IMG/VR virus record: IMGVR_UViG_3300010352_001565
Coordinates: 179,055-222,710 of that record
Reading direction: 5' to 3' (one strand)
Source: a virus
Length of the DNA stretch: 43,656 nucleotides
This document shows positions 1 to 43,656 of the stretch, piece by piece. The first letter of the stretch is position 1; the number at the start of each line of letters is the position of its first letter. The translations under genes and the position numbers were made by a program. The notes under the pieces were generated by a model. The model saw only the letters and a program-made list of their open reading frames with translations. It did no database searches and was not told the DNA's origin.

Positions 1-34
1 AATCGTCCCTGGCGCAACTATCGCGCGTGTCGCG

Positions 35-316
35 CTAGGAACTCCGTCTAGTACTGACGATCGAATCAACGCCATGGGGTATGAACTCCTCACTGTAGGA
101 AAAATCACGATAAACAACCAAATCGATTGAGTTCTCCGTGGCATGAGAGAAATCTTTTACTACGGCGGATGCGCGGTCATTATCGCCGCATCCGCAATGG
201 CATGCCTTGGAGTCATCATATTTGGATGGTATTCGATCAAGTGGTCGGTCAGGCGCGTCTTCAAGACAGAAGTGTCTGCGGTTGAAATTGCGCATAAAGT
301 AACAACTTACTAGCAA
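35..316 (-). CDS. hypothetical Cys-rich protein (93 aa), transcribed away from promoter P1
   Basis: It is the only ORF longer than 60 aa in the first 350 bp. The plus strand has only an 18-aa ORF here. It has a CHCGCG Cys cluster. I recognise no homology. Confidence 0.25.
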   Translation of the reverse strand: MLVSCYFMRNFNRRHFCLEDAPDRPLDRIPSKYDDSKACHCGCGDNDRASAVVKDFSHATENSIDLVVYRDFSYSEEFIPHGVDSIVSTRRSS

Positions 317-353
317 ATAAATGTTTACAATTTCATGACGGCATGATAGAGTT
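311..353 (+). promoter_or_regulatory. conserved phage promoter copy 1 (variant -10)
   Basis: The sequence is agcaaataaatgTTTACAatttcatgacggcaTGaTAGAGT. It shares the A-rich upstream block, the TGTTTACAA -35 and a TGnTAnAGT extended -10 with the six other copies. The ATG of the first gene (359) lies 7 nt after the -10. Confidence 0.55.
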
Positions 354-358
354 CTGCC

Positions 359-1354
359 ATGAAATCTGTTTACATGGAACAGCGCGGATCATCCGGCGAT
401 GTTCAGCACAACAAGTTTTTTGAGCTCAAAGACGACGGTCGCACCGTGATCGCCACCTGGGGAGCCATTAACACCAAAGGACAATCAAAGGTCCTTGTGG
501 AATCGGAAGACCCTGCAGTACGCCAAGCGGCGTGGGACAAAAAGTTCAAGGAAAAAGCTCACCGCAAAGACAAGCCTTACGTCGTCATTAAAAAGGACGG
601 CGAACAGGTGGAAGACCGCCCATCTGCTGACGGGCGGCGATGGGGATTGGAAGTTGAGACCCACTCTAACCTGGAGCTTCGCGAGATCGCAAGGCGCATG
701 CAGGAACGCGGTCTTAAAGTCAACCTTGAATCGGGGCGCTACTTCCACTCGACAGGCGCAACATGGGATATTAAGCGCGACGGGTCATGCGGGTATGAGT
801 TCGCGAGCCCAATTTCCTCTGGGGAGCGCGGAATTTTCGACGCCAAAGTCGCGGTCGAAAAAATCCGAGAAGTTTGCCCGAACGCTGTGAACTCTAACTG
901 CGGCGTGCACGTGACTGTAGATGTCTCGGACCACAGCCCTCGAGACCTAAAGCGCCTTGCTGTTGGCTATCTCCGCGCACAGGAGCACTTCTACACTCAG
1001 TGCAACGAGTCGCGCCAGCAAAACCGCTACTGCAAGCGCAACCCGACGCAGAACATCAGCCAAATGATCGCCATGCACCCGGACAGCATCCAGCGCATTC
1101 TTGATCTTGCTGGTGGATGGAGAAACCACGATGACCGCTACCATGGTCTAAACTTCACCAGGGTCTTCTCGATCAAGGTTGTTGAGTTCCGCATGCTCGA
1201 ATCGACTGTGGCCATCCGCAAGGTTGGCGCGTGGATCGAGATGTGCGTGGGATTTGTGGACGGTCTCAAGAAATCCGGCGTCGAGTTCAAGTCAACGGGA
1301 CAGTTCTCAGAAGAGACTTTCAACCGCATACTTTCAGGAACCTTTACTGTCTAA
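359..1354 (+). CDS. amidoligase (GCS2 / COOH-NH2 ligase, glutamine-synthetase-like fold), paralog A
   Basis: Three motifs characteristic of the phage 'putative amidoligase enzyme' family are present in order: G-hEhE (WGLEVETH), G-hHhxh (CGVHVTVDV) and hEhR (VVEFRMLEST). ORFs 1739-3157 and 11647-12708 share the same three motifs in the same order. Confidence 0.6.
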   Translation: MKSVYMEQRGSSGDVQHNKFFELKDDGRTVIATWGAINTKGQSKVLVESEDPAVRQAAWDKKFKEKAHRKDKPYVVIKKDGEQVEDRPSADGRRWGLEVETHSNLELREIARRMQERGLKVNLESGRYFHSTGATWDIKRDGSCGYEFASPISSGERGIFDAKVAVEKIREVCPNAVNSNCGVHVTVDVSDHSPRDLKRLAVGYLRAQEHFYTQCNESRQQNRYCKRNPTQNISQMIAMHPDSIQRILDLAGGWRNHDDRYHGLNFTRVFSIKVVEFRMLESTVAIRKVGAWIEMCVGFVDGLKKSGVEFKSTGQFSEETFNRILSGTFTV

Positions 1355-1357
1355 CTT

Positions 1358-1732
1358 ATGGAAAAGAAGAAATCGCCAGGTCAACTCGCGTACGAAGCCC
1401 ACCACGCTTACCTCAATAGCAACCCCGATTTCAGGTATGATTCTAAATCGCCTTGGGAGAACGCTACTGAGGATGTGAAAAAGGCATGGGAACTTGGCGC
1501 GGCTGCGTGCCGCCGTCCTTTGGCTGAAAAGCTCTACAGCGCGAGGCATTACGTTACCCGTCTCCTTATCTGCTATCGGGATCACCTACTTGGGACCTGG
1601 TACGAAGACACCGCAAAAGGATGCGGCATCTCCGCGGATGGATGCGGGTTTCTCGAGCACACCTACCGCTGGGACAATCCTGGCGATAAAGGTGCCGATA
1701 AGGTTGTGGATGCGCTTGCCAGTTCTGACTGA
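1358..1732 (+). CDS. hypothetical protein (124 aa) inside the amidoligase cluster
   Basis: The ATG is 4 nt after the upstream stop. Composition is coding-like. I recognise no motif. Confidence 0.5.
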   Translation: MEKKKSPGQLAYEAHHAYLNSNPDFRYDSKSPWENATEDVKKAWELGAAACRRPLAEKLYSARHYVTRLLICYRDHLLGTWYEDTAKGCGISADGCGFLEHTYRWDNPGDKGADKVVDALASSD

Positions 1733-1738
1733 CGTGAT

Positions 1739-3157
1739 ATGCCTCGGACTAAGCTAACATACGGAATCGAGTTGGAGTGCACTAAGCTCATGCCCAACGC
1801 GGCTGAGATCATTGCACGCCGCGAGTTTGACAACCATTACGACAACTCCATCAAAGGAAACGATGGCGAGGATCTCCCGCGCGGAGAAGGTGGCGGATCT
1901 GAACTCGTCACCAAGCCTCTGATCATTGAAGCTTACTTGCACGATCGCAAAGCCGTGCTGAACGACCGGAACGATACCAAAGCGGTTGTCCGCGACCTGT
2001 GCAGCTGCGCGCAGTCCGTAAACAAATCGTGTGGTCTGCATATCCACATCGGCTGTCCGCTGGAGAGCACTGGGCGTAGCACTCAGATGAGGAGCCGCTG
2101 GAATCCAGAGCAGACGCGGACGTTTCTCGCCATCGCGCTTGCTCTCGAGGATAAGATGTTTGACCTCTGCCCTCCGAGCAGAAGGAACAACAGCTACTGC
2201 AAAACGATTCGCGAGTTATACACCAACGCAGAGCTTGAGGCCTTTCACCCCACGGGAGAAGTTGTCGCCCGTAAGTGGGACAACGCCAAGCGCTACTGCT
2301 GGTTTAACATCGTCGAGACTCTCCGGATTGACAACGTCCCGTCGTCTCCAGGAACCGTCGAGATTCGCATGCTTGGAGCAGTGCGCAGGTTTGAATACAT
2401 TTGGTCCTGGATTAACCTCTGGCTCAAGATCGGAACTTATGTGGCATTTGCTACTCCAGCTTCTGCGATAATGAGCTGCGTACATTCTGGGGCGCTAGAC
2501 GAGGACATTGAGGCAGTGAGGACCGCGAAGAATTCGAAAGTTTCTCCGGCCGCTGAGCGGTCTCCGAGCATTTCGCGAATTGACGACGAGCATCCGAGAA
2601 ACGGCAGGTCTTTGCCTGTGTTCAACCCTACTCACCAAGCGTGGGAAATTCCAGCGACTCCAAGCTGGTCAGAGTTTCCTGGTGGTGCTGAAGACGGCGG
2701 ATACTCGGGAACGCAGATCAGATACTCTGACAGTGCGGAGACCGACAGCCAGCGGCAACAACGAATGGTTCAGGATTTAGTGAACGCATCTCAGCGGTCT
2801 CGCGAGGTGGCCCAAGCGGCTCCAGCTCCTGCCGCAACTCCAGCTCCTGCCGCAACTCCTGCTCCCGCTCCAGAACCCGCACCTTTACCCCCTCCTCCGC
2901 AACGACGACGAGGGCTTAGGCCGATTCAAGAGCGCATTCGCGATGCTGTTCGAGCTGAGCGCGCAAATGCACAGCAGGAGAACGCGCAGCAAGAGGAGAA
3001 CGTTCAATCAACTCCTCCATCCTACCGCGTGGTTGGAACATCCACCGGTCGATTAACTTCTTCCGGATCGAACGTGACTAGCAGACCGCGAGAGGAGAGC
3101 GAGGGCGGAGACCACTTTAGCGTCCTTGACTACGATGGCTTTGGCGAGCACTATTAA
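1739..3157 (+). CDS. amidoligase paralog B with a Pro/Ala-rich low-complexity C-terminal extension
   Basis: Carries YGIELECT, CGLHIHIGC and VEIRMLGAV. In the amidoligase / gamma-glutamyl-cysteine-ligase-2 fold these correspond to the metal-binding Glu pair, the His pair and the ATP-binding Arg. About 150 C-terminal residues are AAPAPAATPAPAATPAPAPEPAPLPPPP-like, encoded by an 18-bp tandem repeat at about 2821-2870. Confidence 0.6.
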   Translation: MPRTKLTYGIELECTKLMPNAAEIIARREFDNHYDNSIKGNDGEDLPRGEGGGSELVTKPLIIEAYLHDRKAVLNDRNDTKAVVRDLCSCAQSVNKSCGLHIHIGCPLESTGRSTQMRSRWNPEQTRTFLAIALALEDKMFDLCPPSRRNNSYCKTIRELYTNAELEAFHPTGEVVARKWDNAKRYCWFNIVETLRIDNVPSSPGTVEIRMLGAVRRFEYIWSWINLWLKIGTYVAFATPASAIMSCVHSGALDEDIEAVRTAKNSKVSPAAERSPSISRIDDEHPRNGRSLPVFNPTHQAWEIPATPSWSEFPGGAEDGGYSGTQIRYSDSAETDSQRQQRMVQDLVNASQRSREVAQAAPAPAATPAPAATPAPAPEPAPLPPPPQRRRGLRPIQERIRDAVRAERANAQQENAQQEENVQSTPPSYRVVGTSTGRLTSSGSNVTSRPREESEGGDHFSVLDYDGFGEHY

Positions 3158-3202
3158 ATAGTTGCAAAAAAGTGTTTACAATTTTCCGTGGCGTGATATA
3201 GT
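3155..3202 (+). promoter_or_regulatory. conserved phage promoter copy 2
   Basis: The sequence is aatagttgcaaaaaagTGTTTACAattttccgtggcgTGaTATAGT. An ATG at about 3209 opens a 14-codon leaderless mini-ORF that overlaps the start of the GATase gene. Confidence 0.65.
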
Positions 3203-3240
3203 AACAATATGAATTTTGAATTTAACCAAAAGGATAAACG

Positions 3241-4278
3241 ATGTGCGCAATAATTGGTTGGGCCGGAAAGATCCCAAAAGGCCTGCTGACCCGCATGCTG
3301 ATCGGGGCTGAAACCCGAGGCAAGGATTCGACTGGACTCGCTTTTCGAGCAGTTGAAGATGGGAAGACATGCAATCTATGCTATCGCCACATCGTCCCTG
3401 CCCGCACCTTCGTTGACATCCACAAGGACTTCGTGGGAGACGCCCGGCGTTCATTCCGCGGCATTGCTCACACTCGCAATGCATCTCCTGGAATGCCGAT
3501 CGATAACTCGAACGCGCACCCATACGTCTATCCGTGGGAAAACATGGGCAAGTATTACTTTGCGCACAACGGGCGAATCCAAAACTGGAAAGTTATCAAA
3601 GCGGAGCAGATTGAAATCTACTCCAGAGAGCTGAACGAGCTGATCTCAGAATTTGTGGCGCTTACGGCATCTGGCGAGAAGCCAATGACCGCTGAAGAGG
3701 TTAAGGTCGTCCTGACTGCCCTTGCGAAAGCTGAGCGCGAGCCTGTCTCAAAAGAGCAGGATGCTCTGAAAGCACTCGCTGAGGACAAGTTCAACGCCGC
3801 TCAGGGAATCGCCGCCCGTCTTCGCTACGTCGAAAATGCGACAACAGACTCGATGATTCTCGGACCGTGCATCGAGAACCGCGACTTCAGCGAAGTTGAC
3901 GGTTGCATGGCGCTGGTCTGGATGAAAGCAGACAACGTCTATACCTTCAGGAGCGCTAAAGAAGCTGTTGCGGCGACCGTCGTTTGGAAATACAAAAAGC
4001 CAGCGTCCGGAGAACCGGCAGACGACCAGCTTGTCACCATTGTTGCCAGTACGAAAGAGATTATCGAGAAGTCATTCGACAAAATCGCGGACGCTGTTGA
4101 CTCTGACATCGCGTTCATCAACTACGACGAGGGGCGCATTTACCGGCTTATGCCCAACACCATGGTTGATGAAGGGCGCGTTCCTGTCCACCAGGCAATT
4201 GAGGACGAGTTTTCATCATCGGTCGTTGAAACCGAAACCGCTGAGCAGATCAAAATTGAAGACGCGGGAACCAAATGA
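3241..4278 (+). CDS. class-II (Ntn-hydrolase) glutamine amidotransferase-like protein
   Basis: The N-terminus is MCAIIGW, so Cys becomes residue 1 after Met removal, the nucleophile position in GATase type 2. It also has HTRNASPG and YFAHNGRIQNW (an HNG-I-N-like motif). An AAGGA RBS lies 8 nt upstream. Confidence 0.6.
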   Translation: MCAIIGWAGKIPKGLLTRMLIGAETRGKDSTGLAFRAVEDGKTCNLCYRHIVPARTFVDIHKDFVGDARRSFRGIAHTRNASPGMPIDNSNAHPYVYPWENMGKYYFAHNGRIQNWKVIKAEQIEIYSRELNELISEFVALTASGEKPMTAEEVKVVLTALAKAEREPVSKEQDALKALAEDKFNAAQGIAARLRYVENATTDSMILGPCIENRDFSEVDGCMALVWMKADNVYTFRSAKEAVAATVVWKYKKPASGEPADDQLVTIVASTKEIIEKSFDKIADAVDSDIAFINYDEGRIYRLMPNTMVDEGRVPVHQAIEDEFSSSVVETETAEQIKIEDAGTK

Positions 4279-4664
4279 TCTCTGAGCTTCATCCAACTAT
4301 CAAGTGCATCAAGTGCGGCTCTCTTGTAGAGATGGCGCGCGTCCGAATCTTCGGCGCGCACGATCCATCAGGGCGCACTTGCGCGGCGTGCGCCCACAAA
4401 GCGCAGCAGACGACGCTTGAAAGGATACGCGAGAAGAAAGCTCAAGCACAGAAAGTTCCTGACCACGAGGATCGCAAACCAAGGCAGCTGTCTTTCGGTA
4501 ACCAGATGCTAGAAGCGTTTGGCATTCCAGCGACCGCCGCTGCGGTTCGGCGCCAAAGGAAGTGGTCTCCCACCGTCTACGTATTACGGAATGGAAGATG
4601 GATACCAAAAAGCCAGGACGTTGGTAAGCCAAAAATCAATCGGATCTACGACGATGAACATTAA
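4275..4664 (+). CDS. small zinc-ribbon protein (CxxC...CxxC)
   Basis: An ATGA overlap with the GATase stop indicates translational coupling. CIKCGS ... CAACAH form a Cys4 ribbon. Confidence 0.5.
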   Translation: MISELHPTIKCIKCGSLVEMARVRIFGAHDPSGRTCAACAHKAQQTTLERIREKKAQAQKVPDHEDRKPRQLSFGNQMLEAFGIPATAAAVRRQRKWSPTVYVLRNGRWIPKSQDVGKPKINRIYDDEH

Positions 4665-5529
4665 AGAGCTTGCGTACGGCGCGTTTCAAAGTGGGATCTA
4701 CAAAAAGAACATCCACTACCTGTTCGACAACGACGACTCTATGCAGTTCATGATGGTCAAGCAGATGGCTGGGTCGCCAGGCATGACAACATGGATCACA
4801 CAGCGCGCCTATTCGAAAGCAGGAATCCAGATTCAAGTGGAGAAGGACGTCTCGCTGGATCTCGAGGCAACTGACTTTGTCGCTGAGGCGGCGACGGTTG
4901 AGAACGTCCAGTGGCCATCCCCTGTTATCGAACTCTACTTTCAGGACCCAAAGCTTCCGACCATTCTGCTGATGAAAACGTCGCCAGCGCAGGTTGCCGA
5001 GTGGTTTCCGTATCTTGAAGTCGCGCTAGAAGCTGAGTGGTACATCACCGCTTTGATTCAGGAAGGCTCGAATGAGCTGGGGAAAGTGCTCAGCGTCCAG
5101 CTAAAGCCAGATATGTGGGACGAGTTTCTGACAACCGGAGAAACCGAGAAAATGGCAACCGGTTTGATGAGCTACAACTTGTCTGAGGTGGACAACGCAT
5201 CGATGTCCTACATGCTGAACCTGGCGCTCAAGGTCCTTGCTCTCGCGTCCATTCCAGGGTACAAACCCACGCCGATGTCTCGAAAGCAGATGCACGAGGG
5301 AAAACCAGGCGTCAAAGGACGGCCGAACATGCCGTCATTCCTGCTCTCGTACGGCCAAGCTCCGCTTGCTCCTCCTGTACGGCACGAAACCTCCGGGCGC
5401 CTGTTCAAAGGACGTCGCGGGCACATCCGGTGGTACATGGACCCCCGCTATACGAACCGGAGATTCACCTGGGACTTCATTAGGCCTGTCAGGGATCCAA
5501 AGACAGGAAAGTATCCAGACAGGAGTTAA
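4654..5529 (+). CDS. hypothetical protein (291 aa); the ORF-track start at 4519 is probably too far upstream
   Basis: The in-frame ATG at 4654 (MNIKELAYG...) avoids a 145-nt overlap with the previous gene. I recognise no domain. Confidence 0.45.
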   Translation: MNIKELAYGAFQSGIYKKNIHYLFDNDDSMQFMMVKQMAGSPGMTTWITQRAYSKAGIQIQVEKDVSLDLEATDFVAEAATVENVQWPSPVIELYFQDPKLPTILLMKTSPAQVAEWFPYLEVALEAEWYITALIQEGSNELGKVLSVQLKPDMWDEFLTTGETEKMATGLMSYNLSEVDNASMSYMLNLALKVLALASIPGYKPTPMSRKQMHEGKPGVKGRPNMPSFLLSYGQAPLAPPVRHETSGRLFKGRRGHIRWYMDPRYTNRRFTWDFIRPVRDPKTGKYPDRS

Positions 5530-5535
5530 AAGCTC

Positions 5536-5553
5536 CCCAGGAACAATCCTGGG
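5536..5553. terminator. hairpin between convergent genes (CCCAGGA-acaa-TCCTGGG), likely a terminator for the minus-strand operon
   Basis: A 7-bp GC-rich stem sits immediately after the stop of the minus-strand gene and is followed on that strand by AGCTTTTAA. Confidence 0.4.
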
Positions 5554-5769
5554 TCACTTCACCATCATCTTGGCGATCTCTTCGCACCCGCGAACTAGTG
5601 CCACAAGCGCTAAGGATGCAATCACAAGCATCAGTAGCGACACCGCAGTCGACTTCCTCCTTTTTTCCATGGCTAGCTTTGGGTTCTCAGCGCACTCAGG
5701 ACACAGCTTACCGTTGGGTAATGGAGACGTCCTGTCACAGATCTCGCACGGGCCGTGAATTTCAACCAT
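5554..5769 (-). CDS. small zinc-ribbon protein with a C-terminal transmembrane helix (71 aa; the track ORF 5554-6033 is trimmed to the internal ATG)
   Basis: The ATG at 5769 lies 1 nt after the helicase stop. CEIC...CPEC is followed by the hydrophobic stretch LLMLVIASLALVALV. The longer 159-aa version overlaps the helicase by 260 nt. Confidence 0.4.
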   Translation of the reverse strand: MVEIHGPCEICDRTSPLPNGKLCPECAENPKLAMEKRRKSTAVSLLMLVIASLALVALVRGCEEIAKMMVK

Positions 5770-5770
5770 A

Positions 5771-7189
5771 TTATTTGAGCTCCTCAGGGACATCTTCACC
5801 CGGATCTTTCTTTTCAGTCCGGCTGTTTTTGCCTTTTCTGCGAGGCTTATTATCCTCTTCAGCGGCATCTGGGTCGTATTCGATCTCGCTGTCGATCGTG
5901 ATCTTGAAAACGGTAGGATCGACCTTGCCTTTAAAGTGGCCGCAAGCTGCTCCGTGACGGTTGATGAAGATGAAGAAACGAAGCACGTTTTGGACATACT
6001 CCTCTTCAGTGGAGCAGAGACCGATCGCCGCATCCACGATACCTGCTTTTTCGAACGCGCCCTGGAAGCTCGTCATATTTGGAACGGCTGCGTCAACCGT
6101 GTCGCGATTGCAGCGGTCGGGCATGATCACGCAGCAGCCAAGCTCCTTACCCATCGCGCGGGCTTCGGTATAAATGTCAGACTGCTGACGATGGTCCTTA
6201 ATGTCTTTGGTGGCGCTTGGCTTGATCGTTTCAGCGTAGTCGATGAATATCGCTTTTGGGTGCAGATTGAACTGTTTGATGCACGTCTTGGCGTGCGCCT
6301 TGATGTTGGCGATTGTCGCCTGTTTTGCAGCGAAGTCCTTGAAGAGAAGGTTTCCGGCTACGAGCGACCCGAACTTCTCGTGGCAAGCTTGCTTGAACTT
6401 TTCAGGATTCTCATACATGTAGTCCATCGTCTTGCCAGACAAATTAGACAGGGCGCGGCAGATGGCCAACTCCTTTGAAATTTCGCAGGTGTAGTAGAGG
6501 ACATCCTCGTGGATTAACGGGCTGATCATGTTCAGCGCCAGATTCAAGCACACCGCCGTTTTGTAGCGTTTAGGAGGAGCGAGTGGAACGATGAGCCACC
6601 CGGGATGCCAGCCATTTTTCCAAATGCCGTCTAGGAGCGGATAACCCGTGCGGATACCAAATCCTTTAGCAGTAATGTTGTCGACCGCATAGTCGGCGTG
6701 GGCATGCAGCACCCATCCAAGATCGTCAAGATTCTGACCGATAGAAAGAGCCTCTTCAAATATCTTAACGATGTTAGTCTCTTTGATCTTGCCCTCTTTT
6801 ATCGAGTCGATCGATTTGCGCACGGCGTTAACCACGGCTCGTTCGCGGCAGAAGTCCACGGTCTTCTGCACCACATACTCCTTATCTCCAGTGTCCATGT
6901 CCCTGAGCCGCGTGATGTAATCTGCGACGCGGTTGCTGGAATCTTCCTCACCAGCTTCAATGTGGCGAAGATACTCGGAGGACATTTGGTTGAGAGTCTC
7001 CCATCCCGGAAACCTCCCGTACTGCTCGTTGTATTCGATGGCTACCTTTGCCACGGCAGTTGCTTGAACACCGGAGAAAAACTTCGGCTCGACAATCTGT
7101 CCATAGCACTGAAAATCCTGCGGGTGCTTGATAAGGCAACTGAGCAGGAGGTCTTGAAATTCTGCTGTAAATCCAAACTGTTCCATCAC
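5771..7189 (-). CDS. DnaB-like replicative helicase (RecA-fold)
   Basis: It has a DnaB-like N-terminal domain, the loop GYPLLDGIWKNGWHPGWLIVPLAPPKRYKT (LD...G...G.L.h.A with a degenerate Walker A KT) and a Walker-B-like AIFIDYAE. Confidence 0.6.
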   Translation of the reverse strand: MMEQFGFTAEFQDLLLSCLIKHPQDFQCYGQIVEPKFFSGVQATAVAKVAIEYNEQYGRFPGWETLNQMSSEYLRHIEAGEEDSSNRVADYITRLRDMDTGDKEYVVQKTVDFCRERAVVNAVRKSIDSIKEGKIKETNIVKIFEEALSIGQNLDDLGWVLHAHADYAVDNITAKGFGIRTGYPLLDGIWKNGWHPGWLIVPLAPPKRYKTAVCLNLALNMISPLIHEDVLYYTCEISKELAICRALSNLSGKTMDYMYENPEKFKQACHEKFGSLVAGNLLFKDFAAKQATIANIKAHAKTCIKQFNLHPKAIFIDYAETIKPSATKDIKDHRQQSDIYTEARAMGKELGCCVIMPDRCNRDTVDAAVPNMTSFQGAFEKAGIVDAAIGLCSTEEEYVQNVLRFFIFINRHGAACGHFKGKVDPTVFKITIDSEIEYDPDAAEEDNKPRRKGKNSRTEKKDPGEDVPEELK

Positions 7190-8211
7190 ATCACTTTCTT
7201 CAAAAAGACTTCGTTGCGGCTGTTGTAGTATTCAAGCGTCCAGTATTGCTGGATGGCGTAGCCAATGCGGCGCCAGAATTCGAATGAATCATCTACAGTT
7301 TCTGTCGCGATCTCAAAATCAGAGGGAGAGAATCCGTGCTGATTAAGAACTGTCTTGACAGCAATCGGCATCATGCGCTCTTTCGTCTTGAAAACATACT
7401 GAGCTCTCCTGTTGCTTCTCTTTAGTTCCTTCAAAGTCTGACAAACGCTGAACCGGTGGCGCTGGACCATCGGAGTCCCAGTAGGCTCATTAAGGTGCGG
7501 GGTAAGAATGGTCTCAACATAGCAGGCGTCGGTGGCAAGCCAGATGGGGCTAAGAGAAAGCTCCTGCATATTGAACAGCATTGGAGCAGGATCTCCAGAC
7601 GACCTTATCTTGTATCCCACGATGAAACTTCCAGCGATGATTTCGCTATTGAGCATCTGTTTCTCGGCGTCGGACGTTTTCTCTTTTCCGAGAAGTGTGT
7701 CAATGGCCTCAAGGTCAAACGTCCCGTACTTCTGGACGCACACAGAGCGGTACAGCTCAAGCCGGTGATTGGCGCGATCTCCGAACAGCATGTTGGCGTA
7801 AAACTTCCTGTCTGGAGAAGCCTCGCGGTAGCCTATCATGTTGGTCAGGATGTATAGGCGAAGAGAGCAACCGGCGTCGCTAGCAGCCTGCTCGACTCGC
7901 TGCTTTGCATCTTTTACCCGAAGTAGAGAGTCACCTTTGGTTTTGTAGACAGTTTCGTAGCAGGATTCGTACAGCATCGCCAGACTGTCGGCCTCTGGGT
8001 CTTTAACTGGGAGATCTCGAAGCCCTTTTGGAACAAAGTTGAATCTCAGTTTGTCTAAAGGAATGCGTCCTTTTCGCCGTCCAAGAGCTTTCTGGCACTC
8101 TTCAGCATGTTCGCACTTTGAGCAAAGTTCGTCTTTTCCGAACTCGAATCCGTAGCAGGGGCGTGGAGTTTGTATGGGGATGCGTTCAAGCATTGCGTTC
8201 TTTGAGAACAT
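7186..8211 (-). CDS. helicase-associated protein with an N-terminal Cys4 zinc ribbon; possible primase
   Basis: It is coupled to the helicase by an ATGA overlap at 7186-7189. The zinc ribbon is CYGFEFGKDELCSKCEHAEEC. I found no clear TOPRIM or AEP motif, so the primase call rests on context only. Confidence 0.35.
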   Translation of the reverse strand: MFSKNAMLERIPIQTPRPCYGFEFGKDELCSKCEHAEECQKALGRRKGRIPLDKLRFNFVPKGLRDLPVKDPEADSLAMLYESCYETVYKTKGDSLLRVKDAKQRVEQAASDAGCSLRLYILTNMIGYREASPDRKFYANMLFGDRANHRLELYRSVCVQKYGTFDLEAIDTLLGKEKTSDAEKQMLNSEIIAGSFIVGYKIRSSGDPAPMLFNMQELSLSPIWLATDACYVETILTPHLNEPTGTPMVQRHRFSVCQTLKELKRSNRRAQYVFKTKERMMPIAVKTVLNQHGFSPSDFEIATETVDDSFEFWRRIGYAIQQYWTLEYYNSRNEVFLKKVM

Positions 8212-11200
8212 GGAAAGAGCCGCTCGAAAGCCAAAGCAGATATACCTTGACCCTCAGGGACAGCAGTTGAGTCTTAAAGATGTCGATAAGAAATGGCGAG
8301 ACACCATCATCTATCACAACGGAACTGAAAATCGTGGCGGAAACATCGTCACCACATTCGACCCAGAAAACCCGCTAGGAACGCGGCTCCTAGAGCCTGG
8401 TCCTGATTCTCCGGTGTGCGCTAAGTGCGCGCTTTACGAGCAAGGAGCTCAGCACCCGTTCATGAAGCCGTTTGGTGCCGAGGACCCACTAGTGACGGTG
8501 GTATTTGACTCGGTGTCTGGAAAGGAAGACTCGCGCGGCGAAATCGGATCTGATGGGCCTCCAATGCTGATTCGGAAGCTGGTTCAGGAAATGGGGTTTG
8601 ACGCATCTCGAATACGATGGGCGCCGGCGACTCTTTGCTCCGCCAGGACTGGAAAGCTTCCAAACTACTCGACTAAGGGAAACCACTGCAAAATCCATCT
8701 TATTCAAGACATCGAGCAGCACCCACCGAAGATGATCATGACCGTTGGAAGCGCCGCTCTCGGACTTCTGTCGTTCAAATCGAATGCTCAAGACTGGGGT
8801 GGCCGCGTGCTGACGTATCGCGGATGGCCGGATGACTGGCTGACAGATCCTGATTACATGCTTGACCGACCTGATCCGCGCGATCCAAAGACATCTCTCA
8901 CGCGCGGACATCCCATCATGGGAAAAGCTCCAGAAGGCTTCCGAATTCCCATCGTTCCGATTCAGAGCCCGCGCATGGTTTACATGACGCAAAACCAGAA
9001 TGTCATCAAGCGCTGGAAGTCTCACGTCAAGACCGCGTTCGAGATGGCACTTCAGGGAGTTCCTCCTAAGGTTTACGACCGCGCCTATTGGAACATGAGC
9101 GTCGATCCAGACGAGATTGCTGAAAATCTCCTCTACTTGATCAACCACCCAGGAACGCTCACCAGCTACGACACTGAAACAAACGGCGTCAGACCTTGGG
9201 CAGTGGACGCTGCGATCGTGTTCATGATGTTTCGATGGACTGATGAAGATGGCAACCCGAAATCGATTGGCTTCCCGTGGAACTACCCGAACAGCCCGCT
9301 GATCAACTATCTCCCAGAGCTCGCGCCGCTCGTCCTTGAAGCTCTGTATGCCTCAGACCTCATTGGACACAACATCACGTTCGACGTCTTGTTTACCTAC
9401 GCAAACGTGCCTGGGGCCAACCTGGTTAAGCTAGCGAATGCTGCAAAATGGGATACCTGGCATATGGCATACGTCATGCGCCAGCAGCGCGGAACGTTGG
9501 GCTTGGAAATGATCGCTTACGAGTGGGTGCCTGACCTTGCGGGCTACGAAGAGGACATGACCCTCTTGATTGAGCTGCTCAGAGACCTGTTACATCCGGG
9601 AGCCGGAAAGGGAGGCCACTACGCCAACTGCCCGCGCGATAAGTGGGACACCCACCTCAAGCCCTACGTCATGGGTGACGTCGAGGTGGCTTACTGCGCA
9701 AAACCGAAGATTGAGGCCAAGCTTGGAACTGCCAGAACTTACCGAATGCCGCTGGCAGACCCAACCCGACGCGGTCGATTTCGCTTGTTCGAGCCGCCAC
9801 CCCGAAGCTGGGTTTATCCGAACGTTGTATCTCCAGCCGCGCGGATGCTCATGAATATGATGGGTCGCGGCATGCACGTGGACATCGAGGAGCTAGCGCG
9901 CCAGGAAGACATTTTTCCGAAGAAGATTAGAGAAGCTCGCGACAAACTTCGAGCGGTCGACCCGAAGATTATCGAGTGGTGCCAGCAGATGGAGGAGACC
10001 GAGCCTGGATGGGAGCTTGACCTTGAAAAGAAAGAGCACCTCAAAACAATCCTGTTTGACAGCAGACTTCTAAATCTTCCAGTCAATCGCATCACTGAGA
10101 GCGGGCAGAAGCTCTTTGGAGATACCCCAGAAGACTTGCAAGGGCTTCCGCGCGAGAAGCTGGTCGAATACGCGGCGCTGGACAAGTTCACGCTGAACAT
10201 GCTGTCAGTCGAGCATCCTCAGGTTCGGCCTCTCCAGGAATACAAGAAAATATTCAAGGCGTATACCACCTACATTCGCCCACTTCGCAACGCTTTCTCA
10301 GACAAAAAGCATGGTGGCGTTGATAAGAAACGCCGCATGGAGATACAGCACCTTATGCGAGACGGCTGCGTGCACGCCAGCTTCAAGCTGACTGGAACGC
10401 GCGGAGGACGCTTGAGCTGCTCTGATCCGAACCTTCAGCAGCTACCTCGCGACGGTTTAATTAAACGCATTTACACCAGCCGCTTTGGAAAAAGAGGGTG
10501 CGTCTACCAAGGCGACCTTTCTCAGATCGAATTGCGCCTTCTGGCTGCAGCTTGCGGAGACTCCTCAATGGTGGATGCTTATCAGCGCGGCATCGACCTG
10601 CACGCCCTGACTCACAGCAAGATTTACAGCAAGGCATACGAGGAATGCACCAACGAGTTCATGGAATGGCTGCAGGCGCACGGCAGAGACTCTGAAGCAA
10701 AGAAAGTCAAGCTCGAGCGCAAAGCCGCAAAGGTCGTTAATTTCTTGACAGGCTACGGTGGAGGAGCTTTCGGTCTACAAACCGCTCTGGCAAACGACCA
10801 GATCTACAAGACGCTTGAAGAGTGCGAAGCTCTGCTTGAGGCGTTTTTCGATGGCTATCCAGCAATGCGCCGCTACCTGTCTTACTACAAGGACTTCATC
10901 CAGCAAAATGGCGTGGCCGTGTCGATTCTCGGACGCGTTCGCATCTTTGAAGAGGTGTTTGGCGATGATCCTAAGGCGAAAAACAAAGCGCTGCGCGCTG
11001 GTTGCAACCACCTGATTCAGTCCACTGCTTCTGACTTGATGCTTATCTGCTTGACGGCTATCGAGAACATCTTGACGAACGAGGGCCTTGAATCTCAGAT
11101 GGTCTGCACGGTGCACGACTCTCTTGTGGTTGACGCTGTGCGCGAAGAGCTGCCTGTTGTCCACGACATTGTCTACGGGGTGCTCAACAACATCCCTGAC

Positions 11201-11365
11201 GTGCTCAAGCTCACATTTGGTGACAACTATGACACGTCATGGTTGTCATTTGTTCCTCTGGCTGGAGATTGCGAAGTTGGTCTCAACTACCTCGATGCGA
11301 AGAAAGTTCCTCAGCACGGCGAGATTGACTGGGACAAGCTTTTGGCACCAGCAGCCGCTCACTAA
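8174..11365 (+). CDS. family A DNA polymerase with an N-terminal family-4 UDG-like domain and a 3'-5' exonuclease domain
   Basis: The exonuclease motif is SYDTETNG. The polymerase motifs are RLSCSDPNLQQLPR, KVVNFLTGYGGGAFGL (motif B) and VHDSLVVD (motif C). The N-terminal ~250 aa resemble UDG family 4 (GEIGSDGPPMLIRKLVQEMGF...WAPATLC, HPP), but the GEAPG-type motif A is degenerate (DSVSGKED). Confidence 0.85.
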   Translation: MGMRSSIAFFENMERAARKPKQIYLDPQGQQLSLKDVDKKWRDTIIYHNGTENRGGNIVTTFDPENPLGTRLLEPGPDSPVCAKCALYEQGAQHPFMKPFGAEDPLVTVVFDSVSGKEDSRGEIGSDGPPMLIRKLVQEMGFDASRIRWAPATLCSARTGKLPNYSTKGNHCKIHLIQDIEQHPPKMIMTVGSAALGLLSFKSNAQDWGGRVLTYRGWPDDWLTDPDYMLDRPDPRDPKTSLTRGHPIMGKAPEGFRIPIVPIQSPRMVYMTQNQNVIKRWKSHVKTAFEMALQGVPPKVYDRAYWNMSVDPDEIAENLLYLINHPGTLTSYDTETNGVRPWAVDAAIVFMMFRWTDEDGNPKSIGFPWNYPNSPLINYLPELAPLVLEALYASDLIGHNITFDVLFTYANVPGANLVKLANAAKWDTWHMAYVMRQQRGTLGLEMIAYEWVPDLAGYEEDMTLLIELLRDLLHPGAGKGGHYANCPRDKWDTHLKPYVMGDVEVAYCAKPKIEAKLGTARTYRMPLADPTRRGRFRLFEPPPRSWVYPNVVSPAARMLMNMMGRGMHVDIEELARQEDIFPKKIREARDKLRAVDPKIIEWCQQMEETEPGWELDLEKKEHLKTILFDSRLLNLPVNRITESGQKLFGDTPEDLQGLPREKLVEYAALDKFTLNMLSVEHPQVRPLQEYKKIFKAYTTYIRPLRNAFSDKKHGGVDKKRRMEIQHLMRDGCVHASFKLTGTRGGRLSCSDPNLQQLPRDGLIKRIYTSRFGKRGCVYQGDLSQIELRLLAAACGDSSMVDAYQRGIDLHALTHSKIYSKAYEECTNEFMEWLQAHGRDSEAKKVKLERKAAKVVNFLTGYGGGAFGLQTALANDQIYKTLEECEALLEAFFDGYPAMRRYLSYYKDFIQQNGVAVSILGRVRIFEEVFGDDPKAKNKALRAGCNHLIQSTASDLMLICLTAIENILTNEGLESQMVCTVHDSLVVDAVREELPVVHDIVYGVLNNIPDVLKLTFGDNYDTSWLSFVPLAGDCEVGLNYLDAKKVPQHGEIDWDKLLAPAAAH

Positions 11366-11412
11366 AAATAGTTGCAAATAAATGTTTACAAATTTTAGTT
11401 TCGTGATATAGT
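11363..11412 (+). promoter_or_regulatory. conserved phage promoter copy 3
   Basis: The sequence is aaaatagttgcaaataaaTGTTTACAaattttagtttcgTGaTATAGT. The -10 sits inside the palindrome CGTGATATagtcATATCACG. The ATG at 11422 is 9 nt after the -10. Confidence 0.7.
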
Positions 11413-11421
11413 CATATCACG

Positions 11422-11643
11422 ATGAGCACAGCAAACGTGGAAAACATGACATACGAGCAGCTTCCAAAGCAAGCTCGAATCATTGCCCAAATTTTAGTCC
11501 TTCATCCTGACGCTACCCGCGCCAAGCTTGAGGAGCTCGTTCAAGCGAGGATCACAACTCGCCAGCCTATCGCACGCGTGATCAACTACTATTGGTCCCT
11601 GCTTGTCAAGCTCGGATACACCACGCAACCTGTCGCCGCCTAA
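11422..11643 (+). CDS. small hypothetical protein (73 aa), first cistron of the operon that contains amidoligase C
   Basis: The start is leaderless, directly after promoter copy 3. Confidence 0.5.
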   Translation: MSTANVENMTYEQLPKQARIIAQILVLHPDATRAKLEELVQARITTRQPIARVINYYWSLLVKLGYTTQPVAA

Positions 11644-11646
11644 TTT

Positions 11647-12708
11647 ATGCCTAACAACGGACCCATACCTTCATACGCCAGTGAGAGACTCATTGGACTC
11701 GAGCTCGAGTACGACGCAAAAACCACCAAGCTCAGCTTGCCAACGACGACACCTTCTGGCTGGTCGCGGCAGTCTGACGGCAGCCTGCAGAATGGCGTTG
11801 AGATGGTGCTCAATCCTCCTCTGACGCTGACAGATGCAACTCCAGTGGTCAAAGAGTTCGCTGACGCTTTCAACCGAGCCCGGACAAACACCTTCAGCAG
11901 CGGCGGCTTCCACGTTCATGTTCAGGTTGCGGATTACACCGAGCATGACGCCGGAAATCTCGCTCGCCTCTACCACCATTTTCAGACGCAGATTAACCGG
12001 TTGCTTGGAAAATCTCGCCACAACAACCACTACTGCCCTCCGTTTACGCACTCCGTGACAGATGCCGATCTTTCGTCGAGATTTAATCTCGGCTCGCTTG
12101 CCAGCACGAGAGCCAGCGCCAAGTCTGCCCGCAAATACCAAGTGGTGAACTTCGCAATGATGCGGTGCACTCGCCACAGCGACCGCACGGTGGAATTTCG
12201 CCAAGGAAGCACCACAAAGCGGTTTGAGTGCATCATTGGCTGGGCGGCATTCTGCGTTGCCATGGTTGAAATCGCCAAGAACGACGCCATGACCAGCGCT
12301 TACATCGGTCAGCAAGCGTCGTGGGAAAACTTCGTGCAGATGCTTCGCGACCACGAATCCATGGTTGGTGCCAGCCACATTGCTGACTGGGTGGTTTGGA
12401 GACGCGAATATCTCGAAGAGACACCGAGCGACGAGCTCATCTCAAAAGCAGTTGCCGCTATGGGACGCCGTCCTCGCGGAATCTTTCACATCTCGCGCGC
12501 TCTCGACATCAACTTGCCGCTGAGCGAGCGGACTCTAAACGCCGCCGTTTCTCGCGGTCTGATTGCTAAGATCGGATCGAAATACCAAGCAAAGTTTGTC
12601 TCATTCGCGGGGTCAGATCTTGAGCAGCTTCAACAAGCCGCGGAAGCCAGGGAGGCAGCTATGCCCGCTGACCGCTCAGGCGAGGTTCTACCTGGAGAGG
12701 AACAATAA
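11647..12708 (+). CDS. amidoligase paralog C
   Basis: Carries IGLELEYD, GGFHVHVQV and VEFRQGSTT, the same three-motif architecture as ORFs 359-1354 and 1739-3157. Confidence 0.6.
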   Translation: MPNNGPIPSYASERLIGLELEYDAKTTKLSLPTTTPSGWSRQSDGSLQNGVEMVLNPPLTLTDATPVVKEFADAFNRARTNTFSSGGFHVHVQVADYTEHDAGNLARLYHHFQTQINRLLGKSRHNNHYCPPFTHSVTDADLSSRFNLGSLASTRASAKSARKYQVVNFAMMRCTRHSDRTVEFRQGSTTKRFECIIGWAAFCVAMVEIAKNDAMTSAYIGQQASWENFVQMLRDHESMVGASHIADWVVWRREYLEETPSDELISKAVAAMGRRPRGIFHISRALDINLPLSERTLNAAVSRGLIAKIGSKYQAKFVSFAGSDLEQLQQAAEAREAAMPADRSGEVLPGEEQ

Positions 12709-13067
12709 TGTTTGAGTCGCGAAAAGTATTCGGCGCCCTCGTTTTGACGCGCTGGCAAGACTTTCCTGAAGGTGGAGAAACCTTGGAAAGCCTTCAGAAC
12801 AAGCTCTACGAGTACTACCCGAGCATTCCGCGGCATGATCTCGAGTTGTTCCGAGAGGGGTTTCAGCAGTATCCGATGTGGGGCATGGCTTTTCCGACTG
12901 GCGGTGGGTTTCAGTTCAGGCACAAGCGCGACAGCGCAGCTCCAAGCCAGGATCCCGCGCCCGTGTCTTTAAGAGCAGTTGAAGAGCGCTTATTGAGCCA
13001 GATTCAGTCGCGGGTTCATGTCCCTGATCTTCCTCAGAACCCAGTAATGCCATGGGAGGAAGTGTGA
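12708..13067 (+). CDS. hypothetical protein (119 aa)
   Basis: A TAATG overlap couples it to the upstream gene. Confidence 0.5.
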   Translation: MFESRKVFGALVLTRWQDFPEGGETLESLQNKLYEYYPSIPRHDLELFREGFQQYPMWGMAFPTGGGFQFRHKRDSAAPSQDPAPVSLRAVEERLLSQIQSRVHVPDLPQNPVMPWEEV

Positions 13068-13316
13068 TTATCTCCAGCGCCCGTCAGAATGAGCCGCAAG
13101 ATCGTCGATCCACTGGGCAATCTCAGCGGCGTTCCCGTCTATGCGGTATCGGTTTAGCCACTGCTGGATCAATTCAACCACGTCTGACTGCTCTCTTAGC
13201 TGCATCCAGTTATTCTTCCAGTCAAGGCGTCCGACTTCTTGCTCCACGAACGAGCATGCCAGATCCTCAACCGAGTCCATGGACGCAATCCTTTCAATAA
13301 TGTCACGAGCAGCCAC
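13068..13316 (-). CDS. hypothetical protein (82 aa), a lone minus-strand gene
   Basis: Its composition is protein-like and balanced. The overlapping plus-strand ORF (13052-13300) is S/R/P-rich junk. It fits exactly between the flanking plus-strand genes. Confidence 0.35.
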   Translation of the reverse strand: MAARDIIERIASMDSVEDLACSFVEQEVGRLDWKNNWMQLREQSDVVELIQQWLNRYRIDGNAAEIAQWIDDLAAHSDGRWR

Positions 13317-13331
13317 AATCTACCTACAACT

Positions 13332-13790
13332 ATGAAACTCAGCGATCTTAAAGACGAAAACACATATTACGTCCAAAAGGCGCTGGATGACGGCAAGTTT
13401 CCGTGGGCCAAAGGAAAAGACCTCAAACGACACGGACACAGCCGGAGTCTGCGCCGGCTAAAGTCGGAAGACGAGAAAATTCCAGAATACTACTATCCCG
13501 TGCAGGTTGATGCGTCGGTCATCATCGCCGTCAAGCCATTCAGCAAGGAAGAGCGCGATGAGTTTCGAATGAAGTTTGTTCGCCCGAATTGGGAAACGGT
13601 GCATATGCACCAGACCACCCCGTTCGAACCTGTCTACGAGTCGATTCCAATTCCGAACCGCATGCCGAAAAAGAAGAGGTCAAGCCACTCTGCCAGCGTC
13701 ATCGTTGACGACGAGGAGTTTGACACCCTGGGAGCCATAAGAGCAGGAGCAGCTGTGTTCAAGCAGCTGCTTAAGTCGCACTGTTCTTAA
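13332..13790 (+). CDS. hypothetical basic protein (152 aa; the track ORF 13239-13790 is trimmed to the ATG at 13332)
   Basis: MKLSDLKDENTYY... The trimmed start avoids overlap with the minus-strand gene. Confidence 0.45.
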   Translation: MKLSDLKDENTYYVQKALDDGKFPWAKGKDLKRHGHSRSLRRLKSEDEKIPEYYYPVQVDASVIIAVKPFSKEERDEFRMKFVRPNWETVHMHQTTPFEPVYESIPIPNRMPKKKRSSHSASVIVDDEEFDTLGAIRAGAAVFKQLLKSHCS

Positions 13791-13796
13791 TAGGCA

Positions 13797-13955
13797 TGGA
13801 AGACAAAAATTTTGTACTCGTAAGAGACGGCAAGCGTATTTCTGAAAACCTCACCCAGAGCGACGCCACGGCTAAAGCCAACGAAATCAACAGCCGGCTG
13901 AACGAATCTGCTGGAGAAAAGCCCGTTGAAATCAAATCGGTTGTCAACGGTTAAT
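13797..13955 (+). CDS. small ORF (52 aa) not in the track
   Basis: MEDKNFVLVRDGKRISENLTQSDATAKANEINSRLNESAGEKPVEIKSVVNG. Its TAATG overlaps the start of the next gene, indicating translational coupling. Confidence 0.3.
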
Positions 13956-14694
13956 GCCTACCCAGCAACTTGACTTGGGGCTTCTACCTTCGGAACCGCA
14001 GCCCGGATCTGAAGGTGTTGTCGTCCCCACAGAGCTGATTGCTCCGGAGAACGCTGCGGACACCAACGCTCAGTTTCCTGACCACGTCGTGGATCAGCTT
14101 CTGACGCCGTGCACCGCCATCATCAGAGACACTCTCACAGAGCAAAACGGGGCTCCTAACCTCGAAAACCCACAGGAACCCCCAGAACATCCCCAGGCTG
14201 ACAAGCCTCTCCAGGTGATAGAGCAGGTGGTTGGAGCCATAAAAGATGGCCGAGACCTGTCTGCCATGAAACCGGACGTGCTCCGGTTGATCTCTAACCA
14301 GGAAGACAGAGCTCAGTTGATCTCTAACCTCCTGATGACCCACGACTACACCCGGGTTGCGAAGTACGCCAAGGCGCGAGAAAAGCTCGAAAACACCATC
14401 CTCGAAGCAATCGACCGCGGGCGTCTTACACCCACTCAGACCCTTGCCTTCTTGAAGCTCATTTCTGAGGAAACTGAAGTCATTTCTGGGCGCATTCGTG
14501 GCGGCGCCACGTCAGTCAAGGACCTGATGGCTCTGATAAATCGAGCAGATTACCAGATGCAGATGTCTGAAGGTGACATTCATAAGAAATTCACAGGAAC
14601 GTCGCCGCAAGGCAGAGAGATCATCAGGCGCTTAATTGGAAAGCTGTGCAAAGCGACAGCCTCTGACGCCAGACGCGACGTGGTTAGCGACTAA
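13954..14694 (+). CDS. putative terminase small subunit (assigned by position only)
   Basis: It lies immediately upstream of the large terminase and is coupled to it by a TAATG overlap. I recognise no motif. Confidence 0.3.
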   Translation: MPTQQLDLGLLPSEPQPGSEGVVVPTELIAPENAADTNAQFPDHVVDQLLTPCTAIIRDTLTEQNGAPNLENPQEPPEHPQADKPLQVIEQVVGAIKDGRDLSAMKPDVLRLISNQEDRAQLISNLLMTHDYTRVAKYAKAREKLENTILEAIDRGRLTPTQTLAFLKLISEETEVISGRIRGGATSVKDLMALINRADYQMQMSEGDIHKKFTGTSPQGREIIRRLIGKLCKATASDARRDVVSD

Positions 14695-16727
14695 TGAGTC
14701 CCACTGAGATTGAAAATGTCCTACTGCGGATCCTTGAAGGCGACAACGCTGACGAGCTAATCCGCAGCTTGTCTGAAAAAGAGCAGGGTCTCTTCTACAA
14801 CATTGTCACCGAGATTCGAAACGGTGCAGCACCAGAGCTTCTCGACGACCTGTGGAAAATCGATTACACCCGTCGCCCGCCGTCGATTGAAGAGTTTATC
14901 ACTGATCCGTACTGGCTTGGAAACACCATGGCCGCTACGGAAGAAAATCCCGGTATCTTTCCTGCTTGGAAAGAAGTGTTGCTTCAAGACTTTGATCTCG
15001 AGTCGCGCATCCACAACCTTGTCATTACAGGTTCACTCGGAACTGGAAAATCGTGGGTGAGCAGCGGCATCTTTCTTTACAGGCTGACACTTGCCACGCT
15101 TCTGAGAAACCCGCAGAACTTTCTAGGCTTGTCAGCAGGTTCAACTATCGTCTACATCGTCTTATCATTGAGCAAGGCGGTCGTTCAAGAAACGGTCTTT
15201 GGCGATGTCCAGAACTTCATGGGACACAGCGCCTACTTTCTCGAAGACTGCCATTTCAATCCAGAGCTGAAGTACAGCAATTTCAGAATTCCGCTAGGAA
15301 AAGGGATCATCCTTACGGCCGGTTCAAAAGGACAGCATATCATCGGTCGTAACACGATGGGTGTCTTCCTTGACGAAGGTAACTGGCGCCTTGAAGCAAA
15401 CCCGGACATGAAGGCGTACAAGCTGTACGACGAAGTTCGGACTCGTATTAAAAACCGCTTCCAGAAGGTCGCTGGGTTTCTACCCGCTATATCGATACTG
15501 TCCTCGTCTGCCCGCGATGAGTCGAGCTTTACTGAAAAGGTCATCTCAGACATCAACGCCATCAAGGACCCCAACGCCGAGAAAGTCTACCGCTTCGCAG
15601 TCTATAAGGTCAAACGCCACCTGCTCAAGCTTAAAAATCGCTGGTTCAAGGTTGCGTACGGTATCAAAAATGTTGATCCCGTTGTGCTTAGCGGTTTTTA
15701 CCTCGAAAACGGTACCCCGATAACCAACGATCCTGAGAATCCTGTTGAGGCGCCGCCTGATGGCTGTCAGACTGAGCTCGTTCCTGAGGACTATCTTGAC
15801 GCTTTCAAGCGCAACGCCAAATCAGGTCTGCAGAACGTCTGTGGTATCAGCACTGGAGGAAGCCACCTGCTTCTCTCGTCAACCATCGACGTGCTGAAAT
15901 GTGTTGAGCTCGGAGAGCGCTCAGGCGTGGTTAACCCGGTCCGCGGCAGAATGGCGCTGATTCCTATCTCCGACGAAGACGACCGTGAGATCTGGGACTA
16001 TCTTGACCACAAGTCATTCCTGACTTTGCGCCATAGCCAGGTCATCCCTATCAGGCATCCTTCAGCTACTCGGTTCGCTCACTTGGACTTGGCTACCGCT
16101 ACCAAAGCAGGTCTGGCAATTTGCCATCTTGTGGGCATGCAGAAAGTCGAGGGCCTTATCAAAAACGGCCAGATTTACGACGAGTACCGCCTGATCGTCG
16201 AATTCGACTTCATCCTCACAATCACTGCCGGTCGAACAAAGCCAATCAGCCTTGAAAAGATCCAGAAGTTCTTTTTCTGGCTCCGCGGCGAGTGCGGATA
16301 CCACTTCGGCAAGATAACGGCTGACACCTACCAGTCAGCCATGCCTCTTCAGATGATGTCTTCTAGAGGGTTCGAAACTGACGTGCTGTCCATTGACCGA
16401 AAGAAAGCTCCGTACTACGGGCTGCGGACTGGCATCGAGGAACTTCGCTTGCGCCTGTACCACCAGGGCGAAATGCTCACCGAGTTCGAGAAGCTGGTTG
16501 ACGGCCCAGAAAAAGTTGACCATCCTCCTGAAGGTTCGAAGGATACGACTGACGCGGTCTGCGGCGCATACACCAACGCCATCAACTCCGAGAACATTTC
16601 TGACTCCCAGTCTGGCACAGATCCATCGCTGCACGCTTCTTCGTCAGCCGATAAGCACGAAGAAGTTTCTCCCATATCCATTCCAATTCCGCGTCAGCCA
16701 CGCAAGTCCCAAGTGTTCCAGGCTTGA
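14694..16727 (+). CDS. terL: terminase large subunit (ATPase plus nuclease)
   Basis: Walker A is LVITGSLGTGKSW and Walker B is VFLDEGNW. The C-terminal region is RNaseH-like (HLDLATATKAG, D-rich). Its 677-aa length is typical. Confidence 0.85.
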   Translation: MSPTEIENVLLRILEGDNADELIRSLSEKEQGLFYNIVTEIRNGAAPELLDDLWKIDYTRRPPSIEEFITDPYWLGNTMAATEENPGIFPAWKEVLLQDFDLESRIHNLVITGSLGTGKSWVSSGIFLYRLTLATLLRNPQNFLGLSAGSTIVYIVLSLSKAVVQETVFGDVQNFMGHSAYFLEDCHFNPELKYSNFRIPLGKGIILTAGSKGQHIIGRNTMGVFLDEGNWRLEANPDMKAYKLYDEVRTRIKNRFQKVAGFLPAISILSSSARDESSFTEKVISDINAIKDPNAEKVYRFAVYKVKRHLLKLKNRWFKVAYGIKNVDPVVLSGFYLENGTPITNDPENPVEAPPDGCQTELVPEDYLDAFKRNAKSGLQNVCGISTGGSHLLLSSTIDVLKCVELGERSGVVNPVRGRMALIPISDEDDREIWDYLDHKSFLTLRHSQVIPIRHPSATRFAHLDLATATKAGLAICHLVGMQKVEGLIKNGQIYDEYRLIVEFDFILTITAGRTKPISLEKIQKFFFWLRGECGYHFGKITADTYQSAMPLQMMSSRGFETDVLSIDRKKAPYYGLRTGIEELRLRLYHQGEMLTEFEKLVDGPEKVDHPPEGSKDTTDAVCGAYTNAINSENISDSQSGTDPSLHASSSADKHEEVSPISIPIPRQPRKSQVFQA

Positions 16728-16742
16728 CGAATACTTATTGGT

Positions 16743-17054
16743 GTGATAGTCAACCTGCCACCCTATAGCATGTTTGCGTCTACTCCGGTCTACCAGGCCG
16801 GCGAAGACGTGGTATTCGGTCTGATGAGGGACGCTGTCATTCCTGACGCCACCGACACCATCTTTACCGTTACTCAGGCTTCTGAGTCGAGGTTCGATCT
16901 AATTTCGGATGCGTTCTATGGCACGCCGCATCTCTGGTGGGTCATCGCACGCGTGAACAACATTTTAGACCCGCTTTTGGGCGTGGCGGCTGGTACAACA
17001 CTTAGGATTCCAACCCGCGAGCGGATGTCGCGCGAAGGAGTGCTGAACGGATAA
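16743..17054 (+). CDS. LysM-like / tail-protein-X-like small protein
   Basis: FTVTQASESRFDLISDAFYGTPHLWWVIARVNNILDPLLGVAAGTTLRIP resembles the LysM / P2 gpX pattern. Confidence 0.3.
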   Translation: MIVNLPPYSMFASTPVYQAGEDVVFGLMRDAVIPDATDTIFTVTQASESRFDLISDAFYGTPHLWWVIARVNNILDPLLGVAAGTTLRIPTRERMSREGVLNG

Positions 17055-17055
17055 T

Positions 17056-17538
17056 ATGAGCGGATTTTTGACAGAAAAGAAACTAAACTCTACCATCGAC
17101 ATTCCTCTGAGCCTACCTCAGACGGAGCTCTACCCGACCAACTCGGTGGTGCTTGCAACTATCTGTCTTCAAGAGGGCCAGAGCCTCACTCACCAGGTGA
17201 TGCAGGTTCACGTGCTCGCCATCAATGGAGACGGACAAGCAGCCCCTTTGAATGACAACAGGTCTATACCCGCAAGAGGGCACATCTTCGTGAGCATTGA
17301 GGAAGTCTCAGGTTCGACATACGCTTCACTGGCAGACGGTTTTACGGAGAACTATACCCCAACTCTTGCCCTCGGACCGATCGCTAGGAACGTGAACACT
17401 CCTTGCGTGGCGTCAATACCAAAAGGAGGAGCGTCAAAGATTTATGTGGTCAAGGTCACGAATAACTGCACTGGAACGAACTCCAAGCTGTGCGTATGTG
17501 CGACCGGCTCAATCCGTTTAAACCTTAACGCATCATGA
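17056..17538 (+). CDS. hypothetical structural protein, paralog 1
   Basis: IPLSLPQTELYP matches IPVSLPQLELRP in the next ORF, so this is a tandem duplication. The genes are coupled by an ATGA overlap. Confidence 0.5.
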   Translation: MSGFLTEKKLNSTIDIPLSLPQTELYPTNSVVLATICLQEGQSLTHQVMQVHVLAINGDGQAAPLNDNRSIPARGHIFVSIEEVSGSTYASLADGFTENYTPTLALGPIARNVNTPCVASIPKGGASKIYVVKVTNNCTGTNSKLCVCATGSIRLNLNAS

Positions 17539-17975
17539 GCTACATCCTAGCCAGCAGATACGCAGGAATAACGACCATTCCGGTAAGCCTTCCTCAGCTT
17601 GAGCTGAGACCCGGAGACTCTGCTGTTGTTTCCATGCTTAAGATCGAGCAGAACCAGAAGATGATGCTGAGGTGGCTGAGTTTGAACCTTATCAAGCTTT
17701 GCGGGGTTAACGCTACAAACCCAACTCTTATCAACCCAGGTCTCGGGATAGTCTACGCTGGAGTCTACTCTTCTGGGTACAACTCGACGTATGGTCCGTG
17801 TGGAACTCCAATCGCTCTGGTTTCAGTAAAGTCCACAGGCACCTCAATGATTAACCCGTACCACCCTAGAAACTTTGAGAGTCCTGACACCTACTCAATT
17901 ATCGTGTCGAACAACACGCAGAGCACCACAGTTAACGTCGGAGTTTCAGGATCTATTCTGTACTACTTTTTATGA
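17535..17975 (+). CDS. hypothetical structural protein, paralog 2
   Basis: It is N-terminally similar to ORF 17056-17538. Confidence 0.5.
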   Translation: MSYILASRYAGITTIPVSLPQLELRPGDSAVVSMLKIEQNQKMMLRWLSLNLIKLCGVNATNPTLINPGLGIVYAGVYSSGYNSTYGPCGTPIALVSVKSTGTSMINPYHPRNFESPDTYSIIVSNNTQSTTVNVGVSGSILYYFL

Positions 17976-20900
17976 TACAGTCGGCAAGAGTCATAGCTCA
18001 AGCGGCGAGCATCCTGGCGCAGCAGTCGTCTGAGCCTGGTGTTGTTGCTGTTATCAACGCAGAAAATACCTCTCCGATCGTAATCACGACCGCTGAACCG
18101 ACTGGGCTTGCAACCGGGGACAAGGTCTCAGTTTCTGGAGTGCTTGGAAATCTTGCGGCAAACGTGACAGACTGCACCATCACAGTTCTGAGCTCGACAC
18201 GGTTCAGGCTTAACGGCACCACTGCGAGTGGCGCGTACACTTCTGGAGGGTGGGTTAGCGGCCACACTCTGTGTCCTGCGGCAACAACTGGGGACTTTAA
18301 TCCAACCACTTTTTCAAGGCGAGACAACGAGCTTCAGTACCGCGACCTCGTAGTTGCAGCCCACCTTATGGAGGTGTCAATGCGAGCGTCGACAGTGTGG
18401 TCGTTCGTCGCTCCGCGCATCCTCATACCGTCAGTTCCGTCTCCGAACCTCGACTATAAAACGCAAGATCTTGACGCGTCTCAAGCTGGAAAAGTTCTTC
18501 ACGTTCTGAACAGCTCGTTTCCAAGTGCCGCCGTAGCGACCGACAAGCAGCTTTATTACCGCGATACCATTCTCCTTGAAGCGCTTGCTCGAGCAGGTAA
18601 GGTGTTTGAGCCAGATTTTACGCTTCTTCCTGGAGGACAGCAGATCCCATCTGCAACAATATCCGATGCGTGGTCGCTCGCAGAAGGAGCACCTTCCAAT
18701 AGGAGCGTTTCAGGAGCGCACCAGCTCAACCGCGACTTGTTCAAAGTCCCTGACCAGAATCTTGCTGACCGTGACAACCAGATTGCGTCTGTTGCATCGC
18801 GTCTTATCGCCGTGCTGACAAGCCCGCTTGACTACGCAAACAGGCTATATGTCAAAATAGGAACGCGGGAACCTACTACGTTCGCCATTGTGGAGAATGA
18901 AAGCCGCGATGACACCAGAACGTGGGCTGGAATGCCGCAGTTATCAGCTGGAAGAAATCGACTGATCTACTCAAAGTCTCAGAAGACAATGACGTGGGTC
19001 CCTGAGGATGGGTCGGCGCCCATTGTTGCGCAGGCCGTCCCTCCGACGATGGACGCTAATGGATCCACAACTGCGATGACAGTCCAAAGCTCTGGAGGAT
19101 CCATGGACTTGGTAGCGAGCATCCCGGCGTCCCCGGATGCAGTAACCAGGCTAGATCGCGCGAAGCTTCTCAAATTTAGCGGGGCGTTGGAAATCGACGG
19201 AGTCTGCTACACTGGCGACGACTTTGGAGGTCCTCTTCTAGATGGAAGCAAGTGCCTCTACACCCCGTACAACATCAGCACCGGAGTCGGTTGGGGAGAG
19301 CTTCCAGCAGGAACTTATCGCGTTTCTATTCTTGTGCGACCAGGAAGCATCCTTGAATTTCCAGGAGCAAATCTGACTTCAGGCGCCTCGTACACATTTA
19401 CGCCTCTTATTTCGAGTAGCTCTTCTCGATGGAAGCTTTCCTTTGTCTACTCAAACTCTACCGCAACCTCATGCGAAGCTGGGACGTCTGGGGCTCCACA
19501 GATTCTATCCATTGTTGCTGGAAGTGGAACATCAAACCCTGTTTATTTCGATGGATCGCCGTTGCGCATCAAGCCTCTTAACGGAACTCTTAACATCAGC
19601 AAGGTGATCCTTACAGAAGAAAATTACACCGTAGATCCTCAGTACTCGATTCATGCTGTGCTTACGGATGACATGGGGTCGAACATGGGGTCGTCGCCCG
19701 TGGACATTACCATGTACGGGCGCCGCCAGCGGTACGACGTAGTAACGTTTGATTTTACAACAACGATCGCGTCAAGACACCCTATTTTGTGGCTTATCAC
19801 AGGAGTTCAACCATGCCCACTCGTGCTTAGCGCCATTCACATTCAGGCGGCAAACGCAGTGACTGGAACTCCCGAGACTGGAGGTCACGCCGCTTGGAAG
19901 TACGACTCCCTGATGAAAGCGCTCTCCGACGTCAAGGCATCGTACAGCCAGAAGATAAATTCTCCGATCGGTCAAGAGCACCAGCTTCCAGGGACTGACT
20001 ATTTCACAAACAGGTTTACACTGTCTTTCAACAAGTCGATCATACTGGCGGGATCTAACATCTCGTCGACCTCAGAGCCAGGAGAGCCAAATCATGGACC
20101 GCTCGGGGCGTATGGAGGAAAGTCGCTTTGGTGGGCGTGGACTGCTACGCACGACTGCACCGTCACGATCAACTACGACGGCAGTCTGATGGACGACGAA
20201 GGAGTGTGCTGGGCGTCTGTCGCGATATACACGGGAGAGTCGCTGCAGTCACTGCAAAGGGTGACAACGTCTTCTCCAGGACAAAATGCAATTTCATTCC
20301 AGGCAGTGAAAGGAACAGCGTACTCTATTGCAGTTGATGGAATTAACGGAGCATCCGGGTCGATCGTACTTGCCGTATCGCTAAGCACCGCCGCAAATAC
20401 CCTTCAGGAAAATGCGGTCCCGGTTTCAAACTTCTCCGTCCGTCAGCTTGTCAGCGAGACTCAGCTCTCGGTGCCGAACTACGCTTGGTACTTGTTCACC
20501 TCTCCGGTTAGCGGCTATGTGAAAGTGTACGTTGATGGAAGCGAAAATCAAGACAGCAGAAATCTTAAAGTCACTCAGAACGGAACAGACGTAGCCGCCG
20601 TTGTAACCACGTCAAGATCTATAGTGTTTAACGCTGAGTCTGGAGTTGACTACCTCATAAAGATAGGCGGCGATGGAAAGACCTGCCTTAGCATCTCCCC
20701 TTATTACTCGAACCCAGATGGAACGTGGGATAGGAACAGCATCGAGCGCTGGATGTCTGACATTGAGACGCTGCACGCGCGCATCAAGACAGCGTTCAGG
20801 CAGTCGCGCCCAGGCGACATCGGAAAACCGTGCCTGCTTCCCCGCGGTCTGTCGGTCACAGCTAACGGGTCTGTTCACGGAGAATACGGCTCTACTTGGA

Positions 20901-21028
20901 GCACTCCGACGATTGTGGCATTGCAGCCGTGGATGATTGCGATTGGAGCCTACGTGGCAGACCGCGAGTTCTGGCCAGCAGAAAGCACGATCGAGGTTTC
21001 GTCGATTACACAGGCTGGAATGCAGTAG
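17972..21028 (+). CDS. large S/T/G-rich virion protein, probably a tail fibre or receptor-binding protein
   Basis: It is 1018 aa, beta-rich and of low-charge composition. It is the last gene of a tightly coupled operon 16743-21028. I recognise no enzymatic motif. Confidence 0.4.
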   Translation: MIQSARVIAQAASILAQQSSEPGVVAVINAENTSPIVITTAEPTGLATGDKVSVSGVLGNLAANVTDCTITVLSSTRFRLNGTTASGAYTSGGWVSGHTLCPAATTGDFNPTTFSRRDNELQYRDLVVAAHLMEVSMRASTVWSFVAPRILIPSVPSPNLDYKTQDLDASQAGKVLHVLNSSFPSAAVATDKQLYYRDTILLEALARAGKVFEPDFTLLPGGQQIPSATISDAWSLAEGAPSNRSVSGAHQLNRDLFKVPDQNLADRDNQIASVASRLIAVLTSPLDYANRLYVKIGTREPTTFAIVENESRDDTRTWAGMPQLSAGRNRLIYSKSQKTMTWVPEDGSAPIVAQAVPPTMDANGSTTAMTVQSSGGSMDLVASIPASPDAVTRLDRAKLLKFSGALEIDGVCYTGDDFGGPLLDGSKCLYTPYNISTGVGWGELPAGTYRVSILVRPGSILEFPGANLTSGASYTFTPLISSSSSRWKLSFVYSNSTATSCEAGTSGAPQILSIVAGSGTSNPVYFDGSPLRIKPLNGTLNISKVILTEENYTVDPQYSIHAVLTDDMGSNMGSSPVDITMYGRRQRYDVVTFDFTTTIASRHPILWLITGVQPCPLVLSAIHIQAANAVTGTPETGGHAAWKYDSLMKALSDVKASYSQKINSPIGQEHQLPGTDYFTNRFTLSFNKSIILAGSNISSTSEPGEPNHGPLGAYGGKSLWWAWTATHDCTVTINYDGSLMDDEGVCWASVAIYTGESLQSLQRVTTSSPGQNAISFQAVKGTAYSIAVDGINGASGSIVLAVSLSTAANTLQENAVPVSNFSVRQLVSETQLSVPNYAWYLFTSPVSGYVKVYVDGSENQDSRNLKVTQNGTDVAAVVTTSRSIVFNAESGVDYLIKIGGDGKTCLSISPYYSNPDGTWDRNSIERWMSDIETLHARIKTAFRQSRPGDIGKPCLLPRGLSVTANGSVHGEYGSTWSTPTIVALQPWMIAIGAYVADREFWPAESTIEVSSITQAGMQ

Positions 21029-21095
21029 CCCTGTTCTTATAGGCGTGCTAAATCCTGATCACTACCCGAATTTTGCCGTCCAACACGTTCAAACG

Positions 21096-21389
21096 ATGTC
21101 TCAGATCCTGCAACACGCGGGGCCTGACCAGACTCGCCAAATGCTTGCGGCGTACCGAACAACTCTCAACCTGTTTACCGGAACCATTGAGACCCATCCG
21201 AAGTTCATCACGAAGCGCAGCGTTGTTGGTCCAAATGTGACTGCAATGTGCATTGACAACGCCACTGGAGAGTTCCTTCAGCTGTCTGGGCGCAGTGGAG
21301 AGCCCAAAAACACAACGATGACTACTGGCAAACTGACATCAATGGAAACTGTCAAGGACGGAGTTGCCGCCAGCATGCTCTGGACATAG
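21096..21389 (+). CDS. hypothetical protein (97 aa; the track ORF 20937-21389 is trimmed to the ATG at 21096)
   Basis: The trimmed start avoids a 90-nt overlap with the fibre gene. Confidence 0.35.
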   Translation: MSQILQHAGPDQTRQMLAAYRTTLNLFTGTIETHPKFITKRSVVGPNVTAMCIDNATGEFLQLSGRSGEPKNTTMTTGKLTSMETVKDGVAASMLWT

Positions 21390-22952
21390 TCACTTCTTTC
21401 TCCACACAAACGCTTCAGAATACCACGGTGGGAAAAACTGAGGATACCGCTCCCAGATCATCGTGAAGTCCGAATCAAGAATGTAGGTGACACCTTTGTC
21501 GGTGTCACTGCGCACAATTCGACCAGAGGCCTGGATGACCGTCATGACCGTCTGCATGACATACCAATCCGGGTCTTTTTCTTTTTTAGCGAGCACCTGA
21601 GCATCCCCAAGACTTGGCCACGGGATCTTCGCGATAATCTGCCAGGTGGCAAGATCGCTTGCGAAGTCAAATCCTTCTGTCATCGACGGGCTAATGATCA
21701 CTGTAGGAAATGGCGAATTTGCATGGTCGGCAAATGCGCGGTCGCGCTCATCAGCTGTGCGAGGAAACAGAAGGCGGTGAGGATATATTGGCGCAAAGTT
21801 TGCATAGATTAGCTCCCCAAGCGCGTAGCTGTTGCAGTGGATGATCCCTTTCTCGTCTTTGTGAAGATCCAGAATCTTTCGTGTGAGCCGCATGAATTCT
21901 GGGGTCGTCGCTTCGATGTTGCGCTTGCTCATAGATCCAGCAAACAGCATGACCACAGGGCGGTTCTCAACTGGGAACGTGGATCTTAGCGAGCACCACC
22001 CAACGTCAGCTGCTTTAAGACCGAGGTTGCGGCAAAACACCGACTTACTTCCAGGATACGCCGACATGTAGACTCGAATGTCGGCCATGTCTCGCACAAT
22101 ATCCACAAACGGAGCGGCGTCAAGAGGTCTTGCGATCGAGTCACGGTATCCTTCCTTGTCTTTCTCCTGCCAGTAGACCCAGTTTTTTGAGTCCTCCTTG
22201 ATGAGCTTCAAAGCGTGGAGCACCTTGTTGACGTGTTGCTCAAGTGCGTAGGCTTCGCGAATGGCTTGGTCGTCGTTACCCTCAGCCAGCGCGATAAGCA
22301 CCTCAGAGCGTTCCTTAATGGCAGAGACATAAGTTCCTTCGACCCACTCGACAAATTGCTCTAGAGTGTTCAGAACCGGAACCTCTTGGATGTCTGGGGC
22401 CCACTTCGGAAGGTCGCGTTCAGACACAGTCATGTCCATGTGGCGAATGAGCTGGCGCTCAAGGCTATGAGCCTCGTCGCACACCAAGATGCGACGCTTC
22501 GAGAACTTTCCGACGTGGATGCGCTCGGTTAGAAAATAGGGATAGTTCGTAACACCGGCTCTCGAGCTGGCGAACATGTTGCGCTGTCGACGGTAAGTGC
22601 AGTTGTCTCCGAGCTTGCACTTCTTGGAAGACTGACCGACGGAGCACTTTTTAAAACCGCTGGAGCACTCGTACTCGTTCGAAGACTTCAGCGACACGAT
22701 CTCCGGAAAGTCATCCGCGTACTGGTCTTGGAGCATCTTCTGGGTAGTAAGAATGTAGCCTCCAGGCTGAGCGCTCGACCGATTAGCTGCTCCCCAGTTG
22801 CACAGGGTCACGCCAACGGCTGACTTTCCAGACCCAGTTGGAGCAGCGAGAACAATGTCTTCACAGCCCATTCCAATGGCCTTATTGATGAAGTTGACAG
22901 CCGTGGTTTGCTTTTCGCGCGGTGTCAGTTGAGATGGAAAATATTCAAGCAC
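21390..22952 (-). CDS. DinG/Rad3(XPD)-like superfamily-2 helicase with an FeS-cluster insert
   Basis: Walker A is APTGSGKS and the DEAH box is VCDEAHSL. Four Cys residues lie between motifs I and II (CSSGFKKCSVGQSSKKCKLGDNC). Confidence 0.8.
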   Translation of the reverse strand: MLEYFPSQLTPREKQTTAVNFINKAIGMGCEDIVLAAPTGSGKSAVGVTLCNWGAANRSSAQPGGYILTTQKMLQDQYADDFPEIVSLKSSNEYECSSGFKKCSVGQSSKKCKLGDNCTYRRQRNMFASSRAGVTNYPYFLTERIHVGKFSKRRILVCDEAHSLERQLIRHMDMTVSERDLPKWAPDIQEVPVLNTLEQFVEWVEGTYVSAIKERSEVLIALAEGNDDQAIREAYALEQHVNKVLHALKLIKEDSKNWVYWQEKDKEGYRDSIARPLDAAPFVDIVRDMADIRVYMSAYPGSKSVFCRNLGLKAADVGWCSLRSTFPVENRPVVMLFAGSMSKRNIEATTPEFMRLTRKILDLHKDEKGIIHCNSYALGELIYANFAPIYPHRLLFPRTADERDRAFADHANSPFPTVIISPSMTEGFDFASDLATWQIIAKIPWPSLGDAQVLAKKEKDPDWYVMQTVMTVIQASGRIVRSDTDKGVTYILDSDFTMIWERYPQFFPPWYSEAFVWRKK

Positions 22953-22961
22953 GCGGTTTAG

Positions 22962-23026
22962 AACACAATTGTGTTGTTCTTGATTCCATAATTCGTATAC
23001 GTTATCGCACGAATGAAAATTCGTCC
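22962..23026. promoter_or_regulatory. cluster of palindromes in the divergent region between the DinG-like gene and the plus-strand operon
   Basis: A perfect 14-bp palindrome AACACAATTGTGTT lies at 22962-22975. CGTATACG lies at 22994-23001. ACGAAT-gaaa-ATTCGT lies at 23009-23024. The motif ATTCGT occurs three times. Confidence 0.3.
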
Positions 23027-23053
23027 CAGTTACCGAGAGCAGTAATTAAAGCG

Positions 23054-23653
23054 ATGAGAAACAAGACAAGCCATGACCTGATGACCTTTCTGTTTGGAAC
23101 GTCTCAGGAAGAGTCACACCAGGAAAGCATTGTTGAGGCTGCCGAGGAGATTTTCTCTCAAATGGGTCAGCAAGAGCGCCTTGAACCCAAGAAAAGTCCG
23201 CTGTCCGCCGCGCTCAAGAAGCTCGGGATTAAGGTTGAGAGCGGGCTGGATGTGGACCCCGACGGTTTCTGCTTGTCCACTGAAGACGTCGAGTCATACC
23301 GCGAAGCCAAGAAGTCGCTGTCCACTGCTGATGCCATGCACAAGCTTGCTGAGCTCGGCTGGGTGGTTGCTGACTGCGGCGACGAAGCAATGACCGGCGA
23401 AAAGCCCACATTCAAAATCCGTTTTATTGAGATTGTCACTCCTGAGTCTGATGATAAAGACGCGAAGGTCGATCTCGAGAAGATTGCAAAAGACGCCTAC
23501 GACTTCGTGAATGAGCCTGTGGTTGACGAGCCCGAGAATCCCAAGATTCCAAAGGGAGGCGTTGGTAAAGCCAAACCCGGTGACAAGGCGAAGCACGCCA
23601 TCGCCAAGGGTAAAACCACGGTCGAATCCCTGGTCAACCGCTTGATTGATTAG
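23054..23653 (+). CDS. hypothetical acidic protein (track ORF 22922-23653; the likely start is the internal ATG at 23054)
   Basis: The longer form would overlap the divergent DinG start and the palindrome cluster. Confidence 0.4.
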   Translation: MRNKTSHDLMTFLFGTSQEESHQESIVEAAEEIFSQMGQQERLEPKKSPLSAALKKLGIKVESGLDVDPDGFCLSTEDVESYREAKKSLSTADAMHKLAELGWVVADCGDEAMTGEKPTFKIRFIEIVTPESDDKDAKVDLEKIAKDAYDFVNEPVVDEPENPKIPKGGVGKAKPGDKAKHAIAKGKTTVESLVNRLID

Positions 23654-23654
23654 T

Positions 23655-24182
23655 ATGGTACACGATTACGAATCTCTGTGGAGGCGCCCCACGCCTCAGC
23701 GCTGCGAGGTGCTTGAGGCTTTCAGGGGAACTGACGTCGTACGCTGGTATGGCAACATCGAGCGCCAGCTTGACCGCCTTATCCAGGAGTACGAGGATGC
23801 CCGAAACGAGGCGTACGCCGACAAGATTCGCAAATACCGCCAGATCTGGAGGTCGAATGTGGTGACAGGCTCTGTCAACCGCGAAATCCTCGACACCCTA
23901 CTTTCTGCCGCTGAAATTTTGGCCGTCGACGACTGGCCGCTCCAGAATTACTTCTCCACTCTTCGCGACAGTCTGCGAGTGCTGATTGCCTCTGAAGAAG
24001 AGCTCCCGCGCCTTGCTCCTGACGAGCCCGCTCCAAAGGGTGGTGGAGGAGGCGGTGGACGCGCTCCTAAACCCTCTGATATGCCGGCAAGCGACTTTGG
24101 CCCTGAAAAGGATGCTCCTGAAGGCGCTGAGAATACGGACGCTGCCGTTGATCAGGCTGTCGACGAACCTCCTAAGATTTAA
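23655..24182 (+). CDS. hypothetical protein with a Gly7 tract
   Basis: The track start at 23646 is a TTG. The ATG is at 23655 (MVHDYESLW...). Confidence 0.45.
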   Translation: MVHDYESLWRRPTPQRCEVLEAFRGTDVVRWYGNIERQLDRLIQEYEDARNEAYADKIRKYRQIWRSNVVTGSVNREILDTLLSAAEILAVDDWPLQNYFSTLRDSLRVLIASEEELPRLAPDEPAPKGGGGGGGRAPKPSDMPASDFGPEKDAPEGAENTDAAVDQAVDEPPKI

Positions 24183-24186
24183 CAAC

Positions 24187-24645
24187 ATGAATACGAAACA
24201 ACTTGCACAAGCTATCCTTCAGCAACGCGCTCGCACTTCTGCGATCATTCCGTGTGGCGAAATGCGCCAGACGCTCGGGGTTGAAGGATTCGCCGAGGCC
24301 GTTCAGCGCCGATGGATCGTTCCAAACTATGAATCCGGTGAGCTGTCGGTCAACAACTCAGCGTCAGTCATTGAGGACATCCGCAACGCCGCCAAAGAAG
24401 ACTACAACGTCGGCGACTCTGTCACCGTTGTTGACGACGGCCAGTCCTACACTGGCGTGGTTCAGAAGGTTGGCCAGCAAGGCAAGTACACCATTTCGTT
24501 CAAGGACGACAACAAGCCAAAGTCCATTCGCGAGTACGCCAGCGAGGAGCTCAGCCGAACTGAGCAGAAGCCCAACGAACCGCATCCCGTCACGCGCGTG
24601 AATCCTGGCTCGTCCACCTTGAACTCAACCCCATTGAATCACTAA
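24187..24645 (+). CDS. hypothetical protein (152 aa)
   Basis: The in-frame ATG at 24187 follows the previous stop. The track ORF 23986-24645 overlaps the upstream gene. Confidence 0.45.
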   Translation: MNTKQLAQAILQQRARTSAIIPCGEMRQTLGVEGFAEAVQRRWIVPNYESGELSVNNSASVIEDIRNAAKEDYNVGDSVTVVDDGQSYTGVVQKVGQQGKYTISFKDDNKPKSIREYASEELSRTEQKPNEPHPVTRVNPGSSTLNSTPLNH

Positions 24646-24646
24646 C

Positions 24647-25120
24647 ATGAACGAGTTGTCAAACATCGAAAAGATCTGCTACGGAGAAGCCGGAAAGCTC
24701 TCTGCTGGTGACAAGAAGCTGCTAGCAAGCCTGGCCGCAGAGTTTGGAGTTTCTGAGCAGGCGGTTTATTCTGCCATTCAGCGAGCATGCGACAAGCTCG
24801 GGGATACCAATCCGACATCTGGTATGCGCGCTGAGTCTCGCAAGACGTCATCCCTGGTATCGAAGATCCTCGAGGGCTGCGAATGCGAGCACCCCGAATC
24901 CTCTAACGCCCCTGAAGAGAAGAAAGAGGTTCAGCTCGCCAAGAAGATCCTTGATGCCCTTGAAATTATGACCGCAGGCGGTCCTCAAAACAGAGAGGTT
25001 GAAGGCGAAAACCCTTACGAAGTGATCGAAAAAGCGGCCAAAGAGCTGATCAAGATGCACGGAGGTGAGGTGCCTGGTGGAAGCATGTCTGATGAGGAAC
25101 CTGAAGGCGATGAGAAATAA
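24647..25120 (+). CDS. hypothetical acidic protein
   Basis: It starts 2 nt after the upstream stop. Confidence 0.45.
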   Translation: MNELSNIEKICYGEAGKLSAGDKKLLASLAAEFGVSEQAVYSAIQRACDKLGDTNPTSGMRAESRKTSSLVSKILEGCECEHPESSNAPEEKKEVQLAKKILDALEIMTAGGPQNREVEGENPYEVIEKAAKELIKMHGGEVPGGSMSDEEPEGDEK

Positions 25121-25134
25121 CGACTTCGAGAAGA

Positions 25135-25812
25135 TTGATTGATCTCATGACCGACGCTCTATCATACGCGAAAGATAAGATGGCGCAGAGCCCGTTAAAA
25201 GAGCTCGCGCCGATTCTTGATTCCGTCAACTGGCAAAACAGCCAGATTCAGAAGGTGCCGTCTGACGTCGAGCTTTCGCGCGATGGAAAGATGATCACGG
25301 TCTACCCGTCGTTTGCAGCGCGCCCTGCTCCTTCTGGAGCCCATGCGCTTCTCACGGAAGTTGGCGGCATGGTGGCGTCCAAGTGGGTTTCTCAAAACCT
25401 TGCGACGCGGTGGAAGCACAAGCTTGTCCTGCCAACCAACGAGCAGATCGGCGCCATCCAGGATCGGATTACCGCCGGAAATCAGTACGCTCAGGTGGTT
25501 GAGTCTTTCGCTGGACCGGTTGACCGCCTTGTGGCGATCCACGTCGTGAATGCTTTGATCGCAAACAAGGTCCGCGTGGCTGAATGCCGAAACATCGACG
25601 TCCGCAAGTGGGGATCAACTGCTGACTTCTGTGGGCTCAAACGCTATTACAGCCTGACTCCTCTGATTTCAGCCTACTGCTCACGAGGTTTGTACGAGAA
25701 CTACGGGAGCGCTTTTGCCAACGTTGCTCTTGGTTTAGAGCTCGCGACTCACAGCGCGGTATCCTCTGCATTTAAGAAGCTTGTCGTAGAGCTTGCGCAA
25801 GCTGCTCGGTAA
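25135..25812 (+). CDS. hypothetical protein (225 aa)
   Basis: It is the last gene before a rho-independent terminator. Confidence 0.45.
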   Translation: MIDLMTDALSYAKDKMAQSPLKELAPILDSVNWQNSQIQKVPSDVELSRDGKMITVYPSFAARPAPSGAHALLTEVGGMVASKWVSQNLATRWKHKLVLPTNEQIGAIQDRITAGNQYAQVVESFAGPVDRLVAIHVVNALIANKVRVAECRNIDVRKWGSTADFCGLKRYYSLTPLISAYCSRGLYENYGSAFANVALGLELATHSAVSSAFKKLVVELAQAAR

Positions 25813-25872
25813 GGGGGACTTCAACCTCTTGGTTGCAGCACCCGAAGACTAGCACAGTTCCAGTTTCACCAA

Positions 25873-25903
25873 CGGCGCTCCGTAAGGGCGCCGATTTTAT
25901 TTC
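25873..25903 (+). terminator. rho-independent terminator
   Basis: CGGCGC-tccgtaagg-GCGCCG followed by ATTTTATTT. Confidence 0.5.
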
Positions 25904-26092
25904 CTTCTTGCACACTGGGCATATTGGGGGCTTCACACCTGTCAGTTGCTGCGCCGCACTCTTGATCGCGCCCATGGTCAAACGAACGCAGACGTAGAAG
26001 GTTACAGCAATGAGGGAAGCCAACCCACACATGAGGACTACCCAAAAGCTGATTTCGCGCGCAATATCCATACTCTTTTGGAGAACAAAACT

Positions 26093-26136
26093 TTTTTGCA
26101 AAAAAGTGTTTACAAATTTCCGAAACGTGATATAGT
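26093..26136 (+). promoter_or_regulatory. conserved phage promoter copy 4
   Basis: ttttttgcaaaaaagTGTTTACAaatttccgaaacgTGaTATAGT. The ATG at 26143 is about 8 nt after the -10. Confidence 0.7.
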
Positions 26137-26142
26137 CATCCC

Positions 26143-26358
26143 ATGATCGTGAACAACACAACTGAAAACGAAGTTAAAATGAGCCAATTTCGCTGCCCTC
26201 ATTGCGACGCCATTCTGCGCGTCCAAGAGCGCGGATCAGTGGTTCACATCTACTGCGCCAACGGTCCCTGCCCGCAGGTTTTGAACGACGGCGCGTCTGC
26301 CTCGTCCGAGGCTGAAGCTTTCGCGGCTCTTGAAAACAACTACGACGAACAAGCCTAA
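26143..26358 (+). CDS. small zinc-ribbon protein (CPHC...CANGPC)
   Basis: Its leaderless N-terminus MIVNNTTENEVK matches the mini-ORF MIANN... after promoter copy 5. An alternative start is the internal Met (MSQFRCPHC). Confidence 0.5.
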   Translation: MIVNNTTENEVKMSQFRCPHCDAILRVQERGSVVHIYCANGPCPQVLNDGASASSEAEAFAALENNYDEQA

Positions 26359-26359
26359 C

Positions 26360-26827
26360 ATGAAAACCATCGTCCTCGACATGCAGCCTGACCACAAGAA
26401 CACTTACGCCATGGCAGGAGTCGCAGAGAGCTCTTCTGGTCCTCACGGCCAAGTTCAGATCAACGTCGCCAAGCGGTTGGATTGCTGGGTTACCGCGCCA
26501 GAGCGAAAGCTGGTCCTTGCTCTTTCAAAGTCCACCACCAAGTATCAGGCTGATGACGCGGGCCACTACGGCGACCGCTGCAATCTGCAGCAACGAAAGC
26601 TGAAGCGAGTCATCTTCGAGTTTGAGGACTCTGAGGCTGAAACCCGCGCCGACGGCATGTATGTCGAGTGCGACAGCCTTAAAGTCTGTGGTGTCCAAGT
26701 CCACGGTCCGTTTGGAACTTTAGACGACGCGCGCGCTCACATCAAGACGCTGGTCTGCACTCAAGCCGACGTTGTGCTGATCAAAGACCACGAAACAATT
26801 GACCGTGTAAACATGTATCCATTTTGA
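26360..26827 (+). CDS. hypothetical protein (155 aa; the track start at 26330 is trimmed)
   Basis: MKTIVLDMQ... Confidence 0.5.
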   Translation: MKTIVLDMQPDHKNTYAMAGVAESSSGPHGQVQINVAKRLDCWVTAPERKLVLALSKSTTKYQADDAGHYGDRCNLQQRKLKRVIFEFEDSEAETRADGMYVECDSLKVCGVQVHGPFGTLDDARAHIKTLVCTQADVVLIKDHETIDRVNMYPF

Positions 26828-27011
26828 GCGCGCACAGGTTGACGAGAATCGGCTGCGATGGCGTAGGCAGACGCCAGTCGATTCTCAGACGCAGCGCTCA
26901 GTTGCGGGTTGTATCGCCGATCCGCAACACTAATTTGGTTAAATTATGGCGTCGGCAGCGGCGAGAAACTCCGCTACCTGAAATGCCAAGAATGCGACCG
27001 ATTTTTGAGAT

Positions 27012-27086
27012 GCTCCCGTAGCATAGTGGTTATGCGCCAGACTCTAAATCTGTTTTACGCCGGTTCAATCCCGGCCGGGAGCACCA
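27012..27086 (+). tRNA. tRNA with anticodon CUA (amber suppressor; identity unknown)
   Basis: Manual cloverleaf: 7-bp acceptor stem (GCTCCCG/CGGGAGC), D-arm gcat-agtggtt-atgc, anticodon stem ccaga/tctgt with loop C-T-CTA-A-A (U33 and A37 are canonical), a 5-nt variable loop, T-arm gccgg-TTCAATC-ccggc, discriminator A and an encoded CCA. Confidence 0.7.
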
Positions 27087-27103
27087 ACTTTTGTAGGTAA
27101 AGT

Positions 27104-27466
27104 ATGAAAAAACAGAAACCAGGAAGTAAATCTCGTAAGCTCATTGAGGCAGCGGAAAAGTCGCAGACGCCGCAGACGCTGTTGCCCGGCGACTACGTCC
27201 GCCTGATCGGCGGCGAAGAGATCCCTGATGAGTTCGGAGTGATCGAGTGGGATGAGGGAATATCACCGCTTGGTGAGCATTTTTACGTGGTGCAGGTTGA
27301 TCCAAAATGCATCCACGACGAGGACGATGATGGCGCGCGTGAGGTCACGCAAGATCAGATCCAGTTCATCCGCCGTGGAAAGGGAACATTCACCGGTAAG
27401 CAATCTGCCGGCGTCAAGAGGGTGAGAGACTACCTTCAGGCGCACGGACAGGACCAGAAAAACTAG
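27104..27466 (+). CDS. hypothetical protein (120 aa) ending in TAG, in frame with the downstream PTH2 gene
   Basis: Its ATG is 18 nt after the tRNA. Its TAG stop is at 27464-27466. Confidence 0.5.
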   Translation: MKKQKPGSKSRKLIEAAEKSQTPQTLLPGDYVRLIGGEEIPDEFGVIEWDEGISPLGEHFYVVQVDPKCIHDEDDDGAREVTQDQIQFIRRGKGTFTGKQSAGVKRVRDYLQAHGQDQKN

Positions 27467-27520
27467 TGTACAACTCAACAAAGAAAGCATATTCTTATGA
27501 ACATGAATACCCACACGTAG

Positions 27521-27907
27521 GTGTCTGAACCGGCCGCTGATCAAACCATGCGGCTGTACGCCATCGCTCATGCCAACCTCGGCATGGGAACTGGCAAACT
27601 CGCTTCTCAATGCGGTCACGCATTCACTGAAGCGCTTCTTCACTCACAAGAGTTTCAACCTGCTCGTTTTAAGGAATACCGCTCAGACGGGATGGGCACT
27701 AAAGTGGCCCTCTCTGCGAATTCCACCGACGAGATCCACAGCATCAAGTCCAAGTGCGACGAAGCTGGCATTCCGGCGACGATCATCACGGATTCTGGGT
27801 GTGCTAATTTCTTCAACGGAGCCCCGACGATAACCGCCATCGGCGTGGGACCTGCGAAGAGACACGAAGTCAAAAAGATCCTCGGGCGGTTAAAACTGAT
27901 CAACTGA
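27521..27907 (+). CDS. peptidyl-tRNA hydrolase, PTH2 family
   Basis: LGMGTGKLASQCGHA and GTKVAL...GIPATIITDSGCANFFNGAPTITAIGVGP...ILGRLKL align motif by motif with archaeal and eukaryotic PTH2 (LGMGKGKVAAQCSHAA ... [21 protein letters not shown]...VTGHLKL). The track start is a GTG. The first ATG is at about 27548 and has no obvious SD. Confidence 0.8.
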   Translation: MSEPAADQTMRLYAIAHANLGMGTGKLASQCGHAFTEALLHSQEFQPARFKEYRSDGMGTKVALSANSTDEIHSIKSKCDEAGIPATIITDSGCANFFNGAPTITAIGVGPAKRHEVKKILGRLKLIN

Positions 27908-27945
27908 ACTATTAAAATTCAACAAACTGATAGGAAACTAATAAT

Positions 27946-28251
27946 ATGACAACGACAACGAATATCGCTAGCACACCGCTGACCTTCACCACCCGCGAAC
28001 AATACGTCGCTTGGCGCGCCCAGTGGCGCAAGGAATACGCCGAACTCAGCTCCAGAATCCGAAAGGAAAACCTCGCGCTCAAGGACGCCTTCCGCGGAAA
28101 AGGAACGGCTTCCACGTGGACAATCCGGCATAACCTGGTGGTTCTCCGCAGCACCGCCAGAGCCATGCTTGAGATGCGCGCCGCATCGAAGGTCCGCGCT
28201 CAAGAGCAGCATAAAGCGGCTCATCCGACAGAGCTGCTTGTCAGTGAATAA
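27946..28251 (+). CDS. hypothetical protein (101 aa)
   Basis: AGGAAACTAATAAT lies upstream of the ATG. Confidence 0.45.
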   Translation: MTTTTNIASTPLTFTTREQYVAWRAQWRKEYAELSSRIRKENLALKDAFRGKGTASTWTIRHNLVVLRSTARAMLEMRAASKVRAQEQHKAAHPTELLVSE

Positions 28252-28271
28252 ACCCGTGTCTGACTGCACCG

Positions 28272-28301
28272 CGCGCCTGAATGGTAACCCGTTCAGGCGC
28301 G
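28272..28301 (+). promoter_or_regulatory. stable hairpin (10-bp stem CGCGCCTGAA / TTCAGGCGCG, 10-nt loop) between genes
   Basis: There is no T-tract. It sequesters the first in-frame ATG (28281) of the downstream ORF. Confidence 0.35.
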
Positions 28302-28316
28302 TGTAGTTATGGCACG

Positions 28317-29432
28317 ATGTACAAACCTTCACTAGTTGAACAGCTTACCGGAGTACGAATCCCGACTCCGAAGAGCCTGATCGAGTCATTCTGGCGCGAT
28401 GGACAGGCTATCGATATTTTCGTCCCGTTGTATTACACCGCCAATCTTAAAGAGAATGACGGCATGATGACGACGCTCGAGTACATCTCGGCGATTGACG
28501 AGAAAACCGGGTCAACCCTCAAGCAAGATGTCGCTCAGCATTGGGCTGGCATGCAAGAAGATGAGGGCGAAGACGAAGAAGGAGACGAGGATCCTTCTTC
28601 GCGAGGAGACGGACGCGTCGACCGGCATGACTGGCGCTACGAAGGCGAGGACATGACTGACGAGCAGTGGGACGACGCCTTCAACAGCTACGTTAACGAG
28701 AATGGCGGATGGCACCGCTGGTTGGAAGGTTGGAGAGAAAAGAAATCGCCTGCAGCTGACTTTGAAGACGAGAGCGTTATTGAAGGAGTGCTTGAAGCTG
28801 CTCAGGACGACTGGAATGAATCCAACATGGCGCAGTACGCTGAAGATGTTCCCGGTCTGAAGAGCATCCAATGTGTGGACTACGGCCGCGTTGATAAGAA
28901 GGAAAAAGGCGCCATCGGCATCCTGCTGCGCGCTGAGTTCGACACCACCCCCGATGACGCCACTACCAAAGCGCTGGTTGGATGGGTGTCTGGTCAGATG
29001 AGCGACGGTTGGGGTGAGGGCTTCGAGCAGAACGAGTTCGGAAGCCGGCGTGGTGGCATGGGAATCGTTCCTGACGACGAAATCTACGAGTACTGTTCCA
29101 CTTCTGGGCGAGCGGACTATGACTCCAGCTACACAGCAAAATCCACATTCGGCACTGGCGAGAATGGAGTCCGCAACGATTATTCAGTTCCAAGAATGCG
29201 CGACCGCAAGACCATTCCGAGCGGCGTGAAGCAGCTTCCAGGCAAAATGGCGCAGGGAGCCAGAGACATCGGCCGAAAACTTGGTGGTCGCTTTATGAAC
29301 TCTGCGCCGGTTACGCACACAGCGCGAGTTGCAAAGGAGATTCAGCGCCGAGCGACAAACATGGGAAAAGCCATGCGTGGTGAGTCTGAATCTAAAGCGT
29401 CAAAGCTTGTCAGTAAGCTGGTCGAAGAATAA
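28317..29432 (+). CDS. highly acidic, Trp-rich protein (371 aa); candidate DNA mimic
   Basis: Long D/E runs (EDEGEDEEGDEDP, EDMTDEQWDD, EAAQDDWNES). The track ORF 28281-29432 would start inside the hairpin loop, so the ATG at 28317 is preferred. Confidence 0.5.
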   Translation: MYKPSLVEQLTGVRIPTPKSLIESFWRDGQAIDIFVPLYYTANLKENDGMMTTLEYISAIDEKTGSTLKQDVAQHWAGMQEDEGEDEEGDEDPSSRGDGRVDRHDWRYEGEDMTDEQWDDAFNSYVNENGGWHRWLEGWREKKSPAADFEDESVIEGVLEAAQDDWNESNMAQYAEDVPGLKSIQCVDYGRVDKKEKGAIGILLRAEFDTTPDDATTKALVGWVSGQMSDGWGEGFEQNEFGSRRGGMGIVPDDEIYEYCSTSGRADYDSSYTAKSTFGTGENGVRNDYSVPRMRDRKTIPSGVKQLPGKMAQGARDIGRKLGGRFMNSAPVTHTARVAKEIQRRATNMGKAMRGESESKASKLVSKLVEE

Positions 29433-29449
29433 GTCTAAAACAACGCACT

Positions 29450-29478
29450 GGCGCCGTTCAAAAGACGGCGCCTTTTTA
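29450..29478 (+). terminator. rho-independent terminator
   Basis: GGCGCCGT-tcaaaag-ACGGCGCC followed by TTTTT. Confidence 0.55.
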
Positions 29479-29480
29479 GT

Positions 29481-29532
29481 CTCAAAAATAGTTGCAAATA
29501 AATGTTTACAAATTTCCGTAGCGTGATATAGT
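29481..29532 (+). promoter_or_regulatory. conserved phage promoter copy 5
   Basis: aaaatagttgcaaataaaTGTTTACAaatttccgtagcgTGaTATAGT. A leaderless 13-codon mini-ORF (MIANNPASALRAA) starts at about 29539. Confidence 0.7.
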
Positions 29533-29577
29533 AGCGCCATGATCGCGAACAATCCCGCAAGCGCATTACGCGCCGCA

Positions 29578-31668
<2,091 letters not shown>

Positions 31669-31680
31669 CTAGGAGGAAAT

Positions 31681-31893
31681 ATGGAAATTGAAATCCCAAT
31701 GCTATCCAACGCTCACGACACGTGCGATGCGCTCTGGCAACAGATCAGGAGCGGGCGGAGAGTTTCTGTAGTCTACCTGAACGAGGAGCCGAAAGCGATT
31801 GACGCCGCCCGCGTCTGGTGCACCCATCTTCAAGTCAGGACTGGCGGCGTGTGGGAGCCAGTCCCGAGCGGGACAAAGTTCAGCGCGGTCTAG
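31681..31893 (+). CDS. small hypothetical protein (70 aa)
   Basis: It has a strong AGGAGGAAAT RBS. Confidence 0.5.
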   Translation: MEIEIPMLSNAHDTCDALWQQIRSGRRVSVVYLNEEPKAIDAARVWCTHLQVRTGGVWEPVPSGTKFSAV

Positions 31894-32186
31894 AGGCTTG
31901 CGCTGTAAGATTCTCCTTCATCTTCATCGTCGGAGCAAACGGCCACTCCTCGGAGCGGCTGGAAGTGCGATGACAGCTCAGGATTTCCAATCCTCTCAAA
32001 ACTTCTGCGATCCCGTCTTGGCCCTTCGAACTGTTGGATTGGCTGGGCAACCGGGACAAGCTTCTTTTTGCGCTCCACGAAATGGATCAGGACGGCGTAC
32101 GGACTGCGCGAGATGTCGTGCTCTGACAGCATGCGGACGATTTCAAGTGACTCTTCGGCGTTTTTAGGACGTTGGCGTTGTTTCAT
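31890..32186 (-). CDS. hypothetical protein downstream of the HNH gene
   Basis: It overlaps the 3' end of the HNH gene by 23 nt. I recognise no motif. Confidence 0.3.
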   Translation of the reverse strand: MKQRQRPKNAEESLEIVRMLSEHDISRSPYAVLIHFVERKKKLVPVAQPIQQFEGPRRDRRSFERIGNPELSSHFQPLRGVAVCSDDEDEGESYSASL

Positions 32187-32607
32187 GGTCGCAAAGAACT
32201 GGTTGAATTGAACTTAGACGCGCGCGCAAATCACTTTCGATTGCCGCGACTGTGTCGTTACTGAGAACAAAAGGCTGTTTGGCCTTAACTATCAGCTCAT
32301 CGCAGCGTTCATTTCCAATTGTTTGCCTTAACCACGCTACCGATTCCAATGGGCTTCCATGCCAGCTTGTCCCTCGCTTCTTATGGCACGAAAAGCATAG
32401 CGCAACGGCGTTGGAGGGATCCCAGCGGAGCACTAGGATCTCGCGTGGGATGATGTGGGAGGTGTCTACCTTAACATCTGGAACTCCGCGCCCGCACCAC
32501 TGGCAGACCCGGTCGTCGCGCTCTAGGATGAGCTGGGAGAATAACCGGTCAAGCTTCCGCTTGGCTTTTGCAGGGTTTAGCTTCTTGGGCTTTTTAGATT
32601 TCGCCAT
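32164..32607 (-). CDS. HNH homing endonuclease
   Basis: CQWCG ... HIIP ... N ... LCFSCH (the HNH and zinc ligands). The N-terminus is basic. Confidence 0.75.
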   Translation of the reverse strand: MAKSKKPKKLNPAKAKRKLDRLFSQLILERDDRVCQWCGRGVPDVKVDTSHIIPREILVLRWDPSNAVALCFSCHKKRGTSWHGSPLESVAWLRQTIGNERCDELIVKAKQPFVLSNDTVAAIESDLRARLSSIQPVLCDHETTPTS

Positions 32608-32641
32608 AGCTAGTTAAGAATAAATTCTGTTCTACTAGAGC

Positions 32642-33619
32642 ATGTCTACACAGAGTACTTCGCCACTGCTTAAAACGCAAGAAGAACAACAGCTAGCGCA
32701 GCAGCTAGGATTTCGTCCTCCCGTCGCGCCGGCGCCGATTCTAGCCCCTAAAAAGGGAGCCACCACCCAAGTGGTAGGATATTTCAACGGAAATCCGTGG
32801 CCGGTTCATATTTCAATTTCAGCCCTTGGAATCTCGATCCATCTCGACCAGCGCGGCGAGTATGTCACCTCCAACGGCCAGAAGGTCAATGACCCCATAT
32901 TGGACCAGTACGCCGGTCCCGGACAGCTCTCTCGCGAGCTTTCAAAGACTCCTGTCCCTGTCATCCGCATCATCCCTGTGTCGGTGTCTGCGCCGAACCA
33001 GCAGCACTCTGTGCACGGCACCCAGACGCTCGACAAAAACAAAGAAGGCATCGTGATCAAGCCGATCATGACCCCGGTCGTGGATCCAACGGCATCCGTT
33101 CCTCTCCCGAGCTCTGCACCCGTGGTTGGAATGACTATGGAGGCCGCTCGCAGAATGCGCCTCGTTCGCCAGACGGTAGACCCTGGTGAATCGAACGTTG
33201 TTGACACGTTTGGAAATCCTGCCGATTCAAAGTCAATCCCCACCATTGACGATGTCATGCCGCGCGATATTACCCCTGGCGAGCAGCGCCGCCTGAACCG
33301 CGAAGCCCAGACTGCTCATCCCGCTCTTTCCGCTCCTGAATCCGACGCGCAGGCAGTCCTTCAGCAAGCTCTGAGAAAAGCCGGAAAGAACAACGTTATC
33401 GTTGACGATGCCGTCAAAGCCGCTCTCATGGCCTCCGCTCCTGAAGTCGACCCGACAGCAAATCTTCCTCGCCCGAACCTGACCGAATCCGCTGACAAGT
33501 TTGTCTGTTCGCTGGACGGTGAAGAGTTCGACTTCCGCTCAGAACTCGAGAAGCACGCCAAGAGCAAGTTCCCGGACAGCGTTGAAGAGATCATGGCGCC
33601 GTACCCTGCCGCGCCCTAG
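32642..33619 (+). CDS. hypothetical Pro/Ala-rich protein (325 aa)
   Basis: The palindrome AGAATaaATTCT lies in the 34-bp divergent gap upstream. Confidence 0.5.
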   Translation: MSTQSTSPLLKTQEEQQLAQQLGFRPPVAPAPILAPKKGATTQVVGYFNGNPWPVHISISALGISIHLDQRGEYVTSNGQKVNDPILDQYAGPGQLSRELSKTPVPVIRIIPVSVSAPNQQHSVHGTQTLDKNKEGIVIKPIMTPVVDPTASVPLPSSAPVVGMTMEAARRMRLVRQTVDPGESNVVDTFGNPADSKSIPTIDDVMPRDITPGEQRRLNREAQTAHPALSAPESDAQAVLQQALRKAGKNNVIVDDAVKAALMASAPEVDPTANLPRPNLTESADKFVCSLDGEEFDFRSELEKHAKSKFPDSVEEIMAPYPAAP

Positions 33620-33629
33620 TATTTAGGGC

Positions 33630-34454
33630 ATGAGTGCTGAGCCACTTCAAACGTCCGCCAATAGCCCAGATTCGCTTCCGCTGGTCGGTTACACAATCGA
33701 CCAGCTTAAAGCTTATATCCTTCGATCGCTTGGATCTCCGATGTGGAGCGTGGAGGTCACCCAACAGCAAGTCCTTGATTGCATAAACGACGCGCTTGGG
33801 AAGTTTTCTCAGTGGTGCCCTCAGCCAAAGTTTGGGTCGGTCAAGATGGTTGAGGGCCAATCAGCCTACCTCAAAGGAGTCGACGTTGGCCAGGGAATCG
33901 CCCAGATTGACTTTGTCGAGCCGATGCCGCTCCAGTACGAGCTCTTCTACGGCAACCTTTTCAACAACGGTCCGCTTGTTGGACGCGGTCTCGAGGAGAT
34001 GGACATGTGGCTCAGGTGGAGAAAGACCTGGAAGCGGGTCATGTCAGTTCAGCCAGACTGGATCTACGACGAGGTCAACAGGGTCCTTCTGATACACAAT
34101 CCGATTGACCGGTACCATGCAGGGATCATTTGTTACGGCAACTATGAGCGGACAGAGCGCCTGCCAATGACAGGAGCCCAGTGGGTCAAGGAGTTTGCCC
34201 TAGAGAAAGCCCGGTACCAGTATGGCGAGAATATGTCCAAGTTCAGCGGCGCCATTCCTGGTCCGCTTAAAGACCTTCAGATGGACACCTCCAAGCGCGA
34301 CAAAGCCGAAGCCCGCATGGAGAAGCTGCTCGAGAAGCTCCAGGGAATGCAGACCAGCACCCCCATCATGATCGATACCATCTTAGCTTTACTGATTCCA
34401 GCAGGCTTGGCAGTATCTAGTCTGTGGAATACTATGTTTACGAGTTGGTGTTAA
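33630..34454 (+). CDS. hypothetical protein (274 aa), possibly virion-associated
   Basis: I recognise no motif. The CCCTA-gtatt-TAGGG hairpin lies just upstream. Confidence 0.45.
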   Translation: MSAEPLQTSANSPDSLPLVGYTIDQLKAYILRSLGSPMWSVEVTQQQVLDCINDALGKFSQWCPQPKFGSVKMVEGQSAYLKGVDVGQGIAQIDFVEPMPLQYELFYGNLFNNGPLVGRGLEEMDMWLRWRKTWKRVMSVQPDWIYDEVNRVLLIHNPIDRYHAGIICYGNYERTERLPMTGAQWVKEFALEKARYQYGENMSKFSGAIPGPLKDLQMDTSKRDKAEARMEKLLEKLQGMQTSTPIMIDTILALLIPAGLAVSSLWNTMFTSWC

Positions 34455-35287
34455 TGCCTGACAACCGCGTCCTTTACGTCGGAAAAGGACACGGTTCGCG
34501 GATGAGTTTTCACCAAAAAGTTATTGACCATCCTCAAAATAAGCTGAATCAGCGTCCGATGTACCAAGGGCTGCGCGCTGAGCTCACACCTGGAAAGTCG
34601 TTTATCGCGCGAAAGGTGTTTGAGTCCGCCGACGAGATCGTGTGCCTTCTCGAAGAGCAACGGCGAATCCACGAATACGGATTCGATAATCTGTTAAACG
34701 TGGCTTCTCACGCCTTCACTGGACGCCGAATGAAACCAGCTGTTGGAAGGCTTATCGCTTCTAAGCTCAAAGCCTATGTTCAACGCTGTCGCGATCAGTA
34801 CGGATCTGGGCACCCTCCAGAAGTTGCTGCCAAAATCGCGGCGTCAAACCGCGGAAAGCAGCTAAGCTCAGAGCACATTCAGAAAATTCGTGATCTCCAT
34901 GCGTCTGGAAAGATGGACCACGTTCATGTTGTGTTTACTGACGCCGGACGCCGAGCGCAGTCTGAACGCGGCTTCTCTGAAGAGCACCGCAAGGCGCTGT
35001 CCATATCCTGCCGCGGTAGGAAGTACCCAAACAGAAGGCGTCCTGGAATCATTCAAAAACAGGATAAAATGAGGTACAAAGGAGTGTCGCTGTTTAAAGG
35101 AAAGTGGGTGGCTAGGATCACAATCGAAGGCAAGGTAAAGATGGTTGGAGTGAGGTCAGATGACCGCCAAGCAGCCGTGCTGTACGACAACGCGGCTGAG
35201 AAGCTGTTCGGAAAGAGACCGAACGCCACAGAGCGCTCAGAGCAGGTCCAATCTGCGTGGGCAACGGCGTCAAGTTTGAAATGGTAG
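34424..35287 (+). CDS. GIY-YIG homing endonuclease with NUMOD3 and AP2 DNA-binding domains
   Basis: The N-terminus YYVYELV...NRVLYVGKG is GIY-YIG-like. KIAASNRGKQLSSEHIQKI is NUMOD3-like. YKGVSLFKGKWVARITIEGKVKMVGVRSDDRQAAVLYDNAA is an AP2 domain. The start is a GTG that overlaps the upstream gene by 31 nt. Confidence 0.7.
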   Translation: MEYYVYELVLMPDNRVLYVGKGHGSRMSFHQKVIDHPQNKLNQRPMYQGLRAELTPGKSFIARKVFESADEIVCLLEEQRRIHEYGFDNLLNVASHAFTGRRMKPAVGRLIASKLKAYVQRCRDQYGSGHPPEVAAKIAASNRGKQLSSEHIQKIRDLHASGKMDHVHVVFTDAGRRAQSERGFSEEHRKALSISCRGRKYPNRRRPGIIQKQDKMRYKGVSLFKGKWVARITIEGKVKMVGVRSDDRQAAVLYDNAAEKLFGKRPNATERSEQVQSAWATASSLKW

Positions 35288-35302
35288 TTAGGTTAGCGCG
35301 GC

Positions 35303-35345
35303 AATACTAAAAAGTGTTTACAAAATGCTGAAAGCGTGATATAGT
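35303..35345 (+). promoter_or_regulatory. conserved phage promoter copy 6
   Basis: actaaaaagTGTTTACAaaatgctgaaagcgTGaTATAGT. The spacer is 17 bp. Confidence 0.65.
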
Positions 35346-35364
35346 GGGTGCGTGAAGAAATAGC

Positions 35365-35952
35365 ATGAGAATCGACGACTACATCTTGCAGTGCGGTGTT
35401 CGATCGCTGTGCGAATCTGAGTCTTCAGATACGCCTCCGACGCCGCAAGAAGTGGCTGAACTCTTGGCCTACCTTCGGAAGTTCAAGCTGAACCCTGTCA
35501 TTGTCGGTGGAGTCGCCGTGTTCCACCACTTGAAGTCGGCTAAGTCAAGCGATTTCCGTCCTACTGTGGACATCGACGTCCATGTCACCAGGCCTCTTCC
35601 TCCTCCGCCTTCCGGGTGGAGTGACAACAACCATGAAGGAATTGACAGCTGGAAAAGCCCGTCTGGCGGCAACGTCGATTTTATCATCGGCGGTCAGGTC
35701 CTGTCTGGGACGTATCGCACTCTAAAGAGTGTCAAGGTAGCTCCAGATTCACCCCAGGAGTATCCTGTGGCTGCGCTTGATGACTTGCTAAGGATGAAGC
35801 TTGGGACCTTCAGAGAGAAGGACCAGAGAGATCTTATCTCGCTTGCTCACGCCTATGAGTTTCCTGAGCTCAGCGGACTGACAAGGAATCAGAAAGAAGA
35901 CTACGACTTCTTCAAAGGTTACGCAGCGAGCATCAAGGCGCGGAAGGAGTAG
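35365..35952 (+). CDS. nucleotidyltransferase-fold protein (AbiEii / DUF1814 / MNT-like)
   Basis: VIVGGVAVFHHLKSAKSSDFRPTVDIDV matches the Pol-beta superfamily hG[GS]...D.D signature, with AbiEii-like spacing. It is the first gene after an early promoter. Confidence 0.4.
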   Translation: MRIDDYILQCGVRSLCESESSDTPPTPQEVAELLAYLRKFKLNPVIVGGVAVFHHLKSAKSSDFRPTVDIDVHVTRPLPPPPSGWSDNNHEGIDSWKSPSGGNVDFIIGGQVLSGTYRTLKSVKVAPDSPQEYPVAALDDLLRMKLGTFREKDQRDLISLAHAYEFPELSGLTRNQKEDYDFFKGYAASIKARKE

Positions 35953-36205
35953 TAGGAGGTTCGGCTTTGGCTTTCACCGGAGGTTGCTCGGCTTTCACCG
36001 CGGTAACCTCATTCACCAGCTCTTGGTAGTCTGCGATAATGGCTTGGGCTTCCTGAAGCATCGCCGCAGTCATGATCATCACATTGGCTCTAGCATTAAA
36101 TTGTGCGGCGCGGCGGCCAAGAGTTAGTTTATCCACATTCTTTAGAACATGTCGATTAAATTTTCGCTGTGCTACACGTCGTGCAGAGCGCACCTGATCA
36201 AGCAA
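35933..36205 (-). CDS. possible small minus-strand protein in the gap upstream of the GT2 gene
   Basis: The plus strand has a 195-bp ORF-free gap here. The minus ORF has a coiled-coil-like sequence. Its low-complexity end overlaps the stop of the NTase gene. Confidence 0.25.
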   Translation of the reverse strand: MLDQVRSARRVAQRKFNRHVLKNVDKLTLGRRAAQFNARANVMIMTAAMLQEAQAIIADYQELVNEVTAVKAEQPPVKAKAEPPTTPSAP

Positions 36206-37747
36206 ACCGTTAACCTCTGGAAATCCAGGGCAAAAGATCCCAGCCAGGTCGAGGTCATCGTTGCTGTCGATGCCACTGATACAGCCGGCATCGAGGTCTG
36301 CGAGCAGATGAGAAAGAGCAACGGAGACAACGACACGTTCGACTTCGTTATCCAGGGGTCAGAGCCGTTCAATTGCGTCAAGGGCTGGAACCTTGCAGCT
36401 GAATACTGCCGCGGCGACGTCCTGATCGCGATCTCTGATGACTTCTCACCTCCTGGACACTGGGACTCTCAGCTCATCGGAAGCTTAAGACCTGGATGGT
36501 GGTCTGAAGAGTGCGTGGTCCACGTAAACGATGGCTATGTGAAGACCATATGCACTCTTCCGATTATCACCAGAAAGCGCTATGACAAGTTTGGGTACAT
36601 CTACCACCCAAGATACCAGTCGATGTTCTGCGACACTGAGCTTACAGAGCGCGCATACCAAGACGGAGTGGTTATCGAAGCCATGCACCTCCTGTTTGAA
36701 CACGAGCACCCTGACTGTGGCAAGCGGTCCGGAGACGCTTTTGACGCCCACCACGCTTCAAAACAGAGGTGGAACGAGGGAGAGGCGATTTTCAACGAGA
36801 GGAAGAAACTCGGTTTCCCAAGTGACTCTGAGCTTGAGCAGCGCAACTCGTTTGTGGCATATTTCCAAGTCACGAAAGATGACTTCTGCTTGCTTGAAGT
36901 TTGCTTGAGGCTTGTCAGCGAGGGAGTAAAGTCGTTCCGGTTCTGCATCCCAAGCGAGTACTGGTCTGGAAAGGTGGTAAGCCAAGAAGAAATCGCGCAG
37001 GTCGAAGACGTTCATAAGCGCCTGGTCGCTGACGGACTCAACTCAAAGCTGAAGATCTTTGACGTCAAGAGTCACCGCACAGGAAAGGGACTGCTGGTAG
37101 ACGTTGAGGCCGGTGTCCGTAATGATTCTCTGGAGTGGATCCGCAGCGACGGCTTTAAGCACATCCTCGTGGTTGATGGGGACGAGCTATGGCGCACTGG
37201 GACGCTCACGCTAATCCAGCGCTGCATTAACAGCGTTCAACCGGATTCCATCAGCTGCAGGTGCATTCCAACCATCGGCCTTCCAGGACTTCCGATCGAA
37301 GGGGCTCAGGATCTCGTTGGGGTGTACATCGGAAACGGAAAAATCTTCGATAGCTGCAGGACTCCTCGCGGGAACAAGAAAGCTCTGATTGACTCGCATA
37401 ACGTCATCCATTTTACAGCCACGCGGAAAACGATGGATGAGATCATCAAGAAGCACCGAGAATCAGGTCACTACGACGACCCAAACTACGACTTCGAGGG
37501 ATGGATCTCCAGAGTGCTTCCAAACGTGCATCCAGGGATGCGCAACGCCCACATGTACAGGCCTTACCAAATCTGGCCGTTGATCAGAGCATGGACTGAC
37601 GATGAACTCGCAGACATCCCTGAATCAGTTAAAAAGTACCTTTCGCTCGCTAAGCTTGAACCTGTAAAGACTGCCAAGCAGCCAAAACGCCGCATGATAC
37701 CGTTTGCGGAGTCCCTGTCGCGCCCCAGCAACTACCGGCACGTCTAA
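36149..37747 (+). CDS. GT-A fold (GT2-like) glycosyltransferase with a C-terminal extension
   Basis: N-terminal SIKFSLCYTS ... EVIVAVDATD ... KGWNLAAEYCRGDVLIAISDDF matches the GT2 NxGxAxARNxGxxxAxGxYIxFLDxDD block. It is 532 aa. A second DGDE lies in the C-terminal half. Confidence 0.55.
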   Translation: MSIKFSLCYTSCRAHLIKQTVNLWKSRAKDPSQVEVIVAVDATDTAGIEVCEQMRKSNGDNDTFDFVIQGSEPFNCVKGWNLAAEYCRGDVLIAISDDFSPPGHWDSQLIGSLRPGWWSEECVVHVNDGYVKTICTLPIITRKRYDKFGYIYHPRYQSMFCDTELTERAYQDGVVIEAMHLLFEHEHPDCGKRSGDAFDAHHASKQRWNEGEAIFNERKKLGFPSDSELEQRNSFVAYFQVTKDDFCLLEVCLRLVSEGVKSFRFCIPSEYWSGKVVSQEEIAQVEDVHKRLVADGLNSKLKIFDVKSHRTGKGLLVDVEAGVRNDSLEWIRSDGFKHILVVDGDELWRTGTLTLIQRCINSVQPDSISCRCIPTIGLPGLPIEGAQDLVGVYIGNGKIFDSCRTPRGNKKALIDSHNVIHFTATRKTMDEIIKKHRESGHYDDPNYDFEGWISRVLPNVHPGMRNAHMYRPYQIWPLIRAWTDDELADIPESVKKYLSLAKLEPVKTAKQPKRRMIPFAESLSRPSNYRHV

Positions 37748-37992
37748 TGGACACCGACCACCTCATTTGGGAAGAGAAGAAGATCCTCGACGACTTAAGA
37801 GACTTAAGGCCAGGAGAGATCAAGCTATGGACGCTTATAAACAAAGCCTCGGCTGATCTTCCAAACCTCGGTCAAACCGCTCGTGAGAATCGCCAGGTGG
37901 TGACGTCGCTAGTTAGCCGACTCATGCGCGAGAAAAAGATCAAGCGAAACAGAAAAACAAACATGGTTCGCATTAGCGAGGTCTTCGCATGA
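37747..37992 (+). CDS. small basic protein (81 aa), possible winged-helix regulator
   Basis: A TAATG overlap couples it to the GT2 gene. The helix-turn-like segment is KLWTLINKASADLPNLGQTARENRQVVTSLVSRL. Confidence 0.35.
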   Translation: MDTDHLIWEEKKILDDLRDLRPGEIKLWTLINKASADLPNLGQTARENRQVVTSLVSRLMREKKIKRNRKTNMVRISEVFA

Positions 37993-38005
37993 AGTTCTTT
38001 TAGCA

Positions 38006-39262
38006 ATGAGCGACACCAAAAAACGCACCCCTCACAATTCTCAGTGGTCAATCGTAACTCTTAAAGAGCCAGTCCTGTGGTCCAGGACGGACAGCGAAGT
38101 GTGGATGCTGAATCCAACAGTTCGATACGTCATGAACTCAGATCAGCTCGAGCACCTCAACCACCTTGTTGACACTTGCTCAGACCTGCGAAATTCCGCG
38201 TTCCACAAGCCTCTTAACGGCCTTGCGAATCTCGCTCAGAAAAAGATTCTTGTCGAGCGCTATCGCGGACGCGGAGTCGGAGACCTGCTATTCATGACAG
38301 GTCCTCTGAATTACATCCGGCACATTTCAGGACACAGCGCGAAAATAGAGTTTTATGCTCTCGCTGAGAGGTCGCAAGTTCTCCAGCTGCATCCCGCTCT
38401 CGCTCACAAGAGCACGCTTGCTGGACCGCTGATCTACGACACCATCAACCAGTATGACTACCAGTGGTTCTCGGACTGCGTAACTGAATACGACGAAGAG
38501 AAGGATCAGCTCAACGTGTACGACGCGCTGTTCAAGCAAATCGGCATCGATCCGCAGAGCGTCGGAGCAGAGTTCAAGCGACCAAGCATTCACCTTGACG
38601 AACAGGACTTCGCGAATCTTGACACTTTCTACTACTTTGTATATGGAGATCGGCACATCGACTTGCGCAAGACAGGCTACTACGTGGTGGCTCCTCTGAG
38701 CAATGGGACGCTGAGATCGCTGCCGTACGCCTCCTGGCTAGAAATCATCTCTGAGCTGTCGAAGAAGCGCCCTGTAGTTGTGATCGGCCAGATGTCTGAA
38801 AGAGTTCCTCCGATGGACATGACTGGTGGAGAATTCTACTCCCAGGTTAACCAGCTTGCTCCGAACGTTATCAATGCCATGGGAAACACCCAGCTTCGCG
38901 TCGTGTCAGCCATTATCGCGAGAGCAACTGGCGTGGTGTGCCTGGACTCTGGCCCACTCTATATTAGCCAAGCTTTGCGCACGCCTGCCATCTCAATCTG
39001 GGGACCGCATCATCCTGGCGTTCGCATCGGATACGACAAGGACTACATGGAGCTTGCTATCTGGAATTCGAGTGCATGCAGCTACGCACCGTGCTTCGCG
39101 TACCACGGGTTTCCGACTCAAAAATGCCCACAAGGAGATTCTCAGCGCATTTGCGAAGTTCTAAAGGTCTCGCCCGTCGAAAGCGTGATAAATAAGCTTG
39201 AGAAAATCGAATCTGGAAATCCGTCCGTCACATCTTTCAAGGCCGCTAAACCCACCAAGTAA
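38006..39262 (+). CDS. GT9-family (ADP-heptose:LPS heptosyltransferase-like, GT-B fold) glycosyltransferase
   Basis: GVGDLLFMTGPL is the GT9 N-terminal motif. NAMGNTQLRVVSAIIARATGVVCLDSGPLYISQALRTPAISIWGPHHP matches the RfaF/WaaC C-terminal donor-binding block. Confidence 0.6.
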   Translation: MSDTKKRTPHNSQWSIVTLKEPVLWSRTDSEVWMLNPTVRYVMNSDQLEHLNHLVDTCSDLRNSAFHKPLNGLANLAQKKILVERYRGRGVGDLLFMTGPLNYIRHISGHSAKIEFYALAERSQVLQLHPALAHKSTLAGPLIYDTINQYDYQWFSDCVTEYDEEKDQLNVYDALFKQIGIDPQSVGAEFKRPSIHLDEQDFANLDTFYYFVYGDRHIDLRKTGYYVVAPLSNGTLRSLPYASWLEIISELSKKRPVVVIGQMSERVPPMDMTGGEFYSQVNQLAPNVINAMGNTQLRVVSAIIARATGVVCLDSGPLYISQALRTPAISIWGPHHPGVRIGYDKDYMELAIWNSSACSYAPCFAYHGFPTQKCPQGDSQRICEVLKVSPVESVINKLEKIESGNPSVTSFKAAKPTK

Positions 39263-39263
39263 T

Positions 39264-39722
39264 ATGCCTGAGCGCGAACTACCACAGCTTCCTCCCATTG
39301 ACATGGGAGATGACTTTAAATTGGATCTGTCATACTATTTGACCCAAAGCTACGACGACATAGGGCAGGCTTCAAGCGAGCTCCCTGCGGTCATCGAGTG
39401 GGTCAACATGAAGCTCCAGGAGATGGTTGAATCTCGGCTGATCGCGAAACAGCGCATAAAGGAGCTTGAAGCTGAAGCCTACTTCGATCTTAAAGGAGGA
39501 AGGTTTGCTGAGAATTACTCAGACAAGATGACAGAGACCTCCTTGGCGATGGCTGTAGCGCTTGACGAAAAGGTCAAATCAGCTCACCGAAAGCATGCTG
39601 TTCTGGCTGGGTGGGTTGAAAGACTGTCAAATTTACAAGGTTCTCTCGTGGCGAAGCTTGACCTTACTCGGTCATCCGAAGCCACTCGCCGCCAACTGAT
39701 AAGCAAACACGATTCTGAATAG
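39264..39722 (+). CDS. hypothetical protein (152 aa) ending in TAG, in frame with the SSB gene
   Basis: The ATG at 39264 follows the GT9 stop. The track ORF 39198-39722 overlaps the GT9 gene. Confidence 0.45.
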   Translation: MPERELPQLPPIDMGDDFKLDLSYYLTQSYDDIGQASSELPAVIEWVNMKLQEMVESRLIAKQRIKELEAEAYFDLKGGRFAENYSDKMTETSLAMAVALDEKVKSAHRKHAVLAGWVERLSNLQGSLVAKLDLTRSSEATRRQLISKHDSE

Positions 39723-39731
39723 TACAAATTT

Positions 39732-41243
39732 ATGAGTAATCAAGAAAAAAGTCCAGCATATCTGTCTCTCCTCGAGGAAGAGACAAGTTACATGCAAGCT
39801 AACACCTCTAACAAGGTGAAGCGCATCAAGATCCCTCTCGGACACGCGTGGCTCATGCGGTTCCTTCCGGTTGAACTGGGCCCGCGCAAATCGTTTTTTG
39901 CTCGCGTCGCAAATCACTGGGTTAATCGCCGTCCCATTCCTTGCCGACGCCACACTCATCCCGACTTTGGCGGAGACCCTCACGCTCCCTGCGCCATGTG
40001 CGATGCTTCCGAAGAGCTTAATGGCCACGGATCTCAGCGCATCTCGTCGATTGGATACGGCGCGCGGTCCATCAGCCAGTGGGTTTTGTTCGCACTGGTC
40101 TTCGAAAAAGATGACGGCGAGCGCAGCGACGTTATTAAAGCTCCTGACATGTGGGACGCTCATGAGTTTCAGATCACGAAAAACTCGTTTGAGGATCTCC
40201 TGAGCATCTTCAGAAAGGGAACGCGCCGCTGCCCGCTGAGCATCCTTGACCTCGTTCAAGGTCAGGACATTTGGGTTACGCAGAAGAAAACTGGCATACG
40301 CTTCGCTCCTGAAATGCCGAGCGCGATAACCAACAACCAAGACAAGATGCAGTCGATCGTCGACAAAATCTGGTCCGGAATTAAGTTCCAAGAGCCAAAG
40401 TTCCTTAGCTCTCGCGAACTTGAAGACGCCGCTGACAAGCTGCGAGACTCAGCTGAAGACGCTGGTCGTGGCCGTGGAGACGACCGTGATCGTGGTCGCC
40501 GAGGTGAAGACGAAGTTGAAGACTACGGGCGCGGACGCCGAGACGACAGAGGTCGCGGGCGCGACGATGACCGCGGAAGTCGCGGGCGTGACGACGATCG
40601 AAGCAGGGGCGGATACGACTCTGAAGACGATGCTCCTCGCGGGCGTCGCGGCGATGACGCTCCTCGCAGCAGGCGCGGAGAAGATGACGATGCTCCTCGC
40701 GGGCGCCGTGGAGATGATGAAGATGCTCCTCGCGGACGACGCGAAGAAGAGCCAAGAGGCCGGCACGACGACGAAGATGACGCTCCTCGCGGGAGGCGCG
40801 AGCGAGACGCCGATTCCGGACGAGATGACCGAGGGCGCGAAGATGACGACCGTGGGTCAAGAGGACGCAGTGACGATCGAGGACGCGGCGAAGACGACAA
40901 CGAAGAACGCTCTGCTCCGTCTGCTTCTCGCCGAAGCATGACTCCTCCGTCGGTGTCTCAGACTCCGCGCCAGGCACCTCCGTCTGCTTCAAAAACGCTT
41001 CCTCCTCCACCTGCGCGCGGCGGGACTAACGGAGCGCAAGAGCAGTCGATTGATGATGACGAAGCCATTCCAGAGGAACGCAGAGATCCCGCTCCTCCAG
41101 AGTCTATGCCAGAGCCCGAGCCTGAAGCTCAAGCTCCTGCAGACGCTCCTCCGCCCGTGGCTGCAGCTGGCGCTACGCCGTCAGCTCCCCGCTTGTCGCA
41201 GCGCATCCGCTCTGGAATAAACAGCCTTGACACCAGGAAATAA
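39732..41243 (+). CDS. T4 gp32-like zinc-binding ssDNA-binding protein with a long RG/D-rich disordered C-terminal tail
   Basis: RFLP at residues 43-46. Zinc ligands C71, H74/H76, C87 and C90 (CRRHTHPDFGGDPHAPCAMC); C87 and C90 are exactly as in gp32. The tail (residues 245-392) contains six DDAPRGRRG(D/E)D repeats. Confidence 0.65.
   Translation: MSNQEKSPAYLSLLEEETSYMQANTSNKVKRIKIPLGHAWLMRFLPVELGPRKSFFARVANHWVNRRPIPCRRHTHPDFGGDPHAPCAMCDASEELNGHGSQRISSIGYGARSISQWVLFALVFEKDDGERSDVIKAPDMWDAHEFQITKNSFEDLLSIFRKGTRRCPLSILDLVQGQDIWVTQKKTGIRFAPEMPSAITNNQDKMQSIVDKIWSGIKFQEPKFLSSRELEDAADKLRDSAEDAGRGRGDDRDRGRRGEDEVEDYGRGRRDDRGRGRDDDRGSRGRDDDRSRGGYDSEDDAPRGRRGDDAPRSRRGEDDDAPRGRRGDDEDAPRGRREEEPRGRHDDEDDAPRGRRERDADSGRDDRGREDDDRGSRGRSDDRGRGEDDNEERSAPSASRRSMTPPSVSQTPRQAPPSASKTLPPPPARGGTNGAQEQSIDDDEAIPEERRDPAPPESMPEPEPEAQAPADAPPPVAAAGATPSAPRLSQRIRSGINSLDTRK
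40464..40908 (+). repeat. imperfect tandem ~33-bp repeats in coding sequence (gacgatgctcctcgcgggcgccgtggagatgat) encoding the SSB tail
   Basis: All six frames are open here, which explains the spurious overlapping ORFs 40405-41010(-), 40523-40939(-) and 40420-40941(+). Confidence 0.55.
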
Positions 41244-41245
41244 AT

Positions 41246-42643
41246 ATGGCCAAAGCTGCGCCTGAAAAGCCAACGAAGCCAACCAAGAAACTCAAGGCTG
41301 GCTTCTCTAACAGCGACCTTAAAGATCGAATCGTAGCCAGCGTCAAGAGGATTGCTCCTCGCAATAAAGACGCTGGATCTATTGAGGTTTGCCGCACTAA
41401 CAAGGAAATCTTGTCAAGGGTTCGCTACGTCCTGACCACTGGCATAAAGCCATTCGACGATGCTGTCGGCGGTTTTCCATTTGGACGCGTAGTCGAGCTC
41501 TACGGGTTGGAGTCTTGCGGTAAGACTGCAGTCTGCATGCGCTCTGCAGTCAGAGCTCAGAAGCGTGAGATCTACGAGCGCATCAAAGTCGAGGACACCG
41601 AAAAGATCGAGTATGTCTTGCGCAAGATCCCGAATGACGCTGACGTGACAGTGCTCTACATTGACAACGAGCAGTCCCTTGAAGATGACGAGAAGATTGT
41701 CATTGAGGACGTTGAAATCGATGCCGTGCTTGCTCGCTGCGACACCGTGGAGCTTCTGTTCAAGACGATTGACAAGACTCTCGACGAGATCTCAGCGTTC
41801 GAGAAACAGACTGGACGCCAGCAGTTCGTGGTAGTCATCGTAGACACCATCGCAGGAACATCTTCGAAAGAAGAAATGACGAAGGACTGGGGAAAAGACG
41901 ACTACTCTCGCCAGCCAAAGCAGCTCCGCGAAGCGTTCCGCAGAATGACGCGCAAGATCAACCGCCAGAACGTCTGCATGATCTGCACCAACCAGGTGTC
42001 GGACTCTTACAAGGCCGCCCAGGCTGGAAAGAAGGGTAACAAGTCGACGCTTCCACGAGACCAGGACTTCTCAACGTTCGGTGGAAGGGCACTGAAGTTC
42101 TACGCGACTGTCCGCATCTTCATGTTCAAGATTCCTGACGTCAAGTATACGCTTGTCAAAGGAGCCCAGTTTGCCGCTGGTTTCTTGGTGGGTTTCTTCA
42201 CATCAAAAAACAGGCAGGTAAAACCGCTGCGCGAAGGTCGCATGGCGCTGCTATTCGATCGCGGGCTTGATAACACATTCAGCATCCTTGAGAGCTTGAT
42301 CTACTACGGATTCGCGGTGTATGACAAGGAAAATGGAGGTTACGCGTTCAGGTTTAACGCTTGGAAGATTCCAATGACCACCTTCGGTGGGTCTAACGCG
42401 ATTGACCTTGAAGAGGGAGATGCTGCTGAGGAGGAAAGCCGATCAGAGCGCAAGAAGAATCCGCGCATCGAATCTCGAGCTGAATGGCCCGCGTTTTACG
42501 AGGCCCACAAAGCAGACTTCGACGCCATGTGGGCTGCGGCAAAGAATTACATCTTCGCCACTGAGGGCATTGGCGGTTTCGTTGCTTCTCGCGAAGATGC
42601 AGAAGATGACACCGACGCTGACAGCACTGTAGTTGAAGATTGA
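41246..42643 (+). CDS. RecA/UvsX-like recombinase
   Basis: LTTGIKPFDDAVGGFPFGRVVELYGLESCGKT is the RecA P-loop signature. VVVIVDTIAGT is Walker-B-like. The C-terminal tail is acidic. Confidence 0.7.
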   Translation: MAKAAPEKPTKPTKKLKAGFSNSDLKDRIVASVKRIAPRNKDAGSIEVCRTNKEILSRVRYVLTTGIKPFDDAVGGFPFGRVVELYGLESCGKTAVCMRSAVRAQKREIYERIKVEDTEKIEYVLRKIPNDADVTVLYIDNEQSLEDDEKIVIEDVEIDAVLARCDTVELLFKTIDKTLDEISAFEKQTGRQQFVVVIVDTIAGTSSKEEMTKDWGKDDYSRQPKQLREAFRRMTRKINRQNVCMICTNQVSDSYKAAQAGKKGNKSTLPRDQDFSTFGGRALKFYATVRIFMFKIPDVKYTLVKGAQFAAGFLVGFFTSKNRQVKPLREGRMALLFDRGLDNTFSILESLIYYGFAVYDKENGGYAFRFNAWKIPMTTFGGSNAIDLEEGDAAEEESRSERKKNPRIESRAEWPAFYEAHKADFDAMWAAAKNYIFATEGIGGFVASREDAEDDTDADSTVVED

Positions 42644-42644
42644 T

Positions 42645-43160
42645 ATGCCAAGAATTATTGAATACGAAGACTCTCCCGACCTTCAGACGATGATCGTCGG
42701 GATGGTAACCAACACATCCTACGCCGAATTTGCTCCTCTACGCGAGCATGAAGTGCGAATCACATCATGCTTCAAGTGCGCGTACAAGGAGCAGTCGGAG
42801 GATGCTGACCCACAAACTGCTATCTCTGGGCCGCACCCAGCGAAGCTCCAGCAATTCAAAGGTCCGATCAAGCTGCAAGTCAGCTCAGACTACTGCGTTG
42901 TCATGGACTACTGCTTCTGGTTGAATGCTCCTCAGAACAAGAAGGTGGCGGCAGTTCACCACGCGCTGATGCAGATCGAGGTGCGCACAAAGCGTGAAAC
43001 CGTAGAGCTCAAGACCCGCAGACCGGATGTCGTTGAGTTCTCGCACACCATCACGCGGTTTGCCAACGACGTGGACTCCATATCTGGACTCCTACCGGTC
43101 CTCATGCAAGCTGGTGAGCGCTTCCGCGCGCAAATCAGTTCTAACCAGCAGACCGCTTAA
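42645..43160 (+). CDS. hypothetical protein (171 aa), possibly a recombination accessory protein
   Basis: The ATG is 2 nt after the recA-like stop. The track start at 42633 is a TTG. Confidence 0.45.
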   Translation: MPRIIEYEDSPDLQTMIVGMVTNTSYAEFAPLREHEVRITSCFKCAYKEQSEDADPQTAISGPHPAKLQQFKGPIKLQVSSDYCVVMDYCFWLNAPQNKKVAAVHHALMQIEVRTKRETVELKTRRPDVVEFSHTITRFANDVDSISGLLPVLMQAGERFRAQISSNQQTA

Positions 43161-43162
43161 AT

Positions 43163-43208
43163 AAAAGTTAACAAAAAGTGTTTACAAATTCTAAGTTCGT
43201 GTTAAATT
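43163..43208 (+). promoter_or_regulatory. conserved phage promoter copy 7 (variant -10 TGtTAAATT)
   Basis: gttaacaaaaagTGTTTACAaattctaagttcgTGtTAAATT. Confidence 0.55.
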
Positions 43209-43241
43209 AGAGGTTGTTAACAGTAACACATTCAACAAATT

Positions 43242-43656
43242 ATGAGTACAGCTACCACTGCTACACCCGCTATTGCGGATCCCACCATGCCAACAGTCGC
43301 ACGCGTATCTCGCGTGGAAAGCATCTTAACAGGCGAGCCTGCTTTTAAAGGCAAGCTCGGTGCCAAATCCGAAACGCTCTCCAAGCGCGACGGAACAAAG
43401 GTCAAATTCGCCCTGGGCGTTGTTCAAGTCGCGAAAGCGATTCACGCTGAAGGCAAGGACGCCGTGGCGCTCGGCAAGAACGACATCCTGAAGATTGCGA
43501 TGAAGGTCCTCGGAGTCGGAGACGGAACACCCGTTGCTCCTGGCGCCGAAGCACCCGCCGCTGAAGCACCTGCTGAAACCTCCGAAAGTTCTGCTCCGGT
43601 CGCCGAAGCCGAAACCTCGGAAGCTCCTGCTGAAGCTCCCGCTGGCGACGCCAAAA
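43242..43656 (+). CDS. partial CDS (5' part only), an Ala/Pro/Glu-rich protein that runs off the window end
   Basis: MSTATTATPAIADPTMPTVARV ... PAAEAPAETSESSAPVAEAETSEAPAEAPAGDAK. There is no stop before the window ends. The track shows only the antisense ORF 43442-43654. Confidence 0.45.
   Translation, partial: MSTATTATPAIADPTMPTVARVSRVESILTGEPAFKGKLGAKSETLSKRDGTKVKFALGVVQVAKAIHAEGKDAVALGKNDILKIAMKVLGVGDGTPVAPGAEAPAAEAPAETSESSAPVAEAETSEAPAEAPAGDAK

What the first reader, a model, noticed from the sequence alone, without database searches (positions are those of the whole stretch)
27104..27907. Two in-frame TAG codons are the only barrier between ORF 27104-27466 and the PTH2 gene, immediately downstream of the suppressor tRNA
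ORF 27104-27466 and the PTH2 ORF 27521-27907 are in the same frame (both starts are congruent to 2 mod 3). The 54-nt gap reads TAG-CTTQQRKHILMNMNTHT-TAG, followed directly by VSEPAADQTMRLYAI.... There is no TAA or TGA between them. PTH2 lacks a recognisable Shine-Dalgarno before either its GTG or its first ATG. With the adjacent tRNA-CUA, readthrough would yield a fusion of about 266 aa (120 aa + X + 17 aa + X + PTH2). This would be a suppressor-gated or programmed C-terminal extension whose dosage is set by tRNA activity.
Basis: partly seen in the sequence, partly recalled or inferred. Interest (0 to 1): 0.8.

Follow-up and report, generated by a model that had tools for sequence, protein, structure and literature searches.

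The report
Suppressor tRNA gates a PTH2 gene
A giant phage carries a stop-codon-reading tRNA next to a peptidyl-tRNA hydrolase gene that starts with a matching in-frame stop codon, and this pairing recurs in about a hundred related phages with the stop codon tracking the tRNA anticodon, so the enzyme appears to be made only when the tRNA works; the proposed fusion to the upstream gene is probably a coincidence.

Summary
ORF 27104-27466 ends in TAG, 17 sense codons follow, a second TAG (27518-27520) abuts the PTH2 frame, and no TAA or TGA intervenes. A tRNA(CUA) lies at 27012-27086.

The second TAG is a conserved feature of PTH2 itself. In 93 of 96 non-redundant homologues (40-74% identical) a short leader (ATG, then 1-20 codons) carries one or two in-frame TAGs just before the first beta-strand, usually as ACG-TAG-GTT. 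A tRNA(CUA) is found nearby in 71 of them.

The stop covaries with the anticodon:
- TAA with tRNA(UUA) in one 203-kb phage contig.
- TGA with tRNA(UCA) in Agrobacterium phage Atu_ph07.
- TAG in Sinorhizobium phage Phosso, where a predicted tRNA(CUA) was then found.

Classical phage PTH2 genes have neither feature. ORF120 is an orphan insertion with no homologue in any other locus. Homologues have TAA or TGA upstream of their own leader ATG, so the 267-aa fusion is most likely an accidental by-product.

The real unit is suppressor tRNA, then stop-gated PTH2 (probably ATG 27497 to 27907), then a conserved 101-aa partner (27946-28251). I found no prior description.

The parts
27012..27086 (+). 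Amber-suppressor tRNA, anticodon CUA, 75 nt, with CCA encoded. It looks like an elongator: G1:C72 is paired and the anticodon stem lacks the three G:C pairs of initiator tRNAs.
   Evidence: ARAGORN. Rfam RF00005 64.2 bits, E=3e-13. Sequence features. ARAGORN's 'Pyl' label only reflects the anticodon.
27104..27466 (+). ORF120, an orphan 120-aa ORF inserted between the tRNA and PTH2. Its stop is the first TAG (27464-27466), in the context AAC TAG TGT.
   Evidence: Only self-hits in the protein database. No Pfam or PHROG match. No tblastn hit in any of 105 related loci.
27497..27907 (+). Proposed complete PTH2 reading frame of 136 codons: ATG 27497 (alternative ATG 27503), MNMNTHT, TAG, then VSEPAADQTMRLYAI... 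to TGA 27905-27907.
   Evidence: The leader is homologous to the closest relatives: L015 MNMTSADT#V, L048 MNMQH#V, L006 MNITTMTPT#V.
27518..27520 (+). Conserved in-frame leader stop (TAG) of PTH2, in the context ACG TAG GTG. This is the only ACR-TAG-GT site in the 43.6-kb window.
   Evidence: Family-wide context: codon -1 is ACG or ACA in 88 of 119 sites, and codon +1 is GTT or GTA in 87 of 119.
27548..27907 (+). PTH2 catalytic domain (PF01981), counted from the internal ATG 27548 (MRLYAI...). That ATG is unusual: only 4 of 93 homologues have an ATG between the leader stop and the domain.
   Evidence: Pfam, PHROG 1866, homologue tally.
27946..28251 (+). Conserved 101-aa partner of unknown function ('dn101'). 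It lies directly downstream of PTH2 in about 60 loci, often overlapping or abutting the PTH2 stop. Its conserved pattern is FTxKxEYLAWRxxWKxxYxxLSxxIR ... SKxEAQRQYLAxK.
   Evidence: tblastn against the loci. Spacing and alignment. No Pfam, PDB or annotated PHROG match.

Best explanation
The locus is one copy of a widespread jumbo-phage module with three parts: (1) a nonsense-suppressor tRNA, (2) a PTH2 peptidyl-tRNA hydrolase gene whose short N-terminal leader contains one or two in-frame stop codons cognate to that tRNA, and (3) a conserved ~100-aa partner gene. In the window, translation most likely starts at ATG 27497 (MNMNTHT) and meets UAG at codon 8. It continues into the PTH2 domain only if the phage tRNA(CUA) outcompetes release factor 1, giving a 136-aa enzyme. 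PTH2 synthesis is therefore gated by, and roughly proportional to, active suppressor tRNA, which makes this a natural amber gate or feed-forward loop. Shown here: conservation of the leader stop, its sequence context, the coding signature after it, and covariation between stop and anticodon. Inferred: that the tRNA is charged and decodes the stop in vivo. Also inferred is the purpose, which I take to be matching peptidyl-tRNA recycling capacity to the load that suppression and readthrough create, or timing PTH2 and its partner to follow tRNA expression. ORF120 is a lineage-specific insertion. Its TAG stop and shared frame are coincidental, so an ORF120-PTH2 fusion of 267 aa could form only as a minor by-product of two successive suppression events.
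For: - Conservation: 93 of 96 non-redundant PTH2 subfamily members have an in-frame TAG within 50 codons upstream of the domain, before any TAA or TGA. The most common position is 6 codons before LRLYA. Only 4 of 93 have an ATG after the stop. All 30 clusters at 70% identity carry a leader stop.
- Truncated calls: database gene calls for every homologue start at an internal Met and lose beta-strand 1.
- Linked tRNA: a tRNA(CUA) is present in the fetched DNA of 71 of 93 loci, typically 100-170 nt upstream. Most of the rest are short contigs.
- Covariation: L023/L104 has two TAA leader stops and a tRNA(UUA) that is 76% identical to the CUA family. Atu_ph07 has TGA at codon 7 after SD+ATG, and its only suppressor is tRNA(UCA) (PMC6102473). 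Phosso has TAG at codon 4, and the predicted tRNA(CUA) was then found in its record.
- Negative controls: classical PTH2 genes (L038-L046, and Xoo-sp13, RsoM2USA, RAS14, Myrna, phiM12, WXIN) have plain ATG starts, no leader stop and no adjacent suppressor.
- Position specificity: 119 leader stops against 2 stops inside the domain body.
- Coding signature after the stop: GA[C/T] and CCN codons have free third positions, and VPDT between two TAGs is kept through synonymous changes in L006 and L008.
- Motif specificity: the 9-mer ACR-TAG-GTD occurs 96 times in 630 kb, 74 of them in frame in PTH2 leaders. Control 9-mers occur 4-18 times.
- Standard code: the window otherwise reads cleanly under the standard code.
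Against: - There are no expression, proteomic or aminoacylation data for any member.
- In the window specifically, GTG 27521 directly follows the TAG and ATG 27548 precedes the domain, so suppressor-independent initiation is possible here.
- Only 43.6 kb of a roughly 222-kb genome was visible, so other TAG-containing genes may exist elsewhere.
- The phage does not avoid TAG as a normal terminator (9 genes), which means suppression must be weak, context-dependent or tolerated.
- Five loci with 5 kb of upstream DNA show a TAG leader but no tRNA(CUA) nearby (L016, L018, L020, L027, L087).
- XacN1 has tRNA(CUA) genes but apparently a classical PTH.
- Metagenomic loci are not phylogenetically independent.
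- The physiological rationale is conjecture.
Confidence: 0.78

Rival explanations
1. One reading: ORF120 and PTH2 are meant to be joined. Double TAG readthrough gives a programmed fusion of about 267 aa, a suppressor-gated C-terminal extension of ORF120.
For: The two ORFs share a frame and only TAGs separate them. The suppressor tRNA lies immediately upstream. If suppression is efficient, some fusion protein must form.
Against: ORF120 is an orphan and is absent from all 105 related loci. Homologous leaders have their own conserved ATG (MN...) and an upstream TAA or TGA. Where other small ORFs lie between the tRNA and PTH2 (L006, L011), they end in TGA or TAA. ORF120's stop context is not the conserved one. 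The same kind of in-frame junction occurs by chance elsewhere in the window.
Confidence: 0.06
2. The leader is an independent mini-ORF or uORF that terminates at TAG. PTH2 is then translated separately from GTG 27521 or ATG 27548 by reinitiation or coupling, and the tRNA's proximity is incidental.
For: In the window GTG follows the TAG directly and ATG 27548 gives a complete Pfam domain. Gene callers chose these starts. The ATG-ACG-TAG leaders resemble two-codon minigenes.
Against: 89 of 93 homologues have no ATG after the stop. Codon +1 is GTT or GTA, which are not start codons, in 87 of 119 sites, and GTG in only 2. Starting at the next Met would delete beta-strand 1. Reinitiation cannot explain why the stop type tracks the anticodon, nor the 25 loci that have two in-frame stops.
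Confidence: 0.1
3. The phage uses a reassigned genetic code (TAG as a sense codon, code-15-like) for many genes, and the PTH2 TAG is just one instance.
For: Phage-encoded tRNA(CUA) is the hallmark of TAG-recoded phages (bioRxiv 10.1101/2021.08.26.457843; PMC13037316). Only a fifth of this genome is visible.
Against: The window's ~41 genes are intact and densely packed under code 11, and 9 of them terminate in TAG. Related loci, and the complete genomes of Atu_ph07 and Phosso, are annotated normally under the standard code. Stops are concentrated in the leader (119) and not in the domain (2).
Confidence: 0.04
4. Chance, or a decaying gene: the TAG is a recent nonsense mutation or a neutral feature with no function.
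For: None beyond the fact that a single TAG in a short intergenic stretch is not improbable in one genome.
Against: The stop is conserved across 30 clusters at 70% identity, in a fixed context and position, with covarying tRNAs.
Confidence: 0.02

Closest known systems
Alternatively coded phages (TAG or TGA reassignment with phage suppressor tRNAs; bioRxiv 10.1101/2021.08.26.457843, PMC9523058, PMC13037316)
   Same: A phage-encoded suppressor tRNA decodes in-frame stop codons in phage genes. Gating of expression by suppressor availability has been proposed for these phages.
   Different: In those phages many genes, mostly late and lytic, carry stops scattered along their length, and coding density collapses under code 11. 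Here the genome reads normally under the standard code and still uses TAG as a terminator. The stops sit at one defined place, the 5' leader of one gene family, in a conserved context.
Synthetic amber-suppressor gene gates (suppressor-tRNA feed-forward 'leak dampener', PMC7969014; engineered sup-tRNA circuits, PMC13276491; the supD/T7-RNAP-amber AND gate, from my own knowledge)
   Same: The logic is the same: a target gene carries early in-frame amber codon(s) and is expressed only when a co-supplied suppressor tRNA is present.
   Different: Those circuits are engineered. This one is natural, conserved in about 100 phage lineages, and tied to a translation-quality-control enzyme.
prfB (RF2) autoregulatory in-frame UGA (established knowledge)
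   Same: An early in-frame stop codon in a translation-factor gene acts as a sensor of how well termination competes with the alternative event.
   Different: prfB needs a +1 frameshift and senses its own product. Here decoding stays in the zero frame, by a dedicated tRNA, and PTH2 does not recognise stop codons.
Classical readthrough extensions (Q-beta A1 protein, retroviral gag-pol; established knowledge).
   Same: An in-frame stop is read through to lengthen a protein.
   Different: Those use host near-cognate tRNAs to add a C-terminal domain to a conserved upstream protein. Here the upstream part is a peptide of 2 to about 20 residues, and in the window the long upstream ORF120 is not conserved.
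Lambda bar minigenes and Pth (established knowledge)
   Same: Very short ORFs such as ATG-ACG-TAG are the kind that provoke peptidyl-tRNA drop-off, whose product is the substrate of peptidyl-tRNA hydrolase.
   Different: bar minigenes are separate toxic mini-ORFs. Here the mini-ORF is in frame with, and continuous with, a hydrolase gene. No drop-off has been shown.

Membership tests
PTH2 peptidyl-tRNA hydrolase (Pfam PF01981) | Full-length match to the family profile above the curated threshold | tested here: met
   84.1 bits against a cut-off of 23, profile positions 2-115 of 115; phrog_1866, E=5e-22.
PTH2 peptidyl-tRNA hydrolase (Pfam PF01981) | Conserved core residues retained (GK..SQ.GHA ... 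D.G ... T.TA.G.GP) | tested here: met
   these residues are invariant columns across 9 subfamily members, including the window.
PTH2 peptidyl-tRNA hydrolase (Pfam PF01981) | Hydrolysis of peptidyl-tRNA | not testable with these tools
   This needs an enzyme assay or complementation of a pth(ts) host.
Nonsense-suppressor tRNA | Canonical tRNA cloverleaf | tested here: met
   ARAGORN. Rfam tRNA 64.2 bits against 29.
Nonsense-suppressor tRNA | Anticodon complementary to a stop codon | tested here: met
   CUA in the window. UUA in L104, UCA in Atu_ph07, CUA in Phosso.
Nonsense-suppressor tRNA | Aminoacylated and active at stop codons in vivo, and which amino acid it carries | not testable with these tools
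   Activity is inferred only from stop/anticodon covariation. The internal TAGs in L015 and L026 align to variable positions (E/G/D) and do not settle the amino acid.
Programmed in-frame stop-codon readthrough site | The stop is conserved at the homologous position across diverged relatives | tested here: met
   93 of 96 unique homologues, and all 30 clusters at 70% identity.
Programmed in-frame stop-codon readthrough site | Sequence after the stop is coding in the zero frame and is needed for the product | tested here: met
   Beta-strand 1 lies downstream of the stop, with no start codon between them in 89 of 93 loci. Third-position variation fits coding.
Programmed in-frame stop-codon readthrough site | The readthrough product is detected | not testable with these tools
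   No proteomic or ribosome-profiling data are available.
Genome-wide stop-codon reassignment (code-15-like phage) | Many genes interrupted by the reassigned stop, with low coding density under code 11 | tested here: not met
   The window is densely coding under code 11. No other gene needs TAG readthrough.
Genome-wide stop-codon reassignment (code-15-like phage) | The reassigned codon is no longer used as a terminator | tested here: not met
   Nine genes in the window end in TAG.
   ORF120 is absent elsewhere. Homologues have TAA or TGA upstream of the leader ATG.
prfB-type autoregulatory recoding | A +1 frameshift is needed to bypass the early stop | tested here: not met
   The leader ATG, the stop(s) and the domain are all in the zero frame, in loci with one stop and in loci with two.

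The most novel reading that the evidence does not exclude
The suppressor tRNA, the stop-gated PTH2 and the conserved ~100-aa partner form a dedicated, self-contained translational switch. In this reading the switch is the main selected function of the 'orphan' suppressor tRNAs found in standard-code jumbo phages. In some lineages the tRNA gene is even embedded in frame inside the leader of its own target, flanked by its own codons, which would couple tRNA maturation, the balance between suppression and release factor, and peptidyl-tRNA recycling in a single transcript.
Probability: 0.4. Interest if true: 0.92.

Novelty: new variant of a known kind. Interest (0 to 1): 0.82.

Why it matters
- It gives a concrete, conserved target for suppressor tRNAs in phages that otherwise use the standard code. 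[quoted passage not shown]
- It is a natural counterpart of the amber-gate circuits built in synthetic biology. It comes with an evolved sequence context (ACR-UAG-GUW) that may be useful for tuning suppression.
- It links nonsense suppression to peptidyl-tRNA recycling. This suggests that phages manage the translational side-effects of their own tRNAs, or use the pair as a timer or sensor.
- Gene callers systematically truncate this gene. Every database homologue, and the GenBank CDSs of Atu_ph07 and Phosso, start at an internal Met, so the feature is invisible in current annotation.
- Two cultured phages, Atu_ph07 on A. tumefaciens C58 and Phosso on S. meliloti, make it directly testable.

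Tried and rejected
- Nucleotide search of the region against deposited phages found no match.
- I looked for population variation across the gap in other contigs of the same phage. All five copies are identical, so this was uninformative.
- Genome-wide recoding was tested by comparing ORF lengths with each stop read through, and by a test for stops with long open frames on both sides. There is no TAG-specific signal. The one striking case (39720) is an ordinary gene pair.
- Initiation at UAG by an initiator-like tRNA(CUA) was considered and rejected. The tRNA has a paired 1:72 and lacks the three G:C pairs in the anticodon stem. Conserved in-frame ATGs lie upstream, and 25 loci have two stops.
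- Quadruplet (UAGG) decoding was rejected because the frame is unchanged in loci with one stop and in loci with two.
- Using the absence of an SD as evidence for fusion was rejected, because most genes here lack one.
- Inferring the amino acid from tRNA similarity was inconclusive. The nearest neighbours are phage tRNA-Thr, but that class is over-represented in the set.
- The function of the 101-aa partner was not found in Pfam, PDB or PHROGs, and the word-indexed protein search found only 2 hits.
- Locating Phosso's suppressor by nucleotide or flanking-protein synteny with Atu_ph07 failed. It was found by reading the record.
- The promoter and terminator scan around the module was at background level.
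- I did not run structure prediction, because the allowed alignments would have been too shallow to be useful.

Full report
**1. The observation**

The sequence is as described. ORF120 runs from ATG 27104 to TAG 27464-27466. Seventeen sense codons follow (CTTQQRKHILMNMNTHT). A second TAG lies at 27518-27520, and GTG 27521 opens the 128-codon ORF that ends at TGA 27907. Everything is in one frame, with no TAA or TGA between. The fusion would be 267 aa.

A 75-nt tRNA with anticodon CUA lies at 27012-27086 (ARAGORN; Rfam 64.2 bits). The downstream ORF is a bona fide PTH2: PF01981 at 84.1 bits, with the whole profile matched from residue 11, which is the internal ATG 27548. Five contigs from different samples are identical here, so the sequence is real. 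The source is an uncultured phage with a contig of at least 222 kb, remote from cultured phages.

**2. Is the in-frame arrangement more than chance?**

No. The window reads cleanly under the standard code, and nine genes end in TAG. Another ordinary gene pair is in frame through a single TAG (39264-39722, then ATG 39732). Three further junctions are in frame through one TAA or TGA. With about 40 junctions, one or two such cases are expected. The missing Shine-Dalgarno is also uninformative, because 17 of 28 clear genes have none.

**3. What comparison shows**

ORF120 is an orphan. The 5.8-billion-protein search returns only itself, and tblastn finds it in none of 105 related loci.

PTH2 homologues were all annotated 10-15% short at the N-terminus. 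Reading upstream of them in frame explains why. Each has a short leader with its own ATG and one or two in-frame TAGs, followed by the conserved first beta-strand:

| Locus | Leader (# = TAG) |
|---|---|
| window | MNMNTHT#VSEPAADQTMRLYAI |
| L015 | MNMTSADT#V... |
| L006 | MNITTMTPT#VPDT#VQDQTLRLYAL |
| L008 | ...GG#VPDT#TSSPDLTLRLYAI |
| L001 | MKQ#DNTYRLYA |

I then fetched 111 more loci with a PTH2 profile. After removing duplicates, 93 of 96 subfamily members have an in-frame TAG within 50 codons of the domain, before any TAA or TGA. The most common position is six codons before LRLYA. Only four, the window among them, have an ATG between the stop and the domain. All 30 clusters at 70% identity carry a leader stop.

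**4. The tRNA link and covariation**

A plus-strand tRNA(CUA) is present in the fetched DNA of 71 of the 93 loci, usually 100-170 nt upstream. Most of the rest are short contigs.

The exceptions to TAG are the most informative cases:
- **L023/L104**, a 203-kb phage contig, has two in-frame TAA codons in its leader (FT*V...FT*IPDPV|LRLYAVV). The tRNA 203 nt upstream has anticodon UUA. That tRNA is 76% identical to the CUA family, so it is the same tRNA with a switched anticodon.
- **Agrobacterium phage Atu_ph07** has SD-ATG ATT GGC GAA CAC TTT TGA... in front of its subfamily PTH2, and the GenBank CDS starts at an internal Met. Its only suppressor is tRNA(UCA), according to the paper and its supplement (PMC6102473). 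I verified it with ARAGORN at 430.7 kb. This tRNA is unrelated to the CUA family, so the suppressor was replaced and the stop changed with it.
- **Sinorhizobium phage Phosso**, a relative of Atu_ph07, has ATG AAG TAT TAG GTT. The hypothesis predicted a tRNA(CUA), and the record annotates one at 446,731-446,806.

Negative controls behave as expected. Classical phage PTH2 genes have ordinary ATG starts, no leader stop and no adjacent suppressor. These are L038-L046 and Xoo-sp13, RsoM2USA, RAS14, Myrna, phiM12 and WXIN.

**5. Anatomy of the leader stop**

Across 119 leader stops the context is sharply defined:
- Codon -1 is ACG (65) or ACA (23), and almost never ACC or ACT.
- Codon +1 is GTT (68) or GTA (19), which are not start codons.
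- The following codons (xCx GA[C/T] CCN) vary freely at third positions, which is a coding signature.

VPDT between the two TAGs of L006 and L008 is kept through synonymous changes. Sixty-six loci have one stop and 25 have two. In 34 loci the stop is codon 3 (ATG ACG TAG).

The stops are in the leader (119), not the enzyme body (2). The 9-mer ACR-TAG-GTD occurs 96 times in 630 kb, and 74 of those are these leader stops. Control 9-mers occur 4-18 times. In the window, 27515-27522 is the only such site.

**6. The module**

The 101-aa gene after PTH2 (27946-28251) is found directly downstream of PTH2 in about 60 loci, including the TAA variant and Phosso. It often overlaps the PTH2 stop. It matches no known family.

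The conserved unit is therefore suppressor tRNA, stop-gated PTH2 and this partner. ORF120 is an insertion into that unit in this one lineage.

**7. Mechanism**

The best-supported reading is as follows. Translation of PTH2 begins at the leader ATG, which in the window is 27497; the MNM start is shared with the closest relatives L015 and L048. Translation proceeds into the enzyme only when the phage suppressor decodes the leader stop, so PTH2 output tracks suppressor activity. I put this at about 0.78.

Shown here: conservation, context, coding signature and covariation. Inferred: in-vivo decoding, the amino acid inserted, and the purpose.

For the purpose, I favour dose-matching of peptidyl-tRNA recycling to the load created by suppression, or a timer that follows tRNA expression. 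I hold this loosely.

The window is unusual in having GTG right after the stop and ATG 27548 before the domain, so some suppressor-independent PTH2 may be made here.

**8. Rivals**

- *Programmed ORF120-PTH2 fusion (0.06).* This fails the conservation test, although a little fusion protein may form as a by-product.
- *Independent uORF plus reinitiation (0.10).* This is contradicted by non-start +1 codons, loss of beta-strand 1, double stops and covariation.
- *Genome-wide TAG reassignment (0.04).* This is contradicted by the standard-code window, by TAG being used as a terminator, and by normally annotated complete genomes of relatives.
- *Chance (0.02).* This is contradicted by the comparative data.

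**9. Comparison with what is known**

The module works like the suppressor-dependent expression proposed for alternatively coded phages (bioRxiv 10.1101/2021.08.26.457843). It also works like synthetic amber gates (PMC7969014, PMC13276491). Conceptually it resembles the early in-frame stop of prfB.

It differs from all of these. It is a single-gene, leader-specific stop in otherwise standard-code phages, and it is paired with a translation-quality-control enzyme.

I found no prior description in full-text searches or in the papers most likely to mention it. The XacN1 paper states that targets of its tRNA(CUA) could not be identified. The search covers only open-access papers and bioRxiv, so prior work elsewhere cannot be excluded.

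**10. Limits**

- There are no expression data.
- Only a fifth of this genome was visible.
- Metagenomic loci are phylogenetically related, so raw counts overstate independence. The 30 clusters and the three stop/anticodon switches are the fairer measure.
- The amino acid carried by the tRNA is unknown.
- The function of the partner protein is unknown.
- The lineages in which the tRNA lies inside the leader reading frame are not explained.

Noticed in passing
L085 4871-5000; L088 4799-5000; also L017, L021, L081, L082, L109, L117, L121, L122: In 10 loci there is no ATG between the tRNA(CUA) and the leader TAG. In all 10 the PTH2 frame stays open right through the tRNA gene (chance is about 0.6 per tRNA frame). 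An in-frame ATG with its own '...T#V' stop lies just upstream of the tRNA, for example L085 MNTNS#VINDKC[tRNA]FT#DTTLRLY. The suppressor gene is therefore embedded in frame in the leader of its own target. This implies that PTH2 may be translated from an unprocessed tRNA precursor.
   Followed up: partly
L001 5203-5226; L115 ~3876; L096 ~212; L112 ~552; L121 ~584; L122 ~552; L019 ~4457: A conserved mini-ORF (gatatagttat, 8 nt, then ATG AAx AAC AAC xxT ACA TAG GTT TC) sits about 55 nt upstream of the tRNA(CUA) gene in the L001-like lineage. It has the same ACA-TAG-GTT context as the PTH2 leader stops. It might be a leader that regulates the tRNA operon.
   Followed up: partly
window 27946-28251 and the gene after PTH2 in about 60 loci: A conserved helical protein of about 100 aa and unknown function always follows the stop-gated PTH2 and is often translationally coupled to it. 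It has no Pfam, PDB or annotated PHROG match.
   Followed up: partly
loci L049-L079, L030, L032, L001, L115, L120-L122, L081, L088, L101; Phosso 428713 and 431356: After the suppressor, the tRNAs most often found within 1.5 kb of the stop-gated PTH2 are tRNA-Thr(CGU), which reads ACG (the dominant codon -1), and tRNA-Val(GAC/AAC), which reads GUU (the dominant codon +1). tRNA-His(GUG) is also frequent. Lineage effects were not controlled.
   Followed up: partly
soil-type loci such as L050, L055, L062, L064, L067, L068, L075: the 20 nt upstream of the leader ATG: A TATAAT-like box lies about 7 nt upstream of the ATG of the 'ATG ACG TAG' leaders, and no SD is present. This suggests leaderless mRNAs that begin at the AUG.
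   Followed up: no
L127 3037-3369 (Atu_ph07 AUZ95035.1); L128 3037-3369 (Phosso XYS97424.1); P0003-P0010: All deposited or predicted proteins of this PTH2 subfamily start at an internal Met and lack beta-strand 1. This is a systematic annotation error caused by the leader stop.
   Followed up: yes
L001 5353-5977: Between the tRNA(CUA) and PTH2 there are several tRNA-like 3' halves (GGTTCRAnTCC...CCA) that ARAGORN does not call. They could be intron-containing, split or degenerate tRNAs.
   Followed up: no
window 39264-39722 and 39732-41243: This ordinary gene pair is in frame and separated only by TAG plus three codons. With an active suppressor it would also yield some fusion protein. It served as the chance control.
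   Followed up: yes
window 26858-27100: ATG GCG TAG at 26858-26866 is in the same frame as an open stretch that runs through the tRNA gene, and in the same frame as ORF120 and PTH2. TAA 27098 closes that frame, and the context is not the conserved one. It is probably chance, or possibly a relic of the embedded-tRNA arrangement.
   Followed up: partly
window, whole: Seventeen of 28 clear genes lack any SD-like motif, which suggests a host with weak dependence on SD.
   Followed up: partly
window 359-1354, 1739-3157, 11647-12708, 3241-4278: There are three amidoligase-like genes and a glutamine-amidotransferase-like gene. The window also has family-A DNA polymerase, NAD-dependent ligase, a RecA-like ATPase, a helicase and two glycosyltransferases.
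   Followed up: no
window 35950-35955 and 35285-35296: Gene 35365-35952 ends in TAG TAG, and gene 34424-35287 ends in TAG TTA GGT TAG. These tandem stops are of the same type, so they would not protect against an amber suppressor.
   Followed up: no
L015 ~400 and L026 (PTH2 domain body): These are the only two TAGs inside the enzyme body. Both are again followed by a Val codon (FT#VIL and DP#VAE), which hints that the +1 GTN context matters for decoding.
   Followed up: no

What the first reader, a model, noticed from the sequence alone, without database searches (positions are those of the whole stretch)
27521..27907. PTH2-type peptidyl-tRNA hydrolase in a phage, next to a tRNA gene
PTH2 is the archaeal and eukaryotic type of peptidyl-tRNA hydrolase; bacteria normally use the Pth1 type. 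The match is motif by motif (LGMGxGKxAxQCxHA; DxG...I.PGxxTxLGIGPGP; GxLKL). Possible roles, by inference: recycling peptidyl-tRNA produced by drop-off at recoded or suppressed stops; or counter-defence against host toxins that N-acetylate aminoacyl-tRNA (TacT/AtaT/ItaT-type GNAT toxins, whose products are known to be cleared by peptidyl-tRNA hydrolases) or that otherwise stall translation during abortive infection.
Basis: partly seen in the sequence, partly recalled or inferred. Interest (0 to 1): 0.65.

Follow-up and report, generated by a model that had tools for sequence, protein, structure and literature searches.

The report
Suppressor-tRNA-gated phage peptidyl-tRNA hydrolase
The phage gene really is a PTH2 peptidyl-tRNA hydrolase, which is already known in phages. 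The new point is that it begins with a short leader holding a stop codon readable only by the amber-suppressor tRNA encoded beside it. This pairing recurs in over 100 related sequences, with the stop codon and the tRNA anticodon changing together, so the enzyme seems to be made only when the phage's code-bending tRNA works.

Summary
ORF 27521-27907 is a PTH2 (Pfam 84 bits; the model matches only Pth2 folds; catalytic Lys and Asp are kept). The one tRNA in the window lies 435 bases upstream and is an amber suppressor (anticodon CUA).

PTH2 in phages is already published, so the finding as stated is ordinary. What is new is the gene's 5' end.
- The real ORF most likely starts at ATG 27497 or 27503 and runs through an in-frame TAG (27518).
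- Of 108 distinct relatives, 103 have an in-frame leader stop: a short ATG leader, then the stop, then 0-38 codons, then the domain.
- The stop type follows the nearby suppressor tRNA: TAG/CUA in 73, TGA/UCA in 3 (plus Atu_ph07, from its paper), TAA/UUA in 1.
- One +1-shifted UAGA leader sits beside a tRNA with a 4-base anticodon, UCUA.
- Three relatives carry a second TAG inside the domain.
- Neighbouring genes use the standard code.
- A helical 101-aa gene (27946-28251) follows PTH2 in 75 of 90 loci.

Best reading: PTH2 synthesis is gated by the phage's own non-standard decoding tRNA. Its purpose is inferred, most likely to match peptidyl-tRNA recycling to suppression. In this window an ATG at 27548 could bypass the gate.

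The parts
27012..27086 (+). tRNA with anticodon CUA (amber suppressor). Elongator type: G1:C72, A73, encoded CCA, short variable arm. It is the only tRNA in the window.
   Evidence: ARAGORN; Rfam RF00005, 64 bits; sequence read.
27104..27466 (+). 120-aa ORF of unknown function between the tRNA and PTH2. It ends in TAG (27464) and is in frame with the leader and PTH2, so double read-through would give a 269-aa fusion. It is not found beside PTH2 in the related loci searched, so it is probably not a core part.
   Evidence: no family hit; no homolog among the ORFs of the loci held at that point.
27467..27495 (+). Weak sigma-70-like promoter: TGTACA, 17 nt, TATTCT. It ends 1 nt before ATG 27497 and 7 nt before ATG 27503, which predicts a leaderless or nearly leaderless mRNA.
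   Evidence: 8 of 12 matches in the window. Homologous positions score at least 9 of 12 in 48 of 90 related loci, against 2% of control ATGs (sequences). The tool's own scan threshold was not reached.
27497..27520 (+). Leader ATG AAC ATG AAT ACC CAC ACG TAG (M N M N T H T stop), with the gating amber codon at 27518-27520 in the conserved context ACG-TAG-GTN.
27497..27907 (+). Proposed full PTH2 reading frame, including the in-frame TAG.
   Evidence: Leader-stop architecture conserved in 103 of 108 relatives.
27548..27904 (+). PTH2 catalytic domain (119 aa), starting at strand 1 (MRLYAI). K17 and D82, counted from M at 27548, align with K18 and D86 of S. solfataricus Pth2. The ATG at 27548 is a possible suppressor-independent start, seen in only 2 of 98 TAG-leader loci.
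27946..28251 (+). Conserved partner gene ('down101', 101 aa). It is predicted to be a two-helix hairpin and matches no known family.
   Evidence: A homolog lies directly downstream of PTH2 in 75 of 90 loci. Model pLDDT 77. No PDB, Pfam or PHROG match.

Best explanation
This is a three-part phage module: a non-standard decoding tRNA (here an amber suppressor, anticodon CUA), a PTH2 peptidyl-tRNA hydrolase, and a small helical protein.

How the gate works. The PTH2 mRNA is probably leaderless. It starts at an ATG (27497 or 27503) and meets a stop codon a few codons later (TAG 27518), in a context that favours read-through (a purine follows). The catalytic domain is reached only if the phage's own tRNA decodes that codon in competition with the host release factor. 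PTH2 output, and probably that of the gene behind it, is therefore set by how well the suppressor works. This gating step rests on comparative evidence.

What the gate is for (inferred). I think it makes peptidyl-tRNA hydrolase in step with suppression. Read-through and slow decoding of stop or 4-base codons should raise drop-off and create stalled, non-stop ribosomes. The phage enzyme would free the trapped tRNAs. Placing the test codon at the very start keeps failed attempts cheap, costing only a 2-7 residue peptide. The logic resembles ArfA, which is made only when trans-translation fails, and the early in-frame UGA of prfB.

Caveat for this window. An ATG at the first residue of the domain (27548) could allow some synthesis without the suppressor.
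For: Shown by tool results:

(1) PTH2 identity, fold and catalytic Lys/Asp.

(2) Among 108 distinct relatives from viral, metagenome and genome collections, 103 have an in-frame stop in the 39 codons before strand 1. In 96 of the 98 TAG cases there is no ATG between the stop and the domain. Gene callers therefore start the protein at the internal Met of GMGxGK and cut off strand 1.

(3) The stop type follows the suppressor tRNA found on the same strand in the flank. TAG with CUA occurs in 73 loci. TGA with UCA occurs in L026, L146 and L147. TAA with UUA occurs in L012. A non-cognate suppressor was seen only once.

(4) Cultured sister phages, whose PTH2 proteins are 73% identical, differ in the same way. 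Atu_ph07 has a TGA leader and a UCA suppressor, the latter reported in PMC6102473. Phosso has a TAG leader, and the only tRNA within 20 kb on either side is CUA.

(5) L014, L022 and L027 have a second in-frame TAG at one column inside the domain, where homologs mostly have Glu or Asp.

(6) L034 has its ATG..TAG leader one base out of frame. Reading UAGA as four bases restores the frame, and the adjacent tRNA has an 8-nt loop with UCUA.

(7) The base after the stop is a purine in 103 of 103 loci.

(8) A sigma-70-like promoter ends 6-9 nt before the leader ATG in 48 of 90 loci, against 2% of control ATGs.

(9) Neighbouring genes are intact in the standard code.

(10) PTH2 genes of other clades (archaeal, bacterial, XacN1, phiM12, phiCbK, Myrna) have plain ATG starts.
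Against: - No experiment; everything is comparative.
- In this window the gate may be leaky or bypassed. ATG 27548 and GTG 27521 lie after the TAG, and the window's promoter match is weak (8 of 12).
- Most genes here lack a Shine-Dalgarno sequence, so start sites cannot be ranked that way.
- 25 of the 98 TAG-leader loci show no suppressor in the flank held. Many of these contigs are short.
- XacN1 has CUA suppressors but an ungated PTH2 of another clade.
- In L006, L010, L103 and L126 the tRNA lies between two leader TAGs. tRNA processing would then cut the leader off the coding part.
- The functional half of the explanation has no direct support. Nothing shows that suppression raises the peptidyl-tRNA load in these hosts. 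A gate would serve a negative-feedback role equally well.
- The loci are related by descent, so the counts overstate the number of independent events.
Confidence: 0.6

Rival explanations
1. Homeostat. The gate exists because PTH2 works against the suppressor, for example by hydrolysing peptidyl- or N-blocked aminoacyl-tRNA(CUA), or by otherwise lowering read-through. More suppression would then make more PTH2, which lowers suppression. Read-through would be held at a set level, as RF2 controls its own synthesis through an early in-frame UGA.
For: The architecture is the same as for the best explanation. An early test codon in the mRNA of a translation factor is the prfB design (own knowledge). 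The phage's own genes often end in TAG (13 of 67 long + strand stop-to-stop ORFs), so unlimited suppression would damage them.
Against: Known Pth enzymes act on N-blocked aminoacyl-tRNA and peptidyl-tRNA, not on a particular tRNA species (own knowledge). Nothing in the sequence suggests specificity for the suppressor. The conserved partner gene is unexplained either way.
Confidence: 0.2
2. One reading: an ordinary auxiliary PTH2 that recycles tRNA or counters host toxins that acetylate aminoacyl-tRNA. It would lie near a tRNA only because phage translation genes cluster. On this view the leader stop has no role.
For: PTH2 occurs in many phages with tRNA arrays without any leader stop. The domain looks catalytically intact. 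In this window ATG 27548 could serve as a normal start.
Against: This view does not explain the leader stop in 103 of 108 relatives. Nor does it explain its change of identity together with the tRNA anticodon, the in-domain TAGs, or the 4-base case. No toxin-related gene was seen in the neighbourhood.
Confidence: 0.1
3. The phage uses TAG as a sense codon generally (a code-15-like recoded phage), and PTH2 is just one of many recoded genes.
For: Suppressor tRNAs are the hallmark of recoded phages. L014 gains coding density when TAG is read as sense (0.75 to 0.86). Only part of each genome is held, so late genes could be recoded elsewhere.
Against: The window's 43.6 kb is 92% coding in the standard code, with long intact genes and TAG used as a terminator. 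Most related loci show no gain with TAG as sense. A scan of the window for ATG, short leader, stop, then long ORF finds only PTH2 and one weak case. General recoding would not place the stop at one conserved spot.
Confidence: 0.07
4. The leader is a small upstream ORF that truly terminates at the stop. PTH2 then starts by re-initiation at a non-canonical codon. Alternatively, the genes are decaying pseudogenes.
For: There is no direct proof of read-through. The conserved ACG-TAG-GTT could be a nucleotide signal. L036 is frameshifted.
Against: Stop identity changes together with the anticodon. There is a second TAG inside the domain. Frame is kept between leader and domain across leaders of 1-17 codons. 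The domain is conserved across more than 100 loci with invariant catalytic residues.
Confidence: 0.03

Closest known systems
Phage-encoded PTH2 (jumbo phages, Iyer et al. 2021, PMC7824862; cluster C mycobacteriophage tRNA arrays, PMC5966550; annotated in phiCbK, phiM12, Myrna, XacN1)
   Same: The same Pfam family and fold, in large phages, often near tRNA genes.
   Different: The members of those groups read here (XacN1, Xoo-sp13, RsoM2USA, phiM12, phiCbK, Myrna) start at a plain ATG and have no leader stop. The window's clade ('LRLYA..GMxxGKxASQAGHA') is gated. Its cultured members, Atu_ph07 and Phosso, are annotated from an internal Met, which cuts off strand 1.
Archaeal and eukaryotic Pth2 (M. 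jannaschii 2zv3, S. solfataricus 1xty, human Bit1/PTRH2 1q7s)
   Same: 26-35% identity in the structural alignments, the same alpha/beta fold, and catalytic Lys and Asp conserved.
   Different: It falls just below or well below the NCBIfam equivalog cut-offs (80.6 against 82; 83.3 against 126). Thr90 of 1xty is Ala here. Archaeal genes have ordinary starts.
prfB (RF2) autoregulation through an early in-frame UGA, and ArfA made only when tmRNA fails (own knowledge)
   Same: A translation-rescue or termination factor whose own mRNA carries an early decoding test, so that output follows the state of the decoding machinery.
   Different: Here the test is passed by a phage-encoded suppressor (or 4-base-reading) tRNA, not by frameshifting or by mRNA truncation. 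The factor is a hydrolase that works off the ribosome.
Stop-codon-recoded phages with suppressor tRNAs (code 15 or code 4: crAss-like, Lak, others)
   Same: A phage-encoded suppressor tRNA reads an in-frame stop in a phage gene. A timing or regulatory role has been proposed for recoding.
   Different: Those phages have in-frame stops in many genes, mostly late ones. Here the surrounding genome uses the standard code, and one gene carries the stop at one conserved place. No paper found links PTH2 to suppressors.
Lambda bar minigenes (AUG AUA UAA) and minigene toxicity in pth mutants (own knowledge)
   Same: The commonest leader (AUG ACG UAG) is a two-codon ORF of the kind that sheds peptidyl-tRNA.
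   Different: Here the mini-ORF is in frame with, and continues into, the hydrolase that clears such products.
Engineered UAGN quadruplet-decoding tRNAs (PMC4764823)
   Same: The L034 tRNA has an 8-nt anticodon loop with UCUA, facing a UAGA that restores the PTH2 frame.
   Different: This would be a natural case. It rests on one locus with the tRNA, plus L013/L148 and L089 with a UAGG leader. Near the L013/L148 copy the only tRNA found is an odd tRNA with CCUA and G33 in its loop. Not in the window itself.

Membership tests
PTH2 (Pfam PF01981) | Profile match above the curated gathering score over the whole domain | tested here: met
   84.1 bits against a cut-off of 23, profile positions 2-115 of 115.
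PTH2 (Pfam PF01981) | Pth2 alpha/beta fold | tested here: met
   Model pLDDT is only 63, but its 14 best Foldseek PDB hits are all Pth2 (TM 0.50-0.80, E down to 4e-10).
PTH2 (Pfam PF01981) | Catalytic Lys and Asp (K18 and D86 of S. solfataricus Pth2; their role is from own knowledge of the mutagenesis literature) | tested here: met
   K17 and D82 align with them. The Lys is invariant and the Asp is mostly kept (Glu in four) among 29 relatives.
PTH2 (Pfam PF01981) | Hydrolysis of peptidyl-tRNA or N-acetyl-aminoacyl-tRNA | not testable with these tools
   Needs an enzyme assay or complementation of pth(ts).
Archaeal Pth2 equivalog (NCBIfam TIGR00283 / NF003314) | Score at or above the curated equivalog cut-off | tested here: not met
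   80.6 against 82, and 83.3 against 126. It is a divergent phage clade, not an archaeal ortholog.
Nonsense-suppressor tRNA | Canonical cloverleaf with an anticodon complementary to a stop codon | tested here: met
   ARAGORN gives anticodon CUA. Rfam tRNA scores 64 bits against a gathering score of 29. The 7-nt loop is CUCUAAA, and CCA is encoded.
Nonsense-suppressor tRNA | Aminoacylated and active in read-through | not testable with these tools
   Indirect support only: stop type and anticodon change together, and there are in-domain TAGs. The amino acid carried is not resolved.
Stop-codon-recoded (code 15) phage | In-frame TAG in many genes; low coding density in the standard code that recovers when TAG is read as sense | tested here: not met
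   The window's density is 0.92 in code 11 and 0.91 with TAG as sense. Long genes are intact. Only 43.6 kb of a genome that is probably much larger (at least 83 kb) was seen.
Leaderless mRNA | Promoter placed so that transcription starts at or next to the start ATG; no Shine-Dalgarno sequence | tested here: inconclusive
   The window scores 8 of 12 (TGTACA-17-TATTCT), below the scan threshold. The signal is clear in 48 of 90 relatives.
Suppressor-gated PTH2 module (defined here) | Short ATG leader, then an in-frame stop followed by a purine, then the PTH2 domain in frame | tested here: met
   ATG 27497/27503 .. ACG TAG GTG .. domain at 27548.
Suppressor-gated PTH2 module (defined here) | Cognate suppressor tRNA on the same strand nearby | tested here: met
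   The tRNA(CUA) ends 410 bases upstream of the leader ATG 27497.
Suppressor-gated PTH2 module (defined here) | No other start codon between the stop and strand 1 (obligatory gate) | tested here: not met
   The window has GTG 27521 and ATG 27548. It is one of only 2 of 98 TAG-leader loci with such an ATG.
Suppressor-gated PTH2 module (defined here) | Conserved helical partner gene directly downstream | tested here: met
   27946..28251; homologs in 75 of 90 loci.

The most novel reading that the evidence does not exclude
The 'orphan' suppressor tRNAs of standard-code phages are half of a dedicated circuit. The phage brings a tRNA that bends the code: amber, ochre or opal suppressors, and in some lineages natural four-base decoders such as UCUA reading UAGA. 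It pairs that tRNA with a PTH2 (and its helical partner) whose mRNA carries the matching test codon. The rescue enzyme then appears only when, and as far as, the host's decoding is being subverted. This would be a natural sensor-effector pair for non-standard decoding. It would also be the first conserved target identified for such suppressors, and evidence that quadruplet decoding is used in nature.
Probability: 0.3. Interest if true: 0.9.

Novelty: new variant of a known kind. Interest (0 to 1): 0.78.

Why it matters
- Suppressor tRNAs turn up in many phages that otherwise use the standard code, and their targets have been unknown. The XacN1 authors looked for targets and found none. A conserved, position-specific target in a translation-rescue enzyme gives a concrete circuit that can be tested.
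- It shows a way to tie a gene's output to the activity of a tRNA.
- It suggests a cost of suppression that phages must pay for.
- It explains why gene callers and GenBank records truncate this PTH2: Atu_ph07 and Phosso are annotated from an internal Met.
- It points to possible natural quadruplet-decoding tRNAs.
- These compact tRNA/leader pairs could be useful parts for work on genetic-code expansion.

Tried and rejected
- Megablast of 20 kb around the gene against cultured phages found no match.
- The window shows no sign of general TAG recoding.
- ORF 39198-39722 ends in TAG and is in frame with 39732-41243. This looks like ordinary adjacent genes.
- The 120-aa ORF upstream (27104-27466) is in frame with PTH2 but was not found beside PTH2 in the related loci searched, so the fusion is treated as incidental.
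- Initiator-type tRNA starting translation at UAG: rejected. The tRNA has G1:C72 and lacks the three G:C pairs in the anticodon stem (read from the sequence).
- Amino-acid identity of the suppressors, by nearest neighbour among 171 other phage tRNAs: inconclusive.
- Function of the partner protein: no hit in Pfam, PHROGs, a profile search of PDB sequences, or Foldseek.
- Shine-Dalgarno motifs cannot pick the start site, because most genes of the window lack them.
- PHROG scan of the Verrucomicrobiota locus L132, to decide whether it is a prophage: no hits.
- Six literature searches for a link between PTH2 and suppressor tRNAs or recoding found none.
Full report
**1. The observation**

ORF 27521..27907 (+ strand, 128 aa, GTG start) is present. 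It matches Pfam PTH2 (PF01981) at 84.1 bits against a gathering score of 23, over the whole profile. It falls just under, or well under, the two NCBIfam archaeal equivalog cut-offs (80.6 against 82; 83.3 against 126).

All its PDB sequence hits are Pth2 proteins. The best is M. jannaschii 2zv3, E 1e-17. An AlphaFold model built on a shallow alignment has a pLDDT of only 63. Even so, its 14 best Foldseek hits in the PDB are all Pth2, with TM 0.50-0.80 and 13 of them at least 0.71.

In the alignment to S. solfataricus Pth2 (1xty), K18 and D86 face K17 and D82 of the phage protein, counted from the Met at 27548. I know those two as the catalytic residues from the mutagenesis literature. T90 of 1xty faces Ala.

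The window is part of a large phage. It encodes a DnaB-like helicase, a DNA polymerase, a second helicase, an NAD-dependent ligase, a UvsX-like recombinase, three amidoligases, an amidotransferase and glycosyltransferases.

The only tRNA in the window lies at 27012..27086 on the same strand.

**2.

The tRNA has anticodon CUA and is therefore an amber suppressor. It is a normal elongator cloverleaf with an encoded CCA.

The GTG 'start' of the ORF follows directly on an in-frame TAG (27518). Upstream of that TAG, in the same frame, lies a short leader: ATG AAC ATG AAT ACC CAC ACG (27497-27517). The Pfam match begins only at residue 10-11, the Met at 27548.

**3. PTH2 in phages is not new**

tblastn finds relatives at 30-37% identity in 61 cultured-phage records. 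Many of these are already annotated as peptidyl-tRNA hydrolase.

Iyer et al. 2021 describe PTH2 across jumbo phages and note its archaeo-eukaryotic affinity (PMC7824862). Its place in cluster C mycobacteriophage tRNA arrays is also published (PMC5966550). As written, then, the finding is ordinary.

**4. The 5' end is not ordinary**

The closest relatives in the protein collection are called as 101-107 aa proteins that start at the Met of 'GMGxGK'. That start removes the first beta-strand.

In their contigs the missing strand (LRLYA[IL]V) is encoded in frame upstream, but it has no ATG, GTG or TTG. Instead it is preceded by one or two TAG codons and a short ATG-led leader. Each contig also carries one tRNA(CUA) 0.9-1.5 kb upstream.

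I then collected relatives from three sources:
- IMG/VR: 38 loci, plus further scans.
- JGI metagenomes: 80 loci kept of 224 relatives.
- GTDB genomes: 8 loci.

I read the frame upstream of the domain in each.

**5. Tally** (108 loci that differ in the first 240 bases of the domain)

- 103 have an in-frame stop within 45 codons upstream of strand 1: 98 TAG, 4 TGA, 1 TAA.
- 3 have an ATG..TAG leader displaced by one base. One has no stop. One is too short to judge.
- An ATG lies between the stop and strand 1 in only 2 of the 98 TAG cases. The window is one of them.
- The leader is usually ATG plus one codon (AUG ACG UAG), but it ranges up to 17 codons. The frame is kept throughout.
- The base after the stop is a purine in 103 of 103 loci.
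- The codon before the stop is Thr in 74 loci. The codon after it is GTT or GTA in 71.

From my own knowledge (Bossi 1983; Miller and Albertini 1983), a purine 3' of a nonsense codon is the classical context for efficient suppression.

**6. The stop changes together with the tRNA**

A suppressor tRNA with the cognate anticodon lies on the same strand in the flank held, as follows:
- 73 of 98 TAG loci. Often its 3' end is only about 35 nt before the leader ATG.
- 3 of 4 TGA loci: L026, and L146 and L147, where tRNA(UCA) is the only tRNA within 10 kb on either side.
- The single TAA locus, L012, which has tRNA(UUA) 130 nt upstream.

A non-cognate suppressor without a cognate one was seen once (L095).

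Consider a 2x2 table of TAG or non-TAG leader against CUA or non-CUA tRNA, with counts 73, 1, 0 and 4. The chance of this arrangement is about 4e-6. This is my own hypergeometric arithmetic and is not corrected for shared descent. The four non-TAG cases represent three lineages.

The fourth TGA case is the cultured Agrobacterium phage Atu_ph07. Its leader is ATG ATT GGC GAA CAC TTT TGA ATT... Its paper reports that its one suppressor tRNA has anticodon UCA (PMC6102473).

Its sister phage, Sinorhizobium phage Phosso, has a PTH2 that is 73% identical. Phosso has a TAG leader (ATG AAG TAT TAG GTT). I predicted a tRNA(CUA) and found one: the only tRNA within 20 kb on either side is CUA, on the same strand, and annotated 'tRNA-Undet'.

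**7. Further evidence that the stop is translated**

L014, L022 and L027 each carry a second in-frame TAG inside the conserved domain. It falls at the same alignment column in all three, where homologs mostly have Glu or Asp.

Three loci have the ATG..TAG leader one base out of frame with the domain: L034, L013 (also held as L148) and L089. In L034, reading UAGA as a four-base codon restores the frame. The adjacent tRNA has an 8-nt anticodon loop (A-UUCUAA-A) that contains UCUA, the complement of UAGA.

In L013 and L089, UAGG restores the frame. Near the L013 copy, the only tRNA within reach is an unusual 'tRNA-Arg(CCU)'. Its loop is CGCCUAA, with G33, and so contains CCUA. I regard this second case as suggestive only.

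**8. Controls**

- PTH2 genes of other clades start at a plain ATG with no leader stop. These are XacN1, Xoo-sp13, RsoM2USA, phiM12, phiCbK and Myrna; L037 and L039-L042; and two archaeal and three other bacterial genes.
- The neighbourhoods use the standard code. Coding density under code 11 is mostly about 0.8-0.97 and is lower where tRNA arrays fill the flank. It does not rise in a consistent way when TAG is read as sense.
- The window has long intact genes and uses TAG as a terminator.
- A scan of the window for 'ATG, 1-10 codons, stop, long ORF' finds PTH2 and one weak case at 42630.

**9. Transcription**

In the large soil group, the roughly 35 nt between the tRNA and the leader ATG hold a promoter of the form TTGAC(A/G), 16-17 nt, TAxxxT. 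The -10 box ends 6-9 nt before the ATG. At a threshold of 9 of 12 matches this is seen in 48 of 90 loci, against 2% of 3079 control ATGs.

That predicts a leaderless mRNA beginning at the leader ATG, which supports that ATG as the real start. The window scores only 8 of 12 (TGTACA 27467-72, TATTCT 27490-95). The tool's own scan did not report it.

**10. A third conserved part**

The gene directly after PTH2 (27946..28251, 101 aa) has homologs within 1.5 kb downstream in 75 of 90 loci that hold enough sequence. The homolog usually abuts or overlaps the PTH2 stop.

It is predicted to be a two-helix hairpin (pLDDT 77). It matches nothing in Pfam, PHROGs, PDB sequences or PDB folds. In Atu_ph07, Phosso, L013 and L019 it forms the N-terminal part of a longer protein.

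**11. Interpretation**

*Shown by comparison.* This clade of phage PTH2 is translated through a nonsense codon (in a few cases probably a four-base codon) at the very start of its ORF. The type of that codon is matched to a non-standard decoding tRNA carried by the same phage.

*Inferred.* The gate couples PTH2 output to suppressor activity relative to the host release factor. I favour a feed-forward purpose. Suppression and slow decoding should produce more dropped-off peptidyl-tRNA and more ribosomes that run to mRNA ends, and the hydrolase is made in proportion. An early test codon makes failures cheap.

A negative-feedback role, in which PTH2 limits suppression as RF2 limits itself through prfB, fits the architecture equally well and cannot be excluded.

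*For this window specifically.* The ATG at 27548 and the GTG at 27521 could allow synthesis without the suppressor, so the gate may be partial here.

**12. Hosts and distribution**

The relatives come mostly from soil, freshwater and sediment metagenomes. Three Verrucomicrobiota MAG contigs carry the full module, one of them a 1.83-Mb contig. This hints at the host and possibly at a prophage, but a PHROG scan of the neighbours was empty. The same phage as the window appears in ENA, JGI and Logan assemblies, the longest contig read being 82.8 kb. There the gene callers disagree on the PTH2 start, giving 128 or 119 aa.

**13. Literature**

Searches that combined peptidyl-tRNA hydrolase or Pth2 with suppressor tRNA, recoding, stop codon and phage found no report of this coupling. 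The main recoding preprint does not mention the enzyme. A 2026 jumbo-phage survey does not either. The XacN1 authors state that they could not find targets for its amber suppressors.

The library lacks most subscription journals, so prior description cannot be ruled out.

**14. Verdict**

The stated novelty, PTH2 in a phage, is already known. What is actually there is a conserved suppressor-gated PTH2 module, with stop codon and anticodon changing together. I consider it a new variant of known kinds and well worth an experiment.

Noticed in passing
L006 4085-4260; L010 5810-6000; L103 and L126 (upstream of PTH2): In four diverged loci the tRNA(CUA) gene sits inside the PTH2 leader, between two in-frame TAGs: ATG leader, ACG TAG GTT, tRNA, ACG TAG GTT, PTH2. 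The reading frame stays open through the tRNA (38-71 codons). Either the tRNA sequence is translated through, or tRNA processing competes with PTH2 translation. The motif ACGTAGGTT is duplicated on both sides of the tRNA.
   Followed up: partly
L034 5781-5857 and 5979-6003; L013/L148 and L089 leaders; L148 16799-16876: Possible natural four-base decoding. One tRNA has an 8-nt anticodon loop (UCUA) next to a leader that needs UAGA read as one codon. Two further loci need UAGG; near the L013/L148 copy lies a tRNA with loop CGCCUAA (G33, contains CCUA).
   Followed up: partly
L006 4908-4986; L008 7365-7444; L032 6402-6480; L035 6352-6429; L086 3709-3791; L117 2332-2411; L126 1004-1081: tRNA-like genes of 78-83 nt lie just downstream of the PTH2 and partner gene pair. 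They have 8-nt anticodon loops, six of the seven lacking U33 (CAGCAATG, CCGCAAGG, TAGCAATA, TAGTAATA, TAGAAATA; GTAGTAAT has T at that position). Their function is unknown.
   Followed up: no
L014, L022, L027 (inside the PTH2 domain): A second in-frame TAG falls at the same column of the PTH2 domain ('..ADP TAG VAEEYQ..'). Homologs mostly have Glu or Asp there, which hints at the amino acid the suppressor inserts.
   Followed up: partly
window 27104-27466: A 120-aa ORF of unknown function between the tRNA and PTH2 ends in TAG. It is in frame with the leader and PTH2, with no TAA or TGA between. With an active suppressor, some ribosomes would make a 269-aa fusion. No homolog was found among the related loci searched (held up).
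   Followed up: partly
window 359-1354, 1739-3157, 3241-4278, 11647-12708, 36149-37747, 38006-39262: Three amidoligase-like genes, a class-II glutamine amidotransferase-like gene and two glycosyltransferases sit among the replication genes. This set is reminiscent of phage DNA base hypermodification systems.
   Followed up: no
L155 13367-16538 (Sinorhizobium phage Phosso, record 169971-173142): In Phosso the tRNA(CUA) is annotated 'tRNA-Undet'. It is flanked by a cysteinyl-tRNA synthetase gene and a short (250-aa) gene annotated 'serine-tRNA synthetase'. These are possible dedicated charging enzymes for the suppressor.
   Followed up: no
L043 3049-3381 (Atu_ph07 AUZ95035.1); L044 3049-3381 (Phosso XYS97424.1); P0002-P0009: Public annotations and gene calls of this PTH2 clade start at the internal Met of GMxxGK, so they lack strand 1. 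This is a systematic mis-annotation caused by the leader stop.
   Followed up: yes
L013 758-1149; L030 8286-8634: tmRNA genes are encoded within a few kb of PTH2 in two related phage contigs. This is another ribosome-rescue function in the same neighbourhood.
   Followed up: no
window 42606-43160: ATG plus 7 codons, then TAG (42630), then TTG opening a 175-codon ORF (42633-43160). This is the only other place in the window with a leader-stop-ORF layout. A pyrimidine follows the stop, and the leader overlaps the end of the recombinase gene, so it is probably chance.
   Followed up: partly
window 34424-35287: An HNH or homing-endonuclease-like gene (PHROG 99 and 314) lies between a gene with a weak, partial match to a head-tail adaptor family (33630-34454) and the following genes.
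   Followed up: no
L131, L132, L133: Verrucomicrobiota MAG contigs carry the complete module of tRNA(CUA), promoter and ATG ACA TAG leader before PTH2. One of them is a 1.83-Mb contig. This suggests either a prophage or the host lineage of the soil group.
   Followed up: partly

Follow-up and report, generated by a model that had tools for sequence, protein, structure and literature searches.

A predicted AbiEii/MenT-type nucleotidyltransferase encoded alone behind a host-type promoter in an uncultivated jumbo-phage lineage

The gene described here most probably encodes an intact AbiEii/MenT-type nucleotidyltransferase (NTase) that is carried solo by phages, a reading to which we assign a probability of roughly 85%. 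It lies in a stretch of viral DNA of 43,656 nucleotides (hereafter referred to as the window; positions 179,055 to 222,710 of IMG/VR record IMGVR_UViG_3300010352_001565), the source of which is an uncultivated jumbo-phage lineage. The window also encodes a family-A-like DNA polymerase, a DnaB-like helicase, an NAD ligase, a RecA/UvsX protein, a gp13-like neck protein, a peptidyl-tRNA hydrolase (PTH2) homologue and a tRNA, and identity between its RecA and the RecA proteins of isolated phages does not exceed 28%.

In bacteria, AbiEii/MenT NTases act as toxins: by blocking tRNA charging, they abort phage infection or arrest growth, and to our knowledge an antitoxin always holds them in check. 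Here, machinery of this type is found on the phage side, with no antitoxin, placed for early expression and conserved in several divergent uncultivated large-phage lineages. Provided that it is active, the enzyme would serve the phage as an effector that targets RNA 3' ends or some other substrate of nucleotidylation, and it could represent a new mechanism of host takeover or counter-defence.

Coding sequence, predicted fold and active-site motifs

The open reading frame (ORF) called in the earlier note is correct: it runs on the plus strand from ATG 35365 to the TAG stop at 35950-35952, encodes 195 amino acids (aa) and is directly followed by a second TAG. ATG 35365 is the first possible start after an in-frame upstream stop and, as conservation within the family extends from residue 3 onward, can be regarded as sound. 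Codon usage is gene-like (0.227 per codon; 29 long ORFs average 0.265), and codon scores are negative in all other frames at this locus. The GG-x19-DID motif reported in the earlier note is exact (V-G48-G49, 19 residues, D69-I70-D71-V), and among the 118 ORFs of 100 aa or more in all six frames of the window, this is the only one with the pattern hG[GS]-x9-20-Dh[DE]h.

Structural prediction returned an NTase fold. The AlphaFold2 model, built from a 36-sequence alignment, has a pLDDT of 95.2 and a pTM of 0.91 and consists of a strand-helix-strand-strand core followed by a C-terminal helical lobe. This fold matches solved members of the AbiEii/MenT family, and two independent structure searches both placed MenT1 clearly first. 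The earlier note had proposed a Pol-beta NTase core arranged as in AbiEii toxins and in the MNT antitoxins of HEPN-MNT pairs; the fold and the AbiEii arrangement are borne out, and the MNT arrangement is not supported.

The AbiEii/DUF1814 family was defined by Dy et al. in 2014 by four motifs, namely, hG[G/S] (motif I), DhD together with a family-specific Arg and a spacer exceeding the Pol-beta norm (motif II), a Lys/Arg pair (motif III) and "+DxxD" (motif IV), of which the motif II Arg was described as AbiEii/DUF1814 specific and motif IV as exclusive to AbiEii/DUF1814 (PMC3985639). All four are present in the NTase, as G48-G49, R65-x3-D69-x-D71, K145-x4-R150 and K152-D153-x-x-D156 (Table 1). 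The spacer between motifs I and II is 19 residues, versus 15 in AbiEii, and the Arg is located four residues before the first Asp; the K-to-R spacing in motif III is 5 residues, versus 7 in COG4849 (KLxAaxxR). At least 90% of the family members share G48, D153 and D156, and R65, D69, D71, K145 and R150 are invariant in the 11 close relatives. T67, two residues before the first Asp, is likewise invariant in close relatives and is the equivalent of MenT1 T39, which, like MenT3 S78, is a Ser/Thr phospho-acceptor (residue roles from PMC10435456, PMC11375011 and PMC3985639). The only two residues invariant across the whole family are W85 and W96, which belong to a block without a named counterpart among the MenT/AbiEii motifs; an N-terminal helix with a conserved PPT..E motif is a further feature peculiar to the family.

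The active site can be followed in MenT1, in which toxicity requires D41, K137 and D152, D43 is the second metal-binding Asp and D149 touches the ribose (PMC10435456, PMC11375011, PMC3985639). With a profile of the 11 closest relatives, MenT1 ranks 4th of 177,635 PDB sequences, at an E value of 1 that is not significant alone. The HMMER pairing aligns RFTRDVDI with RPTVDIDV, VDLL with VDFI (which contains D105), PVA with P134-V-A, K137 with K145, D149 with D153 and D152 with D156, and the NTase residues paired with the MenT1 active site are all invariant in close relatives. From these intact motifs, we infer that the NTase is catalytically competent. We conclude that the protein has an intact active site and belongs to a divergent and as yet uncurated branch within the AbiEii/MenT lineage of NTases.

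Table 1. Features of the NTase locus, promoter copies in the window and tandem family pairs on bacterial-type contigs
Feature	Position	Strand	Remarks
T4 gp13-like neck protein gene	33630-34454	+	Upstream context
GIY-YIG (LEM-3-like) homing-endonuclease-like gene	34424-35287	+	Between gp13-like gene and NTase promoter
Sigma-70-like promoter, TTTACA-17 nt-(TG)TATAGT	35317-35345	+	Leader to ATG of ~13 nt
CDS, predicted 195-aa MenT1/AbiEii-like nucleotidyltransferase	35365-35952	+	Stop TAG-TAG
Motif I, G48-G49 (hG[G/S])	35506-35511	+	Junction of strand 45-47 and helix 48-55
Motif II, R65-P-T67-V-D69-I-D71	35557-35577	+	Family Arg, Thr and metal-binding DxD on strand 69-74
Family-specific block G84-W85...W96-x-S98-P99-S-G-G102	35617-35670	+	Conserved in family
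D105, predicted third catalytic carboxylate	35677-35679	+	Strand 103-108; VDFI aligned with MenT1 VDLL
Motif III, K145-LGTF-R150, and motif IV, K152-D153-Q-R-D156 ("+DxxD" pentad)	35797-35832	+	Helices 138-145 and 151-163
Small convergent ORF	35933-36079	-	48 aa from ATG 36079 or up to 90 aa from TTG 36205
GT-A-like glycosyltransferase, 532 aa	36149-37747	+	Downstream; likely same transcription unit as NTase
81-aa ORF	37747-37992	+	Downstream; likely same transcription unit as NTase
GT9 heptosyltransferase-like protein	38006-39262	+	Downstream; likely same transcription unit as NTase
Stereotyped promoter copies	324-352, 3175-3202, 11385-11412, 26109-26136, 29505-29532, 35317-35345, 43181-43208	+	
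Tandem pair, contig L014	4128-4781 and 4835-5458		Upstream copy degenerate, downstream copy intact
Tandem pair, contig L017	221-868 and 932-1555		Upstream copy degenerate, downstream copy intact
Tandem pair, contig L018	1629-2138 and 2155-2841		Upstream copy degenerate, downstream copy intact

Promoter class and genomic neighborhood

The position of the NTase as the first gene behind a promoter, as described in the earlier note, agrees with our analysis: a sigma-70-like element located 20 nt upstream of the ATG is the best sigma-70 match within 32-39 kb (10/12 plus the TG extension). Counting this one, the window has seven near-identical copies, all of them intergenic and on the plus strand, with the consensus RTG-TTTACAA(A/T)TT...CGTGATATAGT. 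Hence, these elements represent a phage promoter class rather than chance matches to a consensus. The genes behind them include amidoligase-like genes, a unit with the NAD-dependent DNA ligase gene and a further unit, headed by the NTase, which continues through two glycosyltransferases as far as a RecA/UvsX-like gene. Because the class is of sigma-70 or host-type form and drives replication and metabolism genes, early transcription of the NTase during infection is a reasonable inference. At the first copy, the ATG of the next ORF (position 359) lies 7 nt past the -10 box, so that the mRNA there may be leaderless; similarly short leaders are found before the NTase homologue in three related phage contigs (L013, L011 and L009).

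The earlier note had named a small minus-strand ORF as the only neighbor of the NTase, which is imprecise, as the GIY-YIG-like gene is located upstream and a glycosyltransferase block downstream. It was right that no HEPN or AbiEi domain is found nearby, either in the precomputed or in new Pfam scans of the neighbors. A two-gene operon with an upstream cognate antitoxin is also absent for this NTase, which has its own promoter and is preceded by the GIY-YIG-like gene. The latter overlaps the end of the neck gene by 31 nt if a GTG start is used, and the C-terminal part of its product resembles, by eye, an AP2-type DNA-binding segment. The gene is missing at the corresponding position in related phages; since L013 has no insert there and L016 has a different one, a 427-aa gene, the junction between the gp13-like gene and the NTase appears to be an insertion hot spot.

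On the downstream side, the small convergent ORF overlaps the NTase stop by 20 nt. In its 48-aa reading it has a codon score of 0.309 per codon, compared with a maximum of 0.254 among 193 spurious ORFs of 50-110 aa, and it is called as a gene in some metagenome annotations; a search of 5.8 billion clusters recovered only the ORF itself. Judging from this coding signal, it may be a real orphan gene; as a partner of the NTase, it is not conserved. The gap of 196 nt that follows the NTase (35953-36148) is unusually long for the unit and contains the short direct repeat CGGCTTTCACCG twice. Neither a structured RNA nor a terminator was detected in this gap (fold z-score of -0.56, no Rfam match), and no terminator-like site was found on the plus strand between the NTase and position 36149.

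Several other features of the window are worth recording. A tRNA gene at 27012-27086 (+; Rfam tRNA model, 64.2 bits) has the anticodon CTA, which would read UAG, and was called tRNA-Pyl by ARAGORN. TAG is the stop codon of 7 of the 36 long ORFs in the window, and no sign of in-frame TAG recoding was seen within it. The PTH2 homologue (27521-27907, +) lies about 0.4 kb downstream of this tRNA gene. Three amidoligase-like proteins (PHROG 2443/7469) and a protein similar to the N-terminal part of glutamine amidotransferases are encoded at 359-4278 and 11647-12708 (+), each gene behind a copy of the stereotyped promoter, and this set may form a peptide or base-modification pathway. A 1,018-aa protein (17972-21028, +) gave a ubiquitin-E1 FCCH match (residues 37-95) as its only signal, at 29.3 bits versus a cutoff of 29.5.

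Relatives in databases, phages and bacteria

Searches of PHROGs, NCBIfam and PADLOC returned no match to the NTase. The sole Pfam signal was to DUF6036 (PF19502), an uncharacterized predicted NTase family and the only database family with any signal for this protein; our literature search found no paper mentioning it. The match scored 21.3 bits against a gathering threshold of 23.6, paired NTase residues 31-73 (helix 1 through motif II) with positions 11-46 of the 164-position model, and was weakly reproduced by 8 of the 36 family members, so that for membership in DUF6036 the threshold was not reached and the model was left mostly unaligned. The AbiEii model PF08843, suggested in the earlier note as a check, did not match the NTase even at E values of up to 10 and matched one of the 36 family members (E = 0.12); formally, the NTase is not a PF08843 member. 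The family is therefore undescribed in databases, being absent from Pfam, PHROGs, NCBIfam and PADLOC, and the annotation of both phage and intracellular-bacterium-like genomes would benefit from its description.

A word-indexed protein search recovered only the identical protein, which is present on metagenomic contigs, the longest of them 222,710 bp, and only four proteins when run with the family profile. An exhaustive HMMER search of 1.84 billion cluster representatives yielded 55 proteins at E values of at most 1e-3, mostly of about 200 aa. Five long repeat proteins in this list (P0031, P0033, P0040, P0043 and P0054) were not accepted as relatives, because their significance stems from repeat amplification: they match residues ~78-137 only, many times over, through an Ig-like repeat (TDGVDYxxGGKTVxAGTYPGTG). 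As for other data sets, tblastn found no NTase match in 50,697 phage records and only chance matches in plasmids (E values of at least 3), and the BFVD viral structures contained no match below an E value of 1e-3. The resemblance of PPxGW...W.SPSGG to a WW domain (2ysc, E = 0.6-1.2), in which the second Trp is misaligned with the WW signature Trp, was dismissed as chance, as were matches to Cap10 (9ntn), p-coumarate decarboxylase and the phage fr coat protein, all at E values of at least 0.14. The full-family alignment has no stretch conserved enough for a locus search, and an 11-sequence alignment of close relatives was used instead.

Five further phage-like lineages carry one intact NTase copy each (L009, a 230-kb IMG/VR contig, and L011, L012, L013 and L016), and a sixth contig (L015), which is only 1.1 kb long and has no usable context, has the promoter upstream of its NTase homologue. 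A TT(T/G)ACA-16/17-TAnnnT promoter is located directly upstream of the homologue in four of the five (L009, L011, L012 and L013), and in L016 a sigma-70-like promoter is found one gene further upstream. That the gene comes first after a host-type promoter is therefore a conserved trait. Across six phage lineages, we found no conserved partner or candidate antitoxin gene.

In L013 and L016, gene order is conserved with the window at 31-58% protein identity, and the NTase itself is 37-45% identical. The shared order comprises the gp13-like gene, the variable insert, the NTase, the GT-A-like glycosyltransferase (510-532 aa), GT9, a ~155-aa protein, a ~505-aa protein and UvsX, with the last two seen only in L013, as the L016 contig ends earlier; within the glycosyltransferase block, the orthologues share 48-52% identity and their order is unchanged. 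The NTase has different neighbors in L009 and L012, with no glycosyltransferase in the flanks examined. In L011, a gp13-like gene is located downstream of the NTase and convergent with it.

Bacterial-type contigs (~40-48% GC, with SET-domain, FKBP/Mip-like and U-box-like neighbors) carry the family as tandem pairs, in which catalytic residues are missing from the upstream copies (D69 replaced by K or L, D71 by E, etc.) and the downstream copies are intact. Such pairs could be a toxin-antitoxin design with the dead enzyme copy as the antitoxin, which leads to the testable suggestion that the dead copy neutralizes the live one. A partial family copy is present in a Simkaniaceae metagenome-assembled genome (MAG). 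Among degenerate-type members, one protein of 356 aa (P0037) appears, by eye, to be fused at its C terminus to a SAM-dependent methyltransferase-like domain, and another, in MAG GCA_021772455.1 (L006, 7101-8624), is located directly downstream of a Methyltransf_21 gene and ~2 kb from a gene for a 1,750-aa RHS/YD-repeat toxin.

Possible functions and comparison with known systems

We hypothesize that the phage carries an intact toxin-like NTase alone, as an antitoxin-free toxin-type enzyme with an RNA 3'-end target, although we put the chances of this full mechanism slightly below even. As the gene is first behind a host-type, sigma-70-like promoter, its product would be expected at early or middle stages of infection. 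If it works like MenT1, MenT3 and MenT4, the protein would use G48/G49, D69, D71, D105, K145 and D153/D156 to bind an NTP and Mg2+ and would then pass the NMP to an RNA 3'-OH, most likely at the CCA end of host tRNAs. The altered set of tRNAs available for charging could in turn favor host takeover or interfere with tRNA-based defense. MenT1, MenT3 and MenT4 extend tRNA CCA ends and thereby block aminoacylation (PMC10435456), and it is from these nearest relatives only that an RNA 3' end, such as that of a tRNA, is suggested as the most likely substrate. The presence of PTH2 and a tRNA gene in the same window indicates that the phage invests in tRNA biology. However, a general tRNA toxin would harm the phage too, the NTase is not basic (predicted pI of 5.97), and its conserved linkage to two glycosyltransferases could mean a small-molecule, glycan or protein acceptor.

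That linkage is the starting point for the view that the NTase is a small-molecule or glycan-pathway transferase, which we consider unlikely. It might be ANT(2'')/Lnu-like and nucleotidylate a small metabolite, e.g., an anti-phage aminoglycoside-type compound, or, as a LicD/FKRP-like phosphotransferase, it might join the two neighboring glycosyltransferases in decorating a glycan, a protein or DNA. Yet no LicD or aminoglycoside-NTase Pfam model was matched, MenT1 was clearly the best hit in both structure searches, and the NTase carries two features described as AbiEii/DUF1814 specific, the Arg of motif II and the +DxxD of motif IV (PMC3985639). Further, since no glycosyltransferase was found in the L009 and L012 flanks examined, the linkage may reflect nothing but inherited gene order. 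Modification of a protein is conceivable as well, with the NTase AMPylating or NMPylating a host protein, e.g., a defense or translation factor, and inactivating it early. Early expression would suit such a host-takeover modifier, and Pol-beta-fold NTases can modify proteins, as MntA is reported to adenylylate HepT (PMC7641770); MenT and AbiEii enzymes also autophosphorylate the Ser/Thr two residues before the first Asp, where T67 is conserved in the NTase. Nevertheless, the nearest characterized relatives, MenT1, MenT3 and MenT4, act on tRNA, and neither sequence nor context names a protein target, which makes this reading distinctly unlikely.

Two further proposals would place the NTase in a toxin-antitoxin pair. 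The small convergent ORF could encode a MenA1-like antitoxin and the NTase the toxin of a phage-borne pair: MenA1 is itself just 68 aa long and has no DNA-binding domain (PMC10435456), and the codon usage and metagenome annotations of the 48-aa ORF speak for a real gene. Against this, it has no homologue beyond this phage, and its orientation is convergent, not that of an upstream operon partner. We also rejected it as an obligatory antitoxin: the gap downstream of the NTase leaves no room for it in L013 (87 nt) or L016 (18 nt), and in L011 that side is occupied by the gp13-like gene, so that it is no obligatory partner of the family. On balance, such a pair is very unlikely. The earlier note had instead envisaged an MNT-like antitoxin mimic that neutralizes host HEPN RNases, an idea with which the host-type promoter and the Pol-beta core common to MNT antitoxins are in keeping. 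It found no support, as the NTase matched no MNT-type model (NTP_transf_2/Polbeta) or structure and no HEPN gene is adjacent, and we regard it as highly improbable.

Returning to the antitoxin-free toxin-type NTase with an RNA 3'-end target, the bacterial pairs allow a more far-reaching scenario, which is speculative and on present evidence unlikely to hold in full. A jumbo phage may have taken the toxin half of an unrecognized MenT-like family, the bacterial antitoxin of which would be a dead paralogue, and may use it as an antidote-free early editor of selected host tRNA or RNA 3' ends to redirect translation or disarm tRNA-targeting defenses. If this is true, an anti-phage weapon would have been turned into a phage weapon.

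Among known systems, MenT1 of Mycobacterium tuberculosis (Rv0078A, PDB 8AN4/8AN5) is the nearest relative with a solved structure; it serves as the toxin in the MenAT1 system and adds CMP to tRNA 3' ends. The two proteins are only 15-18% identical, without a significant sequence match (E = 1). Unlike MenT1, the NTase has an extra N-terminal helix with the PPT..E motif, the invariant W85...W96-SPSGG block and the 19-residue G-to-D spacer; it is more acidic, has no upstream MenA1-like antitoxin and is phage encoded rather than bacterial-chromosomal. At 195 aa, it is also much shorter than the chains of MenT3 and MenT4 (290 and 292 residues), to which AbiEii is similar in size.

The antibiotic NTases ANT(2'')-Ia (AadB) and LnuA gave lower structural scores than MenT1, and for the ANT(2'')/Lnu group there was neither a sequence-model match nor a best structural match; the NTase instead carries the +DxxD motif and motif II Arg described as DUF1814 specific. 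With MntA/MNT antitoxins, it has in common the Pol-beta core with G[GS] and DxD. MNT proteins, however, are shorter, are without motifs III and IV and are encoded beside a HEPN gene, whereas the NTase is longer, has both motifs and has no HEPN gene alongside.

With AbiEii (Streptococcus agalactiae and Lactococcus; DUF1814, PF08843), all four motifs are common to the NTase at nearly the same numbering (G49/G50, R63, D67 and D69 in AbiEii versus G48/G49, R65, D69 and D71 in the NTase). Unlike AbiEii, the NTase is without an AbiEi (COG5340) partner, and whereas AbiE is a bacterial anti-phage abortive-infection system, the NTase gene belongs to a phage.

Follow-up and report, generated by a model that had tools for sequence, protein, structure and literature searches.

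We find that two neighboring genes of an uncultured phage of ~220 kb encode glycosyltransferases that probably act on the phage's own DNA. Both lie within the 43,656-nt stretch that we analyzed (hereafter the window), and both proteins combine a glycosyltransferase (GT) fold and catalytic-type motifs with conservation across related phages. At a probability that we put at roughly 60%, they are soluble cytoplasmic DNA glycosyltransferases that build a multi-sugar glycan on 5-hydroxymethylcytosine (5hmC). Glycosylation of DNA bases was one of the options listed in the original prediction for this region; it fits a dCMP-hydroxymethylase-type (dCH) gene in the same phage and the clustering of this gene with both GT genes in two diverged relatives.

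A double GT-A-like protein and a GT9-type GT-B enzyme

The two open reading frames, at 36149-37747 (+ strand, 532 aa) and 38006-39262 (+ strand, 418 aa), are present exactly as originally predicted. The 532-aa protein had been described as GT2-like, which largely holds as a family assignment; it is not a simple GT2 enzyme, as it appears to comprise two separately folding GT-A-like domains. Its N-terminal domain (aa 1-228; 36149..36832) adopts a GT-A fold in which beta4 is followed by an acidic motif of the DxD type. R13, D41, and D97-D98 (DxD-type, nt 36437-36442) are invariant, as is S158-M-F-C-D162-T-E (nt 36620-36640), probably the catalytic-base region. The Pfam profile HMM for GT2 (PF00535) scores this domain at 23.0 bits against a cutoff of 23.3, many homologues carry a precomputed PF00535 annotation, and the protein matches PHROG 14945 (E 2e-11).

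The second domain covers aa 229-505 (36833..37663). By AF2 secondary structure it runs beta-alpha-beta-alpha-beta-alpha-beta-DxD, with an invariant D343-G-D345-E346 directly after the fourth strand (nt 37175-37186) and H421, H441, and H468 likewise invariant. It matched no named GT family and no PDB sequence, and PF00535 appears faintly in 3 of 18 members (best E 0.0036). PDB sequence-profile searches with the whole protein and with each domain returned nothing, and hhalign detected no sequence relation between the two domains. That these are separate GT-A-like domains is indicated by loci L022-L026, where the C-terminal domain is its own ORF, and by stand-alone versions of 260-300 aa. Among the tail matches of the profile search with this domain, which resisted assignment, P0467 lacks a PDB relative and P0470 is an unassigned N-terminal domain fused to TPR repeats. 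The remaining C-terminal tail (aa 506-532 plus stop codon; 37664..37747) is basic, predicted to be disordered (pLDDT <50), and variable across the family, being absent or different in most homologues. We rejected a conserved C-terminal peptide as a clamp- or partner-binding motif, since it is confined to a sub-clade. Inteins are inserted at one invariant site of the protein, suggesting that the gene is conserved and important.

The 418-aa protein opens with a beta-rich extra domain (aa 1-78; 38006..38239), whose AF2 strands span residues 14-19, 23-28, 31-35, 41-44, and 55-60. We prefer the start at 38006 over the 385-aa JGI gene call because conservation extends from P9-H-N-S-Q-W onward. The GT-B catalytic core (aa 79-418; 38240..39262) contains R237 and both GT9 signature blocks that had been predicted: G92-D93 in the N-lobe (nt 38279-38284), and D314-S-G-P-L-Y319 (nt 38945-38962) with W332-G-P in the C-lobe, all invariant in 31 homologues; the third motif continues as W332-G-P-x-x-P, and in its longer form, W332-G-P-H-H-P, is invariant or nearly so. 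The family check that had been proposed gave 45.6 bits for PF01075 (Pfam HMM; cutoff 22) over aa 212-350, and PF01075 is found on all 120 GT9 homologues among the matches listed. The fold is GT-B, with GT9 structures as the nearest structural neighbors. The C-lobe block aligns to WaaF and WaaC, and D93 would by its position be the counterpart of the catalytic Asp (WaaC D13, TibC D110). The donor motif D-(S/T)-G-x-x-H here has Tyr in place of His (DSGPLY). An invariant Cys4 motif, C358-x4-C363-x10-C374-P-x-G-x2-Q-x2-C383 (39077..39154), follows the last GT9 motif and precedes the C-terminal helix; it probably forms a metal-binding knuckle.

Like the CAZy GT9 enzymes WaaC and WaaF, which are among its best sequence and structure matches, the phage protein has the GT9 fold and both family motifs. 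In contrast to them, it is phage-encoded and linked to DNA-metabolism genes, carries the His-to-Tyr substitution, adds the N-terminal beta domain and Cys4 knuckle, and is only 14-18% identical. NCBIfam heptosyltransferase equivalog models score it at 17-30 bits, far under their cutoffs of 135-569, and we conclude that WaaC, WaaF, and WaaQ are not its orthologues. ADP-heptose is a candidate donor by family membership only. The original remark that a GT9 enzyme is an odd choice for a phage was correct.

A conserved pair within a replication module

The nearest promoter upstream of these genes is copy 6 of a ~40-nt repeat found near positions 308, 3159, 11369, 26093, 29489, 35309, and 43173. This copy (35309..35346, + strand) has the form AAAAAGTGTTTACA-N17-TGATATAGT, sigma70-like with an extended -10; 0.00 chance occurrences of the exact pattern are expected. 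The repeated promoter claimed originally is real, and copy 6 sits in front of a putative nucleotidyltransferase (NTase) gene at the head of the series NTase - GT2-like - sm81 - GT9 - p152 - p503 - UvsX - metallopeptidase. Terminator prediction returned none, and no gap between 36149 and 43160 exceeds 13 nt. A single promoter-driven operon is plausible for this phage only; in its relatives, a search for a conserved sigma70-like promoter before the GT2-like gene found none.

Two members of this series had been considered part of the GT module, which the relatives contradict. The NTase ORF exists, but its AbiEii label lacks HMM support: the best match, DUF6036, is sub-threshold (21.3 vs 23.6 bits), and PADLOC matched neither it (AbiEii included) nor any cassette protein. 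The NTase and a GIY-YIG gene are absent at this position in all distant relatives. Likewise, an 81-aa, net basic ORF (sm81; 37747..37992, + strand) does lie between the GT genes, its start overlapping the GT2-like stop codon by 1 nt, but the winged-helix (wHTH) assignment found no match in Pfam, PHROGs, NCBIfam, or PADLOC. Among 15 lineages with adjacent GT genes, 7 carry sm81; in the other 8, the GT genes abut. sm81 is an accessory rather than a core part.

Downstream of GT9, on the same strand, follow the tightly packed p152 (39264-39722), p503 with its RG/D-rich tail (39732-41243), a UvsX/RecA-like recombinase (41246-42643), and a phage metallopeptidase (42645-43160). These genes are conserved with the GT pair, and we regard them as DNA-metabolism context, claiming for them no role in the glycosylation chemistry. 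UvsY-like or gp32-like identities for p152 and p503 were unsupported, neither having a solved relative. A look-up of the 175-aa metallopeptidase ORF, like one of P0001, returned no record. The GT pair and UvsX are packed together inside a replication module (PolA, DnaB, helicase, NAD ligase). No sugar-nucleotide synthesis genes occur within the window, and neither GT protein contains a hydrophobic segment. The same phage also encodes four amidoligases, one GATase-like protein, and a PG_binding_1+GT2 protein ~11 kb downstream.

The two GT proteins have 374 and 352 homologues at ~45-60% identity, which argues against a chance observation, and conservation of the pair extends through an uncultured clade of phages of ~200-250 kb. 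GT9-p152-p503-UvsX is kept as a block in 20-23 of 33 loci, and the GT9 neighbors across these loci are GT2-like, p152, p503, and UvsX, or dCH, kinase, and FkbM. Relatives have a minus-strand gene of 86-145 aa before the GT2-like gene; the window lacks it. A gp13-like neck gene precedes the pair in most lineages. In L017, GT9 lies next to DNA polymerase A and FkbM. Neither the GT region nor GT9 had a match, at DNA or protein level, among 50,697 deposited phage genomes, and the GT2-like protein gave weak N-domain matches only (HTVC008M, Streptomyces phages). Together with a DNA polymerase only ~25% identical to its best cultured match, this indicates that there is no cultured model phage. The 'moraphage' lineage (PMC12619734) was rejected as a match, being a different lineage that encodes PolB.

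Linkage to a predicted dCMP hydroxymethylase

Locus L033, identical to the window across 11,354 nt, places a 271-aa thymidylate synthase (TS) homologue ~8.2 kb before the window start, just outside it and ~44 kb upstream of the GT pair. Its best solved relatives are the CMP hydroxymethylase MilA (E 2e-13) and T4 dCMP hydroxymethylase (E 2e-12), with true thymidylate synthase weaker (E 2e-6). An Asp aligns with T4 Asp179, the cytosine-specificity residue, and Cys183 and Asp214 are invariant in 25 homologues. The dCH of GT9-bearing genomes formed no subgroup of its own, which gave no basis for a clade-specific search pattern. The phage is accordingly predicted to encode a source of 5-hydroxymethyl-pyrimidine, an Asp-type TS homologue of the dCMP-hydroxymethylase type that would make 5hm-dCMP.

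In orthologous loci, unlike in this phage, the GT genes cluster with the hydroxymethylase and nucleotide-metabolism genes. A 225 kb IMG/VR genome (L028) has the order dCMP deaminase ... GT2-like <- dCH, FkbM methyltransferase, dNMP-kinase-UDG fusion, GT9. Its GT2-like protein is orthologous over the full length (47% identity, E 2e-173), and the start codon of the gene overlaps the stop codon of dCH (tgATG), suggesting translational coupling. L081, retrieved via dCH alone, has the same cluster, with proteins 59-77% identical to those of L028 and DNA that is not alignable. In a third arrangement, the L008 group, dCMP deaminase adjoins the cassette. L027 and L068 lie on one 230 kb contig with dCH and the cassette ~47 kb apart, as in this phage. 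On whole genomes, co-occurrence was covered by 2 long genomes, plus the 2 clustered loci. A dCH match and a GT2-like match on contigs of the same length (5,504 bp) were rejected as a further link, since their samples differ and the agreement in length is coincidental.

From the dCH in the same phage, the clustering in L028 and L081, and the packing with UvsX (like beta-gt in T4), we infer that DNA is the acceptor; the three transferase modules suggest that the product is probably an oligosaccharide, whose number and order of sugars, like the donors, we likewise propose by inference. In such a pathway, the TS homologue would produce 5-hydroxymethyl-dCMP, which a dNMP kinase would phosphorylate for incorporation as 5hmC. 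After replication, the 532-aa protein, through both its GT-A domains, and the GT9-type enzyme would place a multi-sugar glycan on the hydroxymethyl group, and the FkbM-type methyltransferase would probably O-methylate it in some lineages. The likely benefit, as in T-even phages, would be to shield phage DNA from host nucleases.

This scheme resembles T-even 5hmC glucosylation in its Asp-type TS homologue, in the dCMP deaminase and dNMP kinase of the relatives' gene set, and in a GIY-YIG homing endonuclease nearby here. T4 has the order 42(dCH) - beta-gt - segA - uvsX, and the GT genes here likewise stand just upstream of uvsX among early DNA-metabolism genes. The enzymes differ: T4 uses GT63/GT72-type enzymes, unrelated to the double GT-A protein and GT9 GT-B found here, and T4 GTs are absent among the top structural matches. 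Also unlike T4 are the three transferase modules and, in relatives, the kinase fused to a UDG-like domain. According to bioRxiv 10.1101/2023.12.21.572611, lipopolysaccharide (LPS) and teichoic-acid GT families gave rise to phage DNA GTs, phage 5hmC glycans range from mono- to trisaccharides and include heptose and Kdo, and genes for dCMP deaminase and polymerase are associated with pathways of the TS type. In the metavirome clusters of Pyle et al. (bioRxiv 10.1101/2023.12.21.572611) and in arabinosyl-5hoC phages (PMC13326640), by contrast, the GT-B enzymes are T4 beta-GT-, BshA-, or MshA-like rather than GT9, and a two-GT-A fusion is described in neither source. The heptose pathway of Pyle et al. 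(bioRxiv 10.1101/2023.12.21.572611) has its own sugar-activating enzymes, and the 44 kb between GT pair and hydroxymethylase also sets this phage apart from metavirome hypermodification clusters.

Several observations count against DNA as the acceptor. No GT9-family enzyme acting on DNA is described in bioRxiv 10.1101/2023.12.21.572611 or PMC13326640, and neither GT showed homology to an experimentally shown DNA glycosyltransferase. The dCH gene is ~44 kb away, and the enzyme acting on DNA could be another GT, DUF5672+GT90 (L033 4698-6245), just 3 kb from dCH. Furthermore, dCH is far more widespread than the cassette (377 vs 22 IMG/VR loci); most top dCH loci are on contigs of ~170 kb, in which GT9 was not found. 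Finally, the extra domains of GT9 resemble those of TibC, whose substrate is a protein.

Alternative acceptors and implications

The TibC likeness also underlies an unlikely alternative, in which GT9 would transfer heptose to protein as TibC/AAH enzymes do, with the GT-A domains assisting. Its target would be a phage protein, either part of the virion or one that binds DNA (e.g. the RG/D-rich p503). LPS heptosyltransferases lack an N-terminal beta domain, whereas that of the phage enzyme sits where TibC has an N-terminal beta-barrel; TibC also has a Cys4 iron finger (C339/342/358/370; PMC4358343), with spacing x2/x15/x11 against x4/x10/x8 at the equivalent place here. The module order resembles that of TibC and AAH (BAHT): N-terminal beta domain, GT-B core whose Asp comes ~13 residues after the start of the N-lobe, and Cys4 knuckle ahead of the final helix. 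Foldseek scores TibC (E 3.5e-11, aligned nearly full-length) equally with the best LPS-type GT9 (1.3e-11). The neck gene upstream of the pair in most lineages would suit a virion target, and mycobacteriophages are known to have virions glycosylated by phage GTs, according to a passage of PMC12619734 that cites it. Unlike in BAHT systems, however, an autotransporter (beta-helix) substrate gene adjoins GT9 in 0 of 33 loci.

Quite unlikely, in our view, is action on another soluble acceptor, whether a nucleotide-level or small-molecule target (e.g. a modified dNMP before incorporation) or one in an unrelated pathway sharing the replication module. The dCH and dNMP kinase linkage fits action on nucleotides as well, and the amidoligases and GATase-like protein could belong with such chemistry. 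Yet polymerase would need to take bulky glycosylated dNTPs, and characterized phage sugar hypermodifications (bioRxiv 10.1101/2023.12.21.572611, PMC13326640) are installed on DNA post-incorporation.

A literal reading of GT9 as an LPS heptosyltransferase is unlikely, and remodeling of the host envelope, with heptose added to the LPS inner core by GT9, more sugars added by the GT2-like protein, and a surface change that might block superinfection, is very unlikely: it draws on WaaF, WaaC, and a Veillonella GT9 as the closest solved enzymes, on source databases that label such genes LPS heptosyltransferase (AMGs in wastewater huge phages, PMC10747093), and on the PG_binding_1+GT2 protein, but the equivalog scores are far under cutoff (e.g. 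30 vs 135 bits), the GT proteins have neither a lipid-carrier nor a membrane feature, the ~50% identity, synteny across the clade, replication-module site, and intein-hosting partner are atypical of a host-derived auxiliary gene, and the coupling to dCH, dNMP kinase, and dCMP deaminase is left unexplained.

Returning to DNA as the acceptor, a more specific version of the model is doubtful: GT9 would be a DNA heptosyltransferase drawing on the host pool of ADP-heptose, an LPS precursor, with a TibC-like beta domain and Cys4 knuckle that would let it form an assembly around DNA or move along it. Acting with the two GT-A domains (and FkbM in some lineages), it would put a partly O-methylated glycan of at least three sugars on every 5hmC of the ~220 kb genome. 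Such an enzyme would represent a new family and architecture for DNA glycosylation.

If the pair acts on DNA, two enzyme types would join the DNA glycosyltransferases, namely a heptosyltransferase-like GT-B of family GT9 and a protein with two fused GT-A domains, and both would be candidate DNA-labeling tools. TibC-like modules on a probable DNA enzyme raise the question of a lipid or protein glycosyltransferase scaffold retargeted to DNA, and the label "ADP-heptose:LPS heptosyltransferase", which implies a host-metabolism AMG, would mislead. Heavy DNA glycosylation has consequences for how such phages can be sequenced, assembled, and studied with restriction-based methods, and a complex 5hmC glycan would be a feature of a widespread uncultured clade of ~200-250 kb phages.

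The glycosyltransferase genes and their proteins

Both glycosyltransferase ORFs of the original prediction lie where it placed them (36149-37747, +, 532 aa, and 38006-39262, +, 418 aa), and their assignment to GT2-like and GT9 families is borne out by Pfam, PHROG, motif and model evidence. Because we recovered 374 and 352 homologues of the two at ~45-60% identity, we regard them as real genes. The GT2-like ORF matches the PHROG glycosyltransferase family (E 2e-11) and falls slightly below the cutoff for Pfam GT2 (23.0 versus 23.3 bits). Its predicted structure consists of two separately folding domains (pTM only 0.59), each with the strand-helix repeats and following acidic motif of the GT-A pattern (the N-terminal one has D97-D98, the C-terminal one D343-G-D345-E346).

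The second of these domains carries almost no sequence signal: PF00535 is touched by 3 of 18 members, at E 0.0036 or weaker, a PDB sequence search gave no match, and sequence comparison with the first domain shows no relation. It nonetheless behaves as an independent module. GT2-like is encoded as two ORFs of 226 and 274 aa, split at the domain boundary, in one lineage (L022-L026), the homologue P0161 has a second C-domain added at its N terminus, and an exhaustive profile search, which returned only 155 cluster representatives among 1.84 billion, also found the domain standing alone at 260-300 aa. Inteins interrupt four GT2-like homologues (P0133, P0137, P0164 and P0192), two with a LAGLIDADG homing endonuclease and two as mini-inteins, all at one identical site, F160/C161 within the invariant S-M-F-C-D-T-E of the first domain (window 36626-36629). 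This shared site marks the position as conserved and functionally critical. Inteins within a glycosyltransferase appear to be unusual.

The GT9 ORF matches Pfam Glyco_transf_9 (45.6 bits, cutoff 22), and its AlphaFold2 model (31 homologues) is confident (pLDDT 86.8, pTM 0.87). Two motif blocks are invariant across the family, G92-D93 and D314-S-G-P-L-Y plus W332-G-P, the second of which aligns with the LPS heptosyltransferases WaaF and WaaC. Absent from LPS heptosyltransferases are its N-terminal beta-rich domain (about aa 14-78) and an invariant C-x4-C-x10-C-x8-C immediately ahead of the last helix. The JGI gene call for this protein (P0001, 385 aa) begins at Met34, which affects window 38006-38104; we favour the longer 418-aa form because homologues are conserved from P9-H-N-S-Q-W onward.

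Locus organization and transcription

The source of this DNA is a huge phage, since a contig of 222.7 kb carries an identical GT9 and contigs with homologues reach 251 kb. DNA and protein searches of 50,697 deposited phage genomes returned no cultured relative. Within the window, PolA, DnaB, another helicase, NAD ligase and UvsX make up a replication and DNA-metabolism module. The window also encodes a PTH2-type peptidyl-tRNA hydrolase (27521-27907, 84 bits) and a 1018-aa protein (17972-21028), one segment of which resembles ubiquitin-E1 FCCH at a borderline score (29.3 bits versus a cutoff of 29.5).

Across a synteny survey of 33 loci from about 19 distinct lineages, GT2-like is directly followed by GT9 in 16 lineages. 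The small ORF between them occurs in seven lineages and is missing in eight, where the two genes lie 2-27 nt apart; no HMM backs its earlier designation as a wHTH gene. Similarly, the upstream nucleotidyltransferase (NTase), previously called AbiEii-like, has only a sub-threshold match to DUF6036 and no PADLOC/AbiEii match. Among the surveyed loci, copies from this phage itself are the only ones with this NTase and a GIY-YIG/AP2 homing endonuclease upstream of the pair; one relative carries an NTase at another position. The GIY-YIG/AP2-type gene and an HNH endonuclease gene (window 34424-35287 and 32164-32607 (-)) lie near a neck gene; the HNH gene is missing from L004, an otherwise identical contig. 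An antisense ORF of 48-90 aa (window 35933-36205, -), also restricted to this phage's own copies and possibly spurious, fills the 196-nt gap between NTase and GT2-like and overlaps the GT2-like start.

The promoter repeat reported earlier is real. Seven copies of this sigma70-like element of ~40 nt lie on the + strand near 308, 3159, 11369, 26093, 29489, 35309 and 43173 (copy 6, 35309-35346), each combining an extended -10, TTGCAAAWAARTGTTTACAAATTT-N-CGTGATATAGT, with an A-rich element upstream. This is probably the early promoter class of the phage, transcribed by the host's RNA polymerase. Between 36149 and 43160 every gene points the same way and no gap exceeds 13 nt, making co-transcription of GT2-like, the small ORF, GT9, p152, p503, UvsX and a metallopeptidase plausible. 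The proposed single promoter-driven operon is thus plausible in this phage but does not extend to its relatives, which lack such a promoter before GT2-like. The p503 product (503 aa, window 39732-41243), encoded between GT9 and UvsX at a position conserved in 23 of the 33 loci, is Cys/His-rich in its N-terminal half and ends in a long repetitive Arg/Gly/Asp-rich tail (DDAPRGRRG units, 40405-41010); our searches found no detectable homologue of known function.

A dCMP hydroxymethylase-type gene and its clustering with the transferases

A contig, L033, that matches the window exactly across 11,354 nt and reaches farther upstream encodes a 271-aa thymidylate-synthase homologue (L033 608-1423). 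Its best solved relatives are the cytosine hydroxymethylases MilA (E 2e-13) and T4 gp42 (E 2e-12), as compared with only E 2e-6 for true thymidylate synthase. In T4, specificity for cytosine instead of uracil depends on Asp179; an Asp of the phage protein aligns with that residue, D179N mutant chains score lower, and 25 homologues all retain both this Asp and the catalytic Cys. Given these matches and residues, the phage very probably makes 5-hydroxymethyl-dCMP, as judged from sequence.

In this genome, the hydroxymethylase-type gene (dCH) lies ~44 kb from the glycosyltransferase pair. The 225 kb IMG/VR genome L028 has a single cluster that runs from a dCMP deaminase through GT2-like, dCH, an FkbM methyltransferase and a dNMP kinase-UDG-like fusion to GT9, with dCH reading into GT2-like and its stop overlapping the GT2-like start codon (tgATG). 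The GT2-like protein there is orthologous over its full length (47% identity, E 2e-173). The same cluster is present in L081, a locus retrieved by its dCH gene alone, whose proteins share only 59-77% identity with their L028 counterparts and whose DNA cannot be aligned with that of L028. On the only other long contig tested (L027/L068), dCH and the cassette are both present, ~47 kb apart. A third arrangement has a dCMP deaminase flanking the cassette (L008), and in L017 GT9 sits beside PolA and FkbM.

The fusion of a P-loop dNMP kinase with a uracil-DNA-glycosylase-superfamily domain adjoins dCH in L028 (8127-9203, -), L081 (4138-5199, +) and L033 (3-602, truncated). FkbM-family genes adjoin GT9 or GT2-like in several lineages (L017 9124-9732, -; L028 7372-7962, +; L081 5369-5959, -; L025 7537-8019, -), suggesting O-methylated sugars. 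This phage further encodes four Amidoligase_2 proteins, of which one also contains a WGR domain; these and a class-II glutamine-amidotransferase-like protein map to window 359-4278 and 11647-12708 and to L033 1476-2456. One amidoligase lies a few genes from dCH in this phage, L068 and L077-L085. The amidoligases could form a second base-modification layer or an unrelated peptide-ligation system.

Candidate glycosylation of 5hmC and its alternatives

The evidence best supports a reading in which 5hmC of the phage DNA is glycosylated by the transferase modules, which add more than one sugar. The argument is one of guilt by association: two relatives provide strong evidence, this phage indirect evidence, and the genome-wide co-occurrence check covers very few genomes. 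Three transferase modules would act on 5hmC after replication and build a glycan of more than one sugar, which in FkbM-bearing lineages would probably be O-methylated. ADP-heptose is a candidate donor for GT9 at the level of its family. Consistent with the reading, phages have drawn their DNA glycosyltransferases from families of the LPS and teichoic-acid types; these enzymes act serially to produce mono- to trisaccharides that include heptose and Kdo, and in thymidylate-synthase-type pathways they occur together with genes for dCMP deaminase and polymerase (bioRxiv 10.1101/2023.12.21.572611; PMC13326640). Unlike the present pair, the enzymes in those studies include no GT9 and no double GT-A protein. 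The T4 order 42 (dCH), beta-gt, segA (GIY-YIG), uvsX parallels the linkage of the transferases to UvsX here. This phage has further glycosyltransferases. One, a 515-aa protein with DUF5672 and GT90 domains encoded 3 kb away from dCH (L033 4698-6245), could be the primary DNA enzyme. Another, a 577-aa PG_binding_1 and GT2 protein, is encoded about 11 kb downstream of GT2-like (L004 21360-21599, running off the locus).

Protein glycosylation of the TibC type is unlikely, though it draws on the architecture of GT9 and the nearby neck gene. TibC, an autotransporter heptosyltransferase, has a beta-barrel (1-97), Asp110 and an iron finger (C339/342/358/370) (PMC4358343). The phage enzyme appears to share this module order of beta domain, Asp and Cys motif but differs in Cys spacing, and structure comparison places TibC no closer to it than 3tov or WaaF; we treat the likeness as resemblance rather than family membership. 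No substrate gene is linked to the pair in the 33 loci, and its specific linkage is to nucleotide metabolism. Slightly less probable again is action on a nucleotide or other soluble acceptor. Least probable is remodelling of host LPS or envelope, the database label: every heptosyltransferase equivalog model scores GT9 far short of its cutoff, neither transferase has a transmembrane-grade hydrophobic segment, and the coupling to dCH would go unexplained.

Sugar hypermodification of 5hmC in DNA is an already known kind of system. If glycosylation of DNA is indeed the function of this cassette, what would be new are the enzyme families, GT9 and a fused double GT-A protein, and the clade, uncultured huge phages.

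Follow-up and report, generated by a model that had tools for sequence, protein, structure and literature searches.

[quoted passage not shown] Its acidic C-terminal domain folds back on the core, the acidic tail gates DNA binding, and the protein is subject to translational autoregulation. E. coli SSB carries the acidic C-terminal motif DDDIPF. RG-rich regions are known to bind nucleic acids. The linker of bacterial SSB drives cooperativity and phase separation, and the E. coli protein phase-separates via this disordered segment (10.1101/797431). In PEG-containing RPA mixtures, T4 gp32 and UvsX serve as scaffolds of condensates (PMC11951158). Eukaryotic nuclear speckles contain R-MCDs, RD/RE-rich mixed-charge domains; RD repeats condense in a length- and Arg-dependent manner, and condensation is abolished by excess negative charge (Greig et al., 10.1101/771592).

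The stretch of viral DNA analysed here (the window, 43,656 nucleotides) carries a gene in which a gp32-type core is joined to a much longer tail. The gene and the elements of its core were located as follows.

39732..41243, plus strand: complete SSB coding sequence, 503 aa, gp32 fold followed by a 260-aa tail (intact ORF)
39732..40460, plus strand: globular core of the SSB, aa 1-243, gp32 fold (fold match)
39915..40001, plus strand: putative zinc-binding segment with H62, C71, C87 and C90, HWVNRRPIPCRRHTHPDFGGDPHAPCAMC (hhalign to T4 gp32)

Structural modelling identified the ORF at 39732-41243 as a phage SSB with the T4 gp32 fold, which would be expected to bind ssDNA. The core was modelled with a pLDDT of 95.9 and is predicted to have an OB fold of gp32 topology. 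Structure searches with this model returned gp32 structures as the sole matches, and 53 viral gp32-fold matches were found in BFVD, several of them named ssDNA-binding protein. The fold is common to T4/RB69 gp32 (PDB 1GPC, 2A1K, 8GME) at approximately 15% identity. A single sequence comparison reached gp32, namely hhalign of the family profile against the T4 gp32 sequence (E 1.1e-5). Searches with the core gave no match in Pfam at E≤1 (the gp32 model misses the core), in PHROG at E≤0.1 or among PDB sequences at E≤10; the family profile searched against PDB sequences did not retrieve gp32 and returned low-complexity proteins only, via the tail columns. The hhalign alignment placed H62, C71, C87 and C90 on H64, C77, C87 and C90 of T4 gp32, which we take to be the zinc ligands of that protein (core structure, Shamoo et al. 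1995). These four residues were at least 90% conserved in 98 family members and invariant in the 16 closest, and a His-Cys3 zinc-binding subdomain is accordingly predicted in the core. The label "gp32-like SSB" given by the first-pass annotation is thus upheld by fold, profile alignment and zinc-ligand tetrad, with the curated models silent.

The public gene call begins at M21 (39792). Residues 8-20 are conserved with homologues, and 39732 is therefore the likelier start, as judged from the alignment. The resulting N-terminus MSNQEKSPAYLSLLEEETSY is acidic (SLLEEETSY), with a helix predicted at residues 8-25, and no KRKST-type basic cooperativity motif was found in it; the N-terminus of T4 gp32 (MFKRKSTAEL) is basic and of this type. 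The gene is identical in two contigs from ENA and one from JGI, and misassembly was rejected. No terminator- or promoter-like signal within the gene rose above shuffle expectation.

The surrounding genes were assigned as follows.

39264..39722, plus strand: conserved upstream ORF, 152 aa, syntenic in relatives L001 and L003-L006
41246..42643, plus strand: RecA/UvsX-like recombinase with an acidic C-terminal tail (Pfam RecA 3e-22; PHROG UvsX-like 1.2e-38)
5771-7189, minus strand: DnaB-like helicase
8174-11365: polymerase (family A)

The SSB stop codon and the start of the UvsX-like gene are separated by 2 nt, and this gene order is kept in L003 and L006 (34-37% core identity). The upstream ORF has 37 invariant columns, including KLDL.RS.EATRR; its identification as T4 UvsY was tried and dropped, with no similarity by hhalign. 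Judging from synteny, small ORF, SSB and recombinase form a module that is conserved within an uncultured phage lineage. The replication module in the window comprises the DnaB-like helicase, the family A polymerase, an NAD ligase and another helicase, so that the phage differs from T4 in its polymerase and helicase types. The same contigs carry T4-type Gp23, gp13 and Peptidase_S77 genes. Leptolyngbya phage Lbo-JY46, the best phage match to the neighbouring recombinase, has no SSB-like neighbour of that gene.

The tail had been described as approximately 150 aa long. This length holds for its charged proximal part, but the tail runs a further 110 aa (S/P/A-rich) to the stop codon, 260 aa in all, and the claimed expansion relative to T4 gp32 is confirmed: the gp32 tail is about 48 aa and purely acidic, whereas that of the window SSB is near-neutral, with 44 Arg in its repeat block. 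The whole tail contains 56 Arg (20% Arg, 21% basic) at a net charge of -0.05 and includes conserved acidic motifs. From its composition it is predicted to be intrinsically disordered. Conserved motif-like elements lie outside the RG/D repeats, in the last approximately 95 aa and at aa 259-266.

40506..40529, plus strand: EDEVEDYG, aa 259-266, acidic-hydrophobic-aromatic motif (likeness to family tails)
40911..41018, plus strand: Ser/Pro-rich stretch, aa 394-429, ending in P..R...PPPPAR (motif 40962-41018; column conservation)
41046..41099, plus strand: acidic motif SIDDDEAIPEERRDPAPP, aa 439-456 (column conservation, alignment of closest homologues)
41142..41159, plus strand: DAPPPV motif, aa 471-476 (column conservation)
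41190..41240, plus strand: C-terminal basic amphipathic helix-like motif RLSQRIRSGINSLDTRK, aa 487-503 (column conservation)

Column conservation was scored over 136 homologues. For P..R...PPPPAR the values were P 0.92, R 0.68, P 0.88 and A 0.60; for DAPPPV, P 0.98, P 0.59, P 0.52 and V/hydrophobic 0.65. The columns of SIDDDEAIPEERRDPAPP gave acidic 0.78-0.93, hydrophobic 0.82, P 0.62 and E/D 0.92, and further D 0.98, A 0.78, P 0.88 and P 0.70. In RLSQRIRSGINSLDTRK the hydrophobic positions (0.82, 0.98, 0.96, 0.59) are spaced i/i+4/i+4/i+3 and basic positions scored 0.4-0.64; we infer that it forms a helix. Motifs of the types EDD[VIL]P[YM]D, DDLDYG and DDQ[VI]PGAE[VI]P occurred exactly once in 51 of the 136 tails (1.1 expected from shuffles). 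EDEVEDYG has one extra residue and is not matched by the family motif expression; it is probably a variant of this single-copy motif, by likeness to P0002 (DDEVADYG), P0019 and P0035 (DDLDYG). A D[VI]PEE motif common to the tails of the SSB and the DnaB-like helicase was also considered and failed in L003.

The tail resembles that of bacterial SSB in its order of conserved DNA-binding core, low-complexity linker of variable length and conserved acidic-hydrophobic motif (D-E-A-I-P-E-E in the window SSB). The two differ in the core, which is a homotetrameric OB protein in bacteria and has the gp32 fold here, and in the linker, which is Gly/Gln/Pro-rich in bacteria and an Arg/Asp polyampholyte here. 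The bacterial motif stands at the free end, whereas SIDDDEAIPEERRDPAPP is internal, 47 residues from the C-terminus; the extreme C-terminus of the window SSB carries no acidic-hydrophobic peptide of the bacterial type and is itself the basic amphipathic motif, a further difference from T4 gp32. PPPPAR, DAPPPV and the basic helix have no counterpart in bacterial SSB.

On balance we consider it probable that the protein is a replication/recombination SSB in which the repeats are a charge-balanced linker and the conserved motifs dock partners. The proposal builds on the observed fold, zinc motif, composition, repeat anatomy, family-wide architecture and synteny. The zinc-containing gp32-fold core would bind ssDNA, and the 260-aa disordered tail would be organised as in bacterial SSB: first a variable linker, then a conserved end for partner docking. 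The RG/D block (aa 244-393) would be a near-neutral, arginine-based polyampholyte linker that arose when two short units were duplicated locally in the DNA; its length, disorder and charge balance appear to be under selection, its exact sequence far less so. Such a linker would present EDEVEDYG, PPPPAR, SIDDDEAIPEERRDPAPP, DAPPPV and the terminal basic amphipathic helix. The likeliest role of these motifs would be to dock partners from the replisome or from recombination, for example the UvsX-like recombinase encoded by the neighbouring gene, and/or to fold back onto the SSB core in the manner of the T4 gp32 acidic C-terminal domain. The alternating Arg and Asp/Glu blocks may add weak multivalent SSB-SSB cohesion, expressed as cooperativity or condensation.

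The repeat block was resolved into the following parts.

40461..40910, plus strand: Arg/Asp/Gly/Glu mixed-charge low-complexity segment, aa 244-393 (composition, charge statistics)
40476..40613, plus strand: N-proximal DDRG(S)RGR-type units, aa 249-294, with EDEVEDYG interposed (repeat family copies at 40479, 40542 and 40569)
40620..40808, plus strand: six [DE]n(A/E)PRGRR units, aa 297-359, an imperfect tandem repeat of approximately 33 bp (TRF, 14-mer, autocorrelation)
40818..40898, plus strand: C-proximal DDRG(S)RGR-type units, aa 363-389 (repeat family copies at 40824 and 40872)

The first-pass annotation placed an RG/D-rich segment of approximately 150 aa at 40464-40908 (aa 245-393), built of 11-aa tandem repeats in six copies. 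The composition agrees and six units are present, but they span only the central approximately 63 aa (40620-40808); the remainder, on either side of them, consists of a second type of unit, DDRG(S)RGR. APR cores lie at aa 301, 310, 321, 332 and 351, and the sixth unit has a degenerate EPR core (aa 341); neighbouring units are 9-11 aa apart, and the literal expression DDAPRGRRG[DE]D has 2 matches only. The imperfect DNA repeat of approximately 33 bp was recovered by TRF (40626-40750, period 33, 4.0 copies, 73% matches, score 124), and the 14-mer GATGCTCCTCGCGG occurs 5 times at ≤2 mismatches (0.64 expected), always within the array. All five APR units share the codons GCT CCT CGC. From window codon usage the chance of such sharing is 0.31 x 0.32 x 0.51 per unit, and the chance that four further copies match the first is only approximately 6e-6; the APR units are therefore true DNA duplicates. 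Duplication of this kind, in a stretch of raised GC (0.59 at the block versus about 0.52-0.55 elsewhere), is also what would be seen if the block were a near-neutral by-product of slippage or unequal recombination in purine-rich, GC-rich DNA, with any hydrophilic disordered spacer tolerated and no specific role. The units have nevertheless diverged (73% matches) while still encoding the same peptide, and the sequence is identical in the window and three other assemblies of the phage, so the array is not hypervariable. With the family-wide evidence given below, we regard this neutral origin as quite unlikely.

The 150 residues of aa 244-393 comprise R 44, D 39, G 27, E 15 and K 0, with no L, I, F, M or W. 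Charged residues make up a fraction of 0.65, and the net charge per residue is -0.07. Charge autocorrelation has maxima at lags 11 and 21, and the charge blocks are 2-5 residues long with a period of approximately 11 residues. There are 23 RG dipeptides, one RGG, two Tyr and no Phe, so the segment does not qualify as an RGG/GAR box; arginine-type mixed-charge polyampholyte is the better description. The RG content (23 dipeptides, 44 Arg) could be read as an RG-box-like auxiliary nucleic-acid-binding module gated by the acidic blocks, in which case the tail would modulate ssDNA/RNA affinity, for example in translational autoregulation, rather than recruit proteins. The single RGG, the two aromatic residues, the flanking of each basic block by an acidic block of equal or larger size, the negative net charge and the many homologues without Arg-rich tails all speak against such a module, and we hold it to be very unlikely.

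In its high mixed charge, near-zero net charge, excess of Arg over Lys and alternating short blocks, the segment has the composition of R-MCDs and, like them, is attached to a nucleic-acid-binding domain. It differs in belonging to a bacteriophage protein without homology to them, in having Gly/Pro within the basic blocks and in being slightly net negative. It is possible, though in our judgement doubtful, that the block is itself the functional element, as the first-pass annotation proposed: multivalent Arg-Asp/Glu contacts would drive SSB condensates or highly cooperative assemblies that organise replication and recombination, whether or not ssDNA and the UvsX-like recombinase take part, and repeat number would set valency. 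The mixed-charge composition with its period of approximately 11 residues and the analogies with RD repeats, E. coli SSB and the T4 proteins (10.1101/771592, 10.1101/797431, PMC11951158) point in this direction. Charge segregation is, however, modest (kappa approximately 0.17 versus 0.125 +/- 0.035 in shuffles, 9% of which reach this value), and a slight net negative charge disfavours condensation in 10.1101/771592.

The wider family was used to weigh these readings against the linker-plus-docking proposal. An exhaustive HMMER search recovered at least 187 clusters, all from metagenomes; nearly all of the 150 representatives listed are 400-560 aa in length, the core occupying residues 1-245. 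Exhaustive search was needed: with the SSB sequence alone as query, neither a word-indexed search over 5.8 billion proteins nor scans of IMG/VR and GTDB genomes found anything, and tblastn and megablast against 50,697 GenBank phage records gave no relative even at E = 10. Product names in the 16 member records checked were absent or "hypothetical protein".

Nearly all members carry a tail of 154-326 aa (median 236), of which 73-223 aa form a variable region that is low-complexity, poorly conserved and follows the DNA-binding core, as an SSB linker does. Within the tail, variability is greatest in the RG/D block and the conserved motifs lie elsewhere, which argues against the earlier suggestion that the block itself is the interaction platform. 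The reading frame was kept through the low-complexity part into the C-terminal motifs in all of the approximately 136 full-length homologues inspected; the frameshifting that the first-pass annotation had named as grounds for refutation was never seen in them, neutral slippage would not predict this, and the alignments indicate that the tail is translated and under selection. Copy number, which that annotation had proposed to compare, did not vary among the window and the three other assemblies, but did differ in the nearest relative (55-58% core identity), which has two APR units rather than six and a proximal region approximately 40 aa shorter. This difference, together with fast turnover of composition and a weak phylogenetic signal in it (Mantel r 0.067 for the variable region), would suit neutral slippage. 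Slippage would not be expected to yield the family-wide coupling of charges, with positive and negative fractions of the variable region covarying (Pearson 0.79, p 1e-30, kinship ignored), or the bias to Arg (median 12%) over Lys (2%).

The same charge balance and Arg excess would favour a functional role of the block. In the central 80% of members the variable region has a net charge per residue of -0.12 to +0.02, and 38 of 98 members, across 12 of 19 deep clusters, have a variable region at least 0.5 charged. Across homologues, however, the charged fraction ranges from 0.17 to 0.61 (R 3-23%); it is 0.61 in the window SSB and 0.35 in its nearest relative, and many members have Ala/Pro-rich, weakly charged tails, so high mixed charge seems dispensable for family function.

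The unit [DE][DE][AE]PR[GS]RR was found 5-6 times in P0012, P0014, P0129 and P0151, the cores of which are 27-41% identical to that of the window SSB, and 54 times across the family, where shuffles predict 3.8. Its recurrence in distant members, at a count well above expectation, suggests that it may be a selected multivalent motif and not a passive spacer, which counts against the linker reading and for a functional block. By analogy, a tail with recurrent [DE]nAPRGRR units and a C-terminal docking module could make the SSB the scaffold of a condensate-like replication/recombination compartment, with repeat number as valency; we consider this unlikely. If it were so, the family would offer a bacterial-virus counterpart of the eukaryotic mixed-charge-domain condensates.

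The family appears to be a large, undescribed group of gp32-fold SSBs, and the contigs examined (up to approximately 146 kb) probably derive from an uncultured phage lineage that combines a T4-type capsid with a polymerase of family A. A function is thereby proposed for a protein family without a Pfam or PHROG match. In these at least 187 clusters the gp32 fold and zinc site are kept, and the short acidic tail is replaced by a 150-330-aa region, predicted to be disordered, with conserved candidate docking motifs. Should the tail work as a linker with docking motifs, the family would supply a naturally occurring range of linkers that differ in length, charge density and repeat valency, with which the control of cooperativity, partner recruitment and condensation by disordered SSB tails could be tested. 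Three further ORFs over the repeat, antisense (40405-41010 and 40523-40939, minus strand) or in the +1 frame (40420-40941, plus strand), were set aside as artefacts of stop-free low-complexity sequence.

The SSB gene (39732-41243, +) was an intact open reading frame of 503 codons. The RG/D-rich block reported at 40464-40908 in the first-pass annotation corresponded almost exactly to residues 244-393 (nt 40461-40910). This segment of 150 residues comprised 44 Arg, 39 Asp, 27 Gly and 15 Glu; Lys, Leu, Ile, Phe, Met and Trp were absent. Its charged-residue fraction was 0.65, its net charge per residue was -0.07, and the autocorrelation of its alternating charge peaked at lags 11 and 21. The block was RG/D-rich as described but not a classical RGG box (one RGG, two aromatic residues). 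The 11-aa units, proposed to build the entire tail of ~150 aa, were confined to the central ~63 aa of the block, and a further 110 aa separated the block from the stop codon, giving a whole tail of 260 aa. Six units were indeed present, spaced by 9-11 aa rather than strictly by 11, and the literal DDAPRGRRG[DE]D pattern matched only twice. The repeats were as follows:

aa 297-347 (unit starts): six [DE]n(A/E)PRGRR units (APR/EPR cores: aa 301, 310, 321, 332, 341 and 351)
both flanks of these units: a second unit, DDRG(S)RGR (repeat family D3, five copies)
nt 40626-40750: tandem repeat (TRF: period 33, 4.0 copies, 73% matches)

The 14-mer GATGCTCCTCGCGG occurred five times (≤2 mismatches; 0.64 expected by chance), always within the array. 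The codons GCT CCT CGC were common to all five APR units, and nearby synonymous sites differed. Such sharing is improbable under independent origin (p about 6e-6, calculated from window codon usage), so the repeat units were considered genuine, moderately old DNA duplications. Variation in repeat number was found between lineages at about 57% core identity and not among near-identical contigs. Across the array, the gene was DNA-identical in one JGI contig and in two ENA contigs that came from different samples, with one mismatch in 1,973 nt among these and the window, located outside the SSB gene. Hence, on such a scale, the array is not hypervariable.

No match to SSB was obtained in Pfam (E ≤ 1), PHROGs (E ≤ 0.1) or PDB sequences (E ≤ 10), nor among GenBank phages even at E = 10. 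An exhaustive HMMER search of 1.84 billion cluster representatives, using the core (aa 1-243) as query, returned 187 homologues, 90 of them at E ≤ 1e-30. AlphaFold2 gave a pLDDT of 35 from the SSB single sequence, and a mean pLDDT of 95.9 with pTM 0.86 for the core with a 97-homologue alignment. At E ≤ 0.001, Foldseek produced six PDB matches, all RB69/T4 gp32 (2a1k, 1gpc, 8gme, 2atq), and a BFVD fold search produced 53 viral proteins, several of which were named ssDNA-binding protein. Alignment of the family profile to the T4 gp32 sequence with hhalign (E 1.1e-5, 156 columns) paired RFLP with RFLP and H62/C71/C87/C90 with H64/C77/C87/C90, the zinc ligands of T4 gp32. The SSB tetrad was at least 90% conserved at each position in a 98-sequence alignment. 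Since the fold matches and the H/C tetrad is both aligned and conserved, the earlier description as gp32-like is correct for fold and metal site. SSB nevertheless belongs to a distant branch, sharing about 15% identity with T4 gp32. Among the BFVD matches, gp32-fold proteins of cultured phages reached 400-517 aa, an example being Bacillus phage SP-15 protein A0A127AW92 (477 aa).

The public gene call for SSB starts at Met21 (39792), with a GAGGAAGAG-like stretch upstream. The start at 39732 is more likely, as residues 8-20 (PAYLSLLEEETSY) were conserved with homologues and belonged to an N-terminal helix modelled with confidence.

The best 150 of the 187 representatives were nearly all 400-560 aa long with the core at residues 1-245, and family tails measured 154-326 aa (median 236). 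The distal ~95 aa of the tail was conserved across 136 sequences, unlike the proximal region holding the RG/D block, which was highly variable. Conserved distal motifs, in SSB numbering, were:

aa 411-429: P..R...PPPA(R), conserved in the 136 sequences
aa 439-456: [VI]-D-E-E-D-N-[VIL]-P-E-E-x-x-D-P-A-P-P, columns 0.62-0.98 conserved by residue class
aa 471-476: [DE]-A-P-P-P-V, P conserved at 0.98
aa 487-503: terminal L..R-L-R-x-R-I-x-x-L...R, hydrophobic positions conserved at 0.82, 0.98, 0.96 and 0.59 with helical spacing

An acidic-hydrophobic-aromatic motif (patterns EDD[VIL]P[YM]D, DDLDYG, DDQ[VI]PGAE[VI]P and DDGDLGPQ) was present in exactly one copy in 51/136 tails, against 1.1 expected. 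EDEVEDYG (aa 259-266) is probably the SSB variant.

In the proximal region, charged fractions across the family ranged from 0.17 to 0.61 and Arg from 3 to 23%, some tails being Ala/Pro-rich with few charges. Core distance was weakly linked to difference in charge content (Mantel r 0.067). The nearest relative, P0002 (55-58% core identity), had a charged fraction of 0.35 versus 0.61 in SSB and two APR units versus six, and lacked the DDRGRGR arrays. This variability nevertheless had limits. Positive and negative charge fractions covaried (Pearson 0.79, p 1e-30, slope 1.18), and net charge per residue stayed between -0.12 and +0.02 in the central 80% of members. Arg exceeded Lys about six-fold across the family (medians 12% vs 2%). 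The variable region was at least 0.5 charged in 38/98 members, distributed over 12/19 deep clusters. The peptide [DE][DE][AE]PR[GS]RR was found 54 times family-wide, against 3.8 expected from shuffling, in 26/139 tails. Four homologues with cores 27-41% identical to that of SSB (P0012, P0014, P0129, P0151) each carried 5-6 copies, and it was missing from the closer relatives of each; it was likewise absent from the nearer SSB relatives P0002 and P0083. Presence in distant and absence from near relatives indicates either independent re-expansion of a short peptide or repeated loss.

From sequence, we read the SSB anatomy as core, linker and docking module, which would make the RG/D block the linker. 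The block would be a disordered, near-neutral arginine polyampholyte made by local duplication, with length and charge balance preserved as its sequence drifts. Protein- or self-interaction would then more likely involve the conserved motifs that surround and follow it; their proposed analogues are the acidic C-terminal domain of T4 gp32 and, in bacterial SSB, the C-terminal peptide (10.1101/797431). We infer ssDNA binding, disorder, docking and any cohesion alike. Room for the block to contribute to SSB-SSB cohesion or condensation is left by three observations: Arg is favoured over Lys, charge balance is kept across the family, and distant members carry the APRGRR unit again. Such behaviour would parallel arginine mixed-charge domains (10.1101/771592) and the scaffolding of condensates by T4 gp32 and UvsX in RPA mixtures (PMC11951158). 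As a main role, however, cohesion is disfavoured by the existence of weakly charged homologues, the modest charge segregation (kappa about 0.17 vs 0.125 ± 0.035 for shuffles) and the slightly negative net charge of the block.

The fold, the zinc site, a disordered SSB tail as a general idea and mixed-charge low-complexity regions are already known. What is new is that they come together in one sizeable family, which comprises at least 187 clusters at 50% identity and of which every traced member is metagenomic; 16 member records were looked up and carried either no name or "hypothetical protein". The tail architecture is conserved within the family, and the tail is five times as long as that of gp32.

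The window was a phage replication region encoding a DnaB-like helicase, family A polymerase, NAD-dependent ligase and SF2-type (DEAD/ResIII) helicase, together with amidoligase, glutamine amidotransferase and glycosyltransferase genes. The lineage is uncultured; in GenBank phages nothing exceeded about 25-29% identity to the polymerase and recombinase. An identical SSB gene occurred on an 82.8-kb ENA metagenome contig with T4 gp13-like and Peptidase_S77 genes, and a relative of 37% core identity on a 110-kb contig (L003) with Gp23 and Peptidase_S77. The order small ORF - SSB - recombinase was fully kept in contigs L001-L003 and L006. In the short contigs L004 and L005 the small ORF and SSB were kept and the contig end cut the downstream gene. 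Two nucleotides separated the SSB stop codon from the recombinase start codon. Features of this region, with one locus of L003, were:

39264-39722 (+): small ORF of ~152 aa, always directly upstream of SSB (L003 9490-9969; L004 2423-2890; L005 2812-3276; L006 407-991)
41246-42643 (+): RecA/UvsX-like recombinase, C-terminus an acidic tail (REDAEDDTDADSTVVED)
5771-7189 (-): DnaB-like helicase, C-terminus near 5771-5900 a charged, low-hydrophobicity tail (…KPRRKGKNSRTEKKDPGEDVPEELK*)
359-4278 and 11647-12708 (+): three Amidoligase_2 paralogues, of which one contains a WGR domain, plus a gene resembling class-II glutamine amidotransferase
36149-39262 (+): GT2-like (532 aa) and GT9 heptosyltransferase-like (418 aa) genes, directly upstream of the SSB module
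L003 13236-15335: 699-aa gene with LAGLIDADG and intein-splicing (faint match) domains, two positions downstream of the recombinase

Among five relatives, 37 columns of the small ORF were invariant, KLDL.RS.EATRR included. Pfam and PHROGs gave no match to it, and hhalign gave no similarity with T4 UvsY; one guess would be that it mediates recombination or partners SSB. Recombinase orthologues in L003 and L006 likewise had acidic C-termini. The tail of the DnaB-like helicase ended in a sequence resembling the DEAIPEE motif of SSB; in L003, the orthologous helicase had a tail that was basic then acidic, without VPEE. A GATase/amidoligase pair also flanked the SSB module in L003, and the GT9-like gene was syntenic in L004 and L005. 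The window had no intein-splicing/LAGLIDADG gene at position two downstream of the recombinase, where L003 has one. Three further features were recorded:

2819-2873 (+): coding tandem repeat in ORF 1739-3157 (18-nt unit CTCCAGCTCCTGCCGCAA, 2.6 copies, 96% matches), near a very-low-hydrophobicity region of the amidoligase-like protein
28281-29432 (+): ORF without assigned function, with a strongly acidic low-complexity stretch at aa ~93-132 (EDEGEDEEGDEDPSSRGDGRVDRHDWRYEGEDMTDEQWDD)
17972-21028 (+): 1018-aa ORF with a borderline ubiquitin-activating-enzyme E1 FCCH match (E 9e-7; 29.3 bits against a cut-off of 29.5)
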